Assembly: GCA_963663165.1 (NCBI GenBank)
Contig: OY760175.1
Location: 6,560,001 to 6,624,000, forward strand
DNA: 64,000 nt
Reading direction: 5' to 3'
Source of the DNA: an uncultured Desulfospira sp.
Lineage (GTDB): Bacteria > Desulfobacterota > Desulfobacteria > Desulfobacterales > Desulfobacteraceae
Shown here: piece after piece, positions 1 to 64,000 of the stretch
Numbering within the stretch: position 1 is the first letter of the stretch
Layout: each line of letters opens with the position of its first letter
Notes under the pieces: model-generated
Database searches by the model: none
What the model saw: only the letters and a program-made list of their open reading frames with translations
Told to the model about the DNA's origin: nothing
Translations under genes and position numbers: made by a program

Positions 1-560
1 GCGGTAATATTTTCAGGGGCGTTGCCGGAAGTTCCGCGGGCATGGACCGGACATCGGCCGATAATATGGGAATGCTGGCAACGGTTATCAACAGCCTGGC
101 CCTGTGTGATGCCCTGGAAAAACATGACATCCCCACCCGGGTTCAGTCCGCCATTCCCATGGACCGGGTGGCCGAACCCTTTATCCGGAGAAAGGCCATC
201 CGTCATCTTGAAAAAGGACGGGTGGTGATTTTTGCGGCGGGCACGGGCAACCCTTATTTTACTACAGATACGGCCGCTGTTCTCAGAGCCCATGAGACCC
301 GTGCCCAGATCCTGTTCAAAGCCACTCAGGTGGATGGGATTTATGACAAAGACCCCATGGTTCACGATGATGCGGTAATGTATGATGAACTGTCATACAT
401 GCGGGTGATCGAAAAACAGCTTCATGTTATGGACATGACCGCCATTTCCCTGGCCATGGAGCATGATCTTCCCCTCCAGGTATTTGATCTTCACAAGGCG
501 GATAATATCTATAAAGCTGTTTTGGGACAGGATATCGGTACCCGCGTCTATAACAAGTAA
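1..560 (+). CDS. pyrH: UMP kinase (5'-truncated by window edge)
   Basis: Frame open from base 3 (GNIFRG...[14 protein letters not shown]); [10 protein letters not shown] and VDGIYDKDP motifs; precedes frr. Confidence 0.97.
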
Positions 561-572
561 GGATCTGTTGTT

Positions 573-1130
573 ATGATAAATGAAGTACTCGAAGAGACCA
601 GAGACAGGATGGGAAAAACCCTGGAATCTTTTGAAAAAGAGATGAGCAGGGTCCGGACCGGAAGGGCTTCCCAGAACATGCTTGACAGCGTAAGAGTTGA
701 TTATTACGGCACACAAACGCCCCTGCCCCAGATGGCCACGGTGTCGGTCCCCGAAAGCCGGCTGATAACGGTGAAACCCTGGGATGTCAGCGTAATCAAC
801 GAGGTTGAAAAGGCCATTCTCAAGGCCAATCTCGGGCTGACCCCTTCCAATGACGGCAAGCTGATCCGGATCGCCATTCCCCCACTGACAGAGGAACGCA
901 GAAAAGAAATCGTTAAAACCGTCAGCAAAACCTGTGAAGACTACAAGGTGGCTGTCAGAAACATCCGGCGGGATTCCAACGAGATGCTCAAGGACCTTCA
1001 AAAAGAAGGCGACATCTCAGAGGACGACAGCTTCAAAGGGCAAAAACAAGTCCAGGACCTGACCGACCAGTATATCAAGAAACTGGACGACACCTTCGCA
1101 GCCAAAGAAAAGGAAATCCTTGAAGTCTGA
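573..1130 (+). CDS. frr: Ribosome recycling factor
   Basis: RTGRA, VDYYG, PPLTEERRK and AVRNIRRD motifs; pyrH-frr-uppS synteny. Confidence 0.98.
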   Translation: MINEVLEETRDRMGKTLESFEKEMSRVRTGRASQNMLDSVRVDYYGTQTPLPQMATVSVPESRLITVKPWDVSVINEVEKAILKANLGLTPSNDGKLIRIAIPPLTEERRKEIVKTVSKTCEDYKVAVRNIRRDSNEMLKDLQKEGDISEDDSFKGQKQVQDLTDQYIKKLDDTFAAKEKEILEV

Positions 1131-1860
1131 TCTCTCGAAGCGGGCCAAAGAATTCGATCTGAGCAACATCCCTTCCCATATCGGGATGATCATGGACGGA
1201 AACGGGCGGTGGGCCAAAAAAAAGCTTTGGAACCGGGTCCGGGGGCATGAGAAAGGGACTCAGACGGTCCAGGATATGGTGGCCTTCTGTCAGGAGATCG
1301 GGATTCAATATCTGACCCTTTACGCATTTTCCACGGAAAACTGGGAAAGGCCTGCGGCCGAGATCTCAGCCCTGATGGCCCTGCTCAAAAAATTTATCAT
1401 TTCCGAAAGACAGGAAATGGCGGAACGGGAGATTCGCCTGAACATCTTGGGGCAGCTGGAAAGACTGCCTCGGGACGTACAGGAGGAAGCCGTAAAAACC
1501 CTGGAAATGACCCAAAACAACCAGGGGATGACCCTGAACCTGGCCATCAGCTACGGCAGCAGAGAAGAGATCACCTCCGGGGTCCGGGCTCTGGCCGAAC
1601 AGGTCCGAAAAGGAAGGCTTAATCCCGAAGATATAACCCCTGAGCTGATTTCCGGCCATCTGTACACGGCCGGCATGCCCGACCCTGACCTGATCATCCG
1701 GACGTCCGGTGAGTTCAGACTGAGCAATTTTCTCATGTGGCAGGCCGCCTATTCGGAAATTTACATCACCCAGACCCTGTGGCCTGATTTTAACAAAGAG
1801 GAACTGATTTCAATCTTAAAAGACTACCAGAAAAGGGACCGACGATTCGGTAAGGTCTGA
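1120..1860 (+). CDS. uppS: Undecaprenyl diphosphate synthase
   Basis: HIGMIMDGNGRWA, YAFSTENW and DLIIRTSGEFRLSNF motifs; TTG start uncertain. Confidence 0.97.
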   Translation: MKSDLSKRAKEFDLSNIPSHIGMIMDGNGRWAKKKLWNRVRGHEKGTQTVQDMVAFCQEIGIQYLTLYAFSTENWERPAAEISALMALLKKFIISERQEMAEREIRLNILGQLERLPRDVQEEAVKTLEMTQNNQGMTLNLAISYGSREEITSGVRALAEQVRKGRLNPEDITPELISGHLYTAGMPDPDLIIRTSGEFRLSNFLMWQAAYSEIYITQTLWPDFNKEELISILKDYQKRDRRFGKV

Positions 1861-2675
1861 TGCAGCATTTCAAACGGTGGATAACAGCGCTGGTTTTTGC
1901 CCCCCTCGTGGTCTGGGTTCTGGTGACCGGAAGCCCGCAGTTGGTTGCCGGATTGATCTGTGTTGTGGCCATTGCCACGTTAAGAGAGTATCTTCGCATT
2001 GTATTTGCCCGAAAGGATACACCGGTTCCCCTTCCCATTAAAGTCATCTCCTATATCATGACCATTATCCTGCTGGTAGGGGCCACCTTAGGGGATTTTC
2101 AGGTCATGTTCCTGATTTTTGTTCTTAATTTCTTGGTACTGGCCTGTTTTGCCCTTTCCCGGTTTTTGGCAGATCCCACGATTTTTGATGTGATTGGCCG
2201 GCAGGCATTGGGATTCGTTTATATCTCTGTGCCCCTGTCCTTGCTGGTATTTTTAAAGGACATGGAAGGCGGGGCACTCTGGATTGTCTGGATGTTGATT
2301 GTTATTTTTGCCAATGATACCGGGGCATTCTACGCCGGCACCTACCGGGGAAAACATAAGCTGGCCCCCCGGATCAGCCCTAAAAAAACCATTGAAGGTG
2401 CTGTCGGCGGTATCGTGACATCCGTGGTTGCCGGGTTCGTTTTCTGCCTGGTTTTTTTCAGTGACCTGGCCCTTGGGCTGGTCATGGTTCCCTGCACTTT
2501 TTTAATGGCCGTGGCCGGACAGGTCGGGGACCTGTTTGAATCGGCCATGAAACGCGGGGCGTCCATTAAAGATTCCGGCCGGATGCTGCCCGGGCACGGG
2601 GGCATGCTGGACCGTATAGACGGGTTGCTGTTTGCCGTCCCGGTCCTTTATGTTTATCTGGTATTTGTTATATGA
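1860..2675 (+). CDS. cdsA: Phosphatidate cytidylyltransferase
   Basis: Multi-TM protein with SPKKTIEG, GDLFES..KR and HGGMLDRIDG motifs. Confidence 0.96.
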   Translation: MQHFKRWITALVFAPLVVWVLVTGSPQLVAGLICVVAIATLREYLRIVFARKDTPVPLPIKVISYIMTIILLVGATLGDFQVMFLIFVLNFLVLACFALSRFLADPTIFDVIGRQALGFVYISVPLSLLVFLKDMEGGALWIVWMLIVIFANDTGAFYAGTYRGKHKLAPRISPKKTIEGAVGGIVTSVVAGFVFCLVFFSDLALGLVMVPCTFLMAVAGQVGDLFESAMKRGASIKDSGRMLPGHGGMLDRIDGLLFAVPVLYVYLVFVI

Positions 2676-3820
2676 AAACCCTTTCCATCCTGGGCGCTAC
2701 CGGATCTATCGGTACGTCCTGCCTTGATATTGTCCGGCTTCATCCGGACCGGTTTCAGGTCAAGGCCATGACCTGTGCCACAAGCCTTGAGCCCATGGCA
2801 AGGCTTGTGGCTGAATTTCACCCTGAAATGGTGGCGGTGCTTAACGAAGAAAACGCCGTTGCGCTAAGCCGTCTTTTAACCGGGTCCCACAAACCTGAAA
2901 TCAGGTTCGGCCAGGAAGGATATAAGGCCGCCGCGGCCTGGCCCTCCAGTGATGCCGTATTACTGGCCATGGTGGGGGCCGCAGGCCTTGCGCCGGCCCT
3001 TTGCGCTATTGACGCGCAAAAAGAGGTGGCCCTGGCCAACAAGGAAACCCTGGTCATGGCAGGGGAACTGGTCATGGCAAGGGCCAGGCAAAACCATGTG
3101 GCCATCCGGCCTGTGGACAGCGAACATTCTGCCATTTTTCAATGCCTTCAGGGAAATCAGTCAAAGGATTTAAAAAAAATTTTTTTGACCGCATCGGGCG
3201 GCCCTTTCAGGACCCTTCCCGGCAAAGAATTTGCCCGCATTGCCCCGGAAGACGCATTAAACCATCCCACCTGGGACATGGGGCCCAAAATTACCATTGA
3301 TTCCGCTACCCTGATGAACAAGGGACTTGAAATTATCGAAGCGGTTCACCTGTTTGATGTGCCGGCCCATGCCATCGAGGTCCTGGTTCATCCCCAGAGC
3401 ATTGTCCACTCCATGGTGGGGTTTGCCGACGGTGCCGTTATCGCCCAGATGGGGGTCCCGGATATGAAAGAGGCGATTTCCTATGCCTTGTCCATGCCGG
3501 ACCGCCTTAACCTTAACACGGCCCTGCCGGATTTTGCAGGCCTTGGCTCCCTGATGTTTGAATCCCCTGATTTTCAGAAATTCCCCAGTCTTGATTTCGC
3601 CTTTGAGGCCTGCCGGCAAAAAGGAACCCTTCCCTGTGTGATGAACGCGGCAAACGAAATCGCTGTTCAAGGGTTTTTAGCCCATAAAATCAAGTTTACA
3701 GATATCTTTGATATCATCAGCACCTGCATGGGGCAGCACACCCGCATTGACAATCCCAGTCTTTCAGGTATTATTGAAGCCGATTCCTGGGCCAGGGAGC
3801 GGGCGCTCTCCCTGATCTGA
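2672..3820 (+). CDS. dxr: 1-deoxy-D-xylulose-5-phosphate reductoisomerase
   Basis: LGATGSIG, LANKE, PVDSEH, TASGGPF, MGPKITIDSATLMNKGLE. Confidence 0.98.
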   Translation: MKTLSILGATGSIGTSCLDIVRLHPDRFQVKAMTCATSLEPMARLVAEFHPEMVAVLNEENAVALSRLLTGSHKPEIRFGQEGYKAAAAWPSSDAVLLAMVGAAGLAPALCAIDAQKEVALANKETLVMAGELVMARARQNHVAIRPVDSEHSAIFQCLQGNQSKDLKKIFLTASGGPFRTLPGKEFARIAPEDALNHPTWDMGPKITIDSATLMNKGLEIIEAVHLFDVPAHAIEVLVHPQSIVHSMVGFADGAVIAQMGVPDMKEAISYALSMPDRLNLNTALPDFAGLGSLMFESPDFQKFPSLDFAFEACRQKGTLPCVMNAANEIAVQGFLAHKIKFTDIFDIISTCMGQHTRIDNPSLSGIIEADSWARERALSLI

Positions 3821-3839
3821 ACAAAAAAGAGGTACACCT

Positions 3840-4910
3840 ATGGGGTATTCTGTCGTTGCATTTATTATTGTTATCGGGGTTCTTGTCTTTTTCCATGAAT
3901 TGGGCCATTTTCTGGTGGCACGCCTTTGCGGCGTAGGGGTCCTGGTTTTTTCCCTGGGATTCGGTCCCAAGATTTTTAAAAAAGTTCACGGCAAAACCGA
4001 GTATTGCATTTCCGCCATTCCCCTTGGCGGATACGTTAAGATGGTGGGCGAAGAACCGGATGCCAAACTTGCGCCCGAGGACATCCCGTTTTCCTTTACC
4101 CATAAGTCTTTGCTCAAAAAAAGCCTGATCGTTGCCGCCGGCCCGGCCTTTAATTTTTTTCTGGCCATTGCTATTTTCTTCCTTCTCTACCAGTTTGCCG
4201 GCATGTTTTTGTCCCAGCCGGTCATCGGCAAAGTGATTGAGGATTCCCCGGCCCAGTCGGCGGGCCTTATCCCCGGGGACAGGATCAAAGAGATTGACGG
4301 CCGGGAAATTGAGTCTTTTGAAGATATCATGAAACTCGTTTCCTCAGGCGACGGGGGAAGGCTTGAGATCATTATTGAGCGAGAGGACCACATTAAAATG
4401 GTGGCGCTTACACCGGAAAAAAGACCGGATAAAAATGAGTTCGGAGAGCCTGTGGAGCGGTACATCATCGGGATTATGGGGACAGGAGAAACCTTTCACA
4501 AACCCTTGAACCCGATTCAGGCCATGGGGATGTCCTTAACGGATACCTGGGGACTGATCCGGCTGACCATCGTTTCCGTGGTCAAAATGATCAATGGGTC
4601 GGTCTCGGCCAATAACCTTGGCGGGCCCATCATGATCGCCCAGATGGCCGGCGAGCAGGCCAAGGCCGGCATCATGAATTTTGTCTGGTTTATTGCCCTG
4701 TTGTCGGTTAACCTGGGAATCATCAATTTGTTTCCTATTCCGGTTCTGGACGGGGGGCATCTGCTGTTTTTCGGGATAGAGGCCGTTACCGGCAAGTCCG
4801 TGGGGGACAAACTTCGGGAAAAAATGATTCAATTTGGTGCGGCCATGCTGGTGGCCTTAATGGTTTTTGTATTTTACAACGACATTATCAGGATAATCAA
4901 TGGTGGGTAA
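3840..4910 (+). CDS. rseP: RIP metalloprotease RseP (M50, PDZ)
   Basis: HELGH zinc motif, GGYVKM, PDZ segment, NLFPIPVLDGGH. Confidence 0.96.
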   Translation: MGYSVVAFIIVIGVLVFFHELGHFLVARLCGVGVLVFSLGFGPKIFKKVHGKTEYCISAIPLGGYVKMVGEEPDAKLAPEDIPFSFTHKSLLKKSLIVAAGPAFNFFLAIAIFFLLYQFAGMFLSQPVIGKVIEDSPAQSAGLIPGDRIKEIDGREIESFEDIMKLVSSGDGGRLEIIIEREDHIKMVALTPEKRPDKNEFGEPVERYIIGIMGTGETFHKPLNPIQAMGMSLTDTWGLIRLTIVSVVKMINGSVSANNLGGPIMIAQMAGEQAKAGIMNFVWFIALLSVNLGIINLFPIPVLDGGHLLFFGIEAVTGKSVGDKLREKMIQFGAAMLVALMVFVFYNDIIRIINGG

Positions 4911-4911
4911 T

Positions 4912-7900
4912 ATGATTTCATCCATAGAAACCGCGCTTAAACCTGAGCTTGCCGATGCCCAGGGCGCTTCTCTTGCGGCTAAGGCAGCCTCGTATTTTAA
5001 TATCAATATGGATTCGGCCCGGTGTGTGAACATCGTGACCGTTGAATCCGACCTGGCAGGGGATCAGCTGGAACGGATCCGGCAGGAGATTTTAACCAAC
5101 CCTGTTACCCAGGTGTCCGGGCTTACCCCCCTTGATATTCCCTTTGACTGGTGTATCTGGATTGGGTTCAGGCCCGGGGTCAGGGACAACCCGGGGGCTA
5201 CGGCCATGGAGGCGGTCAAGGATGTCCTTGGCAAAGATTTTTCTTCAGATGAAGGCATTTACACCTCAAAACGGTATTGCATCACCGGCAGCGGCCTGAC
5301 CCGGGAAAATATGGAAACCGTTGCCGGGGAACTGTTATCCAATCCAATTATCCAGCAGTTTAAGATTTTTTCAAAAGATGCGTGGGATCCTCGTCTTGGC
5401 GTGAACGTGCAGCCGCCCAAGGTGATGTTGAACCATACCCCGGGCTGGGATGAGATCAATATTGATTCCAATGAAACCCTGGGCAAGATCAGCGATGAGA
5501 GAAACCTGGCTTTAAACCCCAGGGATATCCCCATTATCAGGGAGTATTTCCTTTCACCCACTGTCCTTGAATCCAGAAAATCGGTGGGGCTTTCCAAACC
5601 CACGGACGTGGAACTGGAATATATTTCCCAGGCCAGAAGCGATCATTGCAACCACAACACCTTTAACGGTATTTTTCGATACAAGGATGCCGCCACCGGT
5701 GAAGCGGTAATTGAAACGTCTCTGTTTAAAACCTATATCCAGCAGCCCACCCTGGCCTTAAAAGAAGAAAAAGACTGGGTGGTATCAGTTCTCTGGGACA
5801 ATGCCGGCGTGGGCCGTCTGGATGATGAAAACAACTATGTGATCACCGGGGAAACCCATAACTCGCCATCCAATATGGAGGCTTACGGCGGGGCCATTAC
5901 CGGCATTGTAGGGGTCTACCGGGACCCCATGGGAACGGGCCTTGGGTCCAAACTGTTCATGGGCAGTTTCGGGTTCTGCGTGGGGGATATCCATTATGAC
6001 GGGCCCTTAAAACCGCCCCTGCATCCCCGGCGGCTTTTAGACGGGGTCATTGAAGGCGTCAAGGACGGGGGCAACAAGAGCGGGGTCCCCACCACATTCG
6101 GCCAGACCCTGTTTGATCCCGGGTATATGGGCAAAAGCCTGGTATTTGTGACCGCCCTGGGGGTCATGCCCAAAACGGTCAAGGGAAAGCCCAGCCACGA
6201 AAAGAAAACCACCCCCGGCGACCTGATCATCATGAGCGGGGGGCGGGTGGGAAAGGACGGGATTCACGGGGTGACGGCCTCGTCTGAATCCTATTCTGAA
6301 AATACCCCGGCCGGCCACGTCCAGATCGGTGATCCCTATACCCAGAAAAAAATGCACGACTTTCTCCTGGTCTGCCGGGATGAGGGGCTGATCCCCTTCA
6401 TTACAGACAACGGCGGGGGCGGGCTTTCTTCCTCCATCGGGGAGTCGGCCATGATTTCCAACGGGTGTGTGGTGCAGCTGGACAAGGTTCCCTTAAAATA
6501 TGAGGGGCTGGACATGTGGGAGATCTGGATATCGGAATCCCAGGAGCGCATGACCATTGCCGTGAAACCCGAGAACCTGGAACGGTTCATGGCCCTGTCT
6601 AACCTTCATGAGGTGGAATCCACCGTGATCGGGGAATATACGGACACGGGCAAACTTCACATCAAGTATAAGGATCAGACCTGTGCCTATGTGGACATGG
6701 ATCTACTGGAAAAAGGGTTTCCGGCCTGGGAATTTGATGCCCTCTGGCTGTCGCCTGAAAAAAGGGGGCTGACCGAACCCGTGATATCCACCCCCGTGGA
6801 TTTTAACGCCCTGCTGCTCAAGATGCTGGAGAGGCCCAATATCTGCTCAAAGGAGTGGATTATGCGCCAGTATGACCACGAGGTCCAGGGCGGGTCAGTG
6901 ATCAAGCCCCTGGTGGGGGTGAAGCAGAATATTCCATCGGATGCCTCTGTCACCAGGCCCGTACTGACATCGGACAAGGGGCTTGCCTTTTCCCAGAGCC
7001 TGCTGCCCTGGTACTCAAAGATCGACGCCTACCACATGATGGCCTGCACCATTGACGAGGCGGTGAGAAGACTGATCGCCGTGGGCGGGACTTTGGACCA
7101 CATCGGCGGGGTGGACAATTTCTGCTGGCCCAATATCGGGTTTGACGAACAGACCAACCCGGACGGAAAATTCAAGGCAGCTCAGCTGGTCCGGGCCTGC
7201 CGGGCGTTGAAAGACAGCTGTATGTCCTTTGGTATTCCGCTGCTGTCCGGCAAGGACTCCATGTATGTGGACGGCCATCTCCAAGGGCAGTTCGGTGAAA
7301 GAATCAAAGTGTCGGCCCTGGAGACGGTTCAGTTTTCGGCCACGTCAGTCATTGAAAACGTGGCATCCTGCCTGACCCTGGATCCCAAAATTCCCGGCGA
7401 TTACATTTATGTGGCCGGCCGGACCCTGGATGAACTGGGGGCTTCGGAATATTATGATTTGTTTGGTAAAACAGGGCTTAATGTCCCCAAAGTGAATTTT
7501 GGCGAGAGCAAGGTCCTTTACCGGGCCATTGAAAAAGCCATTGAAAAGGACCTTGTGGCATCCTGCCATGCCGTGGCCCGGGGGGGCTTAGGGGTCCACT
7601 TTTCCCTTATGGCCATGGCCGGCGGCCTTGGCCTGGAAATTGATATGGACAAGGTTCCCGGGGCAGCCCCTGACCAGACCCCGGCATTGTCCATTGACAC
7701 CGTGCTGTTTTCCGAGTCAGCCGGCCGGTTTATCCTGACGGTATCCCCTGAAAACCAGGAAACCTTTGAGAAACTGACCAAAGGACTTGCCGTCAGCTGT
7801 GTGGGCCGGATTTTGGAAAATCAGTCCCAATTAATTATCAGCCGGACAGATGGCCAGGCGGTTGTGGATATTTCCATTGACCTTCTTGAAACCGCGTTCA

Positions 7901-7926
7901 ACACCCCTTTTGGAGATATGATATGA
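4912..7926 (+). CDS. purL: Phosphoribosylformylglycinamidine synthase, synthetase subunit (long form, N-terminal PurS-like extension)
   Basis: SDHCNH, ETHNSPS, GGRVGKDGIHG, DNGGGG and SESQERM motifs; ~1000 aa without glutaminase domain; followed by purQ; ATG 4912 just after rseP stop. Confidence 0.93.
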   Translation: MISSIETALKPELADAQGASLAAKAASYFNINMDSARCVNIVTVESDLAGDQLERIRQEILTNPVTQVSGLTPLDIPFDWCIWIGFRPGVRDNPGATAMEAVKDVLGKDFSSDEGIYTSKRYCITGSGLTRENMETVAGELLSNPIIQQFKIFSKDAWDPRLGVNVQPPKVMLNHTPGWDEINIDSNETLGKISDERNLALNPRDIPIIREYFLSPTVLESRKSVGLSKPTDVELEYISQARSDHCNHNTFNGIFRYKDAATGEAVIETSLFKTYIQQPTLALKEEKDWVVSVLWDNAGVGRLDDENNYVITGETHNSPSNMEAYGGAITGIVGVYRDPMGTGLGSKLFMGSFGFCVGDIHYDGPLKPPLHPRRLLDGVIEGVKDGGNKSGVPTTFGQTLFDPGYMGKSLVFVTALGVMPKTVKGKPSHEKKTTPGDLIIMSGGRVGKDGIHGVTASSESYSENTPAGHVQIGDPYTQKKMHDFLLVCRDEGLIPFITDNGGGGLSSSIGESAMISNGCVVQLDKVPLKYEGLDMWEIWISESQERMTIAVKPENLERFMALSNLHEVESTVIGEYTDTGKLHIKYKDQTCAYVDMDLLEKGFPAWEFDALWLSPEKRGLTEPVISTPVDFNALLLKMLERPNICSKEWIMRQYDHEVQGGSVIKPLVGVKQNIPSDASVTRPVLTSDKGLAFSQSLLPWYSKIDAYHMMACTIDEAVRRLIAVGGTLDHIGGVDNFCWPNIGFDEQTNPDGKFKAAQLVRACRALKDSCMSFGIPLLSGKDSMYVDGHLQGQFGERIKVSALETVQFSATSVIENVASCLTLDPKIPGDYIYVAGRTLDELGASEYYDLFGKTGLNVPKVNFGESKVLYRAIEKAIEKDLVASCHAVARGGLGVHFSLMAMAGGLGLEIDMDKVPGAAPDQTPALSIDTVLFSESAGRFILTVSPENQETFEKLTKGLAVSCVGRILENQSQLIISRTDGQAVVDISIDLLETAFNTPFGDMI

Positions 7927-8747
7927 AAGTAAAGGCACTGGTATTAACCGGTTTTGGGTTAAACTGCGACAATGAAACCGCCCTGGCCTTTGAACTGGCC
8001 GGGGCAGCGGCTCACCGGGTTCATATCAATTCCCTGGTTTCCGGGGATGTTCAACTGGCGGATTTCCAGATTCTTGCCTTTGGCGGCGGGTTTTCCTGGG
8101 GGGATGACCATGGGGCCGGCGTGATCCAGGCCGTAAAGCTTAAAACCCACATTGGTGAAGATCTCCTTGACTTTGTGGCCACAGGCAAACTGGTCATCGG
8201 GATCTGCAACGGGTTCCAGGCCCTGGTTAATCTCGGGCTTCTGCCGGGAATGGATCAGGACTATACCCAACGCTCGGTGTCGGTTACCTACAATGACTGC
8301 GGCAATTTCCAGGATCGCTGGGTCCATTTAAAAGCCAATGAAAAAAGTCCTTGCGTATTCACAAAAAATATTTCCATGGCCGATTTTCCCATCCGCCACG
8401 GTGAAGGCAAATTTATTGCCGACCCGGACATGATCCGGAAAATTGCCCAACAGGGCCAGATCGTATTTCAATATGCTGACAAAGACGGGAACCCGGCCAA
8501 GGGGAAATTTCCTTTAAACCCCAATGGGTCCCTGGAAGATATTGCCGGCATCTGTGACCCCACCGGCCGTATTTTCGGCCTGATGCCCCACCCGGAAGGG
8601 TATAACCACTTTACCAACCACCCGGACTGGACGCGGAAAAGCCAGGAGGCCAAACGCCGGGGAATTGAGTTTGGCAAGGATATTACACCGGGAATTGCCC
8701 TGTTTAAAAACGGGGTGGATTATATCAAAGAGAATTTTACCTGTTAG
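7923..8747 (+). CDS. purQ: Phosphoribosylformylglycinamidine synthase, glutaminase subunit
   Basis: GGFSWGD, GICNGFQ (catalytic Cys), HGEG and GLMPHPE motifs. Confidence 0.96.
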   Translation: MKVKALVLTGFGLNCDNETALAFELAGAAAHRVHINSLVSGDVQLADFQILAFGGGFSWGDDHGAGVIQAVKLKTHIGEDLLDFVATGKLVIGICNGFQALVNLGLLPGMDQDYTQRSVSVTYNDCGNFQDRWVHLKANEKSPCVFTKNISMADFPIRHGEGKFIADPDMIRKIAQQGQIVFQYADKDGNPAKGKFPLNPNGSLEDIAGICDPTGRIFGLMPHPEGYNHFTNHPDWTRKSQEAKRRGIEFGKDITPGIALFKNGVDYIKENFTC

Positions 8748-8792
8748 CCATTGGCTTTTAGCTGTTCGCCTTTAGCGGTTGGTTGTTAGCTG
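8742..8792. repeat. Degenerate heptamer array, (N)NTTAGC family, ~7 units
   Basis: tgttagc cattggc ttttagc tgttcgc ctttagc ggttggt tgttagc; first unit contains the purQ stop codon. Confidence 0.8.
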
Positions 8793-8814
8793 ATATCAAG
8801 GGGAGTTGATCAAG

Positions 8815-9510
8815 GTGCTCGGAACATTTGTCAACTGCCTGGCCATTATTGCCGGCAGTTTTGCGGGATTGCTGTTTAAAAGCGGGATACCTGAGCGGTT
8901 CAATCATACCATCATGCAGGCCGCCGGCCTCTGTGTTATCCAGGTGGGCTTGAAAACCTCTCTGGGATGTGACGATTTCATCATTGTTATCATCAGTCTG
9001 GCCATTGGGTCAATTATCGGTGAGATGATGAAGATCGAGGACACCCTTGAACGCTTTGGCAAATTTCTGGAAAATAAATTTTCAAGCCCCGGGTCAACCT
9101 TTTCGACCGGATTTGTCACGGCCTCGCTGCTTTACTGCGTGGGGTCAATGGCCATTATCGGATCTTTGGAAAGCGGACTTTTGGGCAAGCATGACATCCT
9201 GTTTGCCAAATCCTGCCTGGACGGCATTATCAGTATTGTTTTATGCTCTACCTTTGGGATAGGGGTGATGTTTGCCGCCGGCCCGGTGCTGGTCTACCAG
9301 GGGGGCATTACCCTGGCCGCAAGCCTGCTCAAGCCGTTGCTGATTCCCGAAGTCGTCAGCCAGATGTCCGGGGCCGGCGGGCTTTTGATCATGGCGTTAG
9401 GGATAAATACGCTGTTGAATCTGAAGATCAAGGTGGGCAATATGCTGCCGGCTGTATTCATCCCCCTGGTATGGTATGGTCTCCAAAGTATTTTTAAAAA
9501 TTTCTTTTAA
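8815..9510 (+). CDS. DUF554-family (YdfK/YqgA-like) membrane protein
   Basis: GTxVN start, GFVTASLLYCVGSMAIIGS, KSCLDG, KVGNMLPA; GTG 8815 has a GGGAG RBS (track start 8806). Confidence 0.88.
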   Translation: MLGTFVNCLAIIAGSFAGLLFKSGIPERFNHTIMQAAGLCVIQVGLKTSLGCDDFIIVIISLAIGSIIGEMMKIEDTLERFGKFLENKFSSPGSTFSTGFVTASLLYCVGSMAIIGSLESGLLGKHDILFAKSCLDGIISIVLCSTFGIGVMFAAGPVLVYQGGITLAASLLKPLLIPEVVSQMSGAGGLLIMALGINTLLNLKIKVGNMLPAVFIPLVWYGLQSIFKNFF

Positions 9511-9540
9511 TCATTGTAAGTTGAAAAGGAGTGCTGGAAG

Positions 9541-10614
9541 ATGAAAAAAATTTCACGCAAGAACCTCAGTAAACTTTTGTCTATGGGGGTGATGGCCGTA
9601 TTCTTTTTTTCCCAGAACATGATGGCCGGCCTTTCTTATGCCGATGCCGGGAAGGCAGCAACCAAAGTTAATCACAAGCCCGTCAAATACTTTGTTCCCG
9701 AAAAACGGATGATGCTCACCGCCAGCGTCAAAGATGAAAAAGGCATTGAGCTGGTCAGATGTTACTTCAGGGCTGAAGGGGAGGCCGATTTTGTTTTTGT
9801 CCCCATGACCCAAACCAGTGATGGCACATACAGTGCCGTCCTCCCGGCCCCAAGTGCGGCCACACCGGCCATCGAATATGTGTTCCTGGTCGTCAACAGT
9901 GAAAAACAGATTGTCAAAACCCAGACCTTTACCGTCCCAAAACAGGAGGGTTCCGATACCCCTGAATGGCAGCAGGCCGGCTCAGAAGGCGATATTGCCG
10001 TTAAAACCGAACTTGAAAAACCACCGCAGCAGCTGGCGGGCTTTTCTGATTCCATTACCATTGACCAGGTGGAATCCTCCATGCGGTTTGGTATGGTGGC
10101 CGGCGGATTGTACGCCGTAACCTCTTCCGCCGCAGCCGGGGCCACGGCGGCCACGGCTGCCGGAACCATCACCGCTTCAGCCGGTATCTCCACAATGACC
10201 ATTGTGGCGGTGGGGGCGGCCGTTGTGGCCGGCGGCGTTGCCGTGGGCGCCAGCGGTGGCGGAGGCGGCGGTGGAAGCAGCGCTTCCGGCGGGTCTTTGT
10301 CGTATTCGGATGGTATTATTACCAATTCAGGTAATGAGCGTGTTACGGTAGACGATATAGCCATTACCTATGGCGGCCTTGCATCTTATGCATCTTCTGT
10401 CAGCAGTGCATTTTCTAACTATGGATATGATGTTTCAACCTCGGGCGATGATCTGATAATCTCCTGGGATGTTGATCAAACCCTTGCTGCGGGAGAGTAT
10501 ATTGACTTATCTGCCATGCAGTCTGTTGTCGATGAATACGCCGGTGAGTATGGCACGTCCCTTACAATCGATATCGGCACCAGTGACGGGACCTATTCAT
10601 TTACAAGTCAATAG
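9541..10614 (+). CDS. Secreted protein A: signal peptide, Ig-like N-domain, hydrophobic Gly/Ala segment, poly-Gly, acidic beta-rich C-domain
   Basis: AAGGAG RBS; basic-hydrophobic N-terminus; clear paralogy with 10738-11910. Confidence 0.8.
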   Translation: MKKISRKNLSKLLSMGVMAVFFFSQNMMAGLSYADAGKAATKVNHKPVKYFVPEKRMMLTASVKDEKGIELVRCYFRAEGEADFVFVPMTQTSDGTYSAVLPAPSAATPAIEYVFLVVNSEKQIVKTQTFTVPKQEGSDTPEWQQAGSEGDIAVKTELEKPPQQLAGFSDSITIDQVESSMRFGMVAGGLYAVTSSAAAGATAATAAGTITASAGISTMTIVAVGAAVVAGGVAVGASGGGGGGGSSASGGSLSYSDGIITNSGNERVTVDDIAITYGGLASYASSVSSAFSNYGYDVSTSGDDLIISWDVDQTLAAGEYIDLSAMQSVVDEYAGEYGTSLTIDIGTSDGTYSFTSQ

Positions 10615-10703
10615 CGGTCACGGGCCGTCTTGGTTATCCAACCAAGCACCGCCCACAACAAATATTGAAAGTCTTCTCAGGACCTTAGTGAGACTTTCTT
10701 ATA
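10613..10703 (+). repeat. ~90-bp double-hairpin element, inverted copy of the 17450-17723 array unit
   Basis: Reverse complement of 17450-17540 with only 2 mismatches, both near the left end. Confidence 0.93.
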
Positions 10704-10737
10704 AAAAAAATGAAAAAGGTTAAAGGAGAACCGGAGG

Positions 10738-11910
10738 ATGCGTTGGTTTCCACAGGGTCACTTTATGAAAACAATTGTTTTCTTCCTGGGGATCTGCATC
10801 TTTTTTTCACAAAATCCGGTTTCCGGTTCTGCCCATGCTGTGGCGGCAGCCACCAAAGTCAAGCACAAGCCGGTTAAATACTTTGTTCCTGAAAAGCGGA
10901 TAACGCTCACCGCCTATATCAAGGATAAGAAAGGCGTTGAACTGGTCAGGTGTTACTTCAGGGCCAAAGGGGAGGCCAATTTTGTTTTTGTCCCCATGGC
11001 GCAAACCAAAGCCTTCACATACAGTGCCGTTCTTCCGGCGCCAGGCGGGGCCACCCAGGCCATTGAATATGTATTCCTGGCCGTCAATAAAGAGCAGCAG
11101 ATTGTCAAAACCCAGACCTTTGCCATTCCTGAACGGGCGGGGGCGGATACCCCTGACTGGCAGCAGGCCGGCTCTGAGGGCTCTATTGCCGTTAAAACAG
11201 AACTGGATCAGCCGCCAAAGCAGCTGGCGGGTTTTTCCGATTCCATTGTCATTGACCAGGTAGAATCTTCCATGCGGTTTGGTATGGTGGCCGGCGGATT
11301 ATATGCCGTAACGTCTTCGGCCGCCGCTGGAATGGCGGCCGCAGCAGCCGGAACCATAACGGCCACGGCCGGTATTTCCACGGCCGTCATTGTCGGTGTC
11401 GGGGTGGCGGCTGCCGGGGGCGTCGGGGTTGCTGTGAGCAGCAGCGGCGGGGGTGGCAGCGGCAGCAGCGATGCGGGCACCAGTGACACCGGTACCAGCG
11501 ACACCGGCACCAGCGACACCGGCACCAGCGATACCGGCACCAGCGACACCGGCACCAGCGAGGCGGGCAGTTCGGCTACCGGCCCCAATTTAGAGTATGA
11601 AAACAGTGTCCTCACCAACACCGGTGATGAGGGCATTGAGATTGAAACCATTATCGTGACATATGCCGGGTACGGCTATCTTTACCAATTGTTTGACAGT
11701 ACCAGTTATACAGATGATAACGGTATCTTATATACCTGGTCTGTGTCCGGCGATGACCTGGTCTGCACCATGACGGTGAATCAAACCCTGTCACCGGGAG
11801 AATATTATAATTTATACAGTTTGCAAACCCGGGTCCAAGAGTATGCCGGAGCCCTGGCCCCAACCCCGGAAGTGGTCGTGAATACAAGCAGCGGAACCTA
11901 TACATTCTAA
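10738..11910 (+). CDS. Secreted protein B, paralog of 9541-10614 with SDTGT repeat linker
   Basis: GGAGG RBS; shares HKPVKYFVPEKR...IDQVESSMRFGMVAGGLYAVTSSAAAG with protein A. Confidence 0.8.
   Translation: MRWFPQGHFMKTIVFFLGICIFFSQNPVSGSAHAVAAATKVKHKPVKYFVPEKRITLTAYIKDKKGVELVRCYFRAKGEANFVFVPMAQTKAFTYSAVLPAPGGATQAIEYVFLAVNKEQQIVKTQTFAIPERAGADTPDWQQAGSEGSIAVKTELDQPPKQLAGFSDSIVIDQVESSMRFGMVAGGLYAVTSSAAAGMAAAAAGTITATAGISTAVIVGVGVAAAGGVGVAVSSSGGGGSGSSDAGTSDTGTSDTGTSDTGTSDTGTSDTGTSEAGSSATGPNLEYENSVLTNTGDEGIEIETIIVTYAGYGYLYQLFDSTSYTDDNGILYTWSVSGDDLVCTMTVNQTLSPGEYYNLYSLQTRVQEYAGALAPTPEVVVNTSSGTYTF
11467..11571 (+). repeat. 15-bp in-frame tandem repeat (AGCGACACCGGCACC) encoding SDTGT x5 plus 2 degenerate units
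   Basis: Read directly from sequence. Confidence 0.95.
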
Positions 11911-11922
11911 TTTCCATGTAAC

Positions 11923-13329
11923 ATGAGAATCAGCCGAATTTTAAATAAAAAGACCTTTGGATATATGGGGCTTGTTTTGTTCCTTTTTACGGTTCCGGCC
12001 CTGTCCGGCAGCCTGTCCCCATCCGGAAAATTCATCAGCCTGTCCTTGGATGAGGCCATCAAAACAGCGCTTGAACGAAACAGGGGGCTTTGGGTGGCGG
12101 CCAATTCCGTGGAGAACAGCAGCCTGTCTCTTGAAAACGCCTGGTCAGCCTTTGATTTGAAATACACCCCTTCTGTGCTGTCCGGCGTTAGTAATGACAA
12201 TAAAACGTCAGGTGCCGGAATTTCGTTGAAAAAGAAATTAACATATGGCCCGGTGTTCTCCTTAACCCCCTATGTCAGGCATACCGAATACAGTGATACC
12301 TTAAAGGTATCCATGGGACTGACCGTACCGCTTCTGGGGGGATTCGGCGAAGATGTCAACATGGCCTCGGTTTATTCGTCACAGTTTGGGTTAAGGGACT
12401 CAAAGCGCAGCCAGTACCTGTCAAAGGTCAATACAATCCTGGCAACGGTTTCCTATGCCTTTCGCATAGACGAGCAGAAAAAACTGGTGTCCCTTTATCA
12501 GGAAAGAAAGGCCAGTTTAAGTGTGTATACCCTGGGGACCAAGGTTAAGAAAAAAGCAGGACTGGCCACCCCCATGGATGAATTCCGGACCCAGATATTT
12601 TTAAAAGATGTGGAGGATCAGCTATCCCAGTCCCGGAACAACCTGTCCGGCCTGGAAGAGGATTTCAAGAAACTGCTGGCCATTAACCCGGAAGACAGTT
12701 TCAGTGTTACGCCCCCGGATACCTTGCCGTCCATTGATGTGGCCCTGGATAAGGCCATAGCGACGGCTCTTGAGAACCGGGTTGAAATCAAACATGCCCA
12801 GGATTTTTTATCGGAAAAAATAAGGCAGATGGACCTGGCTGAAAAAAATCTGCTGCCGGATCTGAACCTGGTCTTAAGTTATCAGCGGTACGGTTCCTCA
12901 GATGAGTTTGACGAGATGCTGGCCTTAGATGAAGATTATTACAGCATCCAGCTGACCAGTTCTACCGACTGGTCACGGACCTCTGAAAAGATTGCCTACC
13001 GGAAAAGCCAGATTGCGGTGGAGAATGCCAAAACCGACATCACCCTGACCAAAGACACCATTATTGCCGATGTCAAACAGGCATTCCGGGCAAACCAGAA
13101 AAACCTGGAGCGCATGGAAATTCAAAAAGAACAGATCCACCAGGCCATGCAGAAGTTAAAACTGTCCACCATCAAATACCAGTATGAAATGGCGGATAAC
13201 TTTGATGTGATTGAATCTGAAAGGGAAATACAGCAGGCACAGGCCGATCTGCTGAGCGTTAAAACCGCTTATTGCGTAGGGGTTTACCAGCTTCAGGCAG
13301 CCATGGGGACCTTGCTTGAAAGGAAGTAG
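11923..13329 (+). CDS. TolC-family outer membrane efflux protein
   Basis: Signal peptide, LSLDEAIKTALERN, LLPDLNL and helical repeats; adjacent to MFP and ABC genes. Confidence 0.85.
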   Translation: MRISRILNKKTFGYMGLVLFLFTVPALSGSLSPSGKFISLSLDEAIKTALERNRGLWVAANSVENSSLSLENAWSAFDLKYTPSVLSGVSNDNKTSGAGISLKKKLTYGPVFSLTPYVRHTEYSDTLKVSMGLTVPLLGGFGEDVNMASVYSSQFGLRDSKRSQYLSKVNTILATVSYAFRIDEQKKLVSLYQERKASLSVYTLGTKVKKKAGLATPMDEFRTQIFLKDVEDQLSQSRNNLSGLEEDFKKLLAINPEDSFSVTPPDTLPSIDVALDKAIATALENRVEIKHAQDFLSEKIRQMDLAEKNLLPDLNLVLSYQRYGSSDEFDEMLALDEDYYSIQLTSSTDWSRTSEKIAYRKSQIAVENAKTDITLTKDTIIADVKQAFRANQKNLERMEIQKEQIHQAMQKLKLSTIKYQYEMADNFDVIESEREIQQAQADLLSVKTAYCVGVYQLQAAMGTLLERK

Positions 13330-14812
13330 CGTGGGGGTTAAATCAGTACTTTTCAATTTGTTTGTCTATGGGATAACCGTTCTTTTATTCTTAAGTGCCG
13401 GCTGCGGCGACAGCCAAAAGAATTCAAATGGAGATCAGCCCATTGATGTTGCGATAGTTCAACCAAAATCCTTTGATATCCAGGTGGCCACCATCGGGGT
13501 TCTGGATGCGGCCCGGGCCCATATGCTCTCCTCTGATATAAGGGGGGATTATTCAAAAATAATTTTTATTATTGGTGACGGCACCCACGTTAAAAAAGGG
13601 GATCTTCTGGTTAAAATTGACCAGACCCCCTTTGAAGACCGGGTTGAGGAGCTGACGGCAGAAGTAGCGGCCTTGGAATCCGCCTGCAAGGCCAAAGAAC
13701 AGATGCTGGAATGGGAAAAAAACCAGGTTGAAAAGAATTTAAGCAACGCCCGGTATAACCAGACCCTGGCCAATCTCGAATATAAACGGCTCATCGAAGG
13801 GGACGGCCCCCTGCAGGTCAACCAGTATAAAACCGAAGTGGCCCGGGCCAAAGAAGAGTATGATAAATATGTGTCATACCATCATGAGCTGGAACAGCTC
13901 AAAAATGAAGGGTATTCAAACCCCTCTGAACTGTCTACTGCCCTGAAACGAAAAGACGAGTACAAGGAAAAGTACCAAACCGCCCAAAAGGCTCTGGAAA
14001 GTTATCAGGAACATGTCTACCCGTCCCTGAAACAGGCGGCCATGGCCAAGATGAAAAAAACCGAGGCCGACATCCTCCAGGCCGCCAATGACGGGGTGAT
14101 CAATATTGCCAAAGCCACGGCCACCCTTGAAGAGGCCAAAGGCGCCATGAGCAGCCGGCGGGCCGCATTGAAACAGGCCCGAAATGAACTCAAAAAGGTG
14201 GAACTTCGCGCGCCTTTTGACGGGATTGCCATTTTATATGAAACCTTCAGGGACGGTGAGAAAAGAAAGCCAAGGGTAGGGGACCGGATTATCCGGAACC
14301 AGCCCATCCTTTACCTGCCTGACATTTCGTCCATGATTGTAAAGACGGATATCCGGGAGGTTGACCTGCATAAGATCTCTTTAGAGCAAAAGGCCCAGGT
14401 CCAGGTAGACGCTTATCCCGATGCCCGGCTGGAAGGAAAGGTTGGCTTTATCGGCGCACTGGCCGCCGAGGTCAGGGGAAGCGGAACCGGCGGCAAATTT
14501 TTTCAGTGTACGGTGAATATACTTACCCGGGACCTGCGGCTTCGGCCCGGCATGACCAGCCGGGTGACCATTCTTTCCGGCCAGGTCAAAGATGCCCTTT
14601 GCGTGCCGGTCAGTGCGGTGTTTATAGAAGATGGGGGCTGTTTTTGCTACCGGGTTGAACGCGGCGGCTTTGAACGGATCCGGGTGAAAACCGGCCGTCA
14701 GAACCTGGATTATGTTGAGGTTGTTTCCGGCCTTAAGCCGGACGACAGGGTTGCCTTGACCCGGCCCGATCAGTATTCATATGAAAACGTCGTAAAATCA
14801 GAGGGCTCATAA
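13316..14812 (+). CDS. MacA-like periplasmic adaptor (membrane fusion protein), probable lipoprotein
   Basis: VKKGDLLVKID, long coiled coil, LRAPFDG, LRPGMT, GLKPDDRV; lipobox LSAGC; start may be GTG 13331. Confidence 0.88.
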   Translation: MKGSSVGVKSVLFNLFVYGITVLLFLSAGCGDSQKNSNGDQPIDVAIVQPKSFDIQVATIGVLDAARAHMLSSDIRGDYSKIIFIIGDGTHVKKGDLLVKIDQTPFEDRVEELTAEVAALESACKAKEQMLEWEKNQVEKNLSNARYNQTLANLEYKRLIEGDGPLQVNQYKTEVARAKEEYDKYVSYHHELEQLKNEGYSNPSELSTALKRKDEYKEKYQTAQKALESYQEHVYPSLKQAAMAKMKKTEADILQAANDGVINIAKATATLEEAKGAMSSRRAALKQARNELKKVELRAPFDGIAILYETFRDGEKRKPRVGDRIIRNQPILYLPDISSMIVKTDIREVDLHKISLEQKAQVQVDAYPDARLEGKVGFIGALAAEVRGSGTGGKFFQCTVNILTRDLRLRPGMTSRVTILSGQVKDALCVPVSAVFIEDGGCFCYRVERGGFERIRVKTGRQNLDYVEVVSGLKPDDRVALTRPDQYSYENVVKSEGS

Positions 14813-14813
14813 C

Positions 14814-15482
14814 ATGACCCCCCTGGTGGATATCCAAAATTTATCCAAAACCTATGACATCAAGGGCCGGGCCATTCCCGTGTTGAATGGGATTAACCTT
14901 AAGGTCGATCCCGGCGACTTTATGTCCATCATGGGGCCTTCCGGGTCCGGGAAATCCACTCTGCTTCACCTGATCGGCATGCTGGACCGGCCGGATTCCG
15001 GTCAGTATAAGTTCAAAGGGCGATCGGTTCTCAATATTTCCGATAAGCAGTTGTCCTATTACCGGTCAAAGGCCATCGGGTTCGTATTCCAGACCTTTAA
15101 CCTGATTCCGGGCTTAAGCGTTCTGGAGAATGTAAAACTGCCGTTTTTGTATGCGCCGGGCCACACCGGCCATGCCCTGGAACGATCGGTTCAGGCCATT
15201 GAGCAGGTGGGACTCAAAGATCGTATGGACCATAAACCATCGGAGCTGTCCGGGGGAGAAATGCAGCGGGCCGCCATTGCCAGGGCCATTGCCATGGGGC
15301 CTGAAATTATTCTGGCCGATGAGCCCACCGGCAACCTGGACTCGGGCACCGGCAAGGGCATCTTAAAGTTGCTGTCGGGGTTGAATGAGAAAAAAGCGGC
15401 CATAATCATGATCACCCATGATGCCCATGTGGCATCCCATGCCCGGTCCCATATCACCATTAAAGACGGGAAAATCATTTGA
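14814..15482 (+). CDS. ABC transporter ATP-binding protein (MacB/LolD type)
   Basis: [40 protein letters not shown]. Confidence 0.95.
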
Positions 15483-16750
15483 AAGCGGTGCAAAAGGCAA
15501 AAGGGCTTGTCACCATATCCTTTCAAAGTCTTCTGGACCACAAGCTGCGGTCCGGATTGAGTACCCTCGGGATCATCTGCGGGGTCATGGCGGTGTTGAC
15601 CATGATTTCCATCGGAGAGGGGGCTAAACACGATCTGCTGCTGCAAATTGAACAGCTGGGAACCAAAAATATTTATCTCAAGCCAAGGGTCCTGAGCGAA
15701 GAACAGCAGAACCAGGCCGGTGCCAACCTGTCTGCCGGCCTGACCCCGGCCGATGCCATCCGGATCCGGAACGGATATGCCAGGATTAAAGACATTGCCC
15801 TGCTCAACGAGGTTAAGGCCACGGTGCTGGATACCCAGTCCAGTGCTGCCCCCCAGGTGATTGCGGTGTCGGACAACTATGGGGAAATCCTGGGCCTTGG
15901 CATGGCCCAGGGACGCTTCATATCGGCTGTGGATGGTGACTTAAAACAGCCGGTCTGCGTTTTAGGGGCCTCCCTGGCGGCCCAGCTGGGAAGCCGGGCA
16001 AACATCGGTTCCCGTATCCGGATTGAAGACCAGCTGTTCAAGGTGGTGGGAAAATTAAAAAATTTTGAGAGAAAGGCCAATGCCGGCAAAAAGGCGGCCA
16101 TATCTGTCCGCAATTATAATGACACCATTATGATCCCCTTTGGATTGGGCGCCCTGGTTTCACCTTCAGAGAAAATCATGGCGCCTTTAGCCCGCCATAC
16201 CCCCCGGGTCTCTGAAATCATTGTCCAGGTCCGGGATTCTGATCTGGTGGTACCGGCCGCAAAGCGCATCCAGAGAATTGTTTGCCTGTCCCATAACGGG
16301 GTGCTGGATTTTCAGGTCATTGTCCCCAGGGAGCTGCTGCGCCAGGCCCGGCAGACTCAGAAAACATTTAACCTGATCCTGGGGGCCATCGCCGGGATTT
16401 CTTTGTTGGTGGGCGGTATCGGCATCATGAACATCATGCTGGCCTCGGTTTATGAACGAACCCGGGAAATCGGCATACGGCGGGCGGTGGGGGCCACCAG
16501 AACGGACATTGTCTGGCATTTTTTAACCGAATCTATCCTGCTGACCTCCGTGGGGGGCGTGGCGGGGGTTTTCATGGGAATCATCACTGCGGCGGCGGTG
16601 TCAAGGCTCGGGCAATGGCAGACCCTGATCACGGCCTGGGCCATCCTTTTGCCGGTGCTGATGGCGGTGCTGGTGGGGGTCTTTTTTGGCATTTACCCGG
16701 CGGTCCAGGCATCCAAAATGGATCCCATCAAGGCACTCAGGCATGAGTGA
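15479..16750 (+). CDS. ABC transporter permease (MacB-PCD/FtsX type)
   Basis: [62 protein letters not shown]. Confidence 0.94.
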
Positions 16751-16759
16751 GGAAACCTG

Positions 16760-17431
16760 CTAGTCGGCTTTTATTTCAGTCGCCTGATTGAGCAGGTTCC
16801 CGAACTCCACTTCAATCTTGCCTGAAGGCAGTGTTTTCATCATTTCCTGAACCAGCCATTCCACCCGGTCCGTGCGGGAGGCCGATGCATGGCTCAGGCT
16901 GTTTAACAGGATGTTAATGGGGTCAACAGCCCATTGGCGGTGGGCCGTCCGCCATTGCTCGCCCTTCCACAACACAATCCCCGTCTCACAATGAATCAGT
17001 TTTAAAGAGCAGGATACCACAATGGCGTCATACCCATCCTGCTGAAGGTGGCCGGATTGGTCTATCTGGCCTAGCAGCACCGCCCGGGCATTTAACATTT
17101 CGCCCAAGCGTTTCAGGCTGATGCCCTGGAGCTGTCCCGGGGTCTGGATGCCCAGCTGCCCCATGGCCTCGCTGACCTTTTCAACGGAAACCCGGCGGTA
17201 TCCCTTTGATTGAAGCCGCTCATAAACCGCATGGTAAAGGGTGCTTTCAAGGCCCAGTTCCAGGGAAAAATTGTCCATGGGCAACACGGCAATGACATCC
17301 GGGCGGTATTGTTCAAATTGAGGGTGAACTTCCCAGAACTCCTGATCCTGTTTTTCCGCTGCCTTCCCCTGATCTGGGCCTGCCAGAAAAAACACCGTGA
17401 CAGCCAAGAGGATGGGAATGATGTTTTTCAT
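16760..17431 (-). CDS. DUF799/GNA1162-like exported protein (TolB-N/CsgG-like fold)
   Basis: Signal peptide without a lipobox Cys; IAVLPMDN, LQSKGY, LGEMLNARAVLLG and LIHCETGIVLW pattern. Confidence 0.65.
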   Translation of the reverse strand: MKNIIPILLAVTVFFLAGPDQGKAAEKQDQEFWEVHPQFEQYRPDVIAVLPMDNFSLELGLESTLYHAVYERLQSKGYRRVSVEKVSEAMGQLGIQTPGQLQGISLKRLGEMLNARAVLLGQIDQSGHLQQDGYDAIVVSCSLKLIHCETGIVLWKGEQWRTAHRQWAVDPINILLNSLSHASASRTDRVEWLVQEMMKTLPSGKIEVEFGNLLNQATEIKAD

Positions 17432-17449
17432 AATTTTTTCTTTTTTTTT

Positions 17450-17723
17450 TATAAGAAAGTCTCACTAAGGTCCTGAGAAGACTTTCAATATTTGTTGTGG
17501 GCGGTGCTTGGTTGGATAACCAAGACGGCCCGTGGCCGTTTATATGAAAGTCTCACTAACAAGCTGAAAAGACTTTCATTTTTCGTTGTGGGCGGTGCTT
17601 GGTTGGATAACCAAGGCGGCCCGTGGCCGTTATAAGAAAGTCTCCCTAACGTCCTGAGAAGACTTTCATTTTTTGTTGTGGACGGGTTCTTGGCTGGATA
17701 ATCCAAGACGGCCCGTGGCCGTT
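17450..17723. repeat. Tandem array of three ~90-bp double-hairpin units
   Basis: Units start ~17450, 17541, 17631; each has gaaagtct..agactttc and cttggtt-ggat-aaccaag (variant in unit 3) hairpins. Confidence 0.95.
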
Positions 17724-18417
17724 ATTGGGCTCGACTGTATGAAGAAATCAGTTCAAACAGGGCCTTCTCAATGGCCGCATCCAGGGCATCATCACCGGCA
17801 CTGCTGTCCCAAGACCCCACCTGTCTGGCTGAATAGGTCTGGCGGATGGTGTGTTCGCCTCTGCCTGCGGCCACATACTCCCCGGTCCCGGCGTTTTGCA
17901 GGAGCAGGTCCACCCGGACCGAGGTATCAATGGTTTTTCCCTTTGATACGGCACTGGCCTGGGCATGGGTGGAAACGTTAAACCGGGTGATGGTCCCGGA
18001 GATAAAATGGTCGCACAAAAGGATTCTCTGGGCTTTGGCCATGTTATCCGGGGATTTGACAATATCGGCATGGCTTAAGGTTTCCCAGTCAAACAACCGC
18101 TTCATTTTTTCCCACTCCACCACCCGGAAATACTGGGTCCGCAGCAGCTGGGCCGATAACAGCTGGGCCGATGTATCCCATAACCGGTCAGCCGAATAGG
18201 TGCTCTTGTTCTCAAATCCGGCCACGGCGATGAGATTTTTCTTTTCCGGCGGGGCCGGGGCCTTACCCCAGTCCACCATGGGGTCCTGATCAATCACCGG
18301 CGCCGCCTGCTGTGCCGGGCCGGCCTGCTCAGACGCCACACATCCGGACATGATCAGCATGAATACCAGGCCCAGAATGATGTAACGCACTGAAGGGGTA
18401 GAGTCGGTATGCTTCAT
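17722..18417 (-). CDS. CsgG/HfaB-family lipoprotein
   Basis: Lipobox IMSGC; IAVAGFENK, LLRTQYFRVVE, FISGTITRF and VRVDLLL..TGE pattern. Confidence 0.75.
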   Translation of the reverse strand: MKHTDSTPSVRYIILGLVFMLIMSGCVASEQAGPAQQAAPVIDQDPMVDWGKAPAPPEKKNLIAVAGFENKSTYSADRLWDTSAQLLSAQLLRTQYFRVVEWEKMKRLFDWETLSHADIVKSPDNMAKAQRILLCDHFISGTITRFNVSTHAQASAVSKGKTIDTSVRVDLLLQNAGTGEYVAAGRGEHTIRQTYSARQVGSWDSSAGDDALDAAIEKALFELISSYSRAQ

Positions 18418-18487
18418 TTGAAATCCTTTATCAATATGGGTTCAACGTTTAAAAAATATGGATACAAGACGTTAACAACCGATCAAG

Positions 18488-18547
18488 CCCTAAGCCCCAT
18501 ATCCCAAGTCCCAAGTCCCAAGTCCCAAATCCCAAATCCCAAATCCC
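18488..18547 (-). repeat. Heptamer array (TTGGGAY) directly after the caspase stop codon; G-quadruplex-type pattern
   Basis: + strand reads tcccaag x3 then tcccaaa x3, plus degenerate units. Confidence 0.92.
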
Positions 18548-18548
18548 G

Positions 18549-20627
18549 CTATTTAACCATAACCAGGGGCAGTTCCGTCCCGTCCACTTTAAAATAGGGA
18601 TGCTGCTGGCCGTTGGTCAGCCTCGGGACCTGTCGGGATACAAACTGGAACATTTCATTTAAGGAGACATAGTTGTCTTTATCGTAATCCGCTTTGCCCA
18701 TCATGGCTTGAACCAGGGTATAGGTGAAAACCCCATGGCCTGTAAAATTCGGGTAAAGTTCAAATTTATCCGATTCCATGGACAGCTCACCGGCCTTTGA
18801 GGCAGAAATAATGTAAAGCCCCTGGGCCGCCCGGATGGCCTCGGACAGATCTTCACTTTCTCCGGCACCGCGCATGCCCACCTGGAGCGCACCCGAATGG
18901 CAGCTGTCAATGGCCACAATGATTTTTTCAACATTCTGGGACAGGATCTTAATGGATTCTTCAAAATCGGACATTCTAAGCCCCCGTGACAAAAGGTTGT
19001 CGCTGTCGGCGTCTGAAGGAAGGAAATAGTAGGAGCCCGACTGCCGGTGCTTGATCCCGTGTCCTGCAATGGACAGGAACACAATATCATCCGGCGCCGC
19101 CTTTCCCAGATGTCCGGATATGTTTGAGATAATGCTTTCCCGGGTAACCTCTTTGTTGACTATGGTTTTAAAGTGGACTTCGGCAAATGAAGACCCGGCC
19201 TGGTCAGTGAAGAATTTTTTGAGCAGCAGGGCATCCTGGTCCGCGTATTTTAAATCCAGGGTGGTGCTGTTGTATTTGGATACACCAATGGAAAGCCCCC
19301 ATAAAATGGGTTTCCGGCCGGACGATAAAACCGCCGGTTCATCGGTAATCTTACCCCTTGAGAACTGCAAATATTTGGTGGTCTGGTTGCCGTAAATATC
19401 TTCGGCTTTTATGGAAATTTTTCCCTGGTCAGGAATGTTGGTTTCATGCTCGAACTGCCCGTCCTTTGTCAGGGCAACGGTTTCATCATTGATCTTAAGG
19501 TAGGATATGGGGTTGTCGTCTTCAACCCGGCCCTTGATCAGGGAGGTTTTAATTTCAGGTTCAAGCATGACCTTAAATCCCCTGGTGGTCTCAGGTGATG
19601 TCAGGACCACCAGAGGCGGGGCCGTGTCTTTTTCAAGGTCAACGGAAAATACTTTTTTAATGATCTTGTTGGACTGGTTCCGGGCCATGACCAGAAACTG
19701 GTTTTCCCCGTCTTTGAGTTCCACGGAATGGGAAAAATGCCCTTTGCTGTCATAGGCTACCATCTGGCCGTTGATTCTGATTTCGGCGATTCCGTCGGGG
19801 TCAATGGCCATGCCTTCGATTTTAAGCGGTTTTTCATAACATACCGGTTTAAACCCCCTGGCCACCGGGGGATTTAAAATGACGATCTCGGGCTCGCCGG
19901 CGGCCTTTGGGGCTGCCTGGGCAACAACAGGACTGCCGGAAGACGCCGAAGGGGTTGGTGCCGAAGGTTTCGGGGGCGTCGTGGCCGTTGCCGGCCGGCT
20001 GGGTTTAGGGGTAAATGAGGATGCATACTGGTTGAGTTTTTTTTGTTCAGCGCTGCTTAACTGTGGGGGAACGGTTTCTTTGATCCGGTTCGTGATGTCG
20101 GCGGCCAGCTTGTCATAGGTGGATTTCTGGGCGGCTTCGCCGGACTGGTTGACACTGATATAGGACGGGCTGTCCATGTCAAGGGTTTTGCCCGTGGCGG
20201 TATGGATCACCTTGTAGGCAAATACGGTCACCGCCTTATTGAGCTTTACCCCGGCCGCCTCTTCGGAATTGATCCGGGTTTTGGCCTTGCCGTTGAGAAT
20301 ATAAGCGGCATTGAGAACGGCGGCGGCTTTTCTTAATGCCGGCACATCCCCTTTGAGTGCCCCTGATATGACCTTTGTGTTTAAACGAGGATGGGAGCCC
20401 AAATCATCGGAAGTTTTAACTTCCATGCCCATCTTGACCAGTTCCCGCCCGATTTTCATTTCACTTTCCTTGAGAAAGTCCGTATTCAGGGTCTGGCTCT
20501 GGTCTTCGACAATATTGATCAGTACATTGGCCGGCCGGTCTGCCCGGGCAGTCCCGGGGACCAGAACGGCCAGGGCCAGTAAACAAAGGCAAAGAATTTT
20601 ATGAACGGTTGCCGCATGGTGCCTCAT
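18549..20627 (-). CDS. Exported caspase-like (peptidase C14) protein with CsgG/TolB-N-like and two Ig-like domains
   Basis: AGGAGG RBS before ATG 20627; signal peptide ending TARA; SIGVSKY..LKYADQDA, AGHG (His), IDSCHSG (Cys), HGVFT and QHP motifs. Confidence 0.9.
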   Translation of the reverse strand: MRHHAATVHKILCLCLLALAVLVPGTARADRPANVLINIVEDQSQTLNTDFLKESEMKIGRELVKMGMEVKTSDDLGSHPRLNTKVISGALKGDVPALRKAAAVLNAAYILNGKAKTRINSEEAAGVKLNKAVTVFAYKVIHTATGKTLDMDSPSYISVNQSGEAAQKSTYDKLAADITNRIKETVPPQLSSAEQKKLNQYASSFTPKPSRPATATTPPKPSAPTPSASSGSPVVAQAAPKAAGEPEIVILNPPVARGFKPVCYEKPLKIEGMAIDPDGIAEIRINGQMVAYDSKGHFSHSVELKDGENQFLVMARNQSNKIIKKVFSVDLEKDTAPPLVVLTSPETTRGFKVMLEPEIKTSLIKGRVEDDNPISYLKINDETVALTKDGQFEHETNIPDQGKISIKAEDIYGNQTTKYLQFSRGKITDEPAVLSSGRKPILWGLSIGVSKYNSTTLDLKYADQDALLLKKFFTDQAGSSFAEVHFKTIVNKEVTRESIISNISGHLGKAAPDDIVFLSIAGHGIKHRQSGSYYFLPSDADSDNLLSRGLRMSDFEESIKILSQNVEKIIVAIDSCHSGALQVGMRGAGESEDLSEAIRAAQGLYIISASKAGELSMESDKFELYPNFTGHGVFTYTLVQAMMGKADYDKDNYVSLNEMFQFVSRQVPRLTNGQQHPYFKVDGTELPLVMVK

Positions 20628-21026
20628 TGAGTCCTCCTGATATTTAAAAATTTGTTCTGGAAATATAATATAATCTGCCCGGATAATACAGGGGAATGCA
20701 CAATTTTTCATTGGCAGGACAATCCCGAAGGGAAAAACAACTTATTCTGTAATGAAATTGGGGGGGGGGATAATGGCCAATAAAATTGAATGGAGACCGG
20801 GAACGGGAGACGGGAGAGTGGAATTCGAAACCCTTAAGGATGCGTGATCCGTTCTTCGGTCTGCCTTCCTCCGGGTTCCTATTTTTAATGCTGTCAGGCC
20901 AGGCCTTGCACTTTTTACTAGAATATATTAGGTTTTCATTGCTGATGGGGTTAAATGTATCAAGGAATAAAACAAGCTTAAAATATTCAGTTACGAACCG
21001 TTCCATGGAGATGACAGGGATTAAAA

Positions 21027-21827
21027 ATGAGTCAATCCGGTAGCATGAGCCTTCAAGTTGAAACCCGCCTGATCTCTGCAAGCGGCCTTACCGACCCGGG
21101 AAAGCAACGGCAGAACAACGAAGATGCCATTTTCATAGACGATCAGGGCAAATTTTTATTGTTGGCCGACGGCATGGGGGGGCAGCGAAACGGGGCCCTG
21201 GCAAGTTCCCTGGTCATCAATGCGGTAAACCGGCAGTTCATGCCCGAGATTGTGGATCAGCAATTAACGGATATTACCGAGTCCGAAGGGGTCCCCACGG
21301 AAATCAGCGGCCTGTGTTCCGTAATTGAAAGTGCTGTGTTTGAGGCCAATCAGATGCTGTACCAGGCCAATTGCAAGGAAAGCGAATCTAAATACGATTT
21401 TATGGGAACCACCCTGGCCGGTCTTTACCTGGCCCCGTCCGGATACATCATTACCTTTCATATCGGAGACAGCCGGATTTACAGGCTTCGCAACGGCGAT
21501 TTAACCCGGATGTCCCGGGACCATTCCCTGTATCAGGAATGGCTGGACAACGGCCAGATCGGCAAACAGCCCAAAAAGAACATCCTTACCCGGGCCATTG
21601 GTTTTGGCGATTATGTCCAGCCCGATACCCATTATAGCAAATATGCCAGAAATGATGTCTACCTGCTTTGCAGCGACGGTTTGACCAACATGCTGCCCGA
21701 AAGAAGAATTGAAGCCGTTCTATCCCAGCGGTCCAATGCAGCCGATTCGGCCGAGGTGCTGGTAAAAGAGGCCAATGATGCGGGGGGGGCGGATAATGTC
21801 AGTGTGGTTTTATGCCGGATAATTTGA
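21027..21827 (+). CDS. PP2C-type Ser/Thr phosphatase (PppA/Stp1-like)
   Basis: NNED, LADGMGG, MGTT, HIGDSR, LCSDGL, GGADN. Confidence 0.95.
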   Translation: MSQSGSMSLQVETRLISASGLTDPGKQRQNNEDAIFIDDQGKFLLLADGMGGQRNGALASSLVINAVNRQFMPEIVDQQLTDITESEGVPTEISGLCSVIESAVFEANQMLYQANCKESESKYDFMGTTLAGLYLAPSGYIITFHIGDSRIYRLRNGDLTRMSRDHSLYQEWLDNGQIGKQPKKNILTRAIGFGDYVQPDTHYSKYARNDVYLLCSDGLTNMLPERRIEAVLSQRSNAADSAEVLVKEANDAGGADNVSVVLCRII

Positions 21828-21849
21828 ACGATTCAGGAACCATATTCCT

Positions 21850-23883
21850 ATGAGCCGGATCAACGAGTCTTCCCAGGAATCCCTTCTGGGGAAATATAAC
21901 ATTGTATCAAAGCTTGGCCAGGGCGCCATGGGCATGGTCTACAAAGGGTTTGACCCGTCCATCGAACGGTACGTGGCCTTAAAAACCGTCAGTTCTCACA
22001 TTCTTAATATGGGAGACTCAGCCGTAACGGCATCCCTTAAACGGTTCAAACAGGAAGCCAAAATTGCCGGCCGTTTGAACCATCCCCACATCGTGTCGGT
22101 TTATGAGTACGGCGAAGATCAGCAGACCATTTTCATTGCCATGGAGTATGTCGAGGGCAAAGAACTCAAGCAGATTTTCACCGAACAGCCGGGGCCATGG
22201 CCGGTGTCAAAAAGTGTCGGCCTGATGATACAGCTGCTTGAAGCCCTTAAACATGCTCACGGCAACGGCGTCATACACCGGGATATCAAACCTGGGAACA
22301 TCATTGTAAGGCCCAATGGCGACATTAAAGTTACGGATTTCGGGATTGCCCGGATTGAGTCTTCAGAGTTGACCCAGATGGGAACCCTGCTGGGCACACC
22401 CAGCTATATGGCACCGGAAATGATCAATGAAAAGCAGGTGGACGCCAGGTCGGATCTTTTTTCGGCCGGGGTGGTGTTCTACCAGTGCCTGACCGGGGGA
22501 AAACCCTTTGACGGGGCGGCCCATCAGGTCATGAATAAAATTTTGACCACCGCCCATACGCCGCCGTCAGCCATTGTCCCGGACCTGCCGCCGGAGCTGG
22601 ACCGGATTGTGGATAAGGCCCTGGCCAAAGACCCGGCCCAGCGGTACCCCAGTGCCGATGCCATGCTCATAGACCTTAAAGGGCTTTTGGCCGGACCGGA
22701 GCCCTCCTATACAGGGATTTTTGCGCCCCCCCAAAGTCCCCCAGCGGCTGAAGGAACACCGCCTGACGCCAGCCTGAATTCACCACCGCCACAGGGGATA
22801 ACCGATCCATCCCCCCCCGGAACCCAGGGCCAGCCGGAAAAAAGGCGGTCTTCGGCCATGCCCTTGATTCTCTCCCTGGTTTTTCTGGGGCTGGTTATCA
22901 TTGCGGCGGTATGGGTGTATTATGACCGGGTGATGTCCGTGGAGTCACCGGGGACGGCAACGGCCCCGAAGACCGCACAGGAAACCGTAAAGCCCGAAAA
23001 ACCAACGTTTTCCATGCCGGAGCCGCTGGCCTTGAGTCCCCGCAAAGAAAAAATCAAGGTGCTCGAAGAAACCCTTAAATCATCAGCCGGCAAGGTGACC
23101 ATGTCCATGGCCCTCGACATGCTCAGGCTTAATATCGCCTTCAAGGATAACACCGGGGGGGCTGAGGCTGACCTGCTGGATTCCCTGGCCGGCCGGATTC
23201 TGTCTTCTGACCGGGTAATCCGGGTGTTTCAGGGGGCTGCGGACCTGATCTGCACCCTGGATACGGATAGCAGCGGGCCTGTGTTAACCCTTAAAAACAG
23301 ATTCCTTGTAAACGCCCCGGACGCCGTTTTCCCCGCCCGTGACTTACTTGAGGGTCCCAAAGAAAACCAGGTTAACCTGGCATATATGATAGATAAGCTG
23401 TATGCCTTCAACGCCTTTGACCTGCTGCAAAGCGTCAAACCACCGGCCGGCAATGCCGCCTATATTGAATTTTCCGGAACCCATGACAACACCTTCCGTA
23501 TTGGACAGACCTCCGACATCTGCATCCATCCGGATCAGGAAGGCGATCTGGTGCTGTTCAATATAAATTCAATGGACATCACCATGCTGTTTCCCCATTT
23601 TAAGGATACAAAAACCCATGTCCTGCAGGGGCAGTCCAAATGTTCGGGAAAAGTGGAAATCTGTCCCCCTGCCGGAACGGAAATGATAGCGTCATTCCTG
23701 TTAAAGGACCGCAGCCTCATGGACAGATTCGGATACACCCTTTCTGAAAAAACCGGGTTCTGCACCTGGGCTTACGAACAGGGTAGGGCCGGCGAATTTT
23801 GCGAGAATCTGATGTTTCAACTGCTCAATGCCCTGGATCAGGGCTGGTCCGTTGACACCCGGCTGGTGCAGATCAGAAACTGA
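21850..23883 (+). CDS. Membrane Hanks-type Ser/Thr kinase (PpkA-like) with C-terminal DUF4384-like periplasmic domain
   Basis: GQGAMG, VALK, HRDIKPGN, DFG, GTPSYMAPE; Pro-rich linker; one TM; FRIGQ...LVLFNI..ITMLFP pattern (domain call tentative). Confidence 0.92.
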   Translation: MSRINESSQESLLGKYNIVSKLGQGAMGMVYKGFDPSIERYVALKTVSSHILNMGDSAVTASLKRFKQEAKIAGRLNHPHIVSVYEYGEDQQTIFIAMEYVEGKELKQIFTEQPGPWPVSKSVGLMIQLLEALKHAHGNGVIHRDIKPGNIIVRPNGDIKVTDFGIARIESSELTQMGTLLGTPSYMAPEMINEKQVDARSDLFSAGVVFYQCLTGGKPFDGAAHQVMNKILTTAHTPPSAIVPDLPPELDRIVDKALAKDPAQRYPSADAMLIDLKGLLAGPEPSYTGIFAPPQSPPAAEGTPPDASLNSPPPQGITDPSPPGTQGQPEKRRSSAMPLILSLVFLGLVIIAAVWVYYDRVMSVESPGTATAPKTAQETVKPEKPTFSMPEPLALSPRKEKIKVLEETLKSSAGKVTMSMALDMLRLNIAFKDNTGGAEADLLDSLAGRILSSDRVIRVFQGAADLICTLDTDSSGPVLTLKNRFLVNAPDAVFPARDLLEGPKENQVNLAYMIDKLYAFNAFDLLQSVKPPAGNAAYIEFSGTHDNTFRIGQTSDICIHPDQEGDLVLFNINSMDITMLFPHFKDTKTHVLQGQSKCSGKVEICPPAGTEMIASFLLKDRSLMDRFGYTLSEKTGFCTWAYEQGRAGEFCENLMFQLLNALDQGWSVDTRLVQIRN

Positions 23884-24111
23884 ATATGCTCCGGACACAT
23901 TTTGGAGGCCAAGCCAAGGGCCTGTGTGGACTTCGGGCTTTCACAGGCCAATATTTACAACCGGCTGTCTGCCTGGTATGACCCTATGATTAAACCATTA
24001 TAGGCCCCGAAATGGCCGGTTAAGAACACTTCGCTTTCTTCTTCAATCAATAACTACGCCATTTGATGGTAAAAATTGTCTGATTAAGGCCATTTTTATC
24101 CTAAATTTAGA

Positions 24112-24263
24112 GTAACTGTTCAGCAGTGCCCCATCTTCGCTCATTCAGGCCTTCTCACATAGCAACAGTATGCTACGAAGTCCTGACTAAACAAATATGA
24201 AGCACTGATGAACAGTTACGGACCCTGGTTTTGCATAGTTTTCAGCATTAGCTGAATAGTTAC
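24112..24263. mobile_element. 152-bp MITE/REP-like palindromic element
   Basis: Terminal IR gtaactgttcagc / gctgaatagttac (12 of 13 match) plus an internal arm gcactgatgaacagttac ending at 24219. Confidence 0.6.
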
Positions 24264-24423
24264 ACTTTTTCTTGAATGCCCTTAAATGAACATTATGCGT
24301 CACCCATCTCCAGGATCGCTGATTTTTGACCGGATAATTCGGGCGGGCTGGTTTCGGGGGCATGACAAGTCCATGGGTACAGAACCATAAAATTTAATGA
24401 ATCAGGCAGGTGTTATGAGCTGG

Positions 24424-24960
24424 CTAACCAATCCCCATGTCATCTACCACTAGTCCGTCAGGTGCTTCCTGCCGGAATTTGAGAAGGGTTTCGGGGTCAT
24501 CCCCCTCCTGGATGAAACAGCTCACCGGCCCGAAGACCGCATCCAGTTCTTGTCCGTTGCATGTGGGCAGAAAGGTTTTAAATACCCGGGGGTCATAAAA
24601 TCTGAAAAAAAGTCGGGTGCCCTCGGGATCTTTGACCGTGACAAGGGAGCGGAAATGTTTTCTCATTTCTATGATTTTTTCTTTGGCAACGGCAAAGATC
24701 CCCCAGTGGTTGCCCCATCCCTCCTCTATCACCCATTGGGTAAAGGGGCTGCCTTTTTCAAGCAGGACAAGGTAAGGGGCGACTTCTTCCACATCATGGG
24801 GCAACTGTCCCTGGTAAAGGCAAAAACACATGGGATCATGCTCATCAAGGCTTAAGAGCAGATTGTTAATGCTGGCCCCGTCAAGTATGGCATATACCCG
24901 TGTTCCCGGGATAGAAAACAGTTGCTGATGAATTTTTTCTAAGCGCTGGTTATCTGTCAT
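24424..24960 (-). CDS. DUF4123 T6SS effector adaptor/chaperone
   Basis: YAILDGA, APYLV.L, WGIF, HFRSL and FFRFYDPRV motifs; directly downstream of vgrG. Confidence 0.92.
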   Translation of the reverse strand: MTDNQRLEKIHQQLFSIPGTRVYAILDGASINNLLLSLDEHDPMCFCLYQGQLPHDVEEVAPYLVLLEKGSPFTQWVIEEGWGNHWGIFAVAKEKIIEMRKHFRSLVTVKDPEGTRLFFRFYDPRVFKTFLPTCNGQELDAVFGPVSCFIQEGDDPETLLKFRQEAPDGLVVDDMGIG

Positions 24961-24978
24961 CGCTGTTTAGTCTCTTTT

Positions 24979-27228
24979 TTATTGGCTTTTTGCGGCCTCT
25001 TTTTGTTCATTTTCCCGTCTGGCCTTTTCACACTCTTCACAAAAGGGCGTGCCGTCCTGGGCGGCCTGGCGCAAAACAGCGGCCGCAGGGGTTTGCTGCT
25101 GAGACGTATCCGCCGGACTTGAAGCTGCCGCCGCCTCAGCCGGTTCACCGGGTTGGGCATTATCGGCCGGTTCCGGGTCTTCTGGCAGGGCCGGGCTTTC
25201 CGCTGATGAGGGGGATGCCGCTGACGCATTTACAGGGGATCCTGATCCGCTGTTGATATACACCATGGTGCCGGTGATATATACACCGTCCTGGGCGATG
25301 ACAACGGATGATCCGCCGCATTTGATTTCGATGCCGGAACTGGCATCAAGTTTGATAGAAGCCGCCTTTAACGCCCCTGTCCCCGAAGCCTCAATCAGGC
25401 AGTCCGAACCGGTGGTCTCCCGCAGCTTCCCCCCGATGCTCAGGTGATAATCCGATCCCACCGTTGCCAGAAGGTCGCCGCCTACCGTGAGGTTGTCACT
25501 GCCCGTAACCTCCTGCTTGCGGTCGGCGTCCACGGTCAGGTTGTCATTGCTTTCAACTTTTTCGATCCGGTCCCCGACCACCCGGAAGTGCTTGTCGCCG
25601 TGCAGCAGTTTTTTCTGGGACCCGCCGTTCTCCTCACCAATGGTCTGGTGCCGGTTGCCCAGGATGTTTTCAAAGGAATCGTTTTTGACATGTACGTCCA
25701 TGTTTTTTTCGGCATGGAAAAACAGCTGCTCATTTCCTTTTTTGTCTTCAAACCGGATTTCATTAAACCCGCTGCCCCCTTTGGAGGAGTCTGTTTTAAA
25801 TGTGGACTTGGTTTTCTCTGCGGGCAGGGCATAGGGGGGCATTGATTTGGCGTTGTAAACCCGGCCGGTAATGATGGGCTGGTCCGGATCACCTTCTAAG
25901 AATTCAACAATCACTTCCTGGCCGATTCTCGGAAGCACCATGGCCCCCCATTTTTTTCCGGCCCAGCCCTGGGACACCCGGATCCAGCAGGAACTGTTTT
26001 CATCCCGCTGTCCTTCCCGGTCCCAGTGGAACTGAACTTTAACCCGGCCGTATTCATCGGTGTATATTTCGTCTCCCCCGGGGCCGCTGACAATGGCGGT
26101 CTGGGGACCTTCCACCAAAGGCTTTGGGGTTTTCGTGGCCGGTCTGTAGGGGGTTTCATAATCAATGGCATTAAACATGACCGTGTAACCGGGCCCGCCC
26201 ACGGATACCCCGGATTGAAATCCGGCAGTGGTGGTCAGATGATAGGCCGCCGATATCACCAGGTACCGTTTGTTAAACCCGTCAATGGGGTGATCGGTCA
26301 GATCAAAATAATGTCCGGCGGCCAGCCCCCTGGCATCGGCTTCACCGGATACGGTTTCAAATCCGGTATAAAAGGCTTCCATCCGTATGCGGGAATAGGC
26401 CTCTCCATCGCCGGATTCCGTATAATGGCCGGGATAATCATAGACCTCGTAAAATGCATGGTCGTGTTCCCGGTCAATGGCCTGGGTGGCGGTCAAGTCT
26501 TTATCCGGTGCTTTAAAGTCAAAATCCCTGTGGGTGACGCTGCCCGGGTGAAGCTGTTTTTCCATAAAGATAGACCGGATGCATTCACCGGCAATGGATG
26601 CCCCGGAGGCATCCTCAGGGCTGAAAACAATACTCTCAAAATCCTCATAAGCTTCAAGGGAGGCATTGGAATCCGCCAGAACCATAATATGCCGGTCTTC
26701 CTCATGGTTGAAATAATAAAAAATGCCTTCATGCTCCATCAGGCGGTTGACAAAATTATGGTCAGACTCCCGGTATTGCACGCAGTATTCCCATTCCCGG
26801 TAATCCCCGGTGAGTTTGAACTCGTAATCGTTGAATTCCAGGTCGTCAAAGATTTCTTTGATGATGTCCGGTACGGTTTTGTTTTGAAATATCCGGCAGT
26901 CCCGGGTATGGTTAAGGAACCAGAGCCAGGGATAAGCCGTCGCCGTATAGTAAGGCAGCCCGTCCCTGATGCCGTGGCTCCGGCAATGGCCCACAAATCC
27001 GTTAAAATAACGGAATTCGTCTGCTTTGGGAAGGGTCAGTTTGACCGATACCTGCTTGCCGAGAATGGTGTTGAAATCCAGGTTGATGTCTTTGCAGCGC
27101 ATCTCCAGATGAATCTGGAACATCCCGGATATGCTTTCATCAATGGTGGCTCCGGTTAAAAGCAGTTTATCTTTCCCCAGGGGGGTGATCAGTTCGATCT
27201 GCCTGTTTTCTTGGGTGACGTCACTCAT
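24979..27228 (-). CDS. vgrG: T6SS spike protein VgrG with short C-terminal CxxC extension
   Basis: YCVQYRESD, YDYPG, GPQTA.V.G, DEYGRVKVQFHWDR, PRIGQEVIVEFLEGDPDQP, NEIRFED. Confidence 0.97.
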   Translation of the reverse strand: MSDVTQENRQIELITPLGKDKLLLTGATIDESISGMFQIHLEMRCKDINLDFNTILGKQVSVKLTLPKADEFRYFNGFVGHCRSHGIRDGLPYYTATAYPWLWFLNHTRDCRIFQNKTVPDIIKEIFDDLEFNDYEFKLTGDYREWEYCVQYRESDHNFVNRLMEHEGIFYYFNHEEDRHIMVLADSNASLEAYEDFESIVFSPEDASGASIAGECIRSIFMEKQLHPGSVTHRDFDFKAPDKDLTATQAIDREHDHAFYEVYDYPGHYTESGDGEAYSRIRMEAFYTGFETVSGEADARGLAAGHYFDLTDHPIDGFNKRYLVISAAYHLTTTAGFQSGVSVGGPGYTVMFNAIDYETPYRPATKTPKPLVEGPQTAIVSGPGGDEIYTDEYGRVKVQFHWDREGQRDENSSCWIRVSQGWAGKKWGAMVLPRIGQEVIVEFLEGDPDQPIITGRVYNAKSMPPYALPAEKTKSTFKTDSSKGGSGFNEIRFEDKKGNEQLFFHAEKNMDVHVKNDSFENILGNRHQTIGEENGGSQKKLLHGDKHFRVVGDRIEKVESNDNLTVDADRKQEVTGSDNLTVGGDLLATVGSDYHLSIGGKLRETTGSDCLIEASGTGALKAASIKLDASSGIEIKCGGSSVVIAQDGVYITGTMVYINSGSGSPVNASAASPSSAESPALPEDPEPADNAQPGEPAEAAAASSPADTSQQQTPAAAVLRQAAQDGTPFCEECEKARRENEQKEAAKSQ

Positions 27229-27255
27229 TAGGGTCGCCTTTTATTAAAATCGTGA

Positions 27256-29970
27256 TCAGTTGATTTTATAACTAAAATCCCCTTTATTGACACTCACGTT
27301 AATGGTAGAGATCTCATTTCCCTCTACAACCGCCGACAGGTAGGCATGGCTGATGGCAGGCAAAAGGGTGTTGGTCAAAATGGTGTCCACCATTCGGGCA
27401 CCGCTTTCAAGCTCTGTACACCGCTCGGTGATCAGCTTGAGTACCGACGGGGTGTAGGAAAGCTCGATATTCCGGGTCTCCTTGATCCGGTCCTGGATCC
27501 GCTTAAGCTGGAGCCGGATGATAACATCGAGCATTTCATCACTGATGGGGTAATAGGGGATGGTCACCAGCCGGCCTAAAAGCGCTGCCGGGAACACCTT
27601 GAGCAGGGAAGGCCGGAGGGCTTTGGCAATGCCCTCCACATCGGGCATCAGTTCCGGGTCCTTGCACATGTTCATGATCAGGTCACTGCCCACGTTGGAC
27701 GTCAACAGGATAATGGTATTTTTAAAGTCAATGAGGCGGCCTTCGCCGTCCTCCATCACGCCCTTGTCAAATACCTGGAAAAAGATTTCATGGACATCAG
27801 GATGGGCTTTTTCAACCTCGTCCAGCAGCACCACACTATAAGGATGGCGGCGGACCGCTTCGGTCAGGACCCCGCCTTCGCCATACCCCACATAACCGGG
27901 AGGGGCCCCTTTGAGGGTGGATACGGTATGGGACTCCTGGAATTCGCTCATGTTGATGGTGATCAGGTTCTGCTCTCCGCCGTACATGGCCTCGGCTAAG
28001 GCCAGGGCCGTTTCGGTTTTGCCCACACCGCTGGGGCCGGCCAGAAGGAAAACCCCCACCGGTTTGCTGGGATTGTCCACCCCGGCCCTGGAGGTCTGGA
28101 CCCGCTTGGTAATGTGCTCAAGGGCATGGCGCTGGCCCACCACCCGTTCTTCAAGCCGGTCGGCCAGGGTCAGGACCAGGGAGATTTCATCTTTGACCAT
28201 GCCGCCCACGGGAATGCCGGTCCAGTCTTCCACCACAGACCCGACACAAATGGCGTCCACACAGCTGGCCACCAGGGGTGAATCGCCCTGGCATTCCTTG
28301 AGTTCGGCTTCGGTCTGTTTGAGGGTTGCAAACAGTTCCTCGGCTGTCTGGCCGGATGCTTCAACGGGAACGTCCTCTCCCTGCTCCTGGTCGGTTAGCG
28401 GCATATCCGGGTTCTTTCCCTGGGACCTGAGTTTGGCCCTCAGGTCAAGAATGGTGTTCACCAGGCCCTTTTCTTTTTCCCAGGCCGCTTCATAGTGGGA
28501 AAGTTCTTCTCTTACCGTGGATAAAAGGTCAATGACCGCTTCTTTCCTGGCGGTATGTTCAAACCCCACGGCCTCTTCGTTTTCAATGATGGAAAGCTCT
28601 GTTTCCAGGGTATGGATTCTTTTTCTGCGGTCGTCCACCTTTGCCGGCACGGTGTGCTGGCTGACCCCGGTCCGGGCGCAGGCCGTGTCAATCAGACTGA
28701 TGGCCTTGTCCGGCAGCTGGCGGCCGGCAATGTACCGGCTGGACAGGGTGACGGCGGACGCTAAGGCCTCATCCAGCACCATGACCTTGTGGTGGGCTTC
28801 AAGGGTTTTGGCAAGCCCCCGGATCATGAGCAGCGCTTTTTCAGGGGAGGGCTCTTCCACCTTGACCACCTGGAACCGCCGGGTCAGGGCCGGGTCTTTT
28901 TCAAAATATTTTTTATATTCCGCCCAGGTCGTGGCGGCAATGGTTCTTAAGGTGCCCCGGGCCAGCTCAGGTTTAAGCAGGTTGGCGGCATCCCCGGTGC
29001 CGGCGGCCCCGCCGGCACCGATGAGGGTATGGGCCTCGTCAATGAACAGGATGATGGGGGTTTCCGAAGACTGAACTTCTTCGATCACCTGTTTGAGCCG
29101 GTTCTCAAATTCACCTTTCATACTGGCCCCGGCGGACAGCAGCCCGATATCAAGGGACCTTAAGGTAACGTTTCTTAAGGAGGGCGGCACATCTCCGTCG
29201 GCAATTTTCTGGGCAAACCCTTCAAGCACCGCTGTTTTTCCCACACCGGCCTCACCGGTGAGAATGGGGTTGTTCTGTTTGCGGCGCATAAGGATGTCGA
29301 TGATCTGGCGGATTTCTTCATCCCGTCCCAGGATGGGGTCCATCTTTCCTTCCCGGGCCTTCTGGGTCAGGTCAACGGAAAACTGGGCTAAGGCCTGCTG
29401 TTTGCCCATCTGGGCCGGGGCCACGGCGCCGCTGGCTTCTCCCGGGCCTACACCGCCGGTAATGGATTTGCCGTCTTTTGAAGACATGGTGTCTTCAATG
29501 GATCCGGAAACAATGGCGTAAAATTCATCGGTCAGGGTCTCGAGTTTGAGTTTGGACAGTTCCGGGGACATGCTCAGGAAGATGCCGGACACCCCTTTGT
29601 TGTTGAGCATGGCAATGATCAGCTGGCCGGTACGGATGCAGCTTTCATCAAACATCAGGGTGGCAAAGGTCCAGGCCGTTTCCAGGATTTCATCAAGATG
29701 GGGGGACAAGGAAGACACCGAAGAAGACCCTACCGGCAGTTTTTCCAGGGCCGTGGTAACGTCTTTGGCAAGCCTGGACTGGTCCACATCAAAATGATTC
29801 AGAATTTTAACCACATCGCAGTCCCCGTGCTGGAGCAGCTGCTGGAACCAGTGGACAATTTCCACACAGGGGTTGCCCCTCATTTTACAGAATACAGTTG
29901 CGCTTTCCAGTGATTTGTAACCAAGACTGTTGAGTTTGCCGAATAAAACCGTCCTTTTAATTTCAACCAT
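27256..29970 (-). CDS. tssH: T6SS AAA+ ATPase ClpV
   Basis: LFGKLN N-terminus; two AAA domains (GEAGVGKT, GPSGVGKT); GAPPGYVGYGEGG. Confidence 0.97.
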   Translation of the reverse strand: MVEIKRTVLFGKLNSLGYKSLESATVFCKMRGNPCVEIVHWFQQLLQHGDCDVVKILNHFDVDQSRLAKDVTTALEKLPVGSSSVSSLSPHLDEILETAWTFATLMFDESCIRTGQLIIAMLNNKGVSGIFLSMSPELSKLKLETLTDEFYAIVSGSIEDTMSSKDGKSITGGVGPGEASGAVAPAQMGKQQALAQFSVDLTQKAREGKMDPILGRDEEIRQIIDILMRRKQNNPILTGEAGVGKTAVLEGFAQKIADGDVPPSLRNVTLRSLDIGLLSAGASMKGEFENRLKQVIEEVQSSETPIILFIDEAHTLIGAGGAAGTGDAANLLKPELARGTLRTIAATTWAEYKKYFEKDPALTRRFQVVKVEEPSPEKALLMIRGLAKTLEAHHKVMVLDEALASAVTLSSRYIAGRQLPDKAISLIDTACARTGVSQHTVPAKVDDRRKRIHTLETELSIIENEEAVGFEHTARKEAVIDLLSTVREELSHYEAAWEKEKGLVNTILDLRAKLRSQGKNPDMPLTDQEQGEDVPVEASGQTAEELFATLKQTEAELKECQGDSPLVASCVDAICVGSVVEDWTGIPVGGMVKDEISLVLTLADRLEERVVGQRHALEHITKRVQTSRAGVDNPSKPVGVFLLAGPSGVGKTETALALAEAMYGGEQNLITINMSEFQESHTVSTLKGAPPGYVGYGEGGVLTEAVRRHPYSVVLLDEVEKAHPDVHEIFFQVFDKGVMEDGEGRLIDFKNTIILLTSNVGSDLIMNMCKDPELMPDVEGIAKALRPSLLKVFPAALLGRLVTIPYYPISDEMLDVIIRLQLKRIQDRIKETRNIELSYTPSVLKLITERCTELESGARMVDTILTNTLLPAISHAYLSAVVEGNEISTINVSVNKGDFSYKIN

Positions 29971-29979
29971 TTCTGTCTC

Positions 29980-30028
29980 CGTTGGCTTTTAGCTTTTAGC
30001 CGTTAGCTTTTAGCTTTTAGCTGTTAAT
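29980..30028. repeat. Heptamer array (TTTTAGC family) between tssG and tssH
   Basis: cgttggc ttttagc ttttagc cgttagc ttttagc ttttagc tgttaat. Confidence 0.88.
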
Positions 30029-30075
30029 ATTTTTTGGGGTGCTGCAAGCCGCTAAGGGTTGACAGCTTTAATTTT

Positions 30076-31101
30076 TTACCGGCTGCCGGATATGGTCAGA
30101 TCATCCGCATCCTTCTGGCCTTTTCTTTTTTTAAACCAGCCGGTGTATCCCAACCTTATCTTTTTGTCGGCCGTGAAATCAGGGATTTCTTCGGCCATTA
30201 ATATCAGTTGAACATCCCAGTCAAAACTCATGCCCACATAGTTGTCAACCCAGTTTTTCAAATGGGCAAACCCCTTTGAATCCGGGGTCAGTTTTTCATA
30301 CAATGAAAGCTTCATGGGGCCTAATACCAGCCTGAATTTCTGGTTGATATCCCAGATCCGCCGACCGAGAATACAGGTTTTCCCCATGATCCCGGTGTGT
30401 TCCGATTCCCCGACCCGGAACTGGTCCTGAAAGGGAATGGCGATCCATTGCCCGGTAAACGGTTCCATTCTGACCGGTGTGCCGAAATAGCCGCTGAGCA
30501 CCGCACAAAGGCCTTCGACATTCATATCCCTTTGAATCAGCCGGCCCGAATAGTAGAGGCGGGCATCTTTGGGCACCTCATCCGGGCGATCGTCTTCCCC
30601 TGATTTGATGCTGATCAAAGAGCCGATGTAACTGGAAAACGGATCTTCATTCCAGTCCCGGTTAACGGTGATCTGGTTGATGGCCCAGGCCCGGTAGTAC
30701 AATGAGATCATGCGGTGGTGGAACATGTCCAGAAAATTCCTGATGGCATGATCCTTGTGCTGGTGGCCCCGCTGAAACACATATTCGGTCAAAAACAGGG
30801 GCATGGGGCCGTTGCAGCCCAAAAGGCCAAAACAATGGACCGTCAGTTCGGCCATGCCTTGTCCCTCTTTGGGCTTAAAGCCCGCCACGTCGGAAGGGGG
30901 AAAGGCCAGGGTGGGTTTTTGCCGGAAACGAAGGGGTTCGGTTTTGGTTTTATAGGCAAAACCGGTCCCGTCCGCCTCAGGATCAAGGGCCGTAAAATAC
31001 CGGTCAAGCTCCCTGACCAGCCCGAAAAAGTTCCACTCATAGGGGGCTGAGGCCAGGGCTTGTTCTAACTGAGTTCCTGATTTGAGCTTCGCTTGGGCCA
31101 T
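30076..31101 (-). CDS. tssG: T6SS baseplate subunit
   Basis: FGLLGCNGPMP, FLDMFHHR...YYRAW, FTGQW; position after tssF. Confidence 0.95.
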   Translation of the reverse strand: MAQAKLKSGTQLEQALASAPYEWNFFGLVRELDRYFTALDPEADGTGFAYKTKTEPLRFRQKPTLAFPPSDVAGFKPKEGQGMAELTVHCFGLLGCNGPMPLFLTEYVFQRGHQHKDHAIRNFLDMFHHRMISLYYRAWAINQITVNRDWNEDPFSSYIGSLISIKSGEDDRPDEVPKDARLYYSGRLIQRDMNVEGLCAVLSGYFGTPVRMEPFTGQWIAIPFQDQFRVGESEHTGIMGKTCILGRRIWDINQKFRLVLGPMKLSLYEKLTPDSKGFAHLKNWVDNYVGMSFDWDVQLILMAEEIPDFTADKKIRLGYTGWFKKRKGQKDADDLTISGSR

Positions 31102-32948
31102 GTTTTAATTTTTCCCCGTTCAACAGAGTGGATAACGGTCTGGGTAAATGAATTGATCTGGGCCGATGCCCCGAAATACCGGTCAAGGATTGAACCCAGC
31201 AGAAATATCCCCATGCCCCTGAAGGCATCCTCATCCAGGGTCAGGTTGATTTCAAGCCCCCGGATAAAGGAAATGGGCCCGTTCCCGTAAAGCCGGCTGG
31301 TCACCGGCTTGGCCAGAATATCGGCAATCCCGTCAATCTGCCGCCTGAAATAGTAGGAATCCGGATCACAGTACAGGTTGAGCAGGTCTTTGAGGCGCTG
31401 TATTCTGGCCGCATCGTTGCTTCTGAGAATGGACAGGTAATTCAATGACAGATGATTGATAATATTCCATTCTGATATTTTTTCTTTAAAGGTGGTGACC
31501 GGCGGGGTCGGGCCGTCAATGCAGCGGACCGCTGTGGCCGGCACGTTGATTTCCAGGGTAAAGTCGGTATCCCCCCTTCCCACGGGCATCATGGCCGGCA
31601 GGTCCCGGTTGCTGACCAGGGCGGTGACCGCTAATTCTTTGACGTCCGGGTCAAGGGGCCTTGCCTGTTCGTCCACCAGGGAAATGTAAATGTCCGAGCC
31701 CACGTAACCCGAGCGGGTTCCATATTTTTTTTCCGTTTCCGTAAGGGTCCGGGGCCTGCGGTATTCTGCATAATAGGCATCGGCCCTGGCCGGACCGTCA
31801 TCAAATCCGGTTTTGGAGTAAAAGGGGAAAAAGGGTTTTCCTGAAATATACCCGGCACCGTATCCCGTGACCTTTTCAATTTGCAGCACCTCATAGTCAA
31901 GGGTCCTTGTCCGGTCGGCCATCACCAGGAATTCAAAGTTGCTCTTTTTGATGTGGATGCGGTCGGTCCGTTTTCTGAACAGGTTAACGGCCGGTGTGGA
32001 GAACAGTTCAAAATTATCGGTATTGACCTTTTTATCCAGGCTTGTTTCCGCTTTATCAAAAATCAGGGTGATGTCAATCTCGTTGCTGTGGCACCGGGAC
32101 AACATGTTTTTTAAATCCAGAAATTTGAAAAACATGAACCTTTGGGGAAAGGCAAAGTATTCCCGGATAAGCCGGTATCCCTGAAAGGTTCTATGGTCGT
32201 AGGGGAACAGGGCCTGGTCCGTTGAAAACCCGTCCTGGACCAGAATGTTTTCAACATCCCGGCGCACGATTCTAAGGCTTTTGTCATCTCCGGCAGATTG
32301 AATGATCACGGCCCGGCAGTTGGCAAAAATCTGCTCATAAAGCTGCATGGGAACCGAATCTTTGGTATCCCTTAAATAAACCGGGAGGGTGTCCATGTCG
32401 ATCTGGTTTAAGGCTAAGGCTTCCGGCGATGACAGGCGAAGACTTAAACTTGCGGCGGCCTTGGTGCCGCTGTCAAACCCCATGGTATCCCTGAACCCGG
32501 TCTGGTATACCGCCTTTTCAAGGGTGATGGGGTAAAGGGTCACCTCATGTGCCGTCTGAAACCGGCAGGCGGTTTTTTCCCCTTTTCCAATGACGGATTT
32601 GAGCATGGTATCCGCCGGTATGGTAAACCCTTCGGCCAGATCCGAATCACTTAAGTCCGGCGTAAACGAAACCATGGCCATGGCCGGGGTGGGCATCAGA
32701 TACTGCGGATAAACCGTGTTGATAATGGAATGGGTAAACCTTGGGAATTCTTCATCAAGTTTTAAATGAACCCGGGCCGCCAGAAAGGCAAACCCTTCAA
32801 GGAGCCGTTCAACATAAGGGTCTTCACAGGAGAACCGCTCAAGCCCTAACCTGGCGGCAATCTTGGGGTTTTCCTTTGAAAACCGACTGCCGGATTCCCT
32901 TAAGTGCTGAAGTTCAATGTTATAGTAGGTTAAAAATTTTTTATCCAT
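31065..32948 (-). CDS. tssF: T6SS baseplate subunit
   Basis: YYNIELQHLRE, DPYVERLLEGFAFLAAR, EYFAFPQRF, HLSLNY, INSFTQ. Confidence 0.97.
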   Translation of the reverse strand: MDKKFLTYYNIELQHLRESGSRFSKENPKIAARLGLERFSCEDPYVERLLEGFAFLAARVHLKLDEEFPRFTHSIINTVYPQYLMPTPAMAMVSFTPDLSDSDLAEGFTIPADTMLKSVIGKGEKTACRFQTAHEVTLYPITLEKAVYQTGFRDTMGFDSGTKAAASLSLRLSSPEALALNQIDMDTLPVYLRDTKDSVPMQLYEQIFANCRAVIIQSAGDDKSLRIVRRDVENILVQDGFSTDQALFPYDHRTFQGYRLIREYFAFPQRFMFFKFLDLKNMLSRCHSNEIDITLIFDKAETSLDKKVNTDNFELFSTPAVNLFRKRTDRIHIKKSNFEFLVMADRTRTLDYEVLQIEKVTGYGAGYISGKPFFPFYSKTGFDDGPARADAYYAEYRRPRTLTETEKKYGTRSGYVGSDIYISLVDEQARPLDPDVKELAVTALVSNRDLPAMMPVGRGDTDFTLEINVPATAVRCIDGPTPPVTTFKEKISEWNIINHLSLNYLSILRSNDAARIQRLKDLLNLYCDPDSYYFRRQIDGIADILAKPVTSRLYGNGPISFIRGLEINLTLDEDAFRGMGIFLLGSILDRYFGASAQINSFTQTVIHSVERGKIKTWPKRSSNQELS

Positions 32949-32989
32949 GAAGCCCCTTGTTTTCTTTGGAAGGCCCTAAGGTTAACATA

Positions 32990-33481
32990 TCAGGACACCC
33001 GGCATTCGCCGGTTTCAAGGTCAAATTCGGTTTTAATAAACAATTTTTCACAAATGGGTTCCGCCCATAACTCCCCTTCAATGTCAAAATGGGCCTTGGA
33101 TTTTTGATGGTGGTCCTTTGGCTTGGATTTACGAATGGTAAGGGTTTCTTTTAATATTCTGGGCTCATACCGGATAATGGCCTCTTTAATGGCCGCAATG
33201 AGCCTGGCAGTGTTTTGGGTGCCGGTAAAGTCGCCACTGAAATCTCTAACGCCGTAATTGACCACGGATTCCTGGACATAGCCGAAGCCTTCCAGCATTT
33301 TTTCATCGGGCCGGGTCAGATTGTTGAACAAGAATTCCAGGTCCCTTGCCAAGGCGGCCCGGTATTGCTTTAAGTTCACCACCTTAAATTCCCTGCTTTC
33401 CTTGATCGCCTTTGGGTACCTGTCCGTGAGCCGGTCAAGCAGGCAGGGTAAAATTTTTTTTTTCGGGGAATATGTTTCCAT
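32990..33481 (-). CDS. tssE: T6SS baseplate gp25-like subunit
   Basis: LLDRL, RDLEFLFN, SVVNYG, I.RYEPR. Confidence 0.93.
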   Translation of the reverse strand: METYSPKKKILPCLLDRLTDRYPKAIKESREFKVVNLKQYRAALARDLEFLFNNLTRPDEKMLEGFGYVQESVVNYGVRDFSGDFTGTQNTARLIAAIKEAIIRYEPRILKETLTIRKSKPKDHHQKSKAHFDIEGELWAEPICEKLFIKTEFDLETGECRVS

Positions 33482-33494
33482 GTCGCCGGCAAAC

Positions 33495-34289
33495 CTAAGA
33501 TTCAGGGTTTAAGACAATTTCCCTTACATCCATAAGGGGATAGTCTTGAAGGTTGGTGGCCAGCATCCGCTGGCCCTGGCCGAAAAATACATCGGCAAAG
33601 GCCTCGTTCCATAAGGTTTTCCGGCCCAAGGCAATGGCATCGTCGTCGGTCTCAAAGGACCCCGGGTACCGGGCCGGGATAAATCCCACGGACTGCCCTT
33701 CGTTTTTCCAGACAACGGTGGCCGGCAGCCAGAGCACATCACGAAGGTCACAGGGTTCGGGAATCATCATCTGCTTGATGTTGGACAGGGCGGTCAGGTA
33801 AAACCGTCCCTCAATAATGATTTCCAGAATCGGCCCGAGACGGGAGTCGGCATCGGCCAACCACTCAAAGGGTTCTCCGTTAATGGTTCCCGGGACCGCC
33901 GGTGCCTGATCCAGGGCCTTGTCCCGAAGTTTTTTGGCGGCCTTATGTTCTTTTTTCCCATCCATCATCAGGGCCTGGACCATCTGGCCGACCCATTCTT
34001 CGGGTTCACCAAAAATCAGGGGCATGCGCTGTCCGGCAAAAATTTTTTCCCTTAACACCTCACAGTTTAAAAGGGGGGCGCAGGCCTTTGCCATTAACTT
34101 GTTTTCTTCATCCATGTCACCGGCTAAATTTAACTGGGTCATGGCCCGGGTATACTCCCCGGCAATACAGAGCAGTTGAAACAGATAGGTTCTGAGTTCA
34201 GGCTTTGCCGGGTTGTTGCGGATATCCTGTTTTAACTCTTCAAGACTTCCGGAAATGGTTCCGGAAAACAGCATTTTTTTCTCAGACAT
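33495..34289 (-). CDS. tagJ: T6SS accessory TagJ (ImpE/SciE family)
   Basis: LFQLLCIAG, FEWLADADSRLGP, DLRDVLW, IPARYPG, LGRKT.W, GQGQR. Confidence 0.92.
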   Translation of the reverse strand: MSEKKMLFSGTISGSLEELKQDIRNNPAKPELRTYLFQLLCIAGEYTRAMTQLNLAGDMDEENKLMAKACAPLLNCEVLREKIFAGQRMPLIFGEPEEWVGQMVQALMMDGKKEHKAAKKLRDKALDQAPAVPGTINGEPFEWLADADSRLGPILEIIIEGRFYLTALSNIKQMMIPEPCDLRDVLWLPATVVWKNEGQSVGFIPARYPGSFETDDDAIALGRKTLWNEAFADVFFGQGQRMLATNLQDYPLMDVREIVLNPES

Positions 34290-34300
34290 GGTATTTGGGC

Positions 34301-34409
34301 CTTTGGCTTTTTTTAGCTGTTAGCGGTTAGCAATTAGCAATTAGCCGTTAGCTGTTAGCGGTCAGCCATTAGATAAAACCTAAAGGCTAAAAGCTAACAG
34401 CTAACAGCT
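34301..34409. repeat. Heptamer array (NNTTAGC x9) followed by inverted GCTAACA units; hairpin between hcp and tagJ
   Basis: Direct units 34311-34373, inverted units 34386-34408. Confidence 0.9.
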
Positions 34410-34417
34410 TTTTTATC

Positions 34418-34912
34418 CTAGGCGCCGGTATTGGTTGCGCAGTTCCAGGATTTGGTGATGGTGCCGAGGGGAGATCCGGCCTCATCAATGGGCGTATAGT
34501 TCCACTCGATCTCTTTGTAGTTCAGTCCGATCTGTTCAACCGGACGGCCGGCCTGGCCGGCGGAGTCAGAGAAGTTGATTGAGGAAATAACAACCTCTTT
34601 GAGAACAATTTCCAGCATTGTGTGAGAGGCGGTGGTGCTGGTGACCATATGAAGCCGAGCCTCTGTAAAATGCTGTCCCTGGCAGCACTGAAGCATGATG
34701 GGAAGGGTGGCCGAGTCAAGGACCTTGGTGACGATGAAATCGCCATGTTCCACGTTGCCCACAGTGCGGCCGCCGGTGGCGCCTACGGCAGACCGGTCGA
34801 TATGGGCCGCGATGTTGTGGGAGAATCCATCGACTTTCATCCACTTATCATGGTTTGCTTCTGAGCATTCGCCGTCTAAGGTGTCAATTTTCATGTAAAT
34901 TGCATTGGACAT
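34418..34912 (-). CDS. hcp: T6SS tube protein Hcp
   Basis: YMKI..GEC...HDKW, F.VTK.LD.AT, E.IGLNY..I.W.Y; follows tssC. Confidence 0.95.
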   Translation of the reverse strand: MSNAIYMKIDTLDGECSEANHDKWMKVDGFSHNIAAHIDRSAVGATGGRTVGNVEHGDFIVTKVLDSATLPIMLQCCQGQHFTEARLHMVTSTTASHTMLEIVLKEVVISSINFSDSAGQAGRPVEQIGLNYKEIEWNYTPIDEAGSPLGTITKSWNCATNTGA

Positions 34913-35042
34913 GTTACTTCTCCTTTTTTTAATGGTCTTTTTTTAACGATCTGGCGGTTAACAAAATTGTTATTGCCCGTTCTTATAATTAAGTTAATAT
35001 ACCCTGCAAAAACTTTCAGGTTAGTTCAACCCCTGCCGGCCA

Positions 35043-36533
35043 TCAGCTTTTCTCACTGGGCAGCTTGGATACCAGCCGCAGGGATACGGTCAGGCCTTCC
35101 AGCTGGTAATGGGGGCGCAGGAAGAACTTGGCACTGTAGTATCCGGGGTTGCCCTCAACTTCTTCAACTACCACCTGGGCGGCCGCAAGGGGGTGTTTTG
35201 CCTTGGCTTCGGCGCTGGCCGTTGAATCCGGTGTAACATAATTCATAATCCACCGGTTCAGGAACTGCTCCATATCGCTTCTTTCGGCAAATGAACCGAT
35301 TTTATCCCGGACAATGCATTTCAGGTAATGGGCAAACCGGCATGTGGCAAAAAGGTAGGGCAGCCGTGCCCCGAGGTTGGCATTGGCCGTGGCATCGGGA
35401 TCATCATATTCGGCCGGCTGATGCATGGACTGGGCCCCGATAAACACGGCATAATCCGTATTTTTCCAGTGGACCAGGGGCATCATGCCGTTTTTGGCAA
35501 GCTCTGCCTCACGCCGGTCGGTGATGGCAATTTCTGTGGGGCACTTCATGGCCACACCGCCGTCATCGGTATTAAAGGTGTGGCAGGGAAGGCCTTCCAC
35601 CATGCCGCCGCTCTCCGCACCGCGGATACTGGAACACCAGCCGTATTTCTTAAAAGACTTGGTGATGTTGGTGGCCATGGCAAAGGCAGAATTGGACCAG
35701 ACAAATTTGGAATGGTCCGCACCGCCGGTATCCTCATCAAAGTTGAATTCTTCAATGGGATTGTCCTTGGGGCTATAGGGCTGCCGGGACAGAAACCGGG
35801 GCATGGCAAGGCCAATATACTTTGAGTCTTCCGATGCCCTGAAAGAGCGCCACGGGGCATAGTCCGGGCTCTGGAAAATCTTGGTCAGGTCTCTGGGATT
35901 GCTCAGTTCCTGCCAGGAATCCATGTTCATCAGGCTCGGGTCGGAACCGGCAATAAACGGACAGTGGGCGGCAGCGGCAATCTGGGCCATGCCCTGGAGG
36001 ATGCCCACATCCTGGGTGCTGTGGTTAAAGAAGTAATCCCCGACCAGGCAGCCGTAAGGTTCCCCGCCGGCAGAGCCGTATTCTTCTTCGTACAGTTTTT
36101 TGAACAGGGGGCTTTGATCCCAGTTGGTTCCCTTGAATTTTTTGATGGTTTTGGCCACTTCGGTTTTCTTGATGTTCATGACCCGCAGCTTTAAGGTCTC
36201 ATCGGTTTCCGTATTGGACACCAGATGGTAAAGGCCCCGCCAGCTGCCTTCCAGGGATTTGAAATCTTCGTGGTGCATGATCAGGTTGATCTGTTCGGTC
36301 ATTTTCCGGTCAATTTCGGAAATAATGGACTCAATGGTGCTGACCGCATCTTCGGTGATGGTTGCCGTGTCGACCAGGGCCTGTTCCACCAGGGTCCGGA
36401 CAGCCGATTCCACGGCAGCCTTGGCCTTGTCGGTTTTGGGTTTAAAGGAACCGGCCAGAAGCTGATCGAGTTCACTGATTTCAATGGTCTCTGCCGCCTG
36501 CTGCCCTTGTTCCAAGCTGTTTTCTTCTGCCAT
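35043..36533 (-). CDS. tssC: T6SS contractile sheath large subunit
   Basis: LEGSWRGL, YEEEYG..GGEP, AAAAHCPF, PRFL.R.PY, RFAHYLK, LRPHYQLE. Confidence 0.98.
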   Translation of the reverse strand: MAEENSLEQGQQAAETIEISELDQLLAGSFKPKTDKAKAAVESAVRTLVEQALVDTATITEDAVSTIESIISEIDRKMTEQINLIMHHEDFKSLEGSWRGLYHLVSNTETDETLKLRVMNIKKTEVAKTIKKFKGTNWDQSPLFKKLYEEEYGSAGGEPYGCLVGDYFFNHSTQDVGILQGMAQIAAAAHCPFIAGSDPSLMNMDSWQELSNPRDLTKIFQSPDYAPWRSFRASEDSKYIGLAMPRFLSRQPYSPKDNPIEEFNFDEDTGGADHSKFVWSNSAFAMATNITKSFKKYGWCSSIRGAESGGMVEGLPCHTFNTDDGGVAMKCPTEIAITDRREAELAKNGMMPLVHWKNTDYAVFIGAQSMHQPAEYDDPDATANANLGARLPYLFATCRFAHYLKCIVRDKIGSFAERSDMEQFLNRWIMNYVTPDSTASAEAKAKHPLAAAQVVVEEVEGNPGYYSAKFFLRPHYQLEGLTVSLRLVSKLPSEKS

Positions 36534-36536
36534 AAT

Positions 36537-37055
36537 TTAATCCTCCTCACCTTCCTGGGGGTTTTCCGGTTTGGGCGCTGAGGCCAGGCTCTTCATAAGT
36601 TCGGGGTCATTAAGAATCTTGCCCACCAGCTCTTCGGCGTCGGTCTTGCCGTCCATATAGGTCAGCAGATTGGACAGCTCGGTTCTGGCGGTCAGCAGCT
36701 TATTTAAAGAATCCACCTTTTTGGCAACGGCGGCCGGTGAAAAATCGTCCATGCTGTCAAAGGTGATGTCAACACTCATGTCCCCCTCTCCGGTCAGGGT
36801 ATTGGGAACCCGAAAGGCCACCCGGGGTTTCATGGCTTTCATTCTGGCATCAAAGTTATCCACGTCGATTTCCATGAATTCCCGCTGGGCGACCGGCTCT
36901 AAGGGGTCTGCCGGTTTTCCGGACAAATCCGACATGATGCCCATGACAAAGGGGAGGTTGACTTTTTTCTGCGCACCGTAGACTTCAAGATCGTATTCGA
37001 TCTGAACCCGGGGCGCCCTGTTTCTACTGATAAATTTTTGTGAACTGTCAGCCAT
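36537..37055 (-). CDS. tssB: T6SS contractile sheath small subunit
   Basis: SSQKFI.RNRAPRVQIEYD, LPFVMG, DNFD, DDFSP; ATG 37055 with AAGGA RBS. Confidence 0.98.
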   Translation of the reverse strand: MADSSQKFISRNRAPRVQIEYDLEVYGAQKKVNLPFVMGIMSDLSGKPADPLEPVAQREFMEIDVDNFDARMKAMKPRVAFRVPNTLTGEGDMSVDITFDSMDDFSPAAVAKKVDSLNKLLTARTELSNLLTYMDGKTDAEELVGKILNDPELMKSLASAPKPENPQEGEED

Positions 37056-37166
37056 TAGATTTTCCTTTTTTCTGTTGGGTTTCAATCAGTTTACATGGAG
37101 CCCGTTACTTTGGACCGTAAAGCGGCCCCATAAATTGAAACCATGGATTAACCCATACATTGGACT

Positions 37167-38462
37167 TTACTTATTTTTGAGCAAATCCGCCACCTGATTT
37201 TGGGCCTGATTTGCAATTTCACTGATAATCTGGTCAAAATTTTTCCCTACCAGCTGTCTGGCGCGATGGATAAAATAGGGAACCGGGCTCGAAGGCTCAG
37301 ATCCGCCGTACCATGCGGTCAGTTTATCCAGCCAGGTTAAGATATCATTCCTGGACCGGATGTTAAAGCCGGACTGCCGGATGGCCGGCGTGCTGTCCAG
37401 AACCGGATACCCGTCCAGGGGGCCGAACAGGGCCTGGATCTGGGGGATCTCAGGGCCCAGGACACTGGTCAGAATCTGGACAAAGTTTTTCCCTACCAGG
37501 GATTTGGCCCGGTCAAGGAGCATGGCCACCGGGCTTGCCGGTTCATTTTGTTCATACCACTGGATCATTTCGCTGAGCAGGGCATACACATCGTCCCGGC
37601 TTCTCAGATCGCCCTGGGGTGCCGGTGCCGCCGCAGCCGCTGGTCCGGCATCCTGATCCGCCTCACCTGCCGGGGCATCCGGGTCTGCCCCGTCCCCTTG
37701 CGCCGCGGCTTCCGGTTCTGCTGCCTGGGGCGCGGCAAAGGGTTCAACACAGGACAGAACCGCCGTGATGGCATCGGCGAATTTATGAAGCTTGGACATA
37801 TTGTTCTGGGAACCGGCGGATTCGTCCAGGAAGGCGTCTATGGTTTTAACCTGTTCTAACGTCTCCTTGAGCGCTGCCACCAGATTCTGGGTGAACTCCG
37901 GGTCCGTATCCCTGACCGCCGCCTCAATCAGGGTGATATCCGGGGGGGCTTCCCCTTTGGGCGGCTTGATTTCCCCCCGGGCCACCAGAATGTCCCGATA
38001 GGAGAATTCGCCGATCTGCCGGGATTTGCAAATGGGCATGTTCCTGATATTCTCCATCAACGGAGAGGTAAAGTCGGAGAAGCTGCTTAAAATGCCCATC
38101 CGCTGTTCATAGGGGTTGGGGTCATCAAAATCGGCTTCCGGAAAAATATGTTCCCAGAACGTCGACAGCATCTGGGACAAAAACTCAATGCCCTCCTTGA
38201 GCCCGGCAATCCCGTGGTTGGCCGTCATGGCGCAGATTAAATGGTAAATGACCCACATTTCCTTGCCGCGAAGCAGCAGGTCCCGGGACAGGGATTCCAC
38301 CTGCTGCCAGTCCGGGGGCTCGGCCTTGGAAAACTGGGTTTCTTCTTTTCCCTTGGCCTGCTCTTCCAGCACATAGTATTCGGTCAGGTCGGACAGATCT
38401 TCGCCGCAGGGCTCATCTTCCGAGACCTTCGCCAGTAATTTATCAAAGTTTAATATGCTCAT
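37167..38462 (-). CDS. tssA: T6SS TssA (ImpA_N) with tandemly duplicated C-terminal domain
   Basis: PCGEDL, PDWQQV and W..IFP in N-domain; two RSR.D...EP.SPV..RA..LVGKNF units. Confidence 0.9.
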   Translation of the reverse strand: MSILNFDKLLAKVSEDEPCGEDLSDLTEYYVLEEQAKGKEETQFSKAEPPDWQQVESLSRDLLLRGKEMWVIYHLICAMTANHGIAGLKEGIEFLSQMLSTFWEHIFPEADFDDPNPYEQRMGILSSFSDFTSPLMENIRNMPICKSRQIGEFSYRDILVARGEIKPPKGEAPPDITLIEAAVRDTDPEFTQNLVAALKETLEQVKTIDAFLDESAGSQNNMSKLHKFADAITAVLSCVEPFAAPQAAEPEAAAQGDGADPDAPAGEADQDAGPAAAAAPAPQGDLRSRDDVYALLSEMIQWYEQNEPASPVAMLLDRAKSLVGKNFVQILTSVLGPEIPQIQALFGPLDGYPVLDSTPAIRQSGFNIRSRNDILTWLDKLTAWYGGSEPSSPVPYFIHRARQLVGKNFDQIISEIANQAQNQVADLLKNK

Positions 38463-39102
38463 GTAAGCTCACGCTTGAGTTTGATATTCGCATATCCGGT
38501 CCGGCCAACGTCCGTTCCCATTCGTCTATGATTTCACTGCCGGAAAAGTTGGCCTTTGAAAGGCCGGTGATCCGGTCAGTTGAAATAATGGTGAAAATGG
38601 GAAATTCATTGTCCAAAGCCCGGGTGAACGGTTTTAAATCAGGGACATCCACCAATGACAGATACCCGGATTTAATCTCTTTTTTGGATGTTTCCAGTTT
38701 CTGGCCGGACAAGGTCTGATAAAAATCGTCAATGTCCGATACCGTGTAAAGTGCTTTATAAATTTGGAGCAGTCCGTCTCTGACGGCAAACAGCTGTGCC
38801 CATTTGAGTTCATTTTTAATACCGGATTTTCCCAACGGCACAAACAGGCTGAAGGGAAAATTTCTCAGACCGTCCGAGGACTGCATGATAATACCGGTAA
38901 TCAGGGGCGCATCTTTGGCCGGAAAAAATAAAAAGTGCCAGATGCCTTCAGGGATCAGGGTGTTTTTCTGCCCGAACACCTTGAGCATCCACTCCTGCCA
39001 CAGGCTGCCGGAGGGGGAGGCAATGGTATTGATATAATCCTTGTAAAAGGGAAGTTTGCCGTAAACTTCCACCATGTATTCGGTTTTAAATATCCCTAAC
39101 AT
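38443..39102 (-). CDS. tagF: TagF-like T6SS regulator
   Basis: YGKLP..DYI, W..W, WHFLF and S.DGLRNFPF motifs; position after tssM. Confidence 0.7.
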   Translation of the reverse strand: MLGIFKTEYMVEVYGKLPFYKDYINTIASPSGSLWQEWMLKVFGQKNTLIPEGIWHFLFFPAKDAPLITGIIMQSSDGLRNFPFSLFVPLGKSGIKNELKWAQLFAVRDGLLQIYKALYTVSDIDDFYQTLSGQKLETSKKEIKSGYLSLVDVPDLKPFTRALDNEFPIFTIISTDRITGLSKANFSGSEIIDEWERTLAGPDMRISNSSVSLHEHIKL

Positions 39103-39116
39103 GGGCGTTTGCTCGC

Positions 39117-42100
39117 TTATTTGACAGCCATGGGAATATATCCGGGCAGGGATTCATCCCATTCGATGATCAAGTGAATGCCCTCAGGCTTCTCTGCCGT
39201 GTCATTGACAAAGAAGTCCAGGGCAAGCTCCCATTCCCTGGTATTGGCAGTCCGGGTCGGTTTGCCGTTGCGCACCACAAAGGCCGGGAATGAAAAATCA
39301 TTTTCCAGCAGCAGTACCTTGGCCGATTCCCGGGTTTCTTCGTTTTCCACTGAGAACTGGACCGGCACATCCTGGTCAATGGACCATACCCCTTTGGTGG
39401 ACTTGTACCGGTTGCCGCTGAACCGCAATTTGAGGGTCCTGCCGCCGCCGTCCGGGTGCAGGCCCCGGATTTCCAGAACCGTGTATTGTTTTGAAATCTG
39501 GGAATCTTCCTCCACCATGGAAATTTTAACCTCATGGATTTTGGGTTCTTTTTTCTGGTCGTAAAGAAAATCCATCCATACCAGGGCCGGCTTGATCACC
39601 TGGTGTTTATTGCCCTTGGGGTCTTTTTCAATGGCCTGCCGGATCCCGTATTTTTTGTCCAAGGCGTCCAGCCCCGAGGTTTCGTTAAAGCAGAAGTCAT
39701 AAAAATCAGCGTTTGAAACCGTTGCGTGATGAACCGAGATAATGCTGGCATTCCGTTTGGAAAAACATTCAATATCCGTTACCCGGGCAAAGGGATAATG
39801 CCCTTTAAACTTATTCCGCCATTGGCCGAGCAGGTCCTTTTTCCCCTGGCTGACCCCGGAGGCATACCCTTTTTTAAGCATATTTAAGCCATGCTGCTGG
39901 ATTTTTTCAAGACGGCCGGCAAGAATTTCCCCGCCGCCAAGCCCTGAGTCCACCCGGCTTCTGAAAGATGAAAAGGATTTAAAATCTTCCATCAGGCTGT
40001 CATCCAAAGCACTTAAGGCCTCAGAAGGGCTGTCCGACAGGCCGTCCACGCACTGGTAAAACCGGTCCTGGGCACTGCCTAAGGCACCGAGATTGCCCGA
40101 GGCCATGCTGTACACAAAGGCGGTCCGGGTCAGTTCTTTCTCAAGCCCTTTGACGGATTCATCCCGGTCTTCGCCCAGAATTTTTTTCAGATTTTCAAGC
40201 CCGCTTGAGGTGACGTTTTCCAAAAACAGGTTAAAGGGCCATGATCCGGGGTCCAGGAACAGCCCCCGTTTTTCAATGACCTTTTTGCGGTACTGTCCCC
40301 ATGCCTTTGTGGCCAGAATGGTACTGGACGGGTCATAGTTTCTCAGGGTGTTGTTCCAGAAGGTCAGGTAATCCTTATAGGTCTGGGTCATGACCCCGGT
40401 GATCTGGCCGGTCCCTGAGCTGATATCCGGGCGGGACGGGTATTTGGTGATCAGCCAGGAGTTGATGCCGGCAAATATGGTAAATTTTTCTTCCAGCCAC
40501 TTGATCCGGGCCCCATGGGGAAGGTCCATGGTCCTTGTCAGCATGGTTTCCTTAAGGCCGTTGCCGTCCAACACCGTGTTAATGGCCAGAAGGGCGGCTT
40601 TTAGATCCGCATCCCAGATCTCATCGCCCAGATAGGTGCTGATTCCGGTTTGAAGCCGTTCTTTTTCCCATCCCGGGGCGGTGAGGGCCGCCACCTTTTC
40701 AAACAGGTCTTTTTCAAGCGCGGCTTTTTTGGCCTGCCATTCCGTATCCCAGGCTTCCAGAAACCCCACAATTCTTTCCGGATTCTGCCGGATCATTTTT
40801 TCATGGGATTCCTGCAGCAGCGGGGCAAATTTGAGGGTGCCCCCCACCACCTCAAAAACCGACTGGAATTCCGGGTGCATGTTCCCGTCGGCCGTGACCA
40901 GGGATTCGAGAAGATCCGGGTAATTTTGAAGATCCGTGAGAATGGTGTTTCGGCTTTCTTTACAGACAGCGGCATGGCGGCTGACCGTGGACTGGAAAAA
41001 GACAATTTCTTCCTGGTTTTTTCCATTTTCCAGCAGGGCGGACAGGGCCTCATAATCTTTAAGGCATTGATCGCACAGCTTTGCCGGGAATACGGCGCTG
41101 TCCGCACTGCTGTATTCCAGCAGTTTCTGGGCGGCGGAAAGGAAGAGCCCGCCGTTGTACTTAAAGGCCATTTCCCCGGATATCTCCATATGGGGGGCGT
41201 TGATCATGGCCTTGTACTGTTTCATAGCCTCAATGAGATCGGTTTTGAGCATGGCCCAGTTTTTTTCCGGAAAGGTCTTCCAGAACTGGTTGAGCCCGGA
41301 GATCTCCTGACGGATAAACAGCCTTGCCTTTTCCGGGTCTTTATGGGTCAGGCCGAGCACCTCCCCTTTGGGAAATTCGTCCACAAGGTCCAGGACCTCG
41401 CCGGGCTCAACATCCATCCAGGAGGAGGTTTCCTTGGCCGTGAGAATATCGGTCTTCAAGGAATACAGCTCCCTTGGGCTGTCCACCAGGATCCCTAGTC
41501 CGGCCATGAGGTTGTCAAACAGTTTAATTTTTTCCGGGTACTGGTCCGGGTATTTGGCCACGGCATTGGCTGCGGTTTCCATGACCGGCCTGAACAGCCC
41601 TTTCAGGACCACGGCATCCTCAATATTTTCCATGTCAGCGATAATGGAGTTATCTTTGCTTCTCAGGAACCGGTAGGATATGCCCTGGGAGGAAAGGCGG
41701 TTCCGGTCTTCATTGATGACTTTGGCCAGTTTCACGACCTCGCTGGCCTGGCGGACCTGGGAAACCCCTTTATCGGTCCCCACCGTCTTCATGGCCTGTT
41801 CAACCCGTGCCCGTGTGGGCTTGAGGACCCGGGTCAACAGGGAATACCCGGTCCACAGATACCAGACAGAGGCCAGTGAAAAAACAAGGGCAATGGCCAT
41901 GGCGGCCAGTTTTAGTTTTCGTTCCTTAGTGGACACATTGCCCACCCGGGTGACCAGCCCGTTTTCAAGAAAGACCTTTTTGTAAAAGTTGTAAATAAAA
42001 TAAGGCCGGGACTTGGAAAAGGAGTCTGAAAATTCCTGAGCCCCTGAGCCATCTTGGGATTCAAGGGCCTTTACAATGGCCTGGCCTTCCTGAAGGCCGC

Positions 42101-43217
42101 TGCTGAAAAAGCAGCCCCGGAACAGCAGGGGGGCATGAAATTTGTCTTCTTTAAAGATGGTGCTCAAATAAGATTCAAGGGGCTTTTTAATCTTGCCGAA
42201 CCCGGTGGGAAAAGAAAAAATCCGGTCTGCCTCGTTTCCCACGGGAAGGTCCCTAAGCCTGCGAAGGGACCATTTATAAAACCGGTGCCTTAAGGTTTCA
42301 AATTTTTCATGAAAGGATTGCGGGTTAAAGGGGGTGGGGGATACATCGGCATTCCAGCCTAAGATCTGTGTGTTTTCAATGGAGGAGAGGGAGGCGCAGA
42401 ATTCGGTGAACCCGTTGATCAGGTCGGATTTGGATACCATGATGTAAACGGGAAACTCAACCCCGAGAACATTGGTGATCTCAAGGAGCTTGTCCCTTAT
42501 TTTGCCGGCCTTTTCCTCAACCTGCCCGGCACTGTCATACAGGAACGATGTCACGGGGATGGTGATGATGATATTGTTAATGGGGCATTTGGGGCGGTAC
42601 TTCATTAAAAGCTTTAAAAATGCGTGCCATTCTTCTTTGTCCGGGGCTGAATCCACGGGCATGGTAAACCGGCCGGCCGTGTCAATGATCACCGCGTCAT
42701 TGGTAAACCACCAGTCGCAGTTTACCGTCCCCCCGGCACCGGAAAGGGCATCCCGGCCAATGGGGAAATCAAGCCCGGACCGTTTCAGGGTGGTGGTTTT
42801 TCCGGACTGGGGCTCTCCGATTAAAAGGACCCAGGGGATATCGTAAATATTGATTTTGGCGGATTTCAAGGTCTCCATGGCGGTCTGCCATTTGTCCTTA
42901 AGGGAGCCCACCGCTGTTTTAAGCTGCTGCTGGCGCTGCTTTTTCTGTTTAACGGTTTCCCCTAAAGCGGCCTCCATTTTTTTGGACCGGTTCACCTGGA
43001 TGTTTTTCCACAGAAGGTAGATGATGACCAGAAACAGGATAATCAGCAGCAGGCCGCCGATGATCAGATACAGGTATTCTGTCCCCAGAGAAGACATCAG
43101 CCGGATGAAAATAAGGGTCACCATAATACCGCCGATAATTCCGGCAATCAGTTTGGCCGCAGCTGATCCGAGAAAACGGCCGGCCAGCCCCCCTAATGTA
43201 GACAGCATAGAGATCAT
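39117..43217 (-). CDS. tssM: T6SS membrane complex TssM (IcmF) with divergent periplasmic region
   Basis: N-terminal TMs, PWVLLIGEPQSGKTT, CDWWFT, DTAGR, FPVY...KSDL..GF, RG.FFSSG.QEG. Confidence 0.92.
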   Translation of the reverse strand: MISMLSTLGGLAGRFLGSAAAKLIAGIIGGIMVTLIFIRLMSSLGTEYLYLIIGGLLLIILFLVIIYLLWKNIQVNRSKKMEAALGETVKQKKQRQQQLKTAVGSLKDKWQTAMETLKSAKINIYDIPWVLLIGEPQSGKTTTLKRSGLDFPIGRDALSGAGGTVNCDWWFTNDAVIIDTAGRFTMPVDSAPDKEEWHAFLKLLMKYRPKCPINNIIITIPVTSFLYDSAGQVEEKAGKIRDKLLEITNVLGVEFPVYIMVSKSDLINGFTEFCASLSSIENTQILGWNADVSPTPFNPQSFHEKFETLRHRFYKWSLRRLRDLPVGNEADRIFSFPTGFGKIKKPLESYLSTIFKEDKFHAPLLFRGCFFSSGLQEGQAIVKALESQDGSGAQEFSDSFSKSRPYFIYNFYKKVFLENGLVTRVGNVSTKERKLKLAAMAIALVFSLASVWYLWTGYSLLTRVLKPTRARVEQAMKTVGTDKGVSQVRQASEVVKLAKVINEDRNRLSSQGISYRFLRSKDNSIIADMENIEDAVVLKGLFRPVMETAANAVAKYPDQYPEKIKLFDNLMAGLGILVDSPRELYSLKTDILTAKETSSWMDVEPGEVLDLVDEFPKGEVLGLTHKDPEKARLFIRQEISGLNQFWKTFPEKNWAMLKTDLIEAMKQYKAMINAPHMEISGEMAFKYNGGLFLSAAQKLLEYSSADSAVFPAKLCDQCLKDYEALSALLENGKNQEEIVFFQSTVSRHAAVCKESRNTILTDLQNYPDLLESLVTADGNMHPEFQSVFEVVGGTLKFAPLLQESHEKMIRQNPERIVGFLEAWDTEWQAKKAALEKDLFEKVAALTAPGWEKERLQTGISTYLGDEIWDADLKAALLAINTVLDGNGLKETMLTRTMDLPHGARIKWLEEKFTIFAGINSWLITKYPSRPDISSGTGQITGVMTQTYKDYLTFWNNTLRNYDPSSTILATKAWGQYRKKVIEKRGLFLDPGSWPFNLFLENVTSSGLENLKKILGEDRDESVKGLEKELTRTAFVYSMASGNLGALGSAQDRFYQCVDGLSDSPSEALSALDDSLMEDFKSFSSFRSRVDSGLGGGEILAGRLEKIQQHGLNMLKKGYASGVSQGKKDLLGQWRNKFKGHYPFARVTDIECFSKRNASIISVHHATVSNADFYDFCFNETSGLDALDKKYGIRQAIEKDPKGNKHQVIKPALVWMDFLYDQKKEPKIHEVKISMVEEDSQISKQYTVLEIRGLHPDGGGRTLKLRFSGNRYKSTKGVWSIDQDVPVQFSVENEETRESAKVLLLENDFSFPAFVVRNGKPTRTANTREWELALDFFVNDTAEKPEGIHLIIEWDESLPGYIPMAVK

Positions 43218-43222
43218 GGGTT

Positions 43223-43933
43223 TTAGTGTCCTTTAGTCAAAAATACGCTTACATTATGGATAAACTTGGAGGCATCGTGCCAGAGCAGCTGGCTTGAAAT
43301 CATGTATACCACCACAGAGACCACCAGTACCGTGGTAATGGCCACAACGCCGAACATGGGCGGCAGCATGGCCCCGGGCTTGACAATGGCCTCTTCGGCA
43401 CCCGGCGAAAGCCTTCGTTCGTCTTCAGGCAGCCGTTCGCTGATTAGGGCATAGAGCCTTTTTTTCATCTCTTTGTCCCGGACGATTTTCCGGTCAAACC
43501 CGATGGCCAGACAGACAAAAAACAGTTCGGCCAGCTCCGGGTCCCGGTAGCCGTCGTTTTCCAGGAGTTCAAAAAAACGTTCCCCGGCAATGCTTTTGCC
43601 GAAAAGATCCATTTCCAGGGGATGGGCCTGCCAGTCGCTGCTGTACTCTGAGGACGAAAAAATAACGACCTCGTCGATGAGTGCGGTCAGCACATATTTG
43701 ATCAGGTCCAGCCGGGTATGAAACTCGGAGAATTTGAGCAGCCGGTTTTCAACTTCGGCCAGAAGGGACTTTGCGTCGTTTCTCAATACATCCGGAGACA
43801 GCTGTTCTCCTTTGGAAAGCTTTTGCTTCAGGTCTACCAGGTAGTCCAGAAGGGGGGCGGCGGACCGGACAATCAGATTCCCTGACGATGCCGGTAATGG
43901 CGGTGTCATCCCCTGTGATGGGCTGCTGTACAT
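43223..43933 (-). CDS. tssL: T6SS TssL (DotU family), no OmpA domain
   Basis: KYVLTALIDE, W...PL...F....AGERFF, CLAIGF and C-terminal TM; ATG 43933 has a CAGGAG RBS. Confidence 0.9.
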   Translation of the reverse strand: MYSSPSQGMTPPLPASSGNLIVRSAAPLLDYLVDLKQKLSKGEQLSPDVLRNDAKSLLAEVENRLLKFSEFHTRLDLIKYVLTALIDEVVIFSSSEYSSDWQAHPLEMDLFGKSIAGERFFELLENDGYRDPELAELFFVCLAIGFDRKIVRDKEMKKRLYALISERLPEDERRLSPGAEEAIVKPGAMLPPMFGVVAITTVLVVSVVVYMISSQLLWHDASKFIHNVSVFLTKGH

Positions 43934-43976
43934 AAAAAACTCCTGATTTACTGCCGTTGCCGGCATCAAATTTACG

Positions 43977-45338
43977 CTATTGTTTGATGTGAACAAACAG
44001 CTTCATATCCGGCAGTAAATTGCCGGGTATGCCCCTGATTTCAAACATCAGTTCTTTTCTGAACTGGTCGACAAACTCCAGGTTGTCCGTAAAGCTGAGC
44101 TTAAAGTAATGAAGGCCGCTGCGGTCCTGAAGCCCGATGGGGATTTTTTTAATGTTCTGGCAGGATATCCCCCGGCGCCGTTCGGCCAAAAGGTCATCAA
44201 TAATGGACGGGGGCCCCATTTTGACCCTCAAGTCGCTGATAATGGAGATCAGTTCATTGTCTGTCATATCGGTTTCAATACACAGGTAAGCCGGGAAATC
44301 CTTTTCAAGCCACTCCAGATCAAGGGGACACAGCCGGGTGTTTTTGCGAAGTTCAAAATCCCTTTGGACGAATTCGGGCACCACCCCGCCTTCCAGGAGG
44401 CTCCAGATCAGCTCAAACAGCCGGTCCATGACCTGGGTTAAGTGGGTGTGCCGGTATTCGGGAACATCCAGGGGCATTTCCGTGATCAGGGCCGACAGCT
44501 GGCCGGCCAGCCGGACCAGCTCCAGGTAAAGCTGAAGGGGATGGGTTTCATCCATGGCGGTCAGCTGCCGCAGCACCAGCCCGAAGCTTGCCGTGATCTG
44601 GCACCGGCTCAGGGACATGAGGGCATTGGCCGGATCAGCCAGAAGCATCCGGTGTTTTTCGGTTAATTCCCGCCGGATATAGGTGGCCTGGTTGTTCAAG
44701 TGGACCACCAGGTTGGTCAGTTTTTCCCTGAACCCCGGTGCGGCATTTAAATTGAGCAGGGGGGGGATAAAATCCGGGTTGACGGTGGGCAGGTCGGTCT
44801 GGGGGGAAAGAACAATCTGGGAGATCTGGATGCTTTCAAACTCTTCTTCCGGGGGATCCCCGAAAAACAGCCGGACATTCCACAGCCGGATCTGGATGGC
44901 CTGTTCATTGTCCCCGGTAGAATCATCTTCAACTTCGATTTCCCGGATGACCGCAGGCTTTACGGCCCCGGTATTCTCTTCTCCAAATTTATGGACGCTG
45001 GGCAGGTGGTCTTCTTTTTTCCGGATGGCTGCCCAGACCGGCAGCACCGTGTTTTTATTCTCAAAAAATTCCTGAAAAGACTTTTCCGGTGCCACGGCGT
45101 TGCCCGGGATTTCCACCCAGGTTCCGTCGGCCATCCTGAAAGAGGCCCGGTGGATTTTGAGCCGGAACCCTTCTAAAGCGTTTTTGTCAATGGCAATGGC
45201 GGCCACCCCCCAGTTGTTGGGGACGGTCAGGTTCTGATTGATGATTCTGGTGTTTGCAGACTGTTCTGCCACCTGGAAATGATGGGGCTGGATAAACATC
45301 CCCTCATGCCAGTTTACCGGTGCTGTGCCATAAATCAT
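43977..45338 (-). CDS. tssK: T6SS baseplate subunit
   Basis: VNWHEGMFIQPHHFQ, WGV, DGT, FIPPLL, HP..LY.EL..LAG.L, Y.H. Confidence 0.94.
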   Translation of the reverse strand: MIYGTAPVNWHEGMFIQPHHFQVAEQSANTRIINQNLTVPNNWGVAAIAIDKNALEGFRLKIHRASFRMADGTWVEIPGNAVAPEKSFQEFFENKNTVLPVWAAIRKKEDHLPSVHKFGEENTGAVKPAVIREIEVEDDSTGDNEQAIQIRLWNVRLFFGDPPEEEFESIQISQIVLSPQTDLPTVNPDFIPPLLNLNAAPGFREKLTNLVVHLNNQATYIRRELTEKHRMLLADPANALMSLSRCQITASFGLVLRQLTAMDETHPLQLYLELVRLAGQLSALITEMPLDVPEYRHTHLTQVMDRLFELIWSLLEGGVVPEFVQRDFELRKNTRLCPLDLEWLEKDFPAYLCIETDMTDNELISIISDLRVKMGPPSIIDDLLAERRRGISCQNIKKIPIGLQDRSGLHYFKLSFTDNLEFVDQFRKELMFEIRGIPGNLLPDMKLFVHIKQ

Positions 45339-45787
45339 TGTTTAAGCTCCAAATTATTTTCCCTGATCAAAATGTCAAACTGGTTCTGTGACTTGGGGCA
45401 GTCAATTACCAGCTGCTGGGCCTCCCGGTTCATGGCCTCTTCAAAATCCGCGTAGATCAGGACCTTGGTGATGTCATGTTTAATGACAAGTTCTTTGGTC
45501 CGCTCCCCGCCGCCGCGAATGGCCAGGGGGTATAACTCGTCATCCAGAAGTGTGTCCCTAAACTGGCTCCCGAACCAGTCCTCAGGGCCGATGGTAACAA
45601 TCTTCTTTAACACCGCATCCGGGATGACAATGATGTCAACCGGGAGCAGGACACCGGCATTGATGGCCGGGTCTGCCGTGAAATTGAGGGTTAAATTCCT
45701 GGGTTTGCCCGGTCCTTTTGTCGCACAGGACGTGATTAACGCAGCACTCAGCATACAAATGACGGCTTTTAATACCCATTTTTTCAT
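45335..45787 (-). CDS. tssJ: TssJ-like T6SS lipoprotein
   Basis: Lipobox ITSC, AD..IN motif, position immediately upstream of tssK; divergent. Confidence 0.65.
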   Translation of the reverse strand: MKKWVLKAVICMLSAALITSCATKGPGKPRNLTLNFTADPAINAGVLLPVDIIVIPDAVLKKIVTIGPEDWFGSQFRDTLLDDELYPLAIRGGGERTKELVIKHDITKVLIYADFEEAMNREAQQLVIDCPKSQNQFDILIRENNLELKQ

Positions 45788-45800
45788 TTGATTTTTACTC

Positions 45801-47036
45801 CTAGGAAATGACTTTATTTTTAATGGTTTTCCGGACAATGTTTTCCGCTAACCCTTCCAGTTCAGCCTCTTTTAATACCCGCTTTACGGCAGCGGATACA
45901 GAGGCGCTTGAATTGGAACGCGGCGGGAACAGCCCTTTATGATCCCCATGATCAATGGCCCCGTTAATCCGGTGGCCCAGTTCTTTTTCAAACAGGGTTA
46001 CGGCATCCCTGTGGGCGGCCAGTACGGCCACCAGGTTTTTTTCCAGCCGTTTGACCCGGTTGTTCAGGTCTGCCTGCTGGGTGGTGTTCAATGCCGTCTC
46101 AAAGTCCAGATCCTGATCCGGCCGTGCCGGGGTTCCTTTGGCAAACCCCGCGGAAACCGCATCTTCGATAAATCCGGAGATAATCCGCTCTATGCGGAGA
46201 AAGGAACCGGCCAGTATCTTTTTAAACGGATCCACCTCCTTTGGGGGATCCGGTGCTGCCTTCGGGGGGGCCTGAAACCGGTTTGAAGCACCCTCAACAA
46301 AAGCGACATCCCCATTTAATACCCTTGCGGCCGGACTTTTCTTTTCGTTAAGAACCGCCTCAATAAACCCCTGAATATCCACCGGCTTTGTATTGGCGTC
46401 ACTGGCCATATCCAGGATGGCCCATACCCTGGGGGGGGTGATGCGCTGGTCCTTGTGGAAAAACCGGTACTTGGGATATACATTACACGGCCCTGACCCA
46501 AAAAACATGTTTTTTTTAAAGTCAGGGCTTAACAATCTTTTTATTCCCTCAAAGGCATCCAGCTGTTTGGGACGGTAGAACTCAGGCTGCTGAAAAATAT
46601 GTGAGATGTCTATATAGCTTGTTTTTTGCTGCAGCCTGTCCCAGATTTGTTTTAAAGGGGCCGTAAAATCGTAAACCTCCAACGGGTCATTAAAAAAACC
46701 GTCTTCAAGGAGGACACCGCCTTGTGAAGCCGGGATCTCGCTGATTTCGACCATGGTGCCGCCCACCAGTAAAATCATCCCGGGCTTAAGTTTGATTTTA
46801 TCCACCTTTGAGCCCTCAAACCAGGTGCCGGAAAGGCTCTTTTCATCGGTCAGGTAGCTGTCTTTCCCCTCTCTTGTGACACTGGCATGCCATCTGGATA
46901 TGGTCATATCAAAGGGAAGGGTGAGGTGGTTGCCGACCTGTCTGCCGATCAGGACCGGGGAACGGGTATCCCGGATGCAGGTCCTCAGGCCATCCATGGG
47001 GCCGCCGATCACCTCCAATGCCATGGTCGTATCCAT
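45801..47036 (-). CDS. Cytoplasmic FHA-domain protein (TagH/Fha-like)
   Basis: IGR..., ISRWHA and D.KS..GTW FHA motifs; ATG 47036 just after the upstream stop. Confidence 0.85.
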   Translation of the reverse strand: MDTTMALEVIGGPMDGLRTCIRDTRSPVLIGRQVGNHLTLPFDMTISRWHASVTREGKDSYLTDEKSLSGTWFEGSKVDKIKLKPGMILLVGGTMVEISEIPASQGGVLLEDGFFNDPLEVYDFTAPLKQIWDRLQQKTSYIDISHIFQQPEFYRPKQLDAFEGIKRLLSPDFKKNMFFGSGPCNVYPKYRFFHKDQRITPPRVWAILDMASDANTKPVDIQGFIEAVLNEKKSPAARVLNGDVAFVEGASNRFQAPPKAAPDPPKEVDPFKKILAGSFLRIERIISGFIEDAVSAGFAKGTPARPDQDLDFETALNTTQQADLNNRVKRLEKNLVAVLAAHRDAVTLFEKELGHRINGAIDHGDHKGLFPPRSNSSASVSAAVKRVLKEAELEGLAENIVRKTIKNKVIS

Positions 47037-47037
47037 C

Positions 47038-48180
47038 TTACTTCTCCGGCAGCTTTTCCAATAGTCTCTGGGCCCGGCCGTAATAAGAAGAATCCTTTGG
47101 GATATCGGCCAGCACATCCCTGGCCGCCACCGTATCTCCCGATGATATCAGTTCATTGGCCAGATCAAACAAGGCTTTATTGGGATCTTCCTTCGGGGTT
47201 TCGGTCACTTCAGGGGCCTGCTGGTCAGCTGTGTTTTCAGCCGGTTTTGCAGCGGCGGGTGCCGGGGGATCAACGGCCGTGGTTTTTGGGGCCGGGTCCT
47301 TGAAAAAGAGGATAAACGCGATAAACGCCAGAATCAAGACCGATAAAGCGATGATCCCGCCGATAATCAGCTTGTTTTTATTGCCGCCGGTTCCTTTGTC
47401 CGAATACTTCTGGCTTCTGGGGACCGGGTCAAAACCGCCGGGGGCGGTTCTTGGGGCCGGGTCAAAAGCCGGCGGCGGACCGGCGGACAAATTGACATCG
47501 CCATGTGCCGGAGCGGACGGGCGGGGCGTGGGACCAAACCCTTCAGGCGTTGCCTGTGGTGCCGGGTCAAGGGGGGGCGGCGGCGGGACCGAATATTCCT
47601 GTTTCCAGTTATCTGAGAACGTGCCGTCTGCCGGAGGGGAGGGCGGTTCATTTGCTGCCCCCGGGGCATTCATAAAGGTATCCCGGGGAGAGGGATCAAA
47701 GGGCTTGGGCGGTTCCGGTTCTGAGGCAGCCGGGGTCGCGGCGGGGCGGGGCGGCTGTGATGGCACCCCTGCTGTTTCCGGCCGAAGGCCCGGCGTTACA
47801 ATAATGGTTTTGTCTTCATCCATCTCAAACTCTAAACGGCACGACACATCCCCGATGGTAAAGGATGCCGGGGGGGTGACCGTAATCACCGGGCCTGTGT
47901 GGAGCTGGTTATCCATATAAAGCCCGTTGCGTCCGGATATGTCTATGGTGACGTTTCGGCCATTTCTCGTCAGGGTTAAATGCTTCCGGCTGACGGTTTT
48001 ACTTTCTACGAAAAAATCATTTTCAATGCTCCGGCCAACCGCAATGGCTGTCCCTGACGCCAGAAACAGCTTGTTTTCCGGATCATTCTCCATAAAAAAC
48101 AGAAGTTTCTCTTCTCCTGACGGCGGTTGGAGATCCGTGATTATGGTTTTATCATCATCGAAAAAATTACTGGAATTCAT
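47038..48180 (-). CDS. Membrane-anchored FHA-domain protein with Pro-rich linker
   Basis: VGR...ND, VSRKH and RNG FHA motifs; Pro-rich region; TM; short C-terminal helical domain. Confidence 0.85.
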   Translation of the reverse strand: MNSSNFFDDDKTIITDLQPPSGEEKLLFFMENDPENKLFLASGTAIAVGRSIENDFFVESKTVSRKHLTLTRNGRNVTIDISGRNGLYMDNQLHTGPVITVTPPASFTIGDVSCRLEFEMDEDKTIIVTPGLRPETAGVPSQPPRPAATPAASEPEPPKPFDPSPRDTFMNAPGAANEPPSPPADGTFSDNWKQEYSVPPPPPLDPAPQATPEGFGPTPRPSAPAHGDVNLSAGPPPAFDPAPRTAPGGFDPVPRSQKYSDKGTGGNKNKLIIGGIIALSVLILAFIAFILFFKDPAPKTTAVDPPAPAAAKPAENTADQQAPEVTETPKEDPNKALFDLANELISSGDTVAARDVLADIPKDSSYYGRAQRLLEKLPEK

Positions 48181-48560
48181 GATTTATATCTTCATGTTGA
48201 TCAATCGTTAAAAACTGCCCTCAACGACCGGGAGCCCGGGAATCGTGCAAGTTTAAGACTTATCCCCGGCCTGCCGGGGGATGATAACATTTTTTACTTT
48301 CCCCGTGACCGGAAGCAAACCATTCAAGTCCACCACGTAACTTAACGGAGGCCGTCGGTTTTAGGGGCGGCTGGACCAAACGAAGCCAGCCGGCAGATAG
48401 AACATTTTATATTTTTAATACCATATGCCCTGTTAAAGCAAGAAATTTTAATAAAAATCATATTTTTAGGAAAATGTTAGGTAAAAGTGTGGTGATGAAC
48501 GCCGGTGTTCGGCTCTGGGGCGGCGGACGAAAAATCCTCCTTTTTTACGGCTGCTTAAAT

Positions 48561-48600
48561 AAAAAAAGGCTGAAATCCTTGAGAAATCTGGATTTCAGCC
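48561..48600 (-). terminator. Intrinsic terminator of the tRNA-Ser pair
   Basis: ggctgaaatcc / ggatttcagcc stem with a T7 run on the minus strand. Confidence 0.8.
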
Positions 48601-48616
48601 CTTGTTCTTTTTTAGG

Positions 48617-48708
48617 TGGCGGAGAAGGAGAGATTCGAACTCTCGGTGGAAGTTTCCCCCCACAACCGCTTAGCAGGCGGTCCATTTCAGCCACTCATGC
48701 ACTTCTCC
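48617..48708 (-). tRNA. tRNA-Ser(GCT)
   Basis: GGAGAAG acceptor, ACCGC-CT-GCT-AA-GCGGT anticodon arm, long variable arm, GTTCGAAT, GCCA end. Confidence 0.97.
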
Positions 48709-48721
48709 GCAAATGTTTTTT

Positions 48722-48809
48722 TGGCGGAGGAGGTAGGATTCGAACCCACGAAGCTGTTACACTTAACGGTTTTCAAGACCGCCGCCTTCAGCCGCTCGGC
48801 CACTCCTCC
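48722..48809 (-). tRNA. tRNA-Ser(TGA)
   Basis: GGAGGAG acceptor, GCGGT-CT-TGA-AA-ACCGT anticodon arm, long variable arm, GTTCGAAT, GCCA end. Confidence 0.97.
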
Positions 48810-48854
48810 AAAATTAACCATGGGGTTATATCACTTTGGCTGGAACAGGTCAAC

Positions 48855-48955
48855 ACAAGAAACAAGAAACTAGATACAAGAAACAAGATATGCAAGATAG
48901 GGAGGGGAACCGGCACTCATTTCTTGTCTCTTGTTTCTTGTCTCTTGTTTCTTGT
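48855..48955. repeat. Inverted heptamer arrays (ACAAGAR ... YTCTTGT) forming a long hairpin
   Basis: acaagaa acaagaa actagat acaagaa acaagat ... ttcttgt ctcttgt ttcttgt ctcttgt ttcttgt. Confidence 0.9.
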
Positions 48956-48982
48956 TGACATTGAAACAGCTTGAGCTATATT
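48955..48982 (+). promoter_or_regulatory. Sigma70-type promoter for the argS operon
   Basis: TTGACA (48955) - 16 nt - TATATT (48977), ~40 nt upstream of ATG 49021. Confidence 0.6.
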
Positions 48983-49020
48983 AAGAAGTTTTGAGATCTT
49001 ATAAATTTAGGAGAAACCGG

Positions 49021-49470
49021 ATGAGGCAGAAAATACAATTTGAAAGAGATGTGAAAAACGGGATCTTAACGATTCTTGAGTCCAGTGAAGTGGATCCCGG
49101 GGTGGTCATGCCCCTTCATGAAGAAGATTATGACATAAACGAAATAAGCCAGGCATCCGCCCAGGGGCTTGAACCGTTTAAGGTGGCATTAAGGCGGAAA
49201 AGTTTTTTTCCTCCCCATGAACTGTGTATCAGGCTTTTTGAAGAAACCCGGGAATTTTTCGGCGATGAGTCCCGGAAAAAAGTCACCATTGAATACAATG
49301 AAGCCGAAAGTCTTCCGGTCGAGGAGTTCCATTTAGAGGACAATGATGTTGAATTAGACGAGCTTTTAGATGAAGACGGTGACACCAAAGAAGATGAAAT
49401 GAAAGAAATCGATTCTGACGACGACACCCCCCGATTTACCCCGGAAGATACTTCTGAACATGAAAATTAA
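49021..49470 (+). CDS. Hypothetical protein with highly acidic C-terminal tail
   Basis: AGGAG RBS before ATG 49021; overlaps the argS start. Confidence 0.75.
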
Positions 49471-51133
49471 AGAGCAGATCAAAGAGATTGTCCTTGCAGC
49501 GGCCAGGGCCGCATATGAAAACGGTGCCCTGAAAAGTTCCCAGGTCCCTGACATGGACATTGAAGAACCCAAACACGAGTCCCAGGGAGATCTGTCCACC
49601 AACTTTGCCATGGTATCTGCCGGCCTTCAGAAAATGGCCCCCCAAAAGATTGCCCAGGCAGTGGTTGATGCCATGCCCCCTGTGGACACCATAGAAAAAG
49701 TGGCGGTGGCCGGGCCCGGGTTCATCAATTTTTTTCTGTCTGCCTCAGCCTTTCATCCGGTGGTTGATGAGGTACTTTCCAGGGACGAGGCCTATGGGGC
49801 ATCGGATGTGGGAAAAGGACAGAAAATCCAGGTGGAATTTGTCAGCGCCAATCCCACAGGTCCGCTTCATGTGGGGCACGGCAGGGGGGCGGCCGTGGGT
49901 GATTCCATGGGAAATATTCTCTCCTTTGCCGGGTTTGATGTTCAAAAGGAATATTATATAAATGATTCAGGCCGTCAGATCCGGACCCTGGGCACCTCTG
50001 TCTGGCTCAGGATTCAGGAAATGGCGGGCAGGCCGGTTGACTTTCCCCAGGACTGCTACCAGGGCGATTATATCCGGGACCTTGCCAAAGAACTGCTTGA
50101 ACAGCAGGGAAAAGATTTCCCGGACCAGGATGAGGCAAAAGGCATTGAAGAAAGCGCCCGGTTTGCTGCTGGGAAAATTCTGGATGGCATCCGCAAAGAC
50201 CTTGAAGACTTCGGGGTGACCTTTGACCAATGGTTCAGTGAGCAGAGCCTTTACGACACCGGCCGGGTAGACGAGGCCATCCAGAATCTCAAAGACCGGA
50301 GCGTCATCTATGAAAAGGACGGCGCCCTCTGGTTTAAGACAACGGATTACGGTGATGAAAAAGACCGGGTAGTGGTCCGAAATAACGGGCTGACCACCTA
50401 TTTTGCATCGGATATTGCCTATCATATTGAAAAGTATGAAAGAGGTTTTCACCGGGTGATTGATGTCTGGGGCGCCGACCATCACGGGTATATCAAGCGA
50501 CTGAATGCGTCTGTTGTGGCCTCAGGCCGGAAAAGTGAACAGTTTGATGTGATCCTGGTTCAGCTGGTCAACCTGCTGCGCGGCGGGGTCCCGGTTCAGA
50601 TGTCCACCCGGGCAGGGGAGTTTGTCACCCTCAGGGATATTATGGATGAGGTGGGAAAAGATGCGGCAAGATTTTTGTTTTTAAGCCGCAGTTACGATTC
50701 CGGCCTTGATTTTGACCTGGAGCTGGCCACCCGGAAAAATTCTGATAATCCGGTATATTATGTCCAGTACGTCCATGCCAGGATAACGGGGATACTGGTC
50801 AAGGCGGCTGAACAGGGGATCATCCCGGAAATTGATTTTCAGGCAGGGAAAAATCTGGACCTTCTGGATCAGGCCGAAGAGATCAAGCTCATGAAAATAC
50901 TGGCCGGTTTCAGGGAACAGGTGGAAAAAAGCGCATCCACCCTGCACCCCCATGTTATTTTTACCTACCTGATGACCCTGGCTTCGGCTTTTCATGCATA
51001 TTACAACAAGCATAAAGTCATCACCGATGAAAATGCCCTGACCCTGGCCCGGCTCAGCTTGGTGCTCGCGGTTAAGAAGGTGATCCGGAACGGTTTGGGG
51101 TTATTGGGGGTAAGCGCCCCGGAGCGAATGTAA
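49460..51133 (+). CDS. argS: Arginine--tRNA ligase
   Basis: [45 protein letters not shown]. Confidence 0.98.
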
Positions 51134-51136
51134 GTT

Positions 51137-51275
51137 GTGTTTGAACAAAAAGTCACCCATCTGCTGCGTTGCAGGGGAATTTGCAATCCTCACAACCTGA
51201 AGGTTGCTCCGGTTACAAATTCCCCTGCGCCTTGCATCTGGGCAACTTTTTGCCCAAACACGGGCTTTTGTTCAG
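51137..51275. repeat. Long imperfect palindromic REP-like element
   Basis: Arms 51137-51159 / 51239-51261 and 51171-51188 / 51211-51228; central caacct-ga-aggttg hairpin; extra ttttgttcag end. Confidence 0.8.
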
Positions 51276-51342
51276 GCAATGGTTTTTTAAGATGTAACGT
51301 TGGATCGGGAATGAACCATCAAGCTTAAAGGCGGCGGGCCGG

Positions 51343-52248
51343 GTGAAGGCGATTTTAAAATATTCCACCTATGGGTTTATCGGGGGATGGATGTTTTTTC
51401 TGGGGGTGATGGTCGGCCGGGGACATTCGCCCGTGACCTTTGATACCCGGGGGTTCCAGGACCGGCTGGCCGCCATTGCCAGGCAGTCCCAGCAACCGGT
51501 GCCCCAGGCGGAAGACGGTGAACTCAGGGTCTATGATGTGAAAAACGACCAGGAGTCAAAACGCCTGGAAAGACGGGTGATCCCAAAGGAGTCCTCCCTG
51601 ATGGCCAAAACCGGTTCGGTGGCCCAAAAAGTTCAGGACCCTGAACCCAAGCCGCTACAGCCGCCTGAAACCCCGTTCCAGGCCCCGGCAGCATCCGATG
51701 ACAAGGCCGGCCCGGAAGAAATTCAAAAAAAAACGCCGGTAGTTGATGAGACCAGGGGCCTTGTCGGAACCAAGGCGGATGCGGGGTCCAAAAGTCCGGC
51801 CGACAGTGAACCGGTACCGGTTAAAACCAGTAAGAAAGCCGCCAGCTTAGATACCGAGGCCCTGTCCCGGTTTAAAAAAGGACCCGCCGGCCGGGATGAC
51901 GGCAAAAAGGCCCCAAAAGTTGAAGCATCTGCTGTGGCAGCAAAACCGCCGGCCGATTCCGATACCGGAAAGGAAACCCAGGCCGGTCATAAAGACAAGG
52001 AAAAAGACGCCGGACCGTCATACACCATTCAGGTGGCCTCTTACCGGTCTCTTGATGATGCCTTAAACCAGATGCATCTTTTGGATAAGAAAGGGTTTGC
52101 ATCCAACAGGACCCAGAAAGAAATTGACGGGACGGTCTGGTACCGGGTGAGATGTGGTTCTTTTACCACCCGCAAAGATGCACAGGCATTTTTAGATAAA
52201 CTGGAAGCGGTTGGTTTTAAAGGCCTGATCCTTAAGGTTTCGGGGTAA
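51343..52248 (+). CDS. SPOR-domain protein (FtsN/DedD-like)
   Basis: WMFFLGVMVGRG TM; disordered linker; YTIQVASY...WYRVRCGSF SPOR motif; follows argS. Confidence 0.88.
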   Translation: MKAILKYSTYGFIGGWMFFLGVMVGRGHSPVTFDTRGFQDRLAAIARQSQQPVPQAEDGELRVYDVKNDQESKRLERRVIPKESSLMAKTGSVAQKVQDPEPKPLQPPETPFQAPAASDDKAGPEEIQKKTPVVDETRGLVGTKADAGSKSPADSEPVPVKTSKKAASLDTEALSRFKKGPAGRDDGKKAPKVEASAVAAKPPADSDTGKETQAGHKDKEKDAGPSYTIQVASYRSLDDALNQMHLLDKKGFASNRTQKEIDGTVWYRVRCGSFTTRKDAQAFLDKLEAVGFKGLILKVSG

Positions 52249-52249
52249 T

Positions 52250-52325
52250 GTTTAGCATTTAGCTTTAAGCCTTTAGCTATAAGCTATAAGGAATGGCCGC
52301 TGGCTAACAGCTAACAGCTAACAGC
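52250..52325. repeat. Heptamer array with inverted GCTAACA units
   Basis: gtttagc atttagc tttaagc ctttagc tataagc ... gctaaca x3. Confidence 0.85.
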
Positions 52326-52336
52326 AAGGAATGAAA

Positions 52337-52624
52337 ATGAAAATATCAAAAGAAGAAGTTGAGAAAATTGCCCATCTTTCCCGCCTGGACATAGATGAGG
52401 GGCAAAACCTGGACCTGGCCGGGCAGCTGAGCCGGATCCTGGATTATATTGATAAACTCAAGGACGTGGATGTGACCGGGGTAAAGCCTTTTTCCGGGGC
52501 CGCCTTTATCCATAATGTCCTTCGGAAGGACGAGTGCCGGCCCTCTCCCGGGCCTGATGTTACCCTGGCCAATGCGCCGGAGCGGGATGAGGACTTCTAT
52601 CTGGTGCCCCGGGTCGTTAAATAG
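52337..52624 (+). CDS. gatC: Asp/Glu-tRNA amidotransferase subunit C
   Basis: V..IAHLSRL, IL.YI.KL, LANAP, VPRV; alternative ATG at 52331. Confidence 0.95.
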   Translation: MKISKEEVEKIAHLSRLDIDEGQNLDLAGQLSRILDYIDKLKDVDVTGVKPFSGAAFIHNVLRKDECRPSPGPDVTLANAPERDEDFYLVPRVVK

Positions 52625-52629
52625 AAAAC

Positions 52630-52661
52630 GGGACTTGGGACTTGGGATTTGGGACTTGGGG
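52630..52661 (+). repeat. Heptamer array (GGGAYTT) after the gatC stop codon; G-quadruplex-type pattern
   Basis: gggactt gggactt gggattt gggactt gggg; partially complementary cccata units at 52690-52713. Confidence 0.88.
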
Positions 52662-52802
52662 TGGTCACCCCGCCGCTTTTTAACGCAACTCCCATATCTC
52701 ATACCCCATATCCGGATTTTTCGATAATTGTTGTGGACGGAACGGTTTTTAAAATTTAAGGTCGTCCCTGACGGCTGTATAAAAATAAAATAACGGCGGA
52801 TT

Positions 52803-54266
52803 ATGGACTTACATGAACTGACAATTAAACAGGCATCGGACCTTCTGGCCCAAAAAAAGATATCCTCTCTTGAACTGACCCAGGCCCTGCTGGACCGGAT
52901 TGAGGCCCTTGGCCGGACCATTGCCTCTTTTATCACACTCGATCCGGATGATGCGCTGGCCCAGGCCCAAAAGGCTGATGACATTATCGCGGCCGGTGAA
53001 AACACCCCCTTTACCGGGGTTCCCATTGCCCTGAAAGATGTGCTGTGCACCAACGGCATCAGGACCACCTGTGCATCAAAAATACTGGAAAATTTTGTTC
53101 CGCAGTATGATGCCACAGTGGTGTCCAAGTTAAAACAGGAACACGCCGTGATCATTGGCAAGACCAATATGGATGAGTTTGCCATGGGGTCATCCACTGA
53201 GAATTCGGCCTTGATGGTAACGGCCAACCCCTGGAATACGGCCCATGTCCCGGGCGGCTCCAGCGGCGGGTCAGCCGCTGCGGTGGCGGCCAGGTTCTGC
53301 TGCGGGGCATTGGGGACGGACACGGGCGGCTCCATCCGGCAGCCGGCCTCCCACTGCGGGGTCGTGGGGTTAAAGCCCACCTATGGACGGGTATCCCGGT
53401 TCGGCCTGGTCTCCTATGGATCTTCCCTGGACCAGATCGGCCCCATTGTCCGGGATGTAGAAGACGCGGCCCTGATGATGAACCTGATCTGCGGCCATGA
53501 TCCAAAGGATTCAACCTGTTCGGACCGCAAGGTGCCGGATTTTACCCAGGCGCTTTCCAATCCCTCCCTTAAAGGGATGAAAGCCGGAATTCCCAGGGAA
53601 TACCAGTCCATGGAAGGGGTGGACCCTGAGGTGAGCGCCGTATTTAAACATGCGGTAAAAACCCTGGAAGGTTTGGGCGTGGAAACGGTAGAGGTGGGGC
53701 TTCCCCATTCGGAATATGTGGTGGCGGCCTACTATATTATTGCCCCTTGTGAAGCCAGCGCCAACCTGGCCCGGTTTGACGGGGTGAGATACGGGTTCAG
53801 GGCCCAGGGGCAGGATGATTTGATCAGCATGTATAAACAGACCAAATCCAAGGGATTCGGCCCTGAGGTCCAACGGCGGATCATTATCGGCACCTATGCC
53901 CTGTCTGCCGGATACTATGACGCTTATTACGGCAGGGCGTCCCAGGTTCGGACCCTGATTATGGAAGATTTTTCCAAAGCGTTTGAAAAATGCGATATCA
54001 TTCTGTCTCCGGTGGCACCGACCCCGGCCTTTAAGATTGGGGAAAATGTGGATGACCCGTTGACCATGTATTTGAGCGATATTTTTACCCTTTCTGCCAA
54101 TATGGCCAGTGTTCCGGGCATTTCGGTGCCCGCCGGGTTCTCGTCTTCAGGGCTTCCCATCGGGTTTCAGATGATGGGGGCAAGGTTCGATGAAACGGCT
54201 TTGCTTAAAGCCGGATTTGCCCTGGAGCAGGCACTGGATTTGAAACCCAAATTCCCCGAGATATAG
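52803..54266 (+). CDS. gatA: Asp/Glu-tRNA amidotransferase subunit A
   Basis: GKTNMDEFAMGSS, PGGSSGGS, GTDTGGSIRQPA, NLARFDGVRYG, GYYDAYY. Confidence 0.98.
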   Translation: MDLHELTIKQASDLLAQKKISSLELTQALLDRIEALGRTIASFITLDPDDALAQAQKADDIIAAGENTPFTGVPIALKDVLCTNGIRTTCASKILENFVPQYDATVVSKLKQEHAVIIGKTNMDEFAMGSSTENSALMVTANPWNTAHVPGGSSGGSAAAVAARFCCGALGTDTGGSIRQPASHCGVVGLKPTYGRVSRFGLVSYGSSLDQIGPIVRDVEDAALMMNLICGHDPKDSTCSDRKVPDFTQALSNPSLKGMKAGIPREYQSMEGVDPEVSAVFKHAVKTLEGLGVETVEVGLPHSEYVVAAYYIIAPCEASANLARFDGVRYGFRAQGQDDLISMYKQTKSKGFGPEVQRRIIIGTYALSAGYYDAYYGRASQVRTLIMEDFSKAFEKCDIILSPVAPTPAFKIGENVDDPLTMYLSDIFTLSANMASVPGISVPAGFSSSGLPIGFQMMGARFDETALLKAGFALEQALDLKPKFPEI

Positions 54267-54276
54267 GAGGAAAAAG

Positions 54277-54456
54277 ATGTCCACTATTCAGCCCCAGGGC
54301 GAAGCCCTCAAAAAAGCCGTGGAATGGATTTCTGAAAAGAGAAAATCAGACCCGGACCTTGATCCGGCCCGACTGGCGGATGAGGCGGCCCTTAAGTTTG
54401 ATTTAAGCCCCAAGGATTCCGAATTTTTGCTTCGTTTCGTAAAACAGGAAGACTAA
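54277..54456 (+). CDS. Small 59-aa hypothetical protein (absent from ORF track)
   Basis: AGGAGG RBS; MSTIQPQGEALKKAVEWISEKRK...FDLSPKDSEFLLRFVKQED*; stop overlaps mutL ATG (TAATG). Confidence 0.8.
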   Translation: MSTIQPQGEALKKAVEWISEKRKSDPDLDPARLADEAALKFDLSPKDSEFLLRFVKQED

Positions 54457-56339
54457 TGGCGGATATCAGGATACTTCCGGATATCCTGTCCAATCAGATC
54501 GCGGCTGGCGAGGTGGTGGCCCGGCCGGCATCCGTGGTCAAGGAACTGGTGGAAAACAGCATTGATGCCGGGGCCCAAAGAATCCGGGTGGACATTGAAG
54601 ACGGCGGAAAACGGCTGATCCGGGTCAGCGACGACGGGGAAGGCCTCAGCCGTGACCAGGCCCTGCTGGCCATTGAGCGGTATGCCACCTCTAAGATTTT
54701 TACCCGGGAGGATCTGTTTTCCATTTCAACCTTTGGGTTCAGGGGGGAGGCCCTTCCTTCCATTGCCTCGGTATCCCGATTCTGCCTTGTCTCCCGTTTA
54801 CATGACAAAAATACCGGCACACGGATTGATATATCCGGCGGAAAATTAAGTTCTGTCTCAGATGCCGGTGCCCCGCCCGGCACCATGGTGGAGGTGAAAA
54901 ATCTTTTTTTCAACACCCCGGCCCGGCGCAAATTTTTAAAATCCAGGAACACGGAAGGCGGCCATATTGCCGATACCCTGTCGGGCATGGCCCTTGGCAG
55001 TCCGCATATCGGATTCACCCTGAGTGTGGATAACCGGTTGGCCAAAAATTTTCCGGTCAATCAGGACCTGGTTTCACGGTCCCGGGTGGTCTTGGGCCAG
55101 GATGCCGGCCAAAGCCTTTATCCCATCCAAGGGGAGCAGGGCGGTATAAAGGTGGCGGGCACATGCACCCACCCTTCGGTGACCCGGGCCACGGCCCAGC
55201 GGATTTACCTGTTTGTCAACCAGCGCCTGGTCTATGACCGGGGGCTGGTCGGGGCCGTGTTCCGGGGATACAAGGGGCGGATTATGAAAGGCCGGTTTCC
55301 CATGGGAACAGTTTATGTGACCCTTCCCTTTGACCAGGTGGATGTCAATGTCCATCCGTCCAAACGGGAAATCAAATTCTTAGACCCCGGGCCGGTGTAT
55401 GACCTGGTCACATCCTGCGTTGAATCGGCCATGACAAGGGCCCAGAAAAACGTTTTTCACTATACCCTCAGCAGCCCGGGCAGGGATACGGCACCCGTTG
55501 CCCTGGAAAATGAACCGGTTGAGGGCCCCCCGCACAGCCTATCTTTGACGGAATCCCGACAGATGGAAACACGGATTTTTGTCCCGGAGGAACCGGTTTT
55601 GGAAAAGAAAATCGATTTTTCCCACCGGTTTTCATATCCCCCGGCCAAGGTTGAACAGGCTTCCCTTGAATGGGATCAAGAAACAAGAGACAAGAGACAG
55701 GAAACAAGAGGGGAAAGCTTTGAAGATCGGGGCAGGGGGCGGAATGGTGACCTTCGCCAAAGAGAAAAAGACATCCGGGTTGTGGGGCAGGTGATGAATA
55801 CTTATATCCTGGCAGAGCGTGAGGGCTGCCTGATCATGGTGGATCAGCATGCGGCCCATGAACGGATAGTCTATGAAACCCTCAAAAAACGGCATCAGAC
55901 CCTGGATGTTCAAAGCCAGGACCTGCTGGTGCCCGAAATTCTGGAGTTGGGTCACCGGGAGGCGGATCAGCTTGAACAGGTTCTGGCCGACCTTTCAGCA
56001 CTTGGCCTTGAAATTGAATCTTTTGGCGGAACCAGCTTTGCCGTCCGGTCGGTGCCGGCTTTGGTGGAACAAAAAGATATCAAAAAACTGATCCTGGAGA
56101 TTGTGGACTCCCTTGCTAACGGCACCCCTTCGGTGTCGGGATGGCTTGAAGAGTGCTTGATTTCCATGTCCTGCCACAGGGCGGTCCGGGCCAACAAACC
56201 CATGAACGCGGGGGAGATGGCACAGCTTTTAACGGATCTGTTTGCATGTAAAAATCCGTTTCACTGCCCCCATGGCCGGCCCACCATGATCTCCTTTGAC
56301 AGCCATCATATGGAAAAAATGTTTAAACGGCTGGTTTGA
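54456..56339 (+). CDS. mutL: DNA mismatch repair protein MutL (endonuclease type)
   Basis: NQIAAGEVV.RPASVVKEL.EN, GFRGEAL, DVNVHPSK, DQHAAHERIVYE, CPHGRP. Confidence 0.98.
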   Translation: MADIRILPDILSNQIAAGEVVARPASVVKELVENSIDAGAQRIRVDIEDGGKRLIRVSDDGEGLSRDQALLAIERYATSKIFTREDLFSISTFGFRGEALPSIASVSRFCLVSRLHDKNTGTRIDISGGKLSSVSDAGAPPGTMVEVKNLFFNTPARRKFLKSRNTEGGHIADTLSGMALGSPHIGFTLSVDNRLAKNFPVNQDLVSRSRVVLGQDAGQSLYPIQGEQGGIKVAGTCTHPSVTRATAQRIYLFVNQRLVYDRGLVGAVFRGYKGRIMKGRFPMGTVYVTLPFDQVDVNVHPSKREIKFLDPGPVYDLVTSCVESAMTRAQKNVFHYTLSSPGRDTAPVALENEPVEGPPHSLSLTESRQMETRIFVPEEPVLEKKIDFSHRFSYPPAKVEQASLEWDQETRDKRQETRGESFEDRGRGRNGDLRQREKDIRVVGQVMNTYILAEREGCLIMVDQHAAHERIVYETLKKRHQTLDVQSQDLLVPEILELGHREADQLEQVLADLSALGLEIESFGGTSFAVRSVPALVEQKDIKKLILEIVDSLANGTPSVSGWLEECLISMSCHRAVRANKPMNAGEMAQLLTDLFACKNPFHCPHGRPTMISFDSHHMEKMFKRLV

Positions 56340-56444
56340 AGGCCCGAGCCGGTGTTATCAACTTAACGCCTTGCCCTGTATAAAAAAAAAAGGTATATCT
56401 GGTGACCATATAATTTTGGGATCTAACATTTGAAGGAGTCTGTT

Positions 56445-58064
56445 TTGAAAAAATTTTTTCAAGTTGCTTTGTTTGCCGGTTTGGTTTTGCTTCTGGCCCA
56501 GTCCGCGGCCATGGCTGCGGCTGCTAAAGTTGCGGTCCTTCCCTTTACCATCAACGCCCCGGGTGACATGGGGTTCCTGCGGGACGGGATCCAGGACATG
56601 CTGGGCTCCCGGCTGTCCTGGGAAGATAAGGTGGTGGTTATTGACCGGGAGGCCGTTAATCAGGCCGTTGAATCCGTCACCGGATTTAAAGGGCAGAACC
56701 TGGCCCTGATGGTGGGGGCCAAGCTGTCCGCAGATTATGTGGTTTACGGCAGTCTGACCATGATCGGGGAAAATGCCAGCATTGACGCCAAGGTGGTGGA
56801 TGTGGCCGGCAAAAGCGAACCCACATCAATATATAAACAGACCGATACCGTGGGCCAGGTGATCCCTGAGATCAACAAGTTTGCCACGGATATCAATACC
56901 AAAGTCTTTAAACGGCCTGCGGCCCCCGGGTTTGAGGAAACACAGCCTGCCCAACGATACGCCTATCCCAACCAGGGCGCCATCATCCCCAGCGGCATGG
57001 CGGCCGGTGCAATGATGGGATCGGCCGGGCGCCTGGAATTCTGGAAAAGCCGGGATTATGATTACCTGATCACGGGCATTGCCTTTGGGGATGTCAACAA
57101 AGACGGCATCAATGAAATTGTCTATATCTCCGGCCAGCAGGTTTTTGTGACTTATTATGTTAACGGCGCATTGGCACCGCCCCTTGAAATTGCCAACACC
57201 CGGGTCAATACCTACATCGGTGTGGATGTGGCCGATATCAACGGAAACGGGACGCCTGAAATTTTTGTGTCCGGACTTACCGCAGATGAAAACGAGGTCA
57301 GCTCTTATGTATTGGAATATGACGGTGCCGGGTACAAAGAAATCGTCACCCGCTCGCCTTATGTTTTCCGGGTGGTAAAGCCCGTTAACGGGGATCTCAT
57401 GCTTATAGGACAGCGTCAGGAAGGAAAAAAAGGAGGGGTTTTTGCATCCAAAATTTCAGTAATGGCCCCAAGGGGAGATGCTTATTCCCCGGAAAGACTT
57501 TTGTTAAGGCCCGGGTTGTCCAATGCCTTAGGGGTCACTGTGGACGACCTTGACGCCAATGGGAATACCACCGTCATTGCCTACGATAAAAATGACTATC
57601 TTCAGCTGTTTTCAGGGGAAGGCCGGCCAAGCTGGAAAGGTACGGACAGGCTTGGGGGCAGCATGAGCCGTTTTCTGATCACACCGGAAGATCCTACCGG
57701 GGTACTAATAACCCAGTATTTCCCGGTCCGGGTGGGGACTTATGATTCAAACGGGGATGGAAAACCTGAAGTCATTACCCCGGCCAGCCATGATAAGGTC
57801 ATGAATCTGGTGGACGGGTTCCGGGTGTTCTCCAAAACCCGCATGCAGGCCCTGTCCTGGGACAGCTTGGGGGTATTTCCGGCCTGGCAGACCCGGGACC
57901 TGAATGGCCGGATCAGTGATTTCTTTATTGAGGATTTTGACGATGACGGCGTTATGGAGCTGGTGGTTTCCCTGGTCAAAGAGGAAAAGGGCGCCCTTCT
58001 GGACACAGGGGCCCAAAGCACCATTGTGGCCTATGAACTCGGGGAAAAACTTAAGGAAAAGTAA
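56445..58064 (+). CDS. Exported FG-GAP/VCBS-repeat protein with N-terminal TolB-N-like domain
   Basis: Signal peptide; VAVLPF domain; repeated D.N.DG..E motifs; TTG 56445 after AAGGAG (track start 56430). Confidence 0.8.
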   Translation: MKKFFQVALFAGLVLLLAQSAAMAAAAKVAVLPFTINAPGDMGFLRDGIQDMLGSRLSWEDKVVVIDREAVNQAVESVTGFKGQNLALMVGAKLSADYVVYGSLTMIGENASIDAKVVDVAGKSEPTSIYKQTDTVGQVIPEINKFATDINTKVFKRPAAPGFEETQPAQRYAYPNQGAIIPSGMAAGAMMGSAGRLEFWKSRDYDYLITGIAFGDVNKDGINEIVYISGQQVFVTYYVNGALAPPLEIANTRVNTYIGVDVADINGNGTPEIFVSGLTADENEVSSYVLEYDGAGYKEIVTRSPYVFRVVKPVNGDLMLIGQRQEGKKGGVFASKISVMAPRGDAYSPERLLLRPGLSNALGVTVDDLDANGNTTVIAYDKNDYLQLFSGEGRPSWKGTDRLGGSMSRFLITPEDPTGVLITQYFPVRVGTYDSNGDGKPEVITPASHDKVMNLVDGFRVFSKTRMQALSWDSLGVFPAWQTRDLNGRISDFFIEDFDDDGVMELVVSLVKEEKGALLDTGAQSTIVAYELGEKLKEK

Positions 58065-58101
58065 AAAAACAGCCATAATCGGCAAAACCTGCAATAAATT
58101 C

Positions 58102-58130
58102 TTGACATTGTGCAGTGCGGCTGGTATTTG
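58102..58130 (+). promoter_or_regulatory. Putative sigma70 promoter of the porin gene
   Basis: TTGACA - 17 nt - TATTTG with TG extension. Confidence 0.45.
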
Positions 58131-58316
58131 GGTAACATAAAAATCTCCTGTCGGGCGATTTTTTGTTAACGGAATCTGAAAATCAATAGGGGATTCCGGT
58201 TTCTAATTTAGAAAAGTTAGGGGTTTGAACCGGCCTTTTAAAAGGAGGGGCCGGTTAAAAGTCCTTCTTTAGTGAAAGTAATTTTATATTAACTCCAATT
58301 TAAAAAGGAAAAAAAG

Positions 58317-59546
58317 ATGAAAAAATTAGCGATTCTTTTGGCAGCACTGATGGCCGTAGCCTTTGCTGCTCCGGCATTTGCTGCCGACAACCTTGAACTG
58401 AGCGGTCAGTTCTGGGTCCGTGGCTGGGACATCAGCAACGACGGTTATACCGATGGCAATGATGCCAGTTTTTTTGACCAGAGAATGAGGCTCATGGCCA
58501 AAATTAAAGCCAGTGATAATGCCTATGTCGTCATCCGTACCGACCTTGGTGAGGGTGTTTGGGGTTCTGGTAATAGTGCTCTTAACGGCATGGGGGGCGG
58601 TTTCGGTACTGGACTGATTGCCCGGCCTGATGAAACTACTGAGGTTCAGATTGACCGTCTTTATGGCGTTTACAATGCAGAGATGTGGGAACTGACCGCT
58701 GGTCTTCAATACCTTGGTCTGGGTATTAAAGAAGTGGTTGATATTGAGCCTACCGCATTCAAACTTCGCCTGAAACTGGGTGCTGTGGAACCCTCGCTTA
58801 TTTATGCCAAGATTGATGAAGGGACATCCATAGATGATGACGCCGACGCAGAAAAAGACGGCGACCTCTACGCCCTGAATGTCAGCTTTGATCTGGCTGG
58901 CTTCGGATCAAATGTTTATTATGCTTACTACGAAGATGATTCAGTAGACATTGACCAGTGGGTACTGGGGTTCATGACTGCCGGCAAACTTGGCATTGTC
59001 AACCTGACTGCTGAAATTGATTTCTTCGGCGGTGAAAATGATACTACCAATGTTGACTATGTTGGATGGAACTTTTACCTGAAAGGCGAAGTCCCCATAA
59101 ACGACGTTTGCAAAGTTGGTGCTGAATTCCTGTATGCCCCCGGTACTGATGAGGCTGATGAGGATCAGATCAGCAACATCGGCGGAACTACCTTTGGCGG
59201 CTTCAACATCATGGATGCCAATTCTCCTGCAGTTCCTGATATTGCCCTTGAAGAGGGTGATGACTTTGAATTGACCGCTGATGGCGGTATTATCGGCTTT
59301 ACCCTGTTCGGTGATTACAAAGTTACTGAAGATCTTTCCTTTGGCGCAAAGATCGGTTATTTTGAGCCTGAAGAAGATGAAAACACCTTACTTGACGACA
59401 AGTTTGCCTTCCTTCTCTGGGGAAACTATGCATTAGGTTCCAACACTTCTGTATGTTTGGCATACTTACAGGAACTGCCTGATACTGACGCTGTGAATGA
59501 CGAAGACATTCAGACCGTTTATGCAAAATTCCAGATTAACTTCTAA
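58317..59546 (+). CDS. Major outer membrane porin-like beta-barrel
   Basis: Signal peptide (AFA), amphipathic beta strands, acidic composition, C-terminal YAKFQINF; followed by a strong terminator. Confidence 0.82.
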   Translation: MKKLAILLAALMAVAFAAPAFAADNLELSGQFWVRGWDISNDGYTDGNDASFFDQRMRLMAKIKASDNAYVVIRTDLGEGVWGSGNSALNGMGGGFGTGLIARPDETTEVQIDRLYGVYNAEMWELTAGLQYLGLGIKEVVDIEPTAFKLRLKLGAVEPSLIYAKIDEGTSIDDDADAEKDGDLYALNVSFDLAGFGSNVYYAYYEDDSVDIDQWVLGFMTAGKLGIVNLTAEIDFFGGENDTTNVDYVGWNFYLKGEVPINDVCKVGAEFLYAPGTDEADEDQISNIGGTTFGGFNIMDANSPAVPDIALEEGDDFELTADGGIIGFTLFGDYKVTEDLSFGAKIGYFEPEEDENTLLDDKFAFLLWGNYALGSNTSVCLAYLQELPDTDAVNDEDIQTVYAKFQINF

Positions 59547-59585
59547 GCATTTAGCTTAATTTAAATAAAATTACTTTCACGAGTT

Positions 59586-59616
59586 AAGGGCTGCAAGATT
59601 TCTTGCAGCCCTTTTT
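59586..59616 (+). terminator. Intrinsic terminator
   Basis: aagggctgcaaga / tcttgcagccctt stem plus T run. Confidence 0.88.
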
Positions 59617-59788
59617 ATTGTTCTGAAGAAAAACAATGTTTAATCAATAAAACGCTTGACATGGGGTTGAACCCGGGATAAAACCGGAATGAACAGTCGG
59701 CTTCTCTGCCCGGTTTCCTATGCGGATAAGGGTCATCGTTATTCACGATGGCCGGAAAATAACAGCAGCTTAAAAAAGGGAGGAAAAG

Positions 59789-61087
59789 ATGATGAAGAAA
59801 ACGGTTCAATTATTGACACTGGCGTTGATTCTTTGCTGTTTGCCGCAATTTGTTCTTGCAGGGGGGATTGACAACAAGCAGAACTTTTCAGCGCGCTACA
59901 TGGCCACAGGAAGCCGGAACGCGGCCACGGACGGTGCTGACATTGCCGCCTACAACCCGGCCGGTATCATGCAGCAGGAACCCGGCATCACCGTTGAATT
60001 TGATGCCCATTACATTGAGAAAGACTATGTGCACAAGTTTACCACCTATGACACGGCAACGCGGATATCAGGTGAATCAGATGAGCCTAGTTTAGTACCG
60101 GGACTTTTCGCTACCTATAACAGCGGGAAATGGGGCCTTTTCGGCGCTGTTACCGTCAATGGCGGCGGTGGGAAAGTGAAATATTCCGATGGAAATGGGA
60201 TTACCAATCTGCTGGAAGGTATGATGATGACAACTTATGGCGGTTTGGGCAATGCCTTACTGGGTATCACTGAAAACGAGAGCATTGAAGCCGAAAGTAT
60301 GTACATTACCTACACCATTGGTGCGACATATAAGATCAATAATATCTTCTCCGTTGGTGCCGGTGTCAGATGGGTCGATGCCGAAAAATCAGTTGAGGGC
60401 CATGCTGAATTTACCAATTATAACATTTTATTCCATGGAACCGAGTCGGACATCGATATTGATTATGAAGAATCGGCTGACGGCTGGGGCTGGGTGGCCA
60501 GTGTGAACGTCAAACCCAGTGATTCCGTTCTGATTGCCCTTCGCTATGAGTCCGAAGTTGCCCTGGAGTGGGAAAGAAGCTATAATTCTGGAAATAACGG
60601 CTGGGGTGCGACTGTTCTTGCTGGGCTTGGCAAACCAGACGGCGAAAAATTTGATCATAACCTGCCGGCCCTTATCGGCCTTGGGTTTGCCTGGCAGGCA
60701 ACTGAGAAATTGAACATTAATGTGTCATTTACGCATTATTTTGAAGAAAGCGCTGACTGGGACGGCATGGAAGATAATGTCAAAAACAGTTCAGACATCG
60801 GCATTTCGTTTACCTATTCTATACTGGATAATTTAAGGGTCAGTGCCGGATACATGCATACCTATGATGGAATTGATGCGGCTGATTATGATACAACCGC
60901 TCAGATGAGCCCGGTTCTGGATGCGAATTCCTATTTCTTTGGCATGGGGTATGATTTTAACGAGCATTTCACTGTGGAATTTGCCTTAGCTTACCTCACA
61001 TATGAAGGCCAAACAGATGCCACCTATGGTGTAGATTACGAAAAAACCAACAAAGCCGTGGGGATCGGCCTGATTTACCGGTTCTAA
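59789..61087 (+). CDS. OmpP1/FadL-family outer membrane transporter
   Basis: Signal peptide, AYNPAG hatch motif, beta-barrel pattern, terminal YRF. Confidence 0.85.
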   Translation: MMKKTVQLLTLALILCCLPQFVLAGGIDNKQNFSARYMATGSRNAATDGADIAAYNPAGIMQQEPGITVEFDAHYIEKDYVHKFTTYDTATRISGESDEPSLVPGLFATYNSGKWGLFGAVTVNGGGGKVKYSDGNGITNLLEGMMMTTYGGLGNALLGITENESIEAESMYITYTIGATYKINNIFSVGAGVRWVDAEKSVEGHAEFTNYNILFHGTESDIDIDYEESADGWGWVASVNVKPSDSVLIALRYESEVALEWERSYNSGNNGWGATVLAGLGKPDGEKFDHNLPALIGLGFAWQATEKLNINVSFTHYFEESADWDGMEDNVKNSSDIGISFTYSILDNLRVSAGYMHTYDGIDAADYDTTAQMSPVLDANSYFFGMGYDFNEHFTVEFALAYLTYEGQTDATYGVDYEKTNKAVGIGLIYRF

Positions 61088-61118
61088 ATCTCACCGATAA
61101 ATTAAACGTTAATTCCAG

Positions 61119-61158
61119 GGCCCGGCTTGATTTCAAGCCGGGCCTTGTGTTTTTCTTT
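61119..61158 (+). terminator. Intrinsic terminator
   Basis: ggcccggcttga / tcaagccgggcc stem followed by a T-rich tract. Confidence 0.8.
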
Positions 61159-61222
61159 GAAAACGATTAACTTTCAGCAGGTTGTTTAAAAAAAGCAGTA
61201 AGGGGAAGGGCCTATTTATCAT

Positions 61223-61642
61223 ATGGAAATAAAAGACAAGATCAAAGAAATGCTTCATGGCGATTTGGTTGATAAAAATTTTCCACATTGGTCCATTAAA
61301 ATGGTTTATCTTTTTGGATCATCTTTAACGCAGGATAGTTTTAAGCCCGGTTCAGATATTGACATTGGGTTTATGATTGATCATGAACTTTACGTGAAAG
61401 ATCCGTTGGCGGCCAGTTATGAAGCTTATAACATTTCAACCAGAATCAGTCTTTTGTTAAACAGAAAAACCGACGTTGTTTTGTTAAACTCGGCTTCTAT
61501 TGAAACCGCGTACCGGATTATTTCTACCGGGATCCTGTTGTATGAAAAAGACCCTGAATACAGGATGGCCTACGAAATAGCCCTAAAAGGAAAGTATTTT
61601 GATTTTAAACCATTTTTGGAAAATTTGCGAAAATCCGCTTAA
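61223..61642 (+). CDS. Minimal nucleotidyltransferase (MntA-like antitoxin)
   Basis: YLFGS...SDIDIG, DVVLLN and G.LLYE motifs; AT-rich. Confidence 0.85.
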   Translation: MEIKDKIKEMLHGDLVDKNFPHWSIKMVYLFGSSLTQDSFKPGSDIDIGFMIDHELYVKDPLAASYEAYNISTRISLLLNRKTDVVLLNSASIETAYRIISTGILLYEKDPEYRMAYEIALKGKYFDFKPFLENLRKSA

Positions 61643-61735
61643 GGACTGATTGAAGTCAATCTCTTTGTTTCACGGTAAGTTTAATGTATAGAATGGAGAC
61701 CGGAGACCGGATGCGGCGGTGTTGTTAGGTCGGTC

Positions 61736-61789
61736 GTAAGGGCGATTCATGAATCGCCCTTACAGGGGCAATTCATGAATTGCCCCTAC
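61736..61789. repeat. Two adjacent REP-type palindromes
   Basis: gtaagggcgattcatgaatcgcccttac (perfect, 28 bp) and aggggcaattcatgaattgcccct (perfect, 24 bp). Confidence 0.85.
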
Positions 61790-61915
61790 ACCATCACCTG
61801 AAATATAATAATCCAAAATTCAATTTTATTGGATCAACGTTTCCTGTCTTGTATATGAGTGCCCTGCCGGTTCGGCTCAACAGCTAATGGCTGACAGCTA
61901 ACAGCTAAAAGCTCC

Positions 61916-62251
61916 CTAAAACAAATACTTCCAAACCTTCCATCCCACTTTCTCTTCGGTTTTCTGCCATCTCGGGTTCTGCTGCATTAAGTATTCGGGG
62001 TTTTTGCGTTTGGCGTCATTGATGGCCGCCTGCTGTTCCTGTTCGATCTGGTCCCAGGTCAGGGTGGTCCGGTCAAATACTTTTTTGTTGATGGCTGCGG
62101 CAATCCGGTCGAGTTTGGCAATGAGTTCATCCCCATTGTCCGATTGTTCAAAAAAGGCCATGTACCGGTTATTGGCCATGTCGAATATTTTGGCGTCAAT
62201 GCTGAATGATCCGGCAAGTTCGGTAATAGAACCGGTCAGGATATAGTCGCT
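61916..62251 (-). pseudogene. 5'-truncated duplicate of the 3' half of gene 63323-63952
   Basis: Identical translation (SDYILTGSITELAG...VWKYLF); homology breaks at 62251 into AT-rich DNA. Confidence 0.9.
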
Positions 62252-62321
62252 ATTTATTTTTTGAGTAAAAGGGGTCAGGTCTTGAATTATAAGAAAAATA
62301 ATGCAACACCCCGAAATCCCA

Positions 62322-62798
62322 TTAAAATTTAAAAGAATTTAAATATTTTTTCAAAACTTCCGGAGCGATGAAAAGTCCATATTTTTCCGTCAGCTCCTTA
62401 ATCTTTAGTGATACATCATCAAATGATATATGATTGAGCTTATTTGCAAGCTTGAAAATACCAAGAACTCCCATGGGCGTAAGTCCTTTTTTTTCTGCGT
62501 GGTGCCTTGCCAATAAATCATTCAACAAAATTACATCACAGTTCAGTTCAATTGCCAATTGGATAGCTTCGAGTTCTCCTTGATGCATTCGTCCAACCGA
62601 ACCAAGAACGAAATTTTTACCAAATTCAGAAACAGGATGTACCGTTATGTAGTCAGGGATGGATTCCATCCCCCACTCACTTTGGACTTTTTCAGGAATA
62701 AAAATTTTGTTGAAACACTTTTTCAGTAAAATCAAGGAGCCCGTTTTTTCTAAAAAAATAAGAGGGCTGGTATTTGAAACAACATTAATTGGCTTCAT
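62322..62798 (-). CDS. DUF3368-like PIN-domain protein (putative toxin)
   Basis: VVSNTSPLIFL, IFIP.KV..E, GELEAI.LA and G.LGI motifs. Confidence 0.82.
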   Translation of the reverse strand: MKPINVVSNTSPLIFLEKTGSLILLKKCFNKIFIPEKVQSEWGMESIPDYITVHPVSEFGKNFVLGSVGRMHQGELEAIQLAIELNCDVILLNDLLARHHAEKKGLTPMGVLGIFKLANKLNHISFDDVSLKIKELTEKYGLFIAPEVLKKYLNSFKF

Positions 62799-63046
62799 TG
62801 ATTTGAAAGAAGCTTATCTACAGCATTGCAATCGCCGGAAACGACCTTTTCTGTTAATATAAATCCGCTGTTGAAATGTTCTTTTAATCTTGCTTTGAAT
62901 TCATCAAAGGAAAGCTCTGCTAATTCAGCGGCACGCTGAAAACTTATTTTCCCGGAATGGTATAGGCTCGCAGCCAGAAAAAATTGTGCTGACTGCGACC
63001 CCAACGGTTCCAATATCTCTTCAAAATTTTTTAATGCTGGGATCAT
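62795..63046 (-). CDS. UPF0175-family protein (putative antitoxin)
   Basis: LY..GKIS..RAAELA.LS..EF motif; overlaps the PIN gene start; GGAGG RBS. Confidence 0.82.
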   Translation of the reverse strand: MIPALKNFEEILEPLGSQSAQFFLAASLYHSGKISFQRAAELAELSFDEFKARLKEHFNSGFILTEKVVSGDCNAVDKLLSNQ

Positions 63047-63322
63047 CCAGGGGCCTCCTTTCCTTCAAACAACAGGTCCGATACCAAGAATTTTATTTTT
63101 TTTTGTTATAATATCCTCTTCGCTGTTGAATTAATATGTTATCGCAAGACTAAAAACATTGCAATCCGGTTTCTTTAACATGGTGGTCCTTTAAGCCCGC
63201 CATTGGCTTCTTTTTCGTACTGAAATACCATTTTTATTGGATTAACGTTCCCCGTCTATCGAATGAGTCCTCGCCGGTTCGGCTCAACAGCTAACGGCTA
63301 ATGGCTAACAGCTAAAAGCTCC

Positions 63323-63952
63323 CTAAAACAAATACTTCCAAACCTTCCATCCCACTTTCTCTTCGGTTTTCTGCCATCTCGGGTTCTGCTGCATTAAGTA
63401 TTCGGGGTTTTTACGTTTGGCGTCATTGATGGCCGCCTGCTGTTCCTGTTCGATCTGGTCCCAGGTCAGGGTGGTCCGGTCAAATACTTTTTTGTTGATG
63501 GCTGCGGCAATCCGGTCGAGTTTGGCAATGAGTTCATCCCCATTGTCCGATTGTTCAAAAAAGGCCATGTACCGGTTATTGGCCATGTCAAATATTTTGG
63601 CGTCAATGCTGAATGATCCGGCAAGTTCGGTGATGGAGCCGGTCAGGATATAGTCACTGTCCAACCTTTGGGAAATTTCTTGAATCTGAACGCTCTGGGT
63701 TTCATTTAAGCCGGCGATTTTTTTATTGACCTGGGAAGGGGGCATCACCCAGGTATGGTCCTGCCAGGAAAGCCTGGAATAAAACATGTTGACAAGACCC
63801 TGGCTCACATGGGGCATGTCTTTTGAGGCATTGATTTCAAAAGGAAGCACAGCAATGGTTTTAACCTGGGATGCCTGGGGTTGGGAAAGCATGAAAGTCA
63901 GACAAATAATAAACGCCATTGCCAGTGAATAAATCAGGTTGCTTTTTTTCAA
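63323..63952 (-). CDS. Exported TolB-N-like domain protein, paralogous to the N-domain of 56445-58064
   Basis: Signal peptide; IAVLPFEINA...SRLSWQD vs VAVLPFTINA...SRLSWED; DYILTGS...SIDAK. Confidence 0.75.
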   Translation of the reverse strand: MKKSNLIYSLAMAFIICLTFMLSQPQASQVKTIAVLPFEINASKDMPHVSQGLVNMFYSRLSWQDHTWVMPPSQVNKKIAGLNETQSVQIQEISQRLDSDYILTGSITELAGSFSIDAKIFDMANNRYMAFFEQSDNGDELIAKLDRIAAAINKKVFDRTTLTWDQIEQEQQAAINDAKRKNPEYLMQQNPRWQKTEEKVGWKVWKYLF

Positions 63953-64000
63953 GATAACCGTCCTTTACAGTTTGGATTTAAGCAGGGGGGTAACCACCTT

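Follow-up and report, generated by a model that had tools for sequence, protein, structure and literature searches.

In the H1-T6SS of Pseudomonas aeruginosa, the ppkA-pppA genes lie next to tagF, and the ectodomain of PpkA is vWA-like. Threonine phosphorylation in this system involves PpkA, PppA and Fha1 together with a TagQ/TagR/TagS/TagT sensor (PMC13713981; PMC7817224), TagR being a periplasmic member of the FGE-sulfatase superfamily (PMC13713981). Serratia and Acidovorax have further lineage-specific phosphorylation inputs to the T6SS, RtkS (PMC6082577) and TssW (PMC12607579), respectively. The PpkA-Fha switch is common to these bacteria, and the accessory protein that acts on it varies from one to another.

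A "curli-like" cluster of three genes, encoding a CsgG homologue, a lipoprotein and a GNA1162 homologue, has been reported from A. baumannii UPAB1 (10.1101/2021.05.19.444899), and the same cluster is present in N. meningitidis as NMAA_0892-0894 (PMC5282872); it is widespread. Twenty-three orthocaspases of cyanobacteria carry a fused DUF4384, and prokaryotic orthocaspases and metacaspases also occur with FGE-sulfatase domains (PMC8283722, Table 1). Similarly, the Proteo1 family of Ser/Thr kinases carries DUF4384 or FGE-sulfatase domains (10.1101/2025.01.12.632604), making DUF4384 an accessory domain common to caspases and kinases. The literature that we searched contained no published function for the pairing of a caspase with a DUF4384-like domain.

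Here we analyzed a 64,000-nucleotide stretch of the genome of an uncultured Desulfospira species (contig OY760175.1; hereafter the window), in which, from 5' to 3', a TolC-MFP-ABC-MacB permease run converges on genes for a DUF799-like protein, a CsgG-like protein and an exported C14 caspase. The caspase run is divergent from genes for a PP2C phosphatase and a membrane Ser/Thr kinase, which adjoin an H1-like T6SS. Pfam searches recovered, at the positions given, every gene that the initial annotation had named. Together with two genes for secreted proteins upstream of the pump, the pump, caspase/CsgG/DUF799 and kinase/PP2C genes (9541-23883) probably constitute one copy of a conserved envelope module.

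Gene content of the envelope locus

The two secreted proteins are paralogues encoded on the plus strand, and the initial annotation, which had joined the three-gene run and the pump into one set, missed them. The first, sec1 (9541-10614), has a signal peptide, a conserved Ig-like N-domain, a Gly/Ala-rich hydrophobic linker and a variable C-domain; it has no Pfam match, and its AF2 model (pLDDT 71) adopts an Ig-like fold. The second, sec2 (10738-11910), is 60% identical to sec1 in an alignment of 15 sequences (A8) in which the N-domain is conserved, with invariant E178, S179, R182, F183 and G184, and the C-terminus is hypervariable. Homologues adjoin the module in many loci and are among its most constant partners, with a single copy in a Desulfospira MAG (L001). 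We regard sec1 as a candidate cargo or substrate.

Immediately downstream, four consecutive or overlapping plus-strand genes (11923-16750) encode the pump. These are a TolC-family outer-membrane channel (11923-13329; PF02321 OEP, E 3.7e-24; TIGR01844 match below its cut-off), a periplasmic adaptor or MFP with a lipobox-like LSAGC (13316-14812; HlyD_D23 and HlyD_3, HlyD-type 6.9e-9; NCBIfam TIGR01730 RND_mfp 4e-38 and a MacA-like match at 1.2e-22), an ABC ATPase of LolD/MacB type (14814-15482; ABC_tran 6.9e-33; best NCBIfam matches to LolD, DarD and the MacB N-terminus, all under cut-off) and a MacB-type permease (15479-16750; PF12704 MacB_PCD 8e-29, PF02687 FtsX 1.4e-20). Type VII ABC tripartite exporters such as MacAB-TolC expel substrates from the periplasm. 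The window pump resembles MacAB-TolC in its outer-membrane channel, adaptor, ATPase and permease with MacB periplasmic core domain and FtsX, but differs in that ATPase and permease are separate genes and in that all its NCBIfam equivalog scores, those for MacA and MacB included, fall far below the cut-offs.

The minus-strand run converging on the pump begins with a GNA1162/DUF799-like exported protein (16760-17431; PF05643 1.8e-12, 47.6 bits versus a cut-off of 25.9), the sole such gene in the genome, whose leader, read by eye, has no Cys. The neighboring CsgG-like protein of 231 aa (17722-18417; PF03783 4.2e-9, 36.5 bits versus a cut-off of 20.8) carries a lipobox (..MSGC, also read by eye), in keeping with its initial annotation as a lipoprotein; its Pfam match is weak, and a pore is a candidate role only. 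The 290-bp gap between the two genes holds only a dispersed intergenic repeat of 91 bp, present three times in tandem (17448-17723; TRF period 91, 3.0 copies, 86% matches), and no third small lipoprotein gene. BLAST found at least 20 further copies of the repeat elsewhere in the genome. In the Desulfospira MAG, which lacks the repeat-filled gap, 17 bp separate the two genes. Dispersed repeats are also found at the junctions of the module, which is flanked by housekeeping genes on one side and by the T6SS on the other.

As in the curli-like cluster, a CsgG-family lipoprotein adjoins a GNA1162/DUF799-family protein; unlike that cluster, the locus lacks the middle lipoprotein gene and the lipobox Cys of the DUF799-like protein. 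It is extended by an exported caspase, in which the fold occurs for a third time, and by genes for a kinase, a pump and secreted proteins of polymorphic type. With curli secretion itself the locus shares the CsgG-family lipoprotein, but the CsgE, CsgF and CsgA/B families were not found by Pfam among the window ORFs scanned.

The caspase lies in a minus-strand ORF (18549-20711) for which orthologue alignment favors a start at 20627 (Met29 of the ORF). The initial annotation had described a Sec-exported protein, and this start does yield a signal peptide. The signal peptide is followed by an N-domain of CsgG/GNA1162 fold, a Pro-rich linker, two Ig-like domains (Glucodextran_B 2.5e-12) and the C14 domain (Peptidase_C14, PF00656, 1.3e-18, 67.9 bits). 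Judged from the alignment, the caspase retains its catalytic dyad, with H523 and C576 kept in all nine aligned orthologues and the motifs AGHG and D[ST]CH[SA]G invariant. A Foldseek search with the predicted N-domain structure (pLDDT 88.7) matched HpaA (1.2e-8), GNA1162 (4hrv, 2.3e-6) and CsgG (4uv2, 7.2e-6), as well as FlgT, PelC and LptE, and the N-domain is thus predicted to belong to the same fold class as its CsgG-like and GNA1162-like neighbors. Moreover, two genomes (G032 and G266) encode the CsgG-like domain and a caspase domain as a single fused protein; the CsgG-caspase fusions seen at L026 and L027 each have a stand-alone DUF4384 protein with them. The window protein shares the C14 fold and His-Cys dyad with orthocaspases; unlike in orthocaspases, caspase and putative DUF4384-like domain are here on separate, adjacent proteins, and the caspase appears to be an exported protein that docks through its CsgG-fold domain.

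Recurrence of the gene set in other genomes

To assess the distribution of these genes, we surveyed 401 genomes of one bacterial order and one metagenome collection, in which related genomes are not independent. CsgG-like orthologues (E<1e-30) are present in 12 of the 400 other genomes, and 19 distinct loci outside the window have a caspase orthologue beside a CsgG-like gene. Members of at least 10 families of the order, as well as 24 metagenome loci, have the module genes grouped together; the gene arrangement takes several forms, and domain fusions occur. DUF799-like orthologues (41-70% identity) adjoin the CsgG-like gene, an adjacency kept in all sufficiently long loci except L003, L036 and L042, which have no DUF799 match.

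The neighborhood analysis bore out the association of kinase with caspase and CsgG-like genes: a membrane Ser/Thr kinase lies directly upstream of the caspase in 13/13 other loci with at least 1 kb of upstream sequence. FHA genes accompany the module in nine distinct loci, the usual neighbor (six loci) being a T2SS-like ATPase/platform (E/F) pair with three FHA genes, and a PP2C gene lies inside the module in three (G275, L043 and L038). The Desulfospira MAG has the same gene order as the window at about 90% identity. In G394, of the same family, a sec-TolC-MFP-ABC-permease run converges on DUF799, CsgG, caspase, kinase, three FHA, T2SSF and T2SSE genes in co-directional order, as also seen in G067, G271, L033/L034, L035, L036 and L042. 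A different order (kinase-sec-Lcl_C-caspase-CsgG-DUF799-PP2C-FHA_SLT-TolC-MFP-ABC-permease) is found in G275 and L043. Collectively, these comparisons support the caspase/CsgG/DUF799/ABC set as one functional unit tied to threonine-phosphorylation signaling. The suggested tie of the set to this signaling is thus supported by the kinase, FHA and PP2C genes; the suggestion of a T6SS accessory in place of TagQRST is not supported, T6SS core genes being absent from all 19 loci.

The kinase and the adjacent T6SS

The plus-strand genes for the PP2C Ser/Thr phosphatase (21027-21827; PF13672 6.7e-15; Stp1-type NF033484 at 2.4e-58, under its cut-off) and the kinase (21850-23883; Pkinase 5.7e-55) stop 541 bp short of the T6SS cluster, on its DUF4123/VgrG side. 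The kinase comprises a Hanks kinase domain, one TM segment (about aa 336-360) and a periplasmic domain of 314 aa, the core of which is putatively DUF4384-like, though divergent. This ectodomain has no Pfam match at E<=5 and is rare (seven clusters). Its profile retrieves the module kinases of three genomes (G275, G134 and G065), hhalign against the DUF4384 regions of eight caspase-linked kinases gave E 1.2e-4 (probability 55%), and the related L043 kinase matches DUF4384 (PF14326) at 9.4e-5 (22.9 bits, below the cut-off of 27).

Compared with the caspase-linked kinases, the kinase domain shows no more than about 35% identity, and on the tree it falls among T6SS/VipAB-linked kinases with moderate support (91/88). 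The protein could therefore be a kinase of the T6SS that does no more than border the module. Moreover, it is divergent from the caspase, whereas elsewhere the kinase is co-directional and adjacent. A single clade for the ectodomain type was rejected by an AU test (p 8e-5), the group having been named post hoc, after the tree was seen. Taken together, the kinase looks like a chimera, apparently combining a kinase domain of the T6SS clade with an ectodomain of the caspase module.

The T6SS cluster (24424-48180, minus strand; Pfam) contains DUF4123, VgrG, ClpV, TssG/F/E, TagJ, Hcp, TssC/B/A, a weak TagF, TssM/L/K, a 167-aa ORF and two FHA genes (45801-47117 and 47038-48180), for which the TagH model TIGR03354 gives only 1.6e-5, below cut-off. 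Its order resembles that of the H1-T6SS, as the initial annotation had proposed. These FHA genes account for two of the four FHA matches in the genome, the others being a small pair at 5.70 Mb; the three-FHA set of other module loci has no homologues in this genome. The reported absence of a TagR-like gene was likewise confirmed, with no FGE-sulfatase gene in the window; the genome has just two PF03781 matches, which lie at 0.68 and 2.10 Mb.

The locus resembles the H1-T6SS pathway in having a membrane Hanks kinase, a PP2C and FHA proteins beside a T6SS of similar gene order. In both, moreover, the surroundings of the kinase include a lipoprotein of the outer membrane, a protein of the periplasm and an ABC pair of MacB/FtsX type. 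It differs in the position of its kinase and PP2C genes from that of ppkA-pppA, in its lack of a TagR-type gene and its putatively DUF4384-like ectodomain, in an ABC pair joined by MFP and TolC into a full tripartite pump with candidate cargo, in its caspase and CsgG-fold proteins, and in that the set mostly occurs without a T6SS. The window permease and ATPase, although part of a TolC-MFP pump, belong to the same MacB/FtsX and ABC Pfam families as TagS and TagT (a likeness by family only), and the set would therefore not be wholly non-homologous to TagQRST, contrary to what had been suggested. Unlike the window set, the RtkS and TssW inputs, as the cited accounts describe them, involve no protease, CsgG-fold proteins or tripartite pump.

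Alternative explanations and a possible mechanism

While the initial annotation took the set for a dedicated T6SS envelope sensor replacing TagQRST, in which periplasmic proteolysis would trigger PpkA-like Fha phosphorylation and fire the T6SS, its expectation of co-occurrence with the T6SS was contradicted, and we consider this reading unlikely. In addition to the missing core genes and the T2SS-like E/F genes that are the usual neighbors, a TssC (PF05943) match is absent from 8/12 other module genomes, including G067 (99% complete), G394 (97%) and G205 (100%), so a T6SS role of the module cannot be general; nor is TssC enriched, occurring in 4/12 module genomes versus 109/401 in the order sample. 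The module lies beside a T6SS only in this genome and in the Desulfospira MAG, where the arrangement with an H1-like T6SS carrying Fha, TagF-like and TagJ but no TagR-type gene is kept. Of the two further T6SS clusters of this subtype, that of G200 lacks kinase and PP2C genes to a distance of about 25 kb, and that of G103 lies on a contig too short to show any. What keeps a T6SS link alive is the FHA census, the apparently chimeric kinase and an analogous cassette at the T6SS edge of the nearest T6SS relative (G074; TssC 75%), comprising 2xFHA, PP2C, an exported trypsin-like protease, a kinase-TM-PEGA protein and four CsgG-like genes. Consistent with such a link, module genes in G275 and L043 are interleaved with genes that are T6SS-linked elsewhere (FHA-SLT, 2xFHA and a VipA/VipB fusion).

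Alternatively, the module could purely export the polymorphic sec proteins or a matrix polymer, or assemble them at the surface, in the manner of the curli-like Acinetobacter cluster, with the caspase as maturation protease, the kinase only tuning the system, and the T6SS a chance neighbor whose own Fha is kinase-independent or separately controlled. This is possible, if somewhat doubtful. The sec, CsgG-like and DUF799-like genes do occur together in L024 and L025 with neither caspase orthologue nor kinase, most loci of sufficient length include the pump, the hypervariable C-domains of sec proteins are like those of cargo or surface proteins, the module is bordered by housekeeping genes and the T6SS and has dispersed repeats where it joins them, and deletion of an Acinetobacter CsgG homologue is reported to abolish PNAG, CUP pili and biofilm (10.1101/2021.05.19.444899). 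This explanation nevertheless does not account for the invariable position, directly upstream of the caspase, of a kinase that has a periplasmic domain, nor for the FHA genes and ATP-driven machine that accompany the set in unrelated arrangements, and the FHA partners in this genome are only the T6SS pair and the small pair at 5.70 Mb. That unrelated operons came to lie side by side by chance, as the divergent and convergent orientations and the repeat insertion might suggest, is highly improbable given the synteny across families and metagenome loci and the domain fusions.

We therefore favor, with reasonable rather than firm confidence, a conserved, uncharacterized cell-envelope module of sulfate-reducing bacteria of the order Desulfobacterales that is not a T6SS accessory as such. 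Drawing on synteny, fusions and folds for every step, we propose that the three CsgG-fold parts would come together beneath the outer membrane, keeping the caspase attached by its Pro-rich/Ig tether, and that the DUF4384-like ectodomain of the kinase would read the assembly state or a cleavage product. The kinase would relay this signal as threonine phosphorylation to FHA proteins, with PP2C reversing it, while the MacB-type pump may use TolC to clear the periplasm of the polymorphic proteins that Sec delivers, or of fragments of them. This account as a whole, module and mechanism together, seems to us the best explanation and a fairly likely one. The output machine would vary by lineage, and in most cases an ATPase-platform pair of T2SS/T4P-like type would take this role. 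In the window and in the Desulfospira MAG, the FHA-controlled machine is most likely the adjacent H1-like T6SS, acting via its two Fha proteins. A T6SS link would be special to this lineage, and the T6SS cluster may represent a lineage-specific output lying outside the conserved module.

A caspase and pump module beside the type VI secretion cluster

All genes named in the initial annotation were recovered from the window by ORF listing and Pfam/NCBIfam scans, in the arrangement it described. The plus strand carries a pump operon for a TolC-family channel (11923-13329), an MFP (membrane-fusion protein, 13316-14812), an ABC ATPase (14814-15482) and a MacB_PCD+FtsX permease (15479-16750), which converges with 9-bp spacing on three minus-strand genes encoding a GNA1162/DUF799-like protein (16760-17431), a CsgG-like lipoprotein (17722-18417) and an exported 692-aa protein (18549-20627) in which two Ig-like domains accompany a C14 caspase domain. 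Transcribed away from the caspase gene are the genes for a PP2C phosphatase (21027-21827) and for a Ser/Thr kinase of 677 aa (21850-23883) that crosses the membrane once and has an outer domain of 314 aa. The TolC gene is directly preceded by the genes of two secreted paralogues that match no Pfam family (sec1, 9541-10614; sec2, 10738-11910), module members that the annotation had left out. A complete T6SS follows downstream of the kinase on the minus strand (24424-48180) in the order fha, 167-aa ORF, tssK-L-M, tagF-like, tssA-B-C, hcp, tagJ, tssE-F-G, clpV, vgrG, DUF4123, and the whole region is bordered by housekeeping genes. The resemblance of this order to the H1-T6SS of Pseudomonas was confirmed, as was the absence of a TagR-type gene, the window having no FGE-sulfatase gene.

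Only 540 bp (23884-24423) separate the DUF4123 adaptor gene from the 3' end of the kinase gene, and therefore no effector gene is located there; the same spot in a Desulfospira metagenome-assembled genome (MAG; L001:1009-6677) holds 5.6 kb of small ORFs and repeats. The gap between the CsgG-like and DUF799-like genes contains three tandem copies of a 91-bp palindrome-containing repeat (17448-17723), a family with at least 20 further copies in the genome. Compared with the Desulfospira MAG, this array is an insertion, and it may split or modulate the CsgG-like/DUF799-like operon.

Secreted proteins, caspase and their CsgG-fold neighbors

The 15 homologues of the secreted sec proteins share a conserved N-domain, Ig-like in the predicted structure (pLDDT ~90 in that part), that ends in an invariant E-S-x-x-R-F-G motif. 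After this motif come a hydrophobic stretch rich in Gly and Ala, a poly-Gly run and a C-domain wholly different among orthologues, and these proteins look like a constant handle joined to a variable payload. The caspase may cut after the invariant Arg of the motif (Arg182), and the sec proteins may be exported by the MacB-type pump. No Pfam match at E ≤ 5 was obtained for the sec proteins, the caspase N-domain or the window kinase ectodomain; sec1 retrieved nothing but unnamed clusters below 0.9 from the ESM Atlas, and its model gave generic Ig-like matches in Foldseek. A third sec paralogue (49% N-domain identity; L091:13908-15260, genome 5,658,907-5,660,259) has no module genes around it, its neighbors being transposase, ParA-like and ABC genes. 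In another genome of the order, G074 (L063:10912-18912), two CsgG-like proteins of 468 and 462 aa are built like the sec proteins: a folded N-domain precedes a hydrophobic segment rich in Gly and Ala, a poly-Gly/Ser/Asp run comes next, and the C-domain is small.

The caspase dyad motifs, AGHG and D[ST]CH[SA]G, are unchanged in all nine orthologues. The AlphaFold model of the caspase N-domain (pLDDT 88.7) matched HpaA, GNA1162 (4hrv), FlgT, CsgG (4uv2), PelC and LptE in Foldseek (E 1e-8 to 2e-4, TM 0.4-0.55), and this domain is thus predicted to belong to the fold class of its CsgG-like and GNA1162-like neighbors. Several proteins of the CsgG/GNA1162 fold class form rings under the outer membrane, and the caspase, CsgG-like and GNA1162-like proteins look like one complex. 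A complex prediction that paired the kinase ectodomain with the mature caspase (aa 30-692), run without controls, scored 0.00 against a mark of 0.32 and speaks neither for nor against binding.

Recurrence of the module and its relation to T6SS

To assess the distribution of the module, we surveyed 400 other genomes of the window's order, 12 of which have a clear CsgG-like orthologue (E < 1e-30), and compared flanks with all window proteins (tblastn) and with Pfam. An earlier caspase query of 150 of these genomes had found full-length orthologues in G067, G063 and G036, and a single caspase protein searched against genome contigs found nothing beyond the Desulfospira MAG. Scanning metagenomes with an alignment of nine caspase orthologues yielded 24 loci; the same scan with the kinase-ectodomain alignment A4 returned no matches. 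With the window and the Desulfospira MAG left out, and with L039 counted as one with L003 for their equal record length and L034 as one with the near-identical L033, a caspase orthologue adjoins a CsgG-like gene in 19 distinct loci. The Desulfospira MAG has the same arrangement as the window at ~90% protein identity, including the DUF4123/VgrG edge. In G394, from the window's own family, sec-TolC-MFP-ABC-permease converges on DUF799, CsgG and caspase in a layout identical to that of the window, with a DUF4384-domain kinase, three FHA proteins and a T2SS-type platform/ATPase pair 5' of the caspase. The module genes form one co-directional run in G067 and G271, an order found again in the metagenome loci L033/L034, L035, L036 and L042. 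We are highly confident that the module is a conserved, autonomous gene unit.

A membrane Ser/Thr kinase lies directly upstream of the caspase in 13 of the 13 loci with at least 1 kb of upstream sequence; one locus, L023, has a different gene order and no kinase within its 5.4 kb. FHA proteins, either one FHA with two FHA-TPR proteins or FHA-SLT, stand beside the module in nine distinct tallied loci, with an FHA-GGDEF protein instead of the usual set in G036, and PP2C occurs within the module in G275, L043 and L038. Two genomes, G032 and G266, are without the kinase; here one fusion protein (585 and 561 aa) combines the CsgG-like and caspase domains, beside a stand-alone DUF4384 protein. Upstream, the usual partner is a gene run for a T2SS-type ATPase (MshEN), a T2SS-F platform and a thioredoxin-like protein, together with three FHA proteins of which two carry TPR (L019:4651-19954 in G394; also L002, L020/L021, L033 and L035); this run looks like an undescribed FHA-controlled T2SS/T4P-like machine. 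G394 has an additional T2SSE/T2SSF-TPR pair and ORFs of 1014, 366 and 295 aa without Pfam match. FHA matches in the window genome number only four, of which two belong to the T6SS cluster and the others form a small pair at 5.70 Mb, and this genome has no homologue of the triple-FHA/T2SS-like set of its sister genomes. An FHA-TM-SLT (lytic transglycosylase) protein is T6SS-linked in G074 and G200; in G275 and L043 it accompanies the caspase/pump module, in G134 the kinase/PP2C set (L062:7571-9073, L065:643-2091, L015:9889-11376, L012:6045-7523, L043:14268-15755).

The initial annotation proposed that the caspase/CsgG/MacAB-TolC set is a non-homologous replacement of TagQRST, which on a strict reading would be T6SS-dedicated, and itself named occurrence mostly in genomes lacking this T6SS as refuting. 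The T6SS core proteins of the window had tblastn matches in none of the 19 distinct caspase+CsgG loci; this query set is sensitive enough because it detected T6SS genes at 21-75% identity in control clusters (G134, G275 contig C1, G074, G200, G103 and ten others). At genome level, the TssC family (PF05943) is present in 109 of 401 genomes and in four of the 12 module genomes (G271, G275, G042, G266), always on another contig, the G275 T6SS and module contigs being impossible to join from sequence. The remaining eight module genomes gave no PF05943 match: G394 (97% complete), G067 (99%), G205 (100%), G032 (91%), G096 (89%), G063 (84%), G363 (79%) and G223 (53%). The module is thus found mostly without T6SS (8/12 genomes, 19/19 loci), the pattern that the annotation had itself set as refuting a T6SS-dedicated system, and co-occurrence does not support the dedicated replacement.

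The nearest relatives of the window T6SS by TssC identity are in G074 (75%), G103 (73%) and G200 (73%), the rest being ≤65%. At the tssA end, G074 has a double-FHA gene followed divergently by PP2C, a trypsin-like protein, which its N-terminal hydrophobic segment suggests is exported or membrane-anchored, a kinase-TM-PEGA protein, a TPR-AhpC-CsgG/FlgT_C protein, a CsgG/LpoB lipoprotein and two more CsgG-like genes; an FHA-SLT gene adjoins its tagF. This cassette is analogous to the window module, with a different protease family. G200 has FHA-SLT and no kinase or PP2C within ~25 kb, and the G103 contig is too short to show either. Ten next-tier clusters (TssC 48-52% identical) gave no PP2C or FHA match, and in one of them a kinase lies 4 kb away from tssK.

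VipA- and VipB-like sheath domains fused in a single ORF (~520-560 aa) recur beside a double-FHA protein (L043:402-2831; L012:16276-19144; L056-L058, L060), with PP2C nearby in L056, L057, L058, L060 and L012, a kinase in L057, L060, L012 and L043, and no full T6SS around the fusion; in G227 (L059) the fusion abuts VgrG. The window genome also has a second, divergent sheath-family match (512-aa frame; C1:3,304,865-3,305,737) and an Hcp paralogue (47% identity; C1:3,228,511-3,228,990).

An apparently composite kinase and a possible portable sensor

The outer domain of the window kinase is rare (7 clusters among 5.8 billion in a word-limited search), and its profile found three further kinases in the 400 genomes. 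The closest orthologues of the window kinase (P0003-P0007) are 46-52% identical to it in this domain. In G275 the kinase heads a one-strand cluster (kinase-sec-Lcl_C-caspase-CsgG-DUF799-PP2C-FHA_SLT-TolC-MFP-ABC-permease); in G065 it adjoins a DUF4384-OmpA protein and an Ig-caspase; and in G134 it accompanies PP2C, FHA-cyclase and FHA-SLT, with a 451-aa caspase ~9 kb and a T6SS VgrG ~18 kb away. This ectodomain therefore lies <10 kb from a caspase in four of four genomes and <20 kb from a T6SS in two of four, G275 not being assignable because the module contig starts 51 nt ahead of the kinase and the T6SS contig within the VgrG-linked DUF2169 region. In an hhalign comparison the window ectodomain could be aligned to the DUF4384 region of caspase-linked kinases at E 1.2e-4 and 55% probability, earlier pairwise BLASTP and small-profile hhalign comparisons having been weak (E 0.011, 0.0084, 0.0012), and the L043 kinase, of the same ectodomain type, matches Pfam DUF4384 at 22.9 bits, below cut-off.

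When 28 kinase domains were placed in a maximum-likelihood tree, the window clade joined the G074 kinase, which is T6SS-linked, and the VipA/B-fusion cassette kinases (support 91/88, not starred); the kinases of G275, L043 and G134 came out among the DUF4384 kinases that are caspase-linked. An AU test, on a group chosen after the tree was seen, with two long-branch rows (G065, own_4586513) dropped and long branches still present, rejects monophyly of the kinases with this ectodomain type (delta lnL 48, p 8e-5). On these sequence comparisons, the simplest reading is a chimeric window kinase that would combine a T6SS-clade kinase domain with a caspase-module ectodomain. DUF4384 and FGE-sulfatase both recur as accessory domains, in bacterial kinases (preprint 10.1101/2025.01.12.632604) as well as in orthocaspases (PMC8283722 Table 1), and on this ground the DUF4384-like ectodomain could plausibly act as a sensor.

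In Pseudomonas, the lipoprotein TagQ and TagR, of the FGE-sulfatase superfamily, reportedly form a complex on membrane damage and in the proposed model dimerise PpkA, and no role is known for the TagS/TagT ABC pair (PMC13713981). Like this H1 pathway, the window has a kinase/phosphatase/FHA core, a lipoprotein, a periplasmic protein and, at the level of Pfam family, a MacB-type ABC pair; unlike TagQRST, its sensor protein families are all different save the ABC pair, it has a full TolC pump with candidate cargo and, most importantly, its set is mostly found without a T6SS. The part of the annotation in which an exported protease and CsgG-fold partners feed a threonine-phosphorylation switch has good comparative support. 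One tentative explanation, which we consider possible though less likely than not, is a portable periplasmic protease sensor that would gate different envelope nanomachines via FHA proteins, the caspase/MacB-pump module having been wired to an H1-like T6SS by the chimeric kinase. The exported caspase (in G074, the trypsin-like protease) would dock to CsgG-fold lipoproteins and the kinase ectodomain would read the docked protease; here the module would do the job of TagQRST, and in sister lineages it would drive the T2SS/T4P-like ATPase. In this lineage the most likely output of the module would be the T6SS. The overall mechanism of CsgG-fold/caspase assembly, kinase, FHA and pump, whose functions we infer throughout, is somewhat favored.

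Even conservatively read, these roughly 12 genes make up a defined system that recurs in sulfate reducers, a combination undescribed in the literature searched (coverage excluding subscription journals), and it yields clear predictions for protease substrate, pump cargo and kinase input. If the module signals as proposed, it would be the first exported bacterial caspase with a part in signalling across the envelope. A function would also follow for three widespread orphan parts: the CsgG-homologue/GNA1162 lipoprotein pair, a cluster whose role is described as unknown and which Acinetobacter needs for PNAG, CUP pili and biofilm (preprint 10.1101/2021.05.19.444899), DUF4384, a domain common to kinases and caspases, and a MacB-type pump beside a sensor, parallel to the unexplained TagS/TagT. 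The threonine-phosphorylation switches of secretion machines would then prove to accept interchangeable sensor cassettes.
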